A DNA stretch of 24,000 nucleotides from Kribbella steppae (GTDB lineage: Bacteria; Actinomycetota; Actinomycetes; Propionibacteriales; Kribbellaceae): NCBI RefSeq assembly GCF_004342025.1, contig NZ_SLWN01000001.1, forward strand, positions 810,788 to 834,787, given 5' to 3'. Both the position numbers and the translations under genes were made by a program. The first letter of the stretch is position 1. Every line of letters begins with the position of its first letter. Shown in pieces: positions 1 to 24,000 of the stretch. Below the pieces are notes generated by a model. It was not told the DNA's origin, ran no database searches, and saw nothing but the letters and a program-made list of their open reading frames with translations.

Positions 1-1540
1 GCCCCATGGTGAACGCGTCGTTGTAGATGTACTCCGGCCCGGTCGGCTTCTGCACCGTCAGCAGCGGCTTCGACAGGGTCGACGTCACCACCGGCTCGAC
101 CCCGTCGACCGACCAGGTCAGCGTGGCGCCACCCACGGTCGCGGTCAGCGTGTGCCGCCCGGTCAGCTTCAGCGGCTCGAGGTCGAAGTCGCGGTCGTTG
201 CCCGGGTTCGCGACAAGTTTGCCGTCCAGCCGCCACTCGATCGGCGGCTGCGACGTGTCGGATTGGGTCGTCTCGGCGTAGACGACCTCGTCGGCGCTGA
301 CCGGATGCTCGGTCGACGTCGACCCGGTGAACTCGACCGGGTCATCGGATGGCTCAGCCGGGAGCGTGGTGTTGACGGTCCACGACCGGGAGGCAGTCGG
401 CCGTACGGCGGGATCCCGGATGAACGGTGTCGGGTCGACGACCTTGGCCGTCAGCGTGTGCAGACCGGGTGACAGGTCCACGGTCGAGAGGTCGACGGCA
501 CGACTGTTCGCGGTCGACAGCGTCGTACCGTCCAAGGTCCAGCTGACGTCGAGCTCGTGGCTGACCGGGTGCAGCGTCTGCAGCCAGACGACCTGGTCGG
601 GGCCTACCTGGCCGGTCGGCGTACTGCCCTGGAACAGGTTCGCCCGGGACGAGATCCGCTGCGTCATCCGCTCCCGCGACACCTGGTCGAAGTAGTAGCC
701 GAGGGTCTTCATCATCGAGTGCCGGCTCGGTCGCCAGACTCCTGAGCCGGCGTACATACCGGCCTCGTACCGGCCGATGGTGCCGCCGGACTCGGACGGC
801 TCACCGAGCCAACGGAACCACTTCTTCTGCTGATCCAGCATTTGCTGCTCGGTCAGCAACGTGTGGTGGATCGAGGAGGGTTCGGGCCCCTCGTACGGCG
901 CGCCACGCTCGCCGCGGGCGTAGTAGTCGTACTCGTCCTGCAGGCCGCCGAGCGAGTGGCCGAGCTCGTGCGGGGTGATCAGCGCGGACAGCGCATTGCC
1001 GCCGGAAGCAGTCGCGTAGGTCCCACCGGCACCGCCGTACGTGTCGCTGTTGCCGATAGCAAGAATCTGGCGGTTGGCGGCGGTGGTGCCGGCGACCAGG
1101 CCGGCGTACTGGGTGGCCGCGGTCGAGCTGACAGTGAGCAGGCGCTGCACGCTGTTCGGGTTGCAGCCGCCCCAGAAGCCCATCTGCAGCGGGGTGTCGA
1201 TCGTGGGCGAGGTGAGGTTCGGGTCACAGTCGACGCCGCTCTCCGGTGACGGGATCTCGACCGCGTAGACGTTCAGGTAGTTCCGGTACGACTTGAACGG
1301 CTCGATGCTCCAGAGCACGTTCAGGTGCTTGTCGACCTGCTCGCGGAACTTGGGCAGCTCGGCCGCGGTGTAACCGTCGCCCATCACGACCAGGTTGAAC
1401 CGCGACTCGGCCGGCCCGGTGACCTGGATCGGGACCACCGTCGCCTCGGCTTCCGTCGTACTGGCTCCGGCTGCGACCGGGAGGCCGGCGAACACGGTCG
1501 CGACCACCCCGAGCACTGCTGTCAGTCGTCTGGTCCTCAC
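1..1540 (-). CDS. Secreted M64-family (IgA-peptidase-like) zinc metallopeptidase with C-terminal Ig-like repeats; the 3' end runs off the window
   Basis: Not in the ORF track because no stop lies in the window; I hand-translated the minus strand. GTG start at 1540 is preceded by GGGGAGGG. The N-terminus VRTRRLTAVLGVVATVFAGLPVAAGAS is signal-peptide-like. It continues VVMGDGYTAAELPKFREQVDKHLNVLWSIEPFKSYRNYLNVYAVE and carries the zinc motif HELGHSLGGLQDEYDYY. The C-terminal part has two similar beta-rich segments ending HTLTAKV and HTLTATV. High GC3 is kept throughout this frame. Confidence 0.8.
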   Translation of the reverse strand, partial: MRTRRLTAVLGVVATVFAGLPVAAGASTTEAEATVVPIQVTGPAESRFNLVVMGDGYTAAELPKFREQVDKHLNVLWSIEPFKSYRNYLNVYAVEIPSPESGVDCDPNLTSPTIDTPLQMGFWGGCNPNSVQRLLTVSSTAATQYAGLVAGTTAANRQILAIGNSDTYGGAGGTYATASGGNALSALITPHELGHSLGGLQDEYDYYARGERGAPYEGPEPSSIHHTLLTEQQMLDQQKKWFRWLGEPSESGGTIGRYEAGMYAGSGVWRPSRHSMMKTLGYYFDQVSRERMTQRISSRANLFQGSTPTGQVGPDQVVWLQTLHPVSHELDVSWTLDGTTLSTANSRAVDLSTVDLSPGLHTLTAKVVDPTPFIRDPAVRPTASRSWTVNTTLPAEPSDDPVEFTGSTSTEHPVSADEVVYAETTQSDTSQPPIEWRLDGKLVANPGNDRDFDLEPLKLTGRHTLTATVGGATLTWSVDGVEPVVTSTLSKPLLTVQKPTGPEYIYNDAFTMG

Positions 1541-1689
1541 ATGCCCTCCCCAGCCCGGCGACATTGCCGTGAGCAGCTTACGAAGGTGGACCGACCCGTG
1601 TCAGGAGTTCACGCGTGCCGACGTACACGCCAATCAGGGCCCGCGTGCGGCATCATGAGGGGTCGGGGAACTGTGAGGAAAGGACATCG

Positions 1690-2493
1690 ATGACGGAACC
1701 GGCGCAGTCGCCGCGGCCCGAACCGGACCGCGGACGACCGGTGGACGACGCCGGTGACGGCGACGGCAAGGGCATCTACTGGGTGCTGAAGAACGTGCTG
1801 ATCGGCCCGCCGGTCAGGCGCATCTTCCGGCCGAACGTGATCGGCGCCGAGAACGTCCCGCAGCTCGGCCCGGCGATCCTGGCCAGCAACCACCTGTCGT
1901 ACGCCGACTGGATCTTCATGCCGCTGGTGTTGCGCCGCCGCGTCACCTTCGTGGCGAAGTCCGACTACTTCACCGGCGCCGGGATCAAGGGCCGGTTCCA
2001 GCGCGGCTTCTTCAAGGGCACCGGCCAGGTGCCGATCGACCGGTCCGGCGGATCGGCCTCCGAGGGCGCGATGCGGGCCGGCATGAAGGTGCTGGAGCGC
2101 GGCGAGCTGTTCGGCATCTACCCCGAGGGCACCCGCTCGCACGACGGCCGGCTGTACAAGGGCCGCACCGGCGTCGCCCGGCTCGCGCTGGAGGCCAAGG
2201 TCCCGGTCATCCCGTGCGGCGTGATCGGCACCGACGTGGTCGCGCCGCCCGGCAAGATCGTCGCCTCGGTCGCCTCCCCCACGATCAAGTTCGGTGAGCC
2301 GCTGGACTTCTCCCGGTACGAGGGGATGGAGGGCGACCGGCTGATCCTTCGCGCCGTCACCGACGAGATCATGTACAAGATCATGGAGCTGTCCGGCCAG
2401 GAGTACCTCGACATGTACGCCACCAAGGCCAAGCAACTCGAGGGCCGCGCGGTCACCGGCGCACCGAAGAAGGTCCGCAAGTCGGACACCTGA
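1690..2493 (+). CDS. plsC: Lysophospholipid / 1-acyl-sn-glycerol-3-phosphate acyltransferase (PlsC family)
   Basis: Acyltransferase motif I NHLSYAD (HX4D) and motif III YPEGTRS, plus VPVIPCGVIG. I prefer the ATG at 1690 (MTEPAQ...) over the ORF-track start at 1615 because GAGGAAAGGA sits 5-15 nt upstream and the upstream codons look non-coding. Confidence 0.8.
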   Translation: MTEPAQSPRPEPDRGRPVDDAGDGDGKGIYWVLKNVLIGPPVRRIFRPNVIGAENVPQLGPAILASNHLSYADWIFMPLVLRRRVTFVAKSDYFTGAGIKGRFQRGFFKGTGQVPIDRSGGSASEGAMRAGMKVLERGELFGIYPEGTRSHDGRLYKGRTGVARLALEAKVPVIPCGVIGTDVVAPPGKIVASVASPTIKFGEPLDFSRYEGMEGDRLILRAVTDEIMYKIMELSGQEYLDMYATKAKQLEGRAVTGAPKKVRKSDT

Positions 2494-2532
2494 TCCGGGA
2501 CCTGAGACAGCGGGGGTCTACCCTGGGAGATC

Positions 2533-3411
2533 GTGGACGGACCGATCGCTTACCAGGGTGAGCCAGGCGCCAATTCGGCGATGGCCTGCACCGACATGTA
2601 CCCGGACCGCGAGCAGTTGCCCTGTACGACGTTCGAGGACGCCCTCGAGGCGGTCAGCAGCGGCCGGGCCGGGCTGGCGATGATCCCGGTGGACAACTCG
2701 ATCGCCGGCCGGGTGGCGGACATCCACCACCTGCTGCCGGAGTCCGGGCTGCACATCGTCGGCGAGTACTTCCTGCCGATCCACTTCCAGCTGCTGGGCG
2801 TCCCCGGTACGTCGATCGACCGGATCCGGACCGTCCGCAGCCACGTGCACGCCCTCGGGCAGTGCCGCAAGATCATCCGCGAGCACGGCTGGTCGACCGT
2901 CGTTGCCGACGACACGGCCGGGTCCGCCCGCGAGGTGTCCGAGCTCGCCGACCCGACCGTCGCGTCGCTGTCCCCGCGGGCCGCTGCCGAGCTGTACGGG
3001 CTGGAGACGCTGGCCAGCGACGTCGAGGACGAGCACCACAACACCACCCGATTCCTGGTGCTGTCCCGCGAGCCCGAGGTGCCGCCGGTCGGCTCCGGCC
3101 CGATCATCACCAGCTTCGTCTACCGGGTCCGCAACGTGTCGGCCGCGCTGTACAAGGCGCTCGGCGGTTTCGCCACCAACAACGTCAACATGACCAAGCT
3201 GGAGTCGTACCAGCTCGGCGGCATGTTCTTCGCCACCCAGTTCTACGCCGATATCGAAGGCCACCCGGACGAGCCGAACGTCGCCCTTGCGCTGGAGGAG
3301 CTCGCCTTCTTCTCGGTCGAGGTCCGGCTGCTCGGCGTCTACCCGGCGCACCCGTTCCGCGCCCAGATCGCCGAACCCGCCGCGAACCGGGCTCTACGTC
3401 CGCACCACTAG
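2533..3411 (+). CDS. pheA: Prephenate dehydratase
   Basis: N-terminus IAYQGEPGANSAMA, then IPVDNSIAGRV, TRFLVLSRE and a C-terminal ACT-like part (TSFVYRVRNVSAALYKALGGFATNNVNMTKLES). GTG start with GGGAGA upstream. Confidence 0.9.
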   Translation: MDGPIAYQGEPGANSAMACTDMYPDREQLPCTTFEDALEAVSSGRAGLAMIPVDNSIAGRVADIHHLLPESGLHIVGEYFLPIHFQLLGVPGTSIDRIRTVRSHVHALGQCRKIIREHGWSTVVADDTAGSAREVSELADPTVASLSPRAAAELYGLETLASDVEDEHHNTTRFLVLSREPEVPPVGSGPIITSFVYRVRNVSAALYKALGGFATNNVNMTKLESYQLGGMFFATQFYADIEGHPDEPNVALALEELAFFSVEVRLLGVYPAHPFRAQIAEPAANRALRPHH

Positions 3412-3426
3412 CGCGTTCAGGCGCCA

Positions 3427-4407
3427 GTGCTTTCCGGCTCGAAGTCCACCGTGTCGCGGGTCATGAACGACACCCCGAATGTCGATCCGCAGATCGTGAC
3501 CCGGGTCCGTGACGCCGCCGCGCGACTGGGCTACCGGCCCAGCGGTACGGCGCAGAACCTGTCCCGCGGCCGGACCGGGATCGTCGGTGTCCTCGTCCCC
3601 GACCTGGCGAACCCGCTGTTCGCCACCATCCTCAAAGGCATCTCGGCCGAGGCGGAGACCGACGGCTACCGGACACTGGTTGCCGATGCCAACGAACAGC
3701 CGGGCGAGGAGCTCCGCCACCTGCACGAGCTGGCCCGGCAGAGCGACGGCCTGATCCTGTGCGGTCCCCGGATGAGTACGCCGGACCTGGCCGGCCTGAC
3801 CGAGCTCGACGTACCAATCGTCATCGTCAACCGCAAGCCGGCCGGCAGTCTCTTCCCGTCGGTGACCGTCGACAGCCGGGAGGCGGTCGCGGAGCTGTGC
3901 CGGCATCTCGACGCGTTCGGTCACACCCGGCTGTGCTACCTGAGCGGTCCTGCGCACGCGGCCGCGGATGCCGAGCGTTGGTCGGCCCTGACGTCCTCGA
4001 TCCGGAGCCGGACCAAGCTGTTCCGGGTCCCGGCCGGCGCGATGCTGGACGACGGCCACGCCGCGGCCGAGGCTGCCCTCGCCACCGGCGCCACCTGCCT
4101 GATCGGTTTCAACGACTTGGTCGCGCTCGGCGCCGTGGCCAGGCTGCAGGAGCTCGGCATCACCGTCCCGGACCAGATCTCCGTCGCCGGCTTCGACGAC
4201 ATCGTCTACGCCCGCTTCACCTCCCCCGGCCTCACCACCGTCGCGATGCCCCAGACCGAGTTCGGCCAGGAAGCCTGGCGCCTCCTCTCCCCCTACCTCC
4301 ATGCCCGCAAAACCCGCCGCACCCGAACGCTGTCCGCCCACCTCATCATCCGCGGCAGCACCGGTCCCCGGCAGAATTCGGGAGCGCGACCGGGACCGGC
4401 CGCATAA
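3427..4407 (+). CDS. LacI-family transcriptional regulator; the N-terminal HTH looks truncated and the start is uncertain
   Basis: STVSRVMND...RVRDAAARLGYRPSGTAQNL matches the LacI recognition helix and hinge. GIVGVLVPDLANPLFATILKGI and the following alpha/beta pattern match the periplasmic-binding-fold sugar domain. The first in-frame canonical start (GTG 3427) lies only 5 codons after an in-frame TAG, so helix 1 of the HTH cannot be encoded. Confidence 0.75.
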   Translation: MLSGSKSTVSRVMNDTPNVDPQIVTRVRDAAARLGYRPSGTAQNLSRGRTGIVGVLVPDLANPLFATILKGISAEAETDGYRTLVADANEQPGEELRHLHELARQSDGLILCGPRMSTPDLAGLTELDVPIVIVNRKPAGSLFPSVTVDSREAVAELCRHLDAFGHTRLCYLSGPAHAAADAERWSALTSSIRSRTKLFRVPAGAMLDDGHAAAEAALATGATCLIGFNDLVALGAVARLQELGITVPDQISVAGFDDIVYARFTSPGLTTVAMPQTEFGQEAWRLLSPYLHARKTRRTRTLSAHLIIRGSTGPRQNSGARPGPAA

Positions 4408-4417
4408 GGTTCGGCCC

Positions 4418-5410
4418 GTGCATATCGTGACGGTCGACGGCCGGGATCCAGACGTCTTCAAGCAGTTCTTCCAGATCAAGGACGGCGTACGGCGGGAGGA
4501 GCTGGAGTTCCCGGCGGGCCTGGGCCTGGAGGAGGCCCGGGTGCTGATGACGGGGAACCACTCCGACCTGCGGGCCGACGGGCTCGGGCTGGTCGACGGG
4601 GACACCTGGGCGGGGATCGTCTGGCTGGACTGGTGGTTGCTCGACAACACCCAGACGGTCGACGTCGAGTTCGCGGTCGATCCGTCGTACCGGCGGCGCG
4701 GGGTCGCGACCCGACTGCTGGAAGCGGTCATCGACCGAGCGCGCGCCGAGGGCCGCCGGGTGTTGTCCGGCCTGAACATGGCCGGTGATCCGGTCACAGG
4801 CGAGAGCCCGGGTACGGCGTTCGCCGCGGCGCGCGGGTTCGTCCGCAAGCACGCGGAACTGCACCAGGTCCTCGAGCTGCCGGTGCCGGACGAGCAACTG
4901 GCGGCGTTCGACCAGCCGATCCCCGGCTACCGGATCGTGCAGTGGCGCGAGCATGCGCCCGAGGAATGGCTCGAGCAGTTCGCCGAGTTGCTCACCGGGA
5001 TGGCCGAGGACGTTCCGCACGGCGACCGCACCGTCGAGGCGACCCGGTGGACGCCCGAGCTGATCCGGGAGGCCGAGGCCCGCCGGATCGCTCAGGGTCG
5101 CTTCACCTACACCACGGCCGCCGTCCACAGTCAGTCCGGCGAGCTGGCGGCGTACACCCAGATGGGCGGCTCTCCGGCAACCCCCGACCGCCGCAACCAG
5201 TACGACACCTACGTCCGCCGCTCCCACCGCGGCAACCGGCTCGGCATTGCCGTCAAGGCGCCCAACCTCCGCGCCCTCCAGGCAGACCTCGCCCAATCCG
5301 TCGCCCTGCACACCTGGAACGCTCCCGAGAACGCCCCGATGATCGCGGTCAACGACAAGCTCGGCTTCCGTCGCGTCGCCCAGCGCACGATCTGGGAGCT
5401 CAGCATCTAG
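4418..5410 (+). CDS. Tandem-GNAT N-acetyltransferase (two acetyl-CoA binding motifs)
   Basis: Two GNAT motif-A-like segments: VDPSYRRRGVATRLLEAV and VRRSHRGNRLGIAVKA, with a ...NDKLGFRRV tail. GTG 4418 (VHIVTVDG...) with AAGG 8 nt upstream is preferred over the ORF-track start at 4301, which would overlap the LacI gene with P/R/S-rich junk. Confidence 0.75.
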   Translation: MHIVTVDGRDPDVFKQFFQIKDGVRREELEFPAGLGLEEARVLMTGNHSDLRADGLGLVDGDTWAGIVWLDWWLLDNTQTVDVEFAVDPSYRRRGVATRLLEAVIDRARAEGRRVLSGLNMAGDPVTGESPGTAFAAARGFVRKHAELHQVLELPVPDEQLAAFDQPIPGYRIVQWREHAPEEWLEQFAELLTGMAEDVPHGDRTVEATRWTPELIREAEARRIAQGRFTYTTAAVHSQSGELAAYTQMGGSPATPDRRNQYDTYVRRSHRGNRLGIAVKAPNLRALQADLAQSVALHTWNAPENAPMIAVNDKLGFRRVAQRTIWELSI

Positions 5411-5528
5411 GGCGTGGAGTTCCAGGTTTCGCTTCGTACCCGGACCTGGACCGAGCGCAGTGGATGCAGGGATATCCAGGGGCGAGCGTTAGTCTGGTAG
5501 GCGCTCTGATCCCGACCGGAAGTGCCCG

Positions 5529-7460
5529 ATGACTGTCGAATCGTTGTTCCCGCGCCTGGAGGCGTTGCTGCCGGGGGTGCAGAAGCCGATCCAGTACGTC
5601 GGGGGTGAGCTGAACTCGGTCAGTAAGGACTGGGACTCGGTGAGTGTCCGCTGGGCGCTGATGTACCCGGACGCGTACGAGGTCGGGCTGCCGAACCAGG
5701 GTGTGCAGATCCTCTACGAGGTGCTGAACGAGCGCGACCACCTCCTGGCCGAGCGGACCTACTCGGTCTGGCCGGACATGGAGAAGGTGATGCGGGACAA
5801 CGGCATCCCGCAGTTCACCCTGGACAGCCACCGGCCGGTGCGGGCGTTCGACGTCTTCGGGCTGTCGTTCTCGACCGAGCTCGGCTACACCAACATGCTG
5901 ACCGCGCTCGACCTGGCCGGTATCCCGCTGTACGCCGTCGACCGGACCGACGAGGACCCGATCGTGCTGGCCGGCGGGCATGCCGCGTTCAACCCCGAGC
6001 CGATCGCCGACTTCATCGACGCCGCCGTCCTCGGTGACGGCGAGGAGATCGTGCTGGCCATCTCGGACGTGATCCGGGAGTGGAAGGACGAGGGCTCCCC
6101 GGGTGGGCGCGACGAGGTGCTGATGCGGCTGGCGGCGTCCGGCGGTGTCTACATCCCGAAGTTCTTCACCGTCGAGTACCTGGCCGACGGACGGATCAAG
6201 CGGGTCGCTCCGAACCGTCCCGGCGTCCCGTGGCGGACGGCCAAGCACACCGTGATGGACCTGGACGCCTGGCCGTACCCGAAGAAGCCGCTGGTCCCGC
6301 TGGCCGAGACCGTGCACGAGCGGTTCTCGGTGGAGATCTTCCGCGGTTGTACCCGCGGCTGCCGGTTCTGCCAGGCGGGCATGATCACCCGGCCGGTGCG
6401 CGAGCGCAGTATCACCACGATCGGCGACATGGTCGAGAACGGGCTGAAGCAGTCCGGGTTCGAGGAGGTCGGGCTGCTCAGCCTGTCCTCGGCCGACCAC
6501 AGCGAGATCGCCGAGGTGGCCAAGGGCCTGGGCGACCGCTACGAGGGCAGCAACGTCTCGCTGTCGTTGCCCTCGACACGGGTCGACGCGTTCAACATCA
6601 CGCTGGCCAACGAGTTCTCCCGTAACGGCCGGCGCAGCGGCCTGACCTTCGCCCCCGAGGGCGGGTCGGACCGGATGCGCAAGGTGATCAACAAGATGGT
6701 CAGCGAGGAGGACCTGATCCGCACCGTCGCGGCGGCGTACAGTCACGGCTGGCGGCAGGTGAAGCTGTACTTCATGTGCGGCCTGCCGACCGAGACCGAC
6801 GAGGACGTGCTCGCGATCGCCGACCTCGCCAAGCGGGTGATCGCCACCGGCCGCGAGGTGTCCGGCCGCAACGACATCCGTTGCACCGTGTCGATCGGCG
6901 GGTTCGTGCCGAAGCCGCACACGCCGTTCCAGTGGGCCTCGCAGCTCGGCGTCGAGGAGACCGACGCCCGGCTGGCCAAGCTCGGTGCCGCGATCCGTTC
7001 GGACAAGAAGTACGCGAAAGCCATCGGCTTCCGGTACCACGACGGCAAGCCCGGCATCATCGAGGGCCTGCTGTCCCGCGGCGACCGGCGGGTCGGCCGG
7101 ATCATCGAGCAGGTCTGGCGCGACGGCGGCCGGTTCGACGGCTGGAGCGAGCACTTCTCCTACGAGCGCTGGGTCGAGTCGACCGAGACGGCGCTGGCCG
7201 ACGAGCCGATCGACCTGGCCTGGTACACCACCCGCGAGCGCGAGTACGCCGAGGTCCTGCCCTGGGATCACCTCGACTCCGGTCTCGACCGCGACTGGCT
7301 GTGGGAGGACTGGCAGGACTCGCTCGAGGAGGACGGCGCGATCGAGGTCGAGGACTGCCGCTGGACCCCTTGCTTCGACTGTGGCGTCTGCCCCCAGATG
7401 GGCACCGAGATCCAGATCGGCCCCACCGGCAAGAAGCTCCTGCCGCTGTCCGTCGTCTGA
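5529..7460 (+). CDS. B12-binding-domain radical SAM protein, TIGR03960-like
   Basis: 643 aa. CTRGCRFCQAG (CX3CX2C) follows an N-terminal Rossmann-like part (IVLAGGHAAFNPEP). The N-terminus LFPRLEALLPGVQKPIQYVGGELNS is characteristic of this conserved actinobacterial family. GGAAG lies 8 nt upstream of the ATG. Confidence 0.85.
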   Translation: MTVESLFPRLEALLPGVQKPIQYVGGELNSVSKDWDSVSVRWALMYPDAYEVGLPNQGVQILYEVLNERDHLLAERTYSVWPDMEKVMRDNGIPQFTLDSHRPVRAFDVFGLSFSTELGYTNMLTALDLAGIPLYAVDRTDEDPIVLAGGHAAFNPEPIADFIDAAVLGDGEEIVLAISDVIREWKDEGSPGGRDEVLMRLAASGGVYIPKFFTVEYLADGRIKRVAPNRPGVPWRTAKHTVMDLDAWPYPKKPLVPLAETVHERFSVEIFRGCTRGCRFCQAGMITRPVRERSITTIGDMVENGLKQSGFEEVGLLSLSSADHSEIAEVAKGLGDRYEGSNVSLSLPSTRVDAFNITLANEFSRNGRRSGLTFAPEGGSDRMRKVINKMVSEEDLIRTVAAAYSHGWRQVKLYFMCGLPTETDEDVLAIADLAKRVIATGREVSGRNDIRCTVSIGGFVPKPHTPFQWASQLGVEETDARLAKLGAAIRSDKKYAKAIGFRYHDGKPGIIEGLLSRGDRRVGRIIEQVWRDGGRFDGWSEHFSYERWVESTETALADEPIDLAWYTTREREYAEVLPWDHLDSGLDRDWLWEDWQDSLEEDGAIEVEDCRWTPCFDCGVCPQMGTEIQIGPTGKKLLPLSVV

Positions 7461-7485
7461 CCTGGGCCTGCTCGGCAGACCCAGG
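7461..7485. terminator. GC-rich hairpin between convergent genes (possible bidirectional terminator)
   Basis: cctgggcctg (7461-7470) pairs with cagacccagg (7476-7485) in 9 of 10 positions around a 5-nt loop. It starts directly after the radical SAM stop and ends 10 nt before the stop of the minus-strand gene. There is no clear U-tract. Confidence 0.4.
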
Positions 7486-7495
7486 CCAGCACCCG

Positions 7496-7870
7496 TCAGT
7501 TGCAGTAGTACGCCGGGCTCGGCGTCGTCTCGGTCTGGTCCTGCCAGTGGGCCACGCCGATGTAGTAGCCGCAGCCGGTGCCCTCGTCGAACCAGGCGCC
7601 GCCACCGGAGTAGGCGTACGTCTCGGCGACCGTGGTGAAGGGACCGGAGGCGCTCGGGCCCTTCTGCAGCTCGACCCGGACCTCGGTGACGCTGGTCGAA
7701 CAGCCTTCGAGACCGACCGCGACGTACAGCATCAGCGCGCTGTAGCCGACGCTGTTCGCCGTCACCAGATCGCAGGTCTGTGTCCCGGTGGTCGAGGCCT
7801 GGGCCGGCGTACCGACTGCCAGGCCGGCGGCGACGGCGGTCGTCAGCGCGGCGCCAAGAAGCTTCTTCAT
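7496..7870 (-). CDS. Small secreted 4-Cys protein of unknown function
   Basis: MKKLLGAALTTAVAAGLAVGTPAQA is a Sec signal peptide with an AQA cleavage site. The mature part is about 99 aa, beta-rich, has 4 Cys and ends YYCN. RBS GAGAGGAA lies upstream of the ATG. Confidence 0.7.
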   Translation of the reverse strand: MKKLLGAALTTAVAAGLAVGTPAQASTTGTQTCDLVTANSVGYSALMLYVAVGLEGCSTSVTEVRVELQKGPSASGPFTTVAETYAYSGGGAWFDEGTGCGYYIGVAHWQDQTETTPSPAYYCN

Positions 7871-7921
7871 GGTGTTCCTCTCTGAGGCGGTGAGAAACTT
7901 ACAGAGAGCAACTAGAGTAGG

Positions 7922-9286
7922 TCACTCAGTTACAGCGGTCGACGCCGAAAGAAGCAGCTCGCTGAGCAAGAGCTGGTCAGCGCTGCCCAGAACCAGGTCG
8001 GCCGCGGCGACGTCGGCCTCGCCCACATACGGATTCGGGATCGCGACCGCGAACATCCCCGCCGCCTGTGCCGCTGCTACTCCGTGCGCGGTGTCTTCGA
8101 CGGCGATCGCTTCCTCACCAGGTACGTCGAGACGCCGCAGAGCCAGCTCGTAGATGGCCGGATCGGGCTTGTGCGTCGCGACCTCGTCACCGGTCACGAT
8201 CAGATCGAACAGCTCGATCGCATCCACGCGCTCCAAGTGACCACGAACCCACGGCCGCGGCGAACTGCTCGCAATAGCCACCGCCAGCCCCAGCTCCCGC
8301 GCCGCCGAGATCCACTCCCGGATGCCCGGCCGGAAGTCCAGCTCCTCGTGCATGCGGTCGCGGTGAGCGGTCCGTCGCGCATGACTCGCCGCCCGGTCGA
8401 AGGCGGTACCGACCGCCGCGCCGAGCAGCTCGTAGCGCGTCTCGGAGATGTCGCCGCCGTGACCGGGCCAGAAGTCGTCGAGATCGAGCTCGAGCCCGTG
8501 GTGTGCCCACTCCGAACGCCAGCTCTCCACCATCGTCGTCTCGGTGTCCATCAACAACCCGTCGAAGTCGAACACCACCGCCCGCACCTCGACCGGCACC
8601 AACCGCACCGCCAGCCGATGGACCTCGGCCGCCGTCAGCCCGCATTCCGCCAGATACGCCCGCACGCCGCCGTAGCGCCGGTCCACGTGATCGAGCGAGT
8701 CGAGGATCGTCTCCGGCAACGTCCGCGAGATGATCTCGGCGGCCTGCCGCTCGTCCGCAGGCAGCTCGGCGAGCCGCGCGAGGACGCCGAGCCGCTCCTC
8801 GCTCACGGCATAGTCGTCCGCGATCACCTTGCGCGGTACGCCGACGAGGTCGAGCCACAACGCGATCAGCAGTCCGGTCCGGTCCTTGCCGGCCTTGCAG
8901 TGCACGACGACCGGCGCGTCATCCGGCGCCGCGATCAGCGCACGGAACGCCTTGGCGATCTGGCTCTTGTTCCGGTCGAGACTGCCGCGATAGATGTCGG
9001 CGAGCAGAGGCTCGGCAGCCGCATCGCGGTGCACTTCGGCAGCCGGGTCGATCCACGGGATCCGCTGGTACGACGCCGAGTCGTCGAGCAGATGGAGTTG
9101 CTTGATCTCCCAGTCGGAACGCAGGTCGAGCACCAACCCGGCGCCGGCGGCAGCGAACGCGGCCCGTCCTTCGTCGTCCAGGTTGTCCGGTGAGTCCGTC
9201 CGGAACACGCTCCCACTGCATGTCGGTACGCCGTACCGCGTCGGAAGTCCGCCGATGTCACGCGCATTCAGGCATCCGCTCCACAC
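7922..9286 (-). CDS. Fusion of a tyrosine-phosphatase-like domain (CX5R) and a HAD-IA hydrolase domain
   Basis: N-terminal half: NARDIGG...VHCKAGKDRTG (CX5R P-loop), resembling the Y_phosphatase3 type. C-terminal half: VVFDFDGLLMDTE (DxD motif I), IASSS (motif II) and EDTAHGVAAAQAAGM (motif IV region). GTG start lies 4 nt after the upstream stop. Confidence 0.8.
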   Translation of the reverse strand: MWSGCLNARDIGGLPTRYGVPTCSGSVFRTDSPDNLDDEGRAAFAAAGAGLVLDLRSDWEIKQLHLLDDSASYQRIPWIDPAAEVHRDAAAEPLLADIYRGSLDRNKSQIAKAFRALIAAPDDAPVVVHCKAGKDRTGLLIALWLDLVGVPRKVIADDYAVSEERLGVLARLAELPADERQAAEIISRTLPETILDSLDHVDRRYGGVRAYLAECGLTAAEVHRLAVRLVPVEVRAVVFDFDGLLMDTETTMVESWRSEWAHHGLELDLDDFWPGHGGDISETRYELLGAAVGTAFDRAASHARRTAHRDRMHEELDFRPGIREWISAARELGLAVAIASSSPRPWVRGHLERVDAIELFDLIVTGDEVATHKPDPAIYELALRRLDVPGEEAIAVEDTAHGVAAAQAAGMFAVAIPNPYVGEADVAAADLVLGSADQLLLSELLLSASTAVTE

Positions 9287-9290
9287 GCGG

Positions 9291-10616
9291 TCAGCTTAGA
9301 ACAACACCGCCGAGCGATTCGAAATCTTTCCACGTACCGTCGAACGCCTTGTGGTGCATCGCCGAGTCGATCCCGACCGCGAAGACATCGAGCCGGCCGG
9401 GACCCCAGGCCACCACCGAGCCGGCCGGTCTGGGCCGGGTCACAGCAGCGGCCACCAGTTCGAGCCAGCCGGCCAGCGCGGCCACGTTCATCCGCAGGAT
9501 CTCGGCCGCCAGCGCCCAGTCGAGGAAGTTCAGCGTGTCGGTCGCCGTGTGGATGTGCCCGTTCGCGCTGTCCGCTCCTTCGATCGTCAGCACGGCCGGG
9601 ATCCCAGCGTTGATGAACGGCACGTGGTCACTCGCGAACGGATTCAGCGACGTCTCGACCTTCAGCGCGGTGTACGTCGCGGCCGCCGTCGCCAGGTCGG
9701 CCATTTGAGTCGACGACAGGTTCGCACCTTCCAGCAGCACGGTCGGCACGGCCGTGTTCTTGCTCGCGATCATGTCCATGTTCAGTACGGCGCGGATCCG
9801 CGCACGCTCGGCCGGCGGCAGCGCGGCGACGTACTGCTTGCTGCCGAACAGCCCCTGCTCCTCCCCACCGAACAAGATCAGCCGTACGTCGTGCCGCCAC
9901 GACCTGGTCGACAACAGCCGACCCAACTCGAGCACACCGGCCGAACCGCTCCCGTTGTCGTCCGCGCCGGGAGCGTTGGCGGCGGGACCACCGGCTTGGT
10001 TGACCGAGTCCAGGTGCGCGGTGATCAGCACGACTCCGCCGCCACCGGTCCCCGGCCGATCCCCGATCAGGTTCTGCGACTGACCGCCGCCGACCGTGAC
10101 CGACGTCCGCGTCACTCCGTAGCCGAGGGCAACCATCCGGGCGGCGGCGAAGTCCATCGCGGTAGTGAACGACGGACTGAGCGAGTGCCGCGTCGGCAGA
10201 CTCGCGAACCAGGTCAGATCGGCCTGGTACGACGTCGGCGACAGTTCACCGACGAGGTCCGCGACGGCCGGATCCACTCTGGCCGCGGCCACTGACGGTA
10301 CGTCGACGACCGTCGTACCGGCGCGCAACGGCTCGACCCGCCAGCAGTTGTTCGACCGGCGGCGGGGTTTGTCGGTGGACGAGATCACCAGATGGCGGCC
10401 GTGGTCGACCAGCGGGGTGACGTCGGGGAAGTCGTCCTGGAAGCTCCGGCCCACCTGCGTGACCAGCAGCAGGCCGGGTGCGGTCCGGGAGGCCCGGCCG
10501 AGGCGTTGGTCGGCCGGGACCCAGAGGAGGGTCTTGTCGCCGAACCGCGCCGAATGCGCGCCCTCGGCGGCCTCCACAGTCGGTACAACGAGGTAGCGCA
10601 CAGGTGTCGTGCTCAT
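9291..10616 (-). CDS. M28-family aminopeptidase with one C-terminal PLL/DUF346-like propeller blade
   Basis: M28 metal-ligand motifs: [44 protein letters not shown]. The last 42 aa, [38 protein letters not shown], match the blade repeat of the gene two positions upstream. I chose ATG 10616 (MSTTPVRY...); the 67-codon extension in the ORF track is R/P/S-rich and overlaps a better ORF in another frame. Confidence 0.8.
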
Positions 10617-10617
10617 A

Positions 10618-10917
10618 TCAGTCCTGCCATCTGATCTCGAGGCGGTCGGGCTCGGCGGTGACGATCTGGCCGGAGCCTTGTTCGCCGCCGGGGTCACGGG
10701 TGATCCGGCCGGTGGGATCCCACCGGCCGGCCGGGCGAGCCTCGGGTGCGTCACCGCGACCGATCGCCCAGTCCACCCAGGTGCCGTCCGGGCGGAACTC
10801 CACCCCCCGCCGGCCACGGGCCGGCGGGAAGGCGAAGTCGTCCCGGCGGTAGACGCTGATCCCGTCGTGATCCTCCTCGAAGGAATGCGTCCACCGCCCG
10901 GGAGTGTGCTCGCTCAG
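10618..10917 (-). CDS. Small conserved-looking hypothetical protein (about 99 aa); start codon uncertain, possibly CTG
   Basis: This is the C-terminal part of the 381-aa track ORF: (L)[71 protein letters not shown]...LEIRWQD. It has protein-like composition and high GC3, and exactly fills the gap between two genes. The stop TGA lies 1 nt before the M28 ATG. There is no ATG, GTG or TTG near the expected N-terminus. A CTG at 10917-10915 overlaps the upstream TGA as CTGA. Confidence 0.5.
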
Positions 10918-13247
10918 CTCAGCACCGCCTGTTCGATCGATGCGGGCGACTCCGGCACGGTCACCTTGAAGTCGCTGATGATGCCGCCGAGCGGTTCGTA
11001 GCCGGTGACCGACGGTCCCCAGGCGGAGCCGTCCCACCACTTGTGGTACAGCTGCTTGTCGATGCCGGTGACGAACACGTCGAGCCGGTTCGCGCCCCAC
11101 GAGACGACCCGCGGCTCGTCGGTGCAGATGCCGCCCAGGTACTCCCAGTCGGTGAGCGACGGTCCCCAGGCGGACCCGTCCCACCACTTGTGGTACAGCG
11201 CGGAATCCGTGCCGAGCACGAACACGTCGAGCCGGTTCTCGTCCCACGAGACGACGGTCGGGGCCGTCGTACAGATGCCGCCCAGGTACTCCCAGCCCGA
11301 CCAGGCCGAGCCGTCCCACCACTTGTGGTACAGCGCGGAATCCGTGCCGACGACGAACATGTCGAGCCGGTTCTCGCCCCAGGCAACGACCCGCGGCGGC
11401 GAAGCGCAGACGCCACCGAGGTACTCGTACCCGTCTACCGACGGCCCCCAGCTCGAGCCGTTCCACCACTTGTGGTAGACCGCGTTGTCGGTGCCGACGA
11501 CGAACACGTCCAGCCGGTCGCTGCCCCAGGCAACGACTTCGGGCCGGCTCATACAGATGCCGCCGAGGTACTCGTACCCGTCGACCGACGGTCCCCAGCT
11601 CGAGCCGTTCCACCACTTGTGGTACAGCGCGCGGTCCGTGCCGAGGACGAACGCGTCCAGCCGGTCCGGGCCCCAGGTGGCCAGGCGTGGCGGACTCATG
11701 CAGACCCCGCCCAGGTACTCGTACCCGGTGACCGACGGTCCCCAGTTCGAGCCGTCCCACCACTTGTGGTAGACCGCGTGATCGGTGCCGAGGACGAACG
11801 CGTCCAGCCGGCCCGGCGCCCAGGACGCGACTTCAGGAGCACTCATACAGACACCACCCATGTATTCGTAGCCGCCGACGGACGGTCCCCAGGACGATCC
11901 GTCCCACCACTTGTGATACATCGCCAGATCGGTGCCGACCACGAACGCGTCCAGCCGGTTCGCACCCCACGCCACCACGGATCCGGCGGGTTCCGGCGTA
12001 CCACCGGCGCCGCCGCCCGTGATCAGGCCGGGGCGGACGGTGTCCAGACAGGCCTCCATCCGGGCCACCTGGTCGTCGGTGAACATCACCATGCCGCGGT
12101 CGTCGGTGTAGTCCATGTAGTCGTAGAACAGGTCACCGTTCGGACCGTTGCTGCAGGTCACGTGCGGGAACGTCGGTACGCCGAAGTTCGGGCCGGCCTG
12201 GTTCGGGGTGTCGGCGACCTCGTCGCTGCCGCTGCAGCCGGTGCCGTCGTCGCCCCAGATGTGGAACAGGTTCAGGTAGTGCCCGATCTCGTGGGTCGTG
12301 GTCCGGCCCAGGTCGAACGGCGCGGCCGCCGTACCGTTGGTGCCGAACCCGCTGTGCAGGATGACCACGCCGTCGGTTTCGGCCGGGCCACCTGGGAACT
12401 GCGCGTACCCGAGCAGGCCGCCGCTGAGCTGGCAGACCCAGATGTTCAGGTACTTGTCGGCCGGCCACGGGTCGTGGCCGCCGGTCGCCGATGCCTTCAC
12501 CTTGTCGTCCGAGCCGAACCCGTTGACGGTCGTCTGGGTCCGGGTGACACCGGTCGTCGGGTTGCCGTCCGGGTCCTCGGTGGCCAGATAGAACTCGATC
12601 CGCGCGTCTGCGATCAGCCCGTTGAACGCGGCCGGCACGATCCCGATGTCGGCGTTGGTCGCCCGGAAGTCGTGGTTCAGTACGTCGACCTGGCTGTCGA
12701 TCTGGGCCTGTGAGATGTTCTGTGCCGCGGTCTTCCAGACCACGTGCACCACACAGGGGATCCGCGCTATACCGGCAAAACGTTGCTGGCGGGCCACGTA
12801 CAGCGTCGTCGCGTTCTCGATGGCCGACCGCGCGATGGCGTACTCGGGTGAGGTGGAGAGCAGTCTGCGGTGTACGTCCATCACGCCGCACTGCCGTCTG
12901 GTCGGAGTCTCGATTCGCCCGTCCGCGCCGCTCATACCCGCACCACCGGCTCCGGCTCCGCCACCCATTCCGGCACCGCCCGCTTGGCCGCCGCCGCTCA
13001 TCCCGGCACCGCCACCGGCACCGCCGCCACTCATCCCGCTGCCTCCGCCGGCACCTCCGCCACTCATGCCGCCGGGCATGTTGCCGGATCCACCTGCTCC
13101 CTGCGCACCGCTGCCCGAACCCATCGACATCCGCTCGCCGGGCATCCCGTTGACGGCCGGCGTTCCGTTCGCGGACCGCGCCTCGCCCGGCATCCGGTGG
13201 TCGTCGTCGCGGTGCTTGTCCGCTCTCCCGTTGGCCTTCCTCGGCAT
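10914..13247 (-). CDS. M43-family (pappalysin/ulilysin-like) zinc metalloprotease with a Gly/Met-rich N-terminal region and a C-terminal seven-blade PLL/DUF346-like lectin propeller
   Basis: Catalytic core [14 protein letters not shown]...[14 protein letters not shown] (HEXXHXXGXXH)...ADTPNQ...YDYMDYT. It is followed by seven repeats of [39 protein letters not shown]. ATG 13247 is preceded by GGAAGGGGGAGAG. No signal peptide is recognisable. Confidence 0.85.
10917..11978 (-). repeat. Seven in-frame tandem coding repeats (six blade units of 147 bp, counting only the conserved core of the longer final unit, and one of 135 bp) encoding propeller blades
   Basis: The motif cccaccacttgtggta recurs at about 11033, 11179, 11314 and 11754 (and as tccaccacttgtggta at 11461 and 11608, cccaccacttgtgata at 11902), giving spacings of 147, 135, 147, 147, 147 and 147. 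A 40-nt stretch is identical at 11176-11215 and 11311-11350. Confidence 0.9.
12921..13127 (-). repeat. Low-complexity Gly/Met/Ser/Ala-rich coding tract (imperfect 27-bp periodicity)
   Basis: It encodes [70 protein letters not shown], with [10 protein letters not shown]-like units repeated. GGT and GGA codons are more frequent here than elsewhere in the window. Confidence 0.8.
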
Positions 13248-13486
13248 CTCTCCCCCTTCCAGCGGGGGCGCACAAGCAGGTCGGGACCAACCGAGATCCC
13301 GGACCGACAAGGATTCCCCCAGCCCACCCCTCGATCGAAGACGGTCCTACCCGCCTTCCCCCACCGAACAGCCAGCCCCCAAGTCACTGCTCTCTGTTCA
13401 CCTTCCACCCATCACCGCACGCGCACAACCCTTCGCACCAAGACAGTGAACTTTCCCCCGAACCCCCTGCCCCCGTTGAAGAATTG

Positions 13487-13500
13487 CTTGAAACCTCAAG
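13487..13500 (-). terminator. Weak hairpin downstream of the KAP NTPase stop (possible terminator)
   Basis: cttga-aacc-tcaag gives a 5-bp stem, 21 nt after the stop at 13522. On the minus-strand RNA it is followed by CAAUUCUUCAAC. The stem is short and AT-rich, so support is weak. Confidence 0.2.
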
Positions 13501-13521
13501 AGGGATTCCGTTGCGCCGAGG

Positions 13522-15720
13522 TCAGCGCAGGGCGATGAACCGGATGCCGTTGACGGTCAGAGATGTCTTGACGTTCGCAGCGTTGCCTTTGACCACAGCG
13601 ATGACGTCGGGCTCCGTGAACAGTGGGAGCAGATCGGACGGGATGCCGGGCTTGGGCTCATCGGAACCGATGTCGATCAGCCGCTCCGGGCACCTGGCGA
13701 GGTACGCCCCGAGCTTGGGCCAGCGAAGGGTGAGGATGGTCCACAGAGCCGTCTGCTGCTCGTGCGTCTCGTCGTTGTCCAGGTTCACACCTTGCAGAGT
13801 CTCGATGCCACGCGCAATGCCGTAGGCGTTGACGAGTCGCTTCATCATGCGGGGGTTCGGATCATCACCCAGCAGCGCGCGGAACGGCTCCAACGTGTGA
13901 GTGTCGGCCACCCGCGCCCGTTCGCTGACCATCTCGACTGCCACGAGCTCGCGCCGGGCCTGCACCTCGGCCACGGAGCTTCCTTGGTTCCTGGCGACTT
14001 CTCGCCGTACGTCGTCCGGCGGGAGACTACCGAGTTCGCTGGCGGCCGCCGTCCGCGCCGCCTCGAGGTCCGCCTCTCCCGGCACGGACGGCGAGCGCAG
14101 AATGCGCCCCCAGAAGGCGTCGATCCGGTCGCGCACCTGCGGCAGACCGGTCGAGATCTGGAACGTCTTCTCCAGGAACAGGTAACCGACCGGCCGGCCG
14201 GGCTCTCCGGCCAGGCTGCCGAAGGTCGCGTACTCGCTCGCGTAACTGTCGGCCAGCCAGTCGCGGTCTGCGGCGACCACGTAGGTCACCGGGATCTCGC
14301 GGAAGAGTGTCTGGATACCTTCCAGGAGTTCCACCACGTACGGGCTCTTGCACCGGTCCAGGTCGTCGATCATCACCACGATGTCGTGGTGGATCCACTG
14401 GGTCAGGTCGGCGAGGTGTTCCTGGACCACACGCATCGGATCGCTGGTGTTGGCGATGAATCGCCTGGCCCCTCTGGCCGATGTGCTGAAGACCCAGCGT
14501 CCCATCGCGTGCAGGAGTCCCCAGACGGTGAGCGCCGGTGTGATGATCGCGGCCGCGGTGACGACGAACCCCTTGAACGTGGCCGGCGAGAACAGCTCCT
14601 GGTTCCCCGCCCCGCCGAACCAGCCGGCCCGCCACGCGAGGAAGACGAGGCCGGCGACCAGCACCAGCGCCAGGTACCCCGGCCAGCCGCCCTTGGACCG
14701 CCAGATCCACTCGCGGATCCGGACGGTCAGCGCCCGGCGCCGGTCGAACGTGTCGAGCTCACGGACCGCGCCGGAGTACAGCGCCCGCATCAGCCACCAC
14801 CACGGCGGCTCGATGCGCTGATGGCGCCAGGCGTTGAAGTCGACCACCACCGACCGCTTCGCATCCGCGGCCGGATCGTCCTTGCGCAGCTCGGCGGCAA
14901 GGAAGTTGAGCACGGACGTCTTCCCGGCACCCCACGGCGCATGCAGGTGAAGGATGAACGCACCCCCACGCCTGGCCTGCGGATCGGGCGCGTGCTTGCT
15001 GTTGCGGGTCTCCTCCGTGCGGGCATCCCGGATCCGCCGCGCCAACACCTTCGCAAACCCCTGCCGCCCCAACTCGTCCACCACCGCCGGCCCATCTGTA
15101 TGCGTCGGCACAGTCTCGACCGGCCAGGACGGCGCAGGAGCCTTGTCTTCTTCGCCGGCGCTCTCTGAGACGTCCTCGAGCGACCACGTGAGGTACTGGT
15201 TGCTCAACTGGTCGTACTGCGCTTGATCCCGCACGTAGATCTTGACCGGCAGGGATGGGGCTGAATAGACGGCAGGCGGTGTGTCCTGTCGGGTGACGCC
15301 GGCGACGATGGCGTTGAAGGATTCCTCGGCCTCCAAAACGCCCGCGCCGCTACCGAGCAGCGGGAGGCCAAGTGTTCCGCCACGGTCCGACGCGAGCCTG
15401 GCGGCCCGGGCGGCGGCCGACCGTACCCACTCCGCCTTCGACCCGACGCCGTCGACGACCACGGCCGCCAGCAGAATGGTCGTCGGCCCCGGCCGTCGCT
15501 TGACCTTCCCGTCGGCTTCCCAGGCGCGCACCACCTGTCCCGGTTCCAGTCGACGGGGCATGTCGAGCGTGTAGTCCACCAGTCGCGTGCTGAAATCCGG
15601 CGCGATGCTGCCGGACGTGCTGCACGGAATGACGACGACGTCGTCGCGACCGAGAAACAGGTCGCCGAGCACCACTTCGACCGGACCAGCGTGCGCCGTT
15701 GCCGATTCCTGCGCGGCCAT
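13522..15720 (-). CDS. Macro-like N-terminal domain fused to a KAP-family P-loop NTPase with an inserted transmembrane hairpin
   Basis: KAP hallmarks: DELGRQGFAKVLARRI, Walker A HAPWGAGKTSVLNF and two hydrophobic helices inside the NTPase domain (GYLALVLVAGLVFLAWRAGWF and FVVTAAAIITPALTVWGLLHAM). Also Walker B IVVMIDDLDRC, FLEKTFQISTGLP and the C-terminal NPRMMKRLVNAYGI. Residues about 14-165 (VEVVLGDLFLGRDDVVVIPCSTSGSI...TLGLPLLGSGAGVL) resemble TARG1/DarG-type macrodomains. RBS GGGGGAG lies 4 nt upstream of the ATG. Confidence 0.85.
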   Translation of the reverse strand: MAAQESATAHAGPVEVVLGDLFLGRDDVVVIPCSTSGSIAPDFSTRLVDYTLDMPRRLEPGQVVRAWEADGKVKRRPGPTTILLAAVVVDGVGSKAEWVRSAAARAARLASDRGGTLGLPLLGSGAGVLEAEESFNAIVAGVTRQDTPPAVYSAPSLPVKIYVRDQAQYDQLSNQYLTWSLEDVSESAGEEDKAPAPSWPVETVPTHTDGPAVVDELGRQGFAKVLARRIRDARTEETRNSKHAPDPQARRGGAFILHLHAPWGAGKTSVLNFLAAELRKDDPAADAKRSVVVDFNAWRHQRIEPPWWWLMRALYSGAVRELDTFDRRRALTVRIREWIWRSKGGWPGYLALVLVAGLVFLAWRAGWFGGAGNQELFSPATFKGFVVTAAAIITPALTVWGLLHAMGRWVFSTSARGARRFIANTSDPMRVVQEHLADLTQWIHHDIVVMIDDLDRCKSPYVVELLEGIQTLFREIPVTYVVAADRDWLADSYASEYATFGSLAGEPGRPVGYLFLEKTFQISTGLPQVRDRIDAFWGRILRSPSVPGEADLEAARTAAASELGSLPPDDVRREVARNQGSSVAEVQARRELVAVEMVSERARVADTHTLEPFRALLGDDPNPRMMKRLVNAYGIARGIETLQGVNLDNDETHEQQTALWTILTLRWPKLGAYLARCPERLIDIGSDEPKPGIPSDLLPLFTEPDVIAVVKGNAANVKTSLTVNGIRFIALR

Positions 15721-15790
15721 GGGCTCCCCCTCGTCACACGATCCGCATCCTCCCTCGCAGGTTAGTGCGAACCAGCGACTACGGACAGTG

Positions 15791-16534
15791 TCAACTGAGG
15801 TGCGCCAGCAGGAGGGGGTTGATCACCTCGGGGTGGGAGTAGGTGACGAGGTGGGCGGCGTTCTCGATGATCTCGAGGTGGGCGCCGGGGATGGCGGAGG
15901 CGAGCGGGATGACGGTTTCGGGTGGGATGGAGGTGTCTTGTTCGGTGGTGATGAGGAGGACCGGGGCGGTGATGTCGCCGAGTTTGTCGCGCAGGTCCGT
16001 CGTACCGAGGGCCTCGCAGCAGGCGGCGTAGCCCTCGTCGGGGGTGTTGAGGAGTTGCTGGCGGAGCGGGTCGACGTCGGGGAAGTCGGGGAGGAACCAG
16101 CGCTCCAGGGTCGCGTCGGTGATGGCTTGAGTGCCTTCGGCGCGGACGGTGGCGGCTCGGTCGGTCCACATCTGGGCGTCGTCGGACGGGTTGGACGGCG
16201 GACAGAGCAGCGCGAAGCGGTGGAAGCGGTCGGGTGCGTTCTGAGCCAGCCAGAGGCCGACCGCGCCCCCGAGCGAGATGCCGACGTACGACGCCTGGTC
16301 GACGCCGAGGGTGTCGAGGAGTTCGAGTACGTCGCCGCCGAGGTCGTCGATCGTGTACGGCCCGGGCGGCGCCTCGGACTCGCCGTGGCCGCGGTGATCG
16401 AACGCGATCACCCGGAACCGCTCTGCCAGGACGCTGACCTGCGGCGCCCACATCGCGTGCGTCGTCCCGAGCGAGGACCCGAGCAGAACCACGGGCGCGT
16501 CGTCGGGACCGGTCTCCGCATAGTTGAGTCGCAT
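15791..16534 (-). CDS. Alpha/beta hydrolase, 3-oxoadipate enol-lactonase-like
   Basis: LLGSSLGTTHAMWAPQ, FDHRGHGES, nucleophile elbow GISLGG, and a C-terminal ENAAHLV (catalytic His region). 247 aa, typical of the PcaD-like family. Confidence 0.8.
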   Translation of the reverse strand: MRLNYAETGPDDAPVVLLGSSLGTTHAMWAPQVSVLAERFRVIAFDHRGHGESEAPPGPYTIDDLGGDVLELLDTLGVDQASYVGISLGGAVGLWLAQNAPDRFHRFALLCPPSNPSDDAQMWTDRAATVRAEGTQAITDATLERWFLPDFPDVDPLRQQLLNTPDEGYAACCEALGTTDLRDKLGDITAPVLLITTEQDTSIPPETVIPLASAIPGAHLEIIENAAHLVTYSHPEVINPLLLAHLS

Positions 16535-16540
16535 AGGCCC

Positions 16541-16546
16541 ACACTA
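16541..16546 (-). promoter_or_regulatory. -10-like hexamer TAGTGT, 6 nt upstream of the hydrolase ATG (leaderless-transcript geometry)
   Basis: The minus strand reads TAGTGT-gggcct-ATG. There is no SD sequence, and the whole divergent intergenic region is only 35 bp. Confidence 0.35.
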
Positions 16547-16556
16547 CGGACGCTGC

Positions 16557-16562
16557 TACTCT
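16557..16562 (+). promoter_or_regulatory. -10-like hexamer TACTCT, 7 nt upstream of the asparaginase ATG (leaderless-transcript geometry)
   Basis: The plus strand reads TACTCT-ccgcggc-ATG. There is no SD sequence. Confidence 0.35.
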
Positions 16563-16569
16563 CCGCGGC

Positions 16570-17568
16570 ATGACCAAGGGTGTGCCGGGCCTGGAATCTG
16601 TCCGCGAACTGGCAGCGGTGGTCCGCGGCGGGTTCGTCGAGAGTCGCCACTTCGGGATCGCGGTCGCGGTCGATCCGGGCGGTACGCCGATCGTCACGGT
16701 CGGGGACGTGGACGCGGTGGTGTTGCCCCGGTCCACGACGAAGCCGCTGCAGGCGGTCGGGTGCATCGCGGCCGGCGCCTCGCTGTCGGGTGAGGAGACC
16801 GCGATCACGGCGGGCAGCCACACCGGCGAGGACCGGCATGTCGCCGTGGTGGACCGGATGTTGGCGGCCGCCGGGCTCGATCGAGGCGACCTGATGTGTC
16901 CGCCGGACCTGCCCCAGGACGAGGAGACCCGGAACCGGTTGATCGCCACCGGCATCGGTCCGTCCCGGGTACTGATGAACTGTTCGGGTAAGCACGCCGC
17001 GATGCTCGCGGCAACAGTTGCTACAGGCAACGACACGTCCGATTACCTCGATCCGGCCGGCCCGGTGCAGAAAGCGGTCACCGCGGAGATCGAGCGGTTG
17101 ACCGGGGCAACAACTGGGATCGTCACCGTGGACGGTTGCGGCGCTCCTCTGGTCGGCGTGCCGCTGCGCGGGCTGGCAGTCAGCTTCGGCCGGCTCGCCA
17201 CAGCTGCCGAGGGTACGGCGGAACACCAGGTCGCGGAGGCGATGCGGCAGTTCCCGGAGCACGTCGGCGGTCGCGGGCACCAGAACAGCCTGGTGATGCA
17301 GGCGCTGCCAGGCGTCATCGCCAAGGGCGGTGCGGAAGGCGTGATCGCGATGGCCGCGCCGGACGGTCACGCGGTGGCGGTCAAGGTGATCGACGGCAAT
17401 CAGCGGGCCACGACGGCGCTCGGCCTGATGCTGCTGAGCATGTGCGGCGTGGACGTCACCGCCGCCGCGGAACTGCTCGAGGTCCCGGTCCTTGGTGGCG
17501 GCCAACCCGTCGGCGCGATCGAACTCCAGCTTCAGCCGGCCCGCCGCGGCCGCTCGTCCTCGCGGTAG
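16570..17568 (+). CDS. Asparaginase_II-family protein (Rhizobium etli-type L-asparaginase family)
   Basis: LAAVVRGGFVESRHFG, LPRSTTKPLQA, AGSHTGEDRHV, MNCSGKHAAML, VDGCGAP and KGGAEGV are the conserved blocks I associate with this family. Confidence 0.8.
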   Translation: MTKGVPGLESVRELAAVVRGGFVESRHFGIAVAVDPGGTPIVTVGDVDAVVLPRSTTKPLQAVGCIAAGASLSGEETAITAGSHTGEDRHVAVVDRMLAAAGLDRGDLMCPPDLPQDEETRNRLIATGIGPSRVLMNCSGKHAAMLAATVATGNDTSDYLDPAGPVQKAVTAEIERLTGATTGIVTVDGCGAPLVGVPLRGLAVSFGRLATAAEGTAEHQVAEAMRQFPEHVGGRGHQNSLVMQALPGVIAKGGAEGVIAMAAPDGHAVAVKVIDGNQRATTALGLMLLSMCGVDVTAAAELLEVPVLGGGQPVGAIELQLQPARRGRSSSR

Positions 17569-17672
17569 CGGGTGCGCGTTAGCGGTAGCGGGTGCGCGTT
17601 AGCGGTAGCGGGTGCGCGTTAGCGGTAGCGGGTGCGCGTTAGCGGTAGCGGGTGCGCGTTAGCGGTAGAGGG
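17561..17672. repeat. Perfect 20-bp tandem repeat, about 5.6 copies (unit agcggtagcgggtgcgcgtt)
   Basis: Copy 1 (17561-17580) matches the unit in 19 of 20 positions. Copies 2-5 (17581-17660) are identical. A partial sixth copy at 17661-17672 diverges after agcggtag. The array fills the whole space between two convergent stop codons. Confidence 0.95.
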
Positions 17673-18069
17673 CCAGGGCGCCGGTGAGGGAGTCGACGGC
17701 GGCGCGAGGGCCGTAGAGCCCGACGCCCAGATACTCGACGTCTTCGGCCTTGGTCCCGCTCAGGGTCGCGGACATCTGCTCGTAGGTCCGGGCGCGCTGG
17801 GCGATCTGGTGCATGTCGTGCACGGTGACGCCGTCCCGAGCCGCCGCCTGCGCGCGGAGGTCGTGCAGTTGTTCGGCGGTTGCCCGCAGTACCGGAATCG
17901 GGTGCGCACACATCCCGGTGTGCGGGTTGCCGGAAGCATCCTCGGTGTCCGGGCCGACCACGTCCTCGTGGTGGTCGCCGAGGGCGACGCCGAGCAGGGC
18001 GGCAGTGTTCAGGGCGACGCCGACCGGCGCCTCGGCCGCGATCACCACGACCATCTTGTTCGTCAGCAC
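17659..18069 (-). CDS. DUF2000-family protein
   Basis: KMVVVIAAEAPVGVALNTAALLGVALG...HPIPVLRATAEQL...YLGVGLYGPRAAVDSLTGALALY matches the DUF2000 pattern as I recall it. It is divergently paired with an Lrp/AsnC regulator. The start could be GTG 18069 or ATG 18054; neither has a clear RBS. Confidence 0.65.
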   Translation of the reverse strand: MLTNKMVVVIAAEAPVGVALNTAALLGVALGDHHEDVVGPDTEDASGNPHTGMCAHPIPVLRATAEQLHDLRAQAAARDGVTVHDMHQIAQRARTYEQMSATLSGTKAEDVEYLGVGLYGPRAAVDSLTGALALYR

Positions 18070-18111
18070 GCAGTAGAACCTAGCCGCTTGGCCAGGATTC
18101 GCACCCGACTA

Positions 18112-18126
18112 CCGAACATCGTTCGG
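18112..18126. promoter_or_regulatory. Perfect palindrome CCGAAC-atc-GTTCGG in the Lrp/DUF2000 divergent intergenic region (candidate operator)
   Basis: A 6-bp inverted repeat with a 3-nt spacer, 23 nt upstream of the Lrp ATG. No binding data are available. Confidence 0.3.
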
Positions 18127-18148
18127 CAGATCTGCGAAACTTCCTGCT

Positions 18149-18607
18149 ATGGACGAACTTGATACGGCGCTGCTGCGGATGCTGCAGAACGACGCGCGCC
18201 GGACCAACCGGGATATGGCCGCCGAGCTCGGCATCGCGCCGTCCACCTGCCTGGAGCGGATCCGCGGCCTGCGCGACCGCGGGGTGATCAGCGGCTACCA
18301 CGCCGAGGTCGACCTGAAGGCGATCGACCGGTCCACCGAGGCGATCATCTCGATCAAGCTCCGCCCGCAGGCGATGGCGGTGGCGACCGCGTTCCAGGAC
18401 TACGTCAACCAGTTGCCGGAGACGCTGGCGATGTTCATGGTGTCGGGTGCGTCCGACTTCCTCGCGCATGTCGCGGTCAAGGACACCCGGGCGTTGCGCG
18501 ACCTGGTCCTCGCGCTGGCCAAACGGCAGGAGATCGCCGACATCCGCAGCTCGGTCGTCTTCGAGCACCACCGCCGTACGACGATCATGCCCCTACCGGA
18601 GCGCTAA
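18149..18607 (+). CDS. Lrp/AsnC-family transcriptional regulator
   Basis: LDTALLRMLQNDARRTNRDMAAELGIAPSTCLERIRGLRDRGVISGY is the winged HTH. It is followed by the RAM/AsnC_trans_reg beta-alpha fold (AIISIKLRP...FLAHVAVKDTRALRDLV). 152 aa. Confidence 0.9.
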   Translation: MDELDTALLRMLQNDARRTNRDMAAELGIAPSTCLERIRGLRDRGVISGYHAEVDLKAIDRSTEAIISIKLRPQAMAVATAFQDYVNQLPETLAMFMVSGASDFLAHVAVKDTRALRDLVLALAKRQEIADIRSSVVFEHHRRTTIMPLPER

Positions 18608-19432
18608 CAGCTTGTCCGGATTCGCCTGGACCCGGATGGCGACGATCTGGCCACCGTCGAACTCCAGGTCGAGGACGTGCCGGAACGCCGGCACGCGCAC
18701 CTCCAGCGCCGGCCCGGTCACCAGTTCGAGCGGTACGACGCTCACCTCGCCGCGCGCGTAGATCCGGCTGAAGAACTTGGCCACCTGCTCCCGTCCGGTC
18801 ACCGGCTTGCGCGCGACCCGGGGCATGCCGCCGCCGTCACTCCACTCGGTCACCGACTCCTTGAGCATCGACTCGAGCCGGACGAGATCACCGTCGCGCG
18901 CCGCCGAGACGAAGTCGAGCAGCAATCGCTGCTGCTCCACCGGTGACGGCTCGAACCGCGATCCCTCGCGCCCGAGCGCCTTGCTCGCCCGCGTGTGCAA
19001 CTGCCGGCAGTCCTCCGCGGACCGCCCGAGGATCTCCGCGATCTCGTCGTACGGGAGAACGAACGCAGTCCGCAGTACGTAGACCGCACGCTGCGGCGGG
19101 GTGAGCCGCTCCATCAGATGCAGTACAGCGAGGGACAGGTCGGAGGTGTCGACCGAGGCGAACGGGTCCGACGGCGCCGGCTCGGGTAGCCACTCCCCCA
19201 GATAGCTCTCGCGCCGCGCCTGACGAGTCCGCAGTACATCGATCGCGAGCCGCGTCACCACCCTGGTCAGGTAGCGACGCGGCTCGAGCACCTGCGCGCG
19301 GTCCACACCGGACCACCGCACGTACGCCTCCTGCAGCACGTCCTCGGTGTCCTGCCAGCTCCCGAGCAGCCGGTACGCGAGGCTCGCGAGCATGCCGCGC
19401 GCCGACTGGAACTCGGGCAGAGTGCTGGTCAA
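18593..19432 (-). CDS. ECF41-group (SigJ-like) sigma-70 family factor with a C-terminal SnoaL-like extension
   Basis: Region 2 (LAYRLLGSWQDTEDVLQEAYVRW) and region 4 (LTPPQRAVYVLRTAFVLPYDEIAEILGRSAEDCRQLHTRA). All three ECF41 signature motifs are present: WLPEP, DGGGM (DGGGK-like) and NPDKL. A TTG start at 19432 overlaps the upstream TGA as TTGA and gives MTSTLPEFQSARGML..., matching the usual N-terminus. The first ATG at 19393 would truncate region 2. Confidence 0.85.
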   Translation of the reverse strand: MTSTLPEFQSARGMLASLAYRLLGSWQDTEDVLQEAYVRWSGVDRAQVLEPRRYLTRVVTRLAIDVLRTRQARRESYLGEWLPEPAPSDPFASVDTSDLSLAVLHLMERLTPPQRAVYVLRTAFVLPYDEIAEILGRSAEDCRQLHTRASKALGREGSRFEPSPVEQQRLLLDFVSAARDGDLVRLESMLKESVTEWSDGGGMPRVARKPVTGREQVAKFFSRIYARGEVSVVPLELVTGPALEVRVPAFRHVLDLEFDGGQIVAIRVQANPDKLLALR

Positions 19433-19872
19433 GCGGCGAGCACCGGCTGCTTCCTGCTCGTGATCGTCAGACGGTTCCACAGGTTGATGGTCCCAATCGC
19501 GAGGAGCACGTTCGCAGCCCCCTCCTCCCCGAACTGCTCGACCACGCCGTCCCACACCTCGTCCGGTATGCCGGTCCGGCCGAGCAGGGTGACCGCGTCG
19601 GTCAGGGCCAGCGCCGCCCGCTCGCGCTCGTCGTAGAAGGAGGATTCCCGCCAGGCCGCCAGCCCGAACAGGCGTTGGGTGCTCTCGCCGTCCTTGAGGG
19701 CGTCCGTGGTGTGCATGTCCACGCAGTATGCGCACTCGTTGACCATCGAGGCCCGCACCTTGATCAGGTACAGCACCGTGTGGTCCAGGGCGCCCTGGAC
19801 GTACTTCTCCAGGCCGAACACGGCCCGGAAGCCGGCCGGCGCGACTTTGCTGATATCGATTCGCTGTTCCAT
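19429..19872 (-). CDS. Carboxymuconolactone decarboxylase (AhpD-like) family protein
   Basis: LIKVRASMVNECAYCVDMHT carries the CxxC...H motif of the CMD/AhpD family. 147 aa from ATG 19872 (MEQRIDISK). The longer track ORF N-terminus is R/P/S-rich junk. Confidence 0.85.
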   Translation of the reverse strand: MEQRIDISKVAPAGFRAVFGLEKYVQGALDHTVLYLIKVRASMVNECAYCVDMHTTDALKDGESTQRLFGLAAWRESSFYDERERAALALTDAVTLLGRTGIPDEVWDGVVEQFGEEGAANVLLAIGTINLWNRLTITSRKQPVLAA

Positions 19873-19927
19873 ACCGACACGACGGGCGCCCACCGGCCTG
19901 ACGTGACACCGGCGGCTGTGACTCCGG

Positions 19928-20695
19928 TCACGCGCCTTTCTTGAGCACCTGCTGGGCCTTGGAGACCGCGGCTTCGGTGGCGCCCTCGAGTTCACCTTCC
20001 TGACCGGCCAGCAAGGTGACGGAGACGACGACGTCCTCGACGCCCGTGGTGGCTGCGGTGAACTCCAGACCGCGGCGCGAACCGGAGGTGGCGGTGAGGC
20101 GGAAGGCGAACGGGTCCATGCCGAACTGCGGAGCGGAGATCTCCTCGACCTTCATCGAGTAGGTGCCCTCGCCGATCTTCATCGTCACCTTCGGGCAGGA
20201 GGTGACCGCCTTCTTGTACGCGTGCTGCAGGTAGGCGACCTCGTCCTTGTTGCCCATCGCATCGATTCCGAAGTCGAGGAACGTCCCCTCCTGTCCGGCC
20301 GAGAACGAGCGGTGCGTGGTGGCCTTGGCTCCCGGCGCCTCGGTGGCGTTGAGGAATTTGACCAGCGTCTTGCACTTGCTGCTCGTCGACGAGAACGGCT
20401 TCTCGGCGTCGCCGGCCGGTTCGTCCTTCTCCAACTGGTAGCCGTCGGGCAGATCGGCGATCTCGAGCAGCGCCTTGGCGAGCTCGGCCGAGGTGCGCTT
20501 GACCGCGACGGCCGGCGTCCCGCTCACATCAGGTGTCTCTGGCGTGACGGTCGGCGTCGGCGTGCTCGCGGCCGGATCCGACTGAGCGGCGTCCTTGTCG
20601 TCGCCACCGCAGGCGGTCAGCGACAAGCTGAGAGCGGTGACAAGGACGAGCGGAAACGACCCGCCGCGCCGGAGGCGTGGCATCGATAGAGTCAT
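19928..20695 (-). CDS. Lipoprotein of unknown function
   Basis: MTLSMPRLRRGGSFPLVLVTALSLSLTAC has a positive n-region, an h-region and the lipobox LTAC. A Pro/Thr-rich linker and a globular domain follow. GGGAG RBS lies upstream of ATG 20695. Confidence 0.7.
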   Translation of the reverse strand: MTLSMPRLRRGGSFPLVLVTALSLSLTACGGDDKDAAQSDPAASTPTPTVTPETPDVSGTPAVAVKRTSAELAKALLEIADLPDGYQLEKDEPAGDAEKPFSSTSSKCKTLVKFLNATEAPGAKATTHRSFSAGQEGTFLDFGIDAMGNKDEVAYLQHAYKKAVTSCPKVTMKIGEGTYSMKVEEISAPQFGMDPFAFRLTATSGSRRGLEFTAATTGVEDVVVSVTLLAGQEGELEGATEAAVSKAQQVLKKGA

Positions 20696-20756
20696 GGAAC
20701 TCCCAGAACCTTTGAGGGCCGGGCGGACCCACCGGTGGTCGAGCAGGCAGCAGCGT

Positions 20757-20772
20757 ACCTGACCCGTCAGGT
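20757..20772 (-). terminator. Perfect inverted repeat downstream of rodA (possible terminator)
   Basis: acctgac-cc-gtcaggt gives 7 bp of complementarity, 33 nt after the rodA stop. A second small GC hairpin, ccggg-tgac-cccgg, lies at 20787-20800. There is no U-tract. Confidence 0.25.
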
Positions 20773-20804
20773 CTCTTCGTGCCAAGCCGGGTGACCCCGG
20801 CGCG

Positions 20805-21974
20805 TCAGAAGCGATGCGAGCGCAGGTGGATGTTCTGGAGTAGACCAATGGCGAGCAAACACGCGAACATCGACGAGCCGCCGTAGGAGACGAACGGGAG
20901 CGGCAGCCCGGTGACCGGCATGATTCCGAGCGTCATCCCGATGTTCTCGAACGCCTGGAACGCGAACCAGCACACGATTCCGGTCGCCACCAGCCGGCCG
21001 AACGCGTCCCGCGCGTTGATCGCGATCCGCAGCCCCCGCAGCAGCACCAGCGCGAACAGCACGATGATCGCGCCGGCCCCGATCAGCCCGAGCTCCTCCC
21101 CCGCGACAGTGAAGACGAAGTCGGTGTGCTGCTCGGGCACGAACGCGTTCTGCGTCTGGCCGCCGTGGAACAGCCCTTGGCCGAACACACCGCCGTTGCC
21201 GATCGCGATCCGGGCCTGGTTCACGTTGTACCCGATGCCCTGCGGGTCCTGGGACGGATCCGCGAACGCGATGAACCGGGCCAACTGGTAGTCCTTCAGC
21301 ACCTGCAACTTGATCGCCAGCGCCGCCACCACCACACCCGCGGTCACCAGTCCAAGCATCCAGCGCTTCGGTACGCCGGAGACCGCGATGATCCCGAACA
21401 CGATCGAGCCGAGCACCATCACCGTGCCCAGGTCGGGCTGCAGCATCACCAGCACCACCGGTACGGCGGCGACCCCGATCGCCTGCGCGACGTCGACGGT
21501 CCGGGCTGTGTCGTGGTGGTCGGTCTCGCCCTTCTCGGCGATCAGCAGCGCCATCCCGACGATCACCGCCAGCTTGGCGAACTCACTGGGCTGGATCGAC
21601 ATCCAGGGCAGCTGGATCCACGACCGCGAACCGTTGATCACGGCACCGACCCCGGGCACCAGGACCAGGATCAGCCCGACGACCGAAGCGGCATACAGGA
21701 CTGGGGCGAGGATGCGGACCCGGCGGGGGTCGGTGACGGCGGCGCCGATCGCGAGCACCAGGCCGATGGCGAAGTTGAGCGCGTGCCGAAGCAGGAAGGC
21801 GTACTGGTTCCCATCGGTCAGCGAGGTCCGCCCGTGGGTCGCGGACCAGATCAGCATCGCGCCGATCGACGACAGCGCGACCACACCGAGCACCAGGACC
21901 CAGTCCACGTGCCACACCGTCGACCGCCGGTCCATCCGCGGTCTGGTCCGGATGGGCGTCAGCAGCGCCATCAT
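20805..21974 (-). CDS. rodA: SEDS-family peptidoglycan glycosyltransferase RodA (FtsW/RodA/SpoVE family)
   Basis: A multi-pass membrane protein with PSEFAKLAVI, MLQPDLGT, TDFVFTVAGEELGLIG and GMTLGIMPVTGLPLPFVSYGGSSM. ATG 21974 follows GAGG and lies 7 nt after the PBP2 stop. The track ORF N-terminal extension is R/S-rich junk. Confidence 0.9.
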   Translation of the reverse strand: MMALLTPIRTRPRMDRRSTVWHVDWVLVLGVVALSSIGAMLIWSATHGRTSLTDGNQYAFLLRHALNFAIGLVLAIGAAVTDPRRVRILAPVLYAASVVGLILVLVPGVGAVINGSRSWIQLPWMSIQPSEFAKLAVIVGMALLIAEKGETDHHDTARTVDVAQAIGVAAVPVVLVMLQPDLGTVMVLGSIVFGIIAVSGVPKRWMLGLVTAGVVVAALAIKLQVLKDYQLARFIAFADPSQDPQGIGYNVNQARIAIGNGGVFGQGLFHGGQTQNAFVPEQHTDFVFTVAGEELGLIGAGAIIVLFALVLLRGLRIAINARDAFGRLVATGIVCWFAFQAFENIGMTLGIMPVTGLPLPFVSYGGSSMFACLLAIGLLQNIHLRSHRF

Positions 21975-21981
21975 CGCGACC

Positions 21982-24000
21982 TCATGGTGTCGGCTGCTTC
22001 GGCTGCTCGGCCGGCGGCGTCGGCTTGATGTTGTAGAGCGTCTCGTAGATCTTGCGGACCGCCTCACCACCGGCGCCCGAACCCGTACCGGCCTGGCTGA
22101 TCATCATCACCACGGCATAGCGGTCCGTGTACGACGCCATCCACGAGGTGGTCTGTTTGCCGTAGACCTCCGCCGTACCGGTCTTGGCCCGGATCTGCAC
22201 CTGGTCGACCGGGAACCCGTTGAACTTCCAGGCCGCCGTACCGGTCTTGACCGTCTCCTTCAGGGACCGGTCGATATAGCGCAGCGTCGCCGCCGACACC
22301 GGCAGCTTCGAGTTCACCTTCGGCTTGATCTCGTGCGGCTTGCCGTTCGCGCCGATCCACGACTGCACGACCCGCGGGGAGTACAGCGTCCCGCCGTTCG
22401 ACAGTGCCGAGTAGACCGTTGCCAATTGCAGCGGGGTCAGCGTGGTATCGCCCTGGCCGATGGCGAAGTTCACCGCATCGCCGGCGCGGTACTTGTAGCC
22501 GTCGACGCAGAACTCACGCGAGAACTGCTTCAGGAACGCCGAGGTCCCGGCCGGCGGATTGTCCGCGAGCTTGCAGTAGTAGTCCTTCTGCGAGTCGTAG
22601 TACTGCTTCTTCCACTTGCGGTCCGCGATCCGGCCGCTGACCTCGCCGGGCAGGTCGACCCCGGTCGGCTTGCCGAGGCCGAACTTCTGCGCCATCTCGA
22701 CCAGCGGGTCGCGGGTGCTGACGTCGCTGGAGTTGCCGCCCTCCTTCAGCCAGAGCGCGTACGCGATCCGGTAGAAGAAGGTGTCGCAGGACAGCGCGAG
22801 CGCCTGGTCGAAGCCGATCATCCCGTAGGACGCGGACTCGTAGTTCTTGAACCGGCGGTTGCCGACCTCGAAGTACGACGAGCAGTCCAGCCGGGTCTTG
22901 GTGCTGTACCCGGCGCCCATCGCGGCCGCGGTGGTGATCGGCTTGAACGTCGATCCGGGAGCCAGCTGTCCCTGCACGGCTCGCGAGACCAGCGGGGTGC
23001 CGGACTTCGTCGAGTACAACGCGTCCAGCTCGCGCTGGGTGATACCGCCGACCCAGACACCCGGGTCGTACGTCGGGTAGCTGGCCATCGCGACGATCCG
23101 GCCGGTCTTGGTGTCCATCACGACCGCGGCACCGGAGTCGGCGACGTACTTGCGCTTGGTGATCTTGTCGTACTGCTTCCGCGCGGTCATGATCGCGGTG
23201 CGCAGTTGCGCCTCGACCGACGCCTGGATCCGCGCGTCGATCGTGGTCACCAGGGTGGCGCCAGGCACCGGCGCGGTCTGCTTCCGGACGCCGGTGGTGT
23301 ACCCGACCGCGTCGACGATGACGTCCTTGACGCCCGGCGAACCGCGCAGGAGCTTGTCGTACGTGCGCTCGACACCGGCCCGGCCGACCAGGTCGGAACG
23401 GTGCGGCACCGAGTCCTGACCGGCCTTCTCCAGGTCGTCCAGTTCCTCGGTCGTGATCGGTGAGAGGTAGCCGAGGATGTGGGCGGCATTCATCTTGAGC
23501 GGTGAGGGATACGCGCGCAGCGTCTGCGATTCCGCGGCGACGCCCGGGAAGTCCTCGCGGCGTTCCATCACCTCGATCGCGACCTGCTCGTTGACGTCCT
23601 TCGCCACCGGGATCGGCTGGTACGGCGTACCGTTCCAGCACGCCGGCGGTTTCGAGGCACCGGGCTCACCGCACAGCATCGTCCGCGCCTTGAGGTCCCT
23701 CGGCTTCTGGCCGAGCACCTTCGCCAGCCGGACGATCACCACGTTCTGCTGGCTCTCCGGCAGTTTCGCGAGCACCGAACGGTCGACGGTGATGACCAGC
23801 GACACCCGGTTGCCGACCAGCGTGCGACCTTGCGAGTCGACGATCGTGCCGCGCGGCGCCGGCACCAGCACCTGACGGGTGTGGTTCTGCGTCGCGGCCT
23901 GGGTGTAGTCCGCGTTGGACATCACCTGCATGTACCAGAGCCGCCCGAACAACGTGGAGAACAACGAGAAAACCAGCACGCCGATCACGAACAACCGCAG
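21982..24000 (-). CDS. mrdA: Penicillin-binding protein 2 (class B transpeptidase, elongasome); the 5' end is outside the window
   Basis: TM anchor VIGVLVFSLFSTLFGRLWYMQV. Dimerisation-domain motifs RGTIVDSQGRTLV and RAYP. Transpeptidase motifs PGSTFKP (SxxK), SCD region (SxN-like) and KTGTA (KTG). The open frame continues to position 24000, so the true start is beyond the window. Confidence 0.9.
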   Translation of the reverse strand: MRLFVIGVLVFSLFSTLFGRLWYMQVMSNADYTQAATQNHTRQVLVPAPRGTIVDSQGRTLVGNRVSLVITVDRSVLAKLPESQQNVVIVRLAKVLGQKPRDLKARTMLCGEPGASKPPACWNGTPYQPIPVAKDVNEQVAIEVMERREDFPGVAAESQTLRAYPSPLKMNAAHILGYLSPITTEELDDLEKAGQDSVPHRSDLVGRAGVERTYDKLLRGSPGVKDVIVDAVGYTTGVRKQTAPVPGATLVTTIDARIQASVEAQLRTAIMTARKQYDKITKRKYVADSGAAVVMDTKTGRIVAMASYPTYDPGVWVGGITQRELDALYSTKSGTPLVSRAVQGQLAPGSTFKPITTAAAMGAGYSTKTRLDCSSYFEVGNRRFKNYESASYGMIGFDQALALSCDTFFYRIAYALWLKEGGNSSDVSTRDPLVEMAQKFGLGKPTGVDLPGEVSGRIADRKWKKQYYDSQKDYYCKLADNPPAGTSAFLKQFSREFCVDGYKYRAGDAVNFAIGQGDTTLTPLQLATVYSALSNGGTLYSPRVVQSWIGANGKPHEIKPKVNSKLPVSAATLRYIDRSLKETVKTGTAAWKFNGFPVDQVQIRAKTGTAEVYGKQTTSWMASYTDRYAVVMMISQAGTGSGAGGEAVRKIYETLYNIKPTPPAEQPKQPTP

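Follow-up and report, generated by a model that had tools for sequence, protein, structure and literature searches.

A macro-like domain joined to a membrane-inserted KAP NTPase in Kribbella steppae: a candidate single-gene conflict module

In a window of 24,000 nucleotides from Kribbella steppae (the whole stretch of DNA analysed), one complete gene on the minus strand, a strand that the original prediction had left unstated (13522..15720, from the open reading frame list and its translation), encodes a 732-aa protein, here called Macro-KAP, that combines a macro-like domain with a KAP-family P-loop NTPase. Carried by only part of the Kribbella species, which live in soil, this gene is a credible candidate immune gene, the design of which is partly new. 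The preferred reading, put forward tentatively and as something short of probable, is that Macro-KAP constitutes a one-gene, dispensable conflict module, probably anti-phage, in which a sensor of ADP-ribose-type ligands is linked to a KAP NTPase in the membrane. A part in phage exclusion has been suspected for this NTPase family ever since PifA, some two decades ago, and stand-alone defence has been shown only recently; to our knowledge, neither a trigger nor a mechanism is known for KAP defence proteins. A recognisable ligand-binding fold as the variable module offers a concrete handle on these proteins, because ADP-ribose-type ligands can be tested on the isolated domain and on the ATPase activity. 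The literature searched gave no description of a macro domain combined with a KAP NTPase, in agreement with the original prediction, which knew of no characterisation of this architecture.

The reading frame begins with an ATG and ends with a stop codon at 13522-13524, its codon-position GC values (GC1/GC2/GC3 = 0.68/0.50/0.85) are those of a typical coding frame, and its product is 100% identical to the K. steppae protein named 'KAP-like P-loop domain-containing protein' at NCBI. A Shine-Dalgarno-like GAGGGGGAG, read directly from the sequence, lies 4 nt 5′ of the ATG (15724..15732, minus strand) and is kept upstream of the orthologues at three related loci. The single 732-aa frame and the ribosome-binding site of its own, both proposed at the outset, were thus confirmed, and all the quoted motifs were recovered at their residues. 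The predicted gap of 70 bp to the upstream neighbour, an alpha/beta hydrolase (15791-16534, minus strand), also stood; the 275 bp given for the downstream gap depends on which start codon is chosen, and the distance is 211 bp if the longest reading of the next gene is taken, with its start at 13310. A scan for consensus promoters and terminators returned no match, the consensus being uninformative for a high-GC actinomycete, and co-transcription with the upstream hydrolase is possible.

The C-terminal module (residues about 213-732; 13525..15084, minus strand) is a KAP NTPase with an inserted two-helix hairpin, as had been proposed. Pfam KAP_NTPase (PF07693; Aravind et al. 2004) matches residues 254-635 with an E value of 3.3e-24 and 86.1 bits against a cut-off of 20, and the transmembrane segments are placed between Walker A and Walker B, as membership of the KAP family demands. 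In Walker A, APWGAGKTS (residues 261-269; 14914..14940, minus strand), 24 homologues show no variation at G264, G266, K267, T268 and S269; the same is true of DDLDRC within Walker B, VVMIDDLDRC (residues 448-457; 14350..14379, minus strand), and of N622, P623, R624, K627, L629, V630 and N631 within the C-terminal KAP motif NPRMMKRLVN (residues 622-631; 13828..13857, minus strand). The membrane hairpin inside the NTPase core (residues about 344-406; 14503..14691, minus strand) was located by hydropathy and an AF2 model. Its hydrophobic segments span about 344-368 and 384-405, with Kyte-Doolittle peaks at 343-353 and 381-387, and the AF2 helices 327-364 and 379-406 are flanked by core strands 291-296 and 447-452.

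Among solved structures, this module is matched best by RdrA (8hr8, 8fnw), a ring-forming defence ATPase working with the RdrB deaminase; Foldseek aligned 8hr8 over about 540 columns with an E value of 2.7e-6 and a TM score of about 0.25. Neither a membrane hairpin nor a macro domain is known to us from RdrA. A RADAR system was rejected, the fold match to RdrA being no more than distant and the Pfam scan having found no deaminase gene in the window. PADLOC yielded weak partial matches near the two Walker motifs (43-55 bits) to PDC-S20, PifA of the F plasmid and QatA, which are KAP-superfamily NTPases linked to phage exclusion and do not carry a macro domain. Membership was rejected for PifA and also for QatABCD, with NCBIfam QatA scoring 52 bits against a cut-off of 600 and no QatBCD genes found in the window.

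More closely related are TIR-KAP, TPR-KAP and further paralogues within one KAP clade, whose KAP modules are 37-64% identical and have the same hairpin and motifs. They differ in bearing N-terminal TIR_2, TPR or unknown domains together with a helical domain of about 100 aa that is absent from the Kribbella proteins, and in the close KAP relatives (50-60% identical) TIR or TPR fills the N-terminal slot of the macro domain. These paralogues, which are uncharacterised, occur in Gaiellaceae, Solirubrobacterales, Sphingomonadales and other MAGs.

The N-terminal domain (residues about 14-177; 15190..15681, minus strand) is assigned a divergent macro fold, three-layered alpha/beta/alpha, by family profiles, an AF2 model and Foldseek. 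Its 180 aa have no Pfam match, and phmmer with the single Macro-KAP protein gave no match in the PDB, where macro domains were reached by family profiles only. A family profile matched the TTHA0132 macro domain at an E value of 6e-8 and a broader clade profile at 7.7e-13; the latter also reached alphavirus nsP3 (2.8e-8), macroH2A1.1 (1e-4) and, far below TTHA0132, the DarG macro domains 5m3i (2.5e-4) and 5m31 (1.6e-3). With the AF2 model of the domain (pLDDT 86.6, pTM 0.83), the best 50 Foldseek matches in PDB and BFVD were all macro domains or macro-derived designs at TM scores of about 0.7, with 5m3i and 5m31 at ranks 46 and 48; TARG1 was not among the listed matches. The original prediction of a macro-like N-terminus therefore holds, by the profile match to TTHA0132 and by AF2 and Foldseek, and the non-macro fold that it had named as its refutation was encountered neither by profile nor by structure prediction. 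Its more specific assignment to the TARG1/DarG type, a class described as ALC1-like, has to be abandoned, since TTHA0132, alphavirus nsP3 and macroH2A1.1 are the best matches and DarG is weaker. Pfam Macro (PF01661) is weakly reached by 19 of 31 family members, but the K. steppae protein itself reaches no Macro, ThsA_Macro or DarG model (Pfam, PADLOC).

The domain retains the fold and motif order of TTHA0132, nsP3 and macroH2A1.1 and, more distantly, of DarG, namely GD..., loop 1 at beta3 and loop 2 PLLGTG, at 15-20% identity. GDLF (residues 19-22) includes the adenine-contact Asp20 and is followed by VVVIPCSTSGSI (28-39), PGQVVRAW (60-67) and TLGLPLLGSGAGVL (116-129). Loop 1 reads IPCSTSGSIAPD, with Ser34 in place of the canonical Asn; in HMMER alignments to TTHA0132, macroH2A1.1 and alphavirus nsP3 it is this serine that stands opposite the NAAN catalytic Asn, and the Gly-rich loop 1 of known macro domains, whose GGG/GDG is lost, aligns with SGSIAPD. 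The catalytic Asn and the Gly-rich loop of MacroD-type ADP-ribosylhydrolases are accordingly both missing from the domain, and across the clade Asn or Gly is not maintained at these loop 1 positions. Loop 2, LPLLGSGAG (120-127), is invariant across the family and carries an extra Gly (GxGAGG) relative to known macro domains; within the clade, conservation is highest in its PLLGxGxG core. Asp20 is kept in at least 90% of 29 Kribbella-type sequences, but not across the wider clade. Because the catalytic Asn and Gly-rich loop are missing and the adenine-contact Asp and loop 2, the second phosphate loop, are conserved, binding of an ADP-ribose-type ligand is more likely than hydrolysis, as judged from sequence alignments of the pocket rather than from coordinates or docking.

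Between the two modules runs a flexible linker (residues about 178-212; 15085..15189, minus strand), where pLDDT falls below 50 (177-212) in the full-length model. In orthologues the linker is rich in S/T/P/A and varies in length, the N-terminal regions ranging from 184 to 260 aa, and its dN/dS is about 1 in distant comparisons.

The macro domain belongs to a clade of 795 representatives at E <= 1e-3 (50% identity clustering), which no Pfam family covers and whose main partners are TIR and KAP. TIR_2/SEFIR lies C-terminal to the macro domain in 41 of 52 mid-size members, and a KAP NTPase is present in 21 of 27 long ones. Another architecture places a CAP12/Pycsar-type TIR at the N-terminus and the macro-like domain at the C-terminus; TIR-STING and PycTIR share this layout of N-terminal TIR plus partner, the partner being the nucleotide sensor. 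In EAD11-macro-KAP proteins the EAD11 adaptor presumably recruits an effector in trans, by analogy with what has been published on EAD adaptors. It is from these arrangements in relatives that we infer a sensor role for the macro domain; further partners in the clade are NACHT/nSTAND, CHAT, Mrr_cat and EAD7. A broader but more doubtful proposal is that the clade could be a widespread receptor of an NAD+-derived nucleotide, plugged into three or more kinds of output (TIR NADases, membrane KAP NTPases and EAD-adaptor assemblies), with the Kribbella protein as an 'orphan receptor' KAP. If this were true, no earlier KAP NTPase would have had a defined small-molecule trigger, and Macro-KAP would respond either to a signal produced in trans or to ADP-ribosylation caused by phage. 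This uncatalogued clade extends the network of TIR and NAD-derived signals beyond Thoeris operons.

In the preferred reading, the divergent macro domain, which has probably lost MacroD-type hydrolysis, would act as a cytoplasmic receptor for a ligand containing ADP-ribose. Candidate ligands would be an NAD+-derived nucleotide made by a TIR or by a different enzyme that consumes NAD, or else an infection product bearing ADP-ribose. The linker would tether this receptor to the KAP NTPase, held at the membrane by its two-helix hairpin; ligand binding would then shift the KAP module, relatives of which such as RdrA form rings, into another oligomeric or nucleotide state, and the module would execute the response at the membrane. 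Of this scheme, the identities of the domains, the hairpin, the conserved ligand-loop residues, the purifying selection, the presence or absence of the gene as a unit and the partners of the macro clade are observed; its ligand, signalling direction, output and anti-phage function we infer.

A parallel for a macro domain that would bind rather than hydrolyse an ADPR-type ligand (binding being predicted in Kribbella) in company with membrane helices is type II Thoeris ThsA, in which transmembrane helices are joined to a macro domain that takes up ADPR-type ligands and oligomerises (PMC11204291, bioRxiv 10.1101/2024.01.03.573942). ThsA thus offers a plausible model of oligomerisation set off by a ligand at the membrane. 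The architectures are distinct: in ThsA the TM helices come first and the macro domain second, an NTPase is absent and a TIR gene, ThsB, is adjacent, whereas in Kribbella the macro domain precedes a KAP NTPase whose hairpin is internal, and a TIR gene was not found nearby. ThsA_Macro models are reached weakly by 11 of 31 clade members; type II Thoeris was rejected for Macro-KAP itself, which has no match at E <= 1 to PF20016 or the PADLOC ThsA models and no TIR in the window or orthologous loci. DarTG was rejected as well, with no DarT (DUF4433) among the 19 likely genes called in the window (Pfam) and no PADLOC DarG match for the protein, although weak DarG matches appear in 8 of 31 clade members.

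A functional precedent is EF_KAP, the one stand-alone KAP protein studied by experiment, reported together with three metagenomic KAP fusions as stand-alone anti-phage proteins that need Walker B (PLoS Biol 2026, PMC13552941). The likeness is architectural, namely a single gene, TM helix inside the NTPase and a fused variable region; in EF_KAP-type proteins this region is C-terminal and of unknown fold (PMC13552941), whereas the Kribbella protein has it at the N-terminus, as a macro domain that can be recognised. EF_KAP is reported not to work by abortive infection (PMC13552941), and the 'abortive-infection-like' label once attached to the Macro-KAP gene is only a guess.

EF_KAP also bears on the direction of signalling, as it needs Walker B as well as its fused region, and the authors read the NTPase as regulating the fused module (PMC13552941). 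Macro-KAP could be wired in reverse, with the KAP module as infection sensor and switch, as proposed for PifA and STAND-like NTPases, and the macro domain as output enzyme, removing ADP-ribose marks set by phage ADP-ribosyltransferases or degrading an NAD-derived metabolite or signal; we regard this as unlikely. Related NTPases usually have an effector at this N-terminal position (Kaur et al. 2020/2021, PMC7159879, PMC8195603), and since TIR, a typical effector, occupies the identical slot in the closest KAP relatives, the macro domain as output is favoured on this point. The NACHT/nSTAND, CHAT, Mrr_cat and EAD7 partners of the clade likewise form the effector-slot repertoire of NTP-dependent conflict systems (PMC7159879). 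Macro dN, moreover, is 1.7-4 times KAP dN, as expected of a domain facing phage counter-measures, and the macro domain shares 35% identity with that of K. amoyensis, KAP 70%; so fast-evolving a domain would be an unusual receptor for an invariant small molecule, which counts against the sensor reading. Against reverse wiring stand the replaced catalytic Asn and Gly-rich loop, the EAD11-macro-KAP proteins, which already have an adaptor for a separate effector, and the sensor position taken by the macro domain in CAP12-type TIR plus macro proteins; it is, besides, not obvious why a de-ADP-ribosylase should need oligomerisation driven by an NTPase. There is no support for positive selection acting on the macro domain, as dN/dS stays below 0.6.

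At the population level the gene behaves as an independent, dispensable single-gene unit. In a blastn comparison of the window with K. swartbergensis, homology stops 7 bp past the hydrolase stop and resumes 22 bp past the Macro-KAP stop, with 8 bp between the flanks in K. swartbergensis. The present/absent segment is 2283 bp long (13501..15783, minus strand) and comprises the gene with 63 bp upstream and 21 bp downstream; no repeats or target-site duplications were seen at the indel junctions. The gene is missing from four Kribbella genomes, K. swartbergensis included, and broken or fragmented in three others; K. antiqua is also free of the segment. The genome scan by full-length alignment was not exhaustive, since it passed over K. 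amoyensis and K. ginsengisoli, and its counts are not read as frequencies. A clean 2.28-kb indel of one gene at a fixed site bears out the stand-alone gene that had been predicted, and the presence/absence polymorphism among close relatives that had been suggested as a check is real, so that the second refutation named at the outset, universal conservation, did not materialise. This polymorphism, the broken copies, the rapid divergence of the macro domain and the TIR or TPR found in its place in close KAP relatives speak for an accessory gene of conflict type. These losses and broken copies might suggest that in K. steppae the gene is a decaying remnant and functionless at present, which is hardly credible given that the K. 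steppae copy is intact, that all Walker and KAP motifs are invariant, and that dN/dS in seven comparisons of intact orthologues is 0.14-0.31 for KAP and 0.27-0.59 for the macro domain. Intact copies are under purifying selection.

The surroundings of the gene bear on whether it has an immune role. The site is fixed beside a 3-oxoadipate enol-lactonase-like hydrolase and near the mreCD-PBP2-RodA cluster, even in the distant K. amoyensis, and the association with defence genes that had been put forward as a check was not seen at the loci covered: no defence gene, TIR, ADP-ribosyltransferase, integrase or transposase was found in the 24-kb window (Pfam scan, 19 likely genes) or at orthologous loci. 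Only metabolic, peptidase and cell-shape genes occur in the window and eight related loci, including those of two non-Kribbella relatives, which lie among metabolic genes. That no candidate producer of the signal was found at these loci counts against the preferred reading, as do the phage and plasmid searches given below and the fact that the protein by itself reaches no macro model. Together with GC content like that of the surroundings and seemingly vertical descent, this setting would suit a non-immune, accessory membrane regulator that ties NAD/ADP-ribose status to an envelope or transport process in Kribbella. We consider such a role quite improbable in view of the repeated clean loss and pseudogenisation in several species, the swapping of the N-terminal module for TIR or TPR in close relatives, the overwhelmingly conflict-type partners of the macro clade and the anti-phage activity shown for KAP fusion proteins (PMC13552941). 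Were the gene an ordinary one, the domain assignments and population-level indel would still be useful Kribbella annotation. Horizontal arrival by plasmid or phage is unsupported, since a search of the phage collection brought up no homologue, matches in plasmids were limited to KAP at 23-28%, and the GC content is that of the neighbourhood. Identity of Macro-KAP between species tracks that of the neighbouring genes.

The ORF at 13522..15720 (minus strand) comprises 732 codons from an ATG start, with a GAGGGGGAG element 4 nt 5′ of this ATG, and is present where the original prediction had placed it. That it is a real coding frame follows from its codon-position GC (0.68/0.50/0.85), its 100% identity to the NCBI 'KAP-like P-loop domain-containing protein [Kribbella steppae]', and the purifying selection acting on intact orthologues. 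The upstream neighbor is an alpha/beta hydrolase gene (15791-16534, minus strand), whose orthologues are named 3-oxoadipate enol-lactonase in several source records; the 70-bp gap claimed between the two genes is exact. The next gene downstream encodes an M43 peptidase with DUF346 repeats, and as this starts at 13310 at the earliest, 211 bp or more separate the two genes. Every motif given in the prediction was found at the residues assigned to it; with two hydrophobic segments located between Walker A and Walker B, this confirms the initial observation.

The C-terminal module is indeed a KAP NTPase, with a Pfam KAP_NTPase match at residues 254-635 (86 bits, cut-off 20) and, in the full-length AlphaFold model (pLDDT 74, pTM 0.43), a hairpin of two long helices (327-364 and 379-406) inserted between core strands 291-296 and 447-452, that is, between Walker A and Walker B. 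In the same model, the linker at residues 177-212 is disordered. PADLOC and NCBIfam matches of this module to PDC-S20, PifA and QatA (52 bits versus a cut-off of 600) are weak and partial, placing the protein in the KAP superfamily but outside those families. The closest solved structure is that of RdrA, which serves as the ATPase in RADAR defence and forms rings; the resemblance is distant (Foldseek E 2.7e-6, ~540 columns, TM ~0.25).

Residues 1-211 gave no match in Pfam, PADLOC or NCBIfam, nor did a PDB search with the single protein sequence. A profile of 29 orthologous N-domains (A1) matched the TTHA0132 macro domain in the PDB with an E of 6e-8, the remaining matches all being macro domains, and a broader clade profile (A6) matched TTHA0132 (7.7e-13), alphavirus nsP3 (2.8e-8), macroH2A1.1 (about 1e-4), PARP9/14, and DarG (2.5e-4 and 1.6e-3). 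The AlphaFold model of residues 1-181 (pLDDT 86.6, pTM 0.83) retrieved only macro domains or macro-derived designs by Foldseek against the PDB and a viral library, with a TM of ~0.7. The family profiles and structure prediction make the macro assignment solid; the 'TARG1/DarG-type' label was misplaced, as the domain lies nearer the TTHA0132, viral and macroH2A types. HMMER alignments identify Asp20 as the adenine-contacting Asp of 'GD', conserved in at least 90% of the 29 Kribbella-type sequences and replaced in some wider-clade members. They further align the catalytic NAAN Asn with Ser34, within a clade motif P-C-S, and Gly-rich loop 1 with SGSIAPD; conservation across the clade is highest in loop 2, P-L-L-G-x-G-x-G. 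Judged from these alignments, the domain would still bind an ADP-ribose-like nucleotide, and hydrolysis by the MacroD mechanism appears unlikely.

An exhaustive profile search of 1.84 billion representatives yielded 795 clade proteins at E ≤ 1e-3, of which 277 pass E ≤ 1e-10. In the top matches, Pfam detects a C-terminal TIR_2/SEFIR domain after the macro-like domain in 41 of 52 mid-size proteins and a KAP NTPase in 21 of 27 long ones, including Actinoplanes proteins of 1098-1177 aa. The clade also contains EAD11-macro-KAP, CAP12/Pycsar-type TIR with a C-terminal macro-like domain, and Pkinase-GGDEF-macro architectures, as well as pairings of the domain with EAD7, NACHT/nSTAND, CHAT and Mrr_cat. 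Among 31 clade members, Pfam Macro was reached weakly by 19 (best E 2e-5), ThsA_Macro by 11 and PADLOC DarG by 8, and matches to the PADLOC ThsA macro models were weak as well; the clade is outside the coverage of any current family model. In Actinoplanes sp. NPDC051861 (locus L082), the 1177-aa macro-KAP gene is followed after 46 bp, on the same strand, by a possible partner gene (11581-13095), whose 504-aa product has a faint trypsin-like match and no other.

In TIR-STING and PycTIR, nucleotide sensing falls to the non-TIR domain, an arrangement mirrored by the CAP12-type TIR plus macro members of the clade. In EAD11-macro-KAP proteins, a separate effector would presumably be recruited by the adaptor domain, by analogy with the adaptor role of EADs (PMC8195603). 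Both layouts favor a ligand-sensing role for the macro-like domain. As the best-supported reading, we tentatively propose that the macro domain, lying in the cytoplasm and probably without catalytic activity, detects an ADP-ribose-type ligand and, via the flexible linker, would control the nucleotide or oligomeric state of the membrane-anchored KAP NTPase, whose module would then execute a response at the membrane. Such a mechanism would be similar to that of type II Thoeris ThsA, a TM and macro protein with ligand-induced oligomerisation (PMC11204291), and of the stand-alone KAP fusions whose role in defence was recently validated (PMC13552941). The direction of signaling, with macro as sensor and KAP as responder, is what we infer here. 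The main rival is a reversed wiring in which KAP senses and macro acts: the closest KAP relatives (KAP modules 37-64% identical; from Gaiellaceae, Solirubrobacterales, Sphingomonadales and other MAGs) have a TIR or TPR domain at the corresponding N-terminal position, in STAND-like conflict NTPases usually the place of the effector (PMC7159879, PMC8195603), but the CAP12-type and EAD11 layouts speak against it and we regard it as unlikely. The TIR-KAP and TPR-KAP relatives (P0033, P0036, P0044, P0049, P0060) have in common an extra helical domain of ~100 aa (residues ~150-290; HPEYG ... W(L/I)xxVRxL ... ELHGR..(I/L)xGLAxLD) that joins their N-terminal module to the KAP core and is missing from the Kribbella macro-KAP proteins, which have a low-complexity linker there; one related protein shows a weak Pfam Clp_N match.

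Genes for metabolism, peptidases and cell shape make up the window (among them prephenate dehydratase, LacI, GNAT, radical SAM, PTP-HAD fusion, M28 and M43 peptidases, hydrolase, asparaginase II, DUF2000, AsnC, sigma factor, CMD, RodA and PBP2); none encodes a TIR domain or ADP-ribosyltransferase, an integrase or transposase, or any known defence function. The expected defence island is missing, a context in keeping with a non-immune regulatory role, which we nevertheless consider quite improbable. The GC content of the gene is similar to its surroundings, no homologue was found in the phage collection, and plasmid matches are KAP-only (23-28%). The protein has no ThsA match at threshold and no ThsB neighbor, no DarG match at threshold and no DarT neighbor, no QatA match at threshold and no QatBCD neighbors, no RdrB neighbor, and only a weak, partial PifA match; lacking these testable defining features, it falls outside Thoeris, DarTG, Qat, RADAR and PifA. 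KAP NTPases have been reported as stand-alone defence proteins with fused regions of unknown kind (PMC13552941), macro domains as Thoeris sensors (PMC11204291, bioRxiv 10.1101/2024.01.03.573942), and STAND NTPases as displaced by KAP ATPases in conflict systems (PMC8195603). Since no description of a Macro-KAP or Macro-TIR fusion was found in the searchable literature, the protein is rated new as a variant of known systems. Its main interest is that a KAP NTPase gains a testable ligand-binding handle and that a macro clade with links to TIR and KAP, so far uncatalogued, comes to light.

In the orthologous loci of a close relative (86% identical) and K. amoyensis (58%), the gene likewise follows the alpha/beta hydrolase gene directly. 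In loci built around the hydrolase orthologue, it is absent from four Kribbella: the hydrolase is followed directly by the M43 peptidase in K. swartbergensis and Kribbella sp. CA-247076, and by the radical-SAM gene in K. antiqua and K. aluminosa. By blastn, homology to K. swartbergensis ends 7 bp past the hydrolase stop codon and restarts 22 bp past that of the macro-KAP gene, with 2283 bp between the breakpoints in the window versus 8 bp in K. swartbergensis and no repeats seen at these junctions. The cassette is a clean single-gene indel. The original prediction is upheld in part: it stands for the domains, single-gene independence and presence/absence polymorphism, and fails for the macro subtype, the defence island and the 'abortive-infection' label. 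Ranked by hydrolase identity, carriers and non-carriers interleave, and split or frameshifted copies occur in three genomes (L015 9953-12257; L016 10001-12271; L021 9956-11835), which would make an ancestral accessory gene lost repeatedly the simplest history. Macro (199 aa) and KAP (541 aa) parts are separate ORFs in Kribbella sp. NPDC023855, the Kribbella sp. CA-294648 copy is frameshifted near the C-terminus, and the gene is in three fragments in a record titled 'Streptomyces sp. SID13031', perhaps a Kribbella under the wrong label.

Most neighboring genes evolve more slowly than this one, identity to K. amoyensis being 35% for the macro domain, 70% for the KAP module and 52-95% for neighboring genes. 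The dN/dS values (macro 0.27-0.59, KAP 0.14-0.31) indicate a relaxed or diversifying mode of evolution, with purifying selection overall, instead of decay. dS was higher in the macro than in the KAP part of the gene (window 13525-15681, minus strand) in 7/7 comparisons (L001, L003, L004, L006, L008, L010, L013; for example 0.28 vs 0.16, 0.43 vs 0.22 and 0.88 vs 0.50), which could reflect a mosaic or recombinant N-domain history or different codon constraints. The metagenome contig L002 has the identical 730-aa orthologue and the same immediately upstream genes; further out (regions 1-4900 and 12250-20770) its gene content differs, with an Mrr_cat/NA-iREase1 plus Zn-ribbon protein, a DEAD helicase and an ABC-F protein, and the downstream neighbors are seen only as fragments, for which faulty assembly or frameshifts are a more probable cause than biology. 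The window and locus L001 also have an asparaginase II gene (16570-17568, plus strand) flanked by DUF2000 and the hydrolase; it is missing at that position in the four cassette-free loci (L078-L081) and is located elsewhere in the K. amoyensis locus, which makes this stretch a mild hotspot of gene-content change. At 7922-9286 (minus strand), a Y_phosphatase3 tyrosine-phosphatase domain is fused to a HAD hydrolase domain in one ORF, whose K. antiqua counterpart (237 aa) is the phosphatase part alone.
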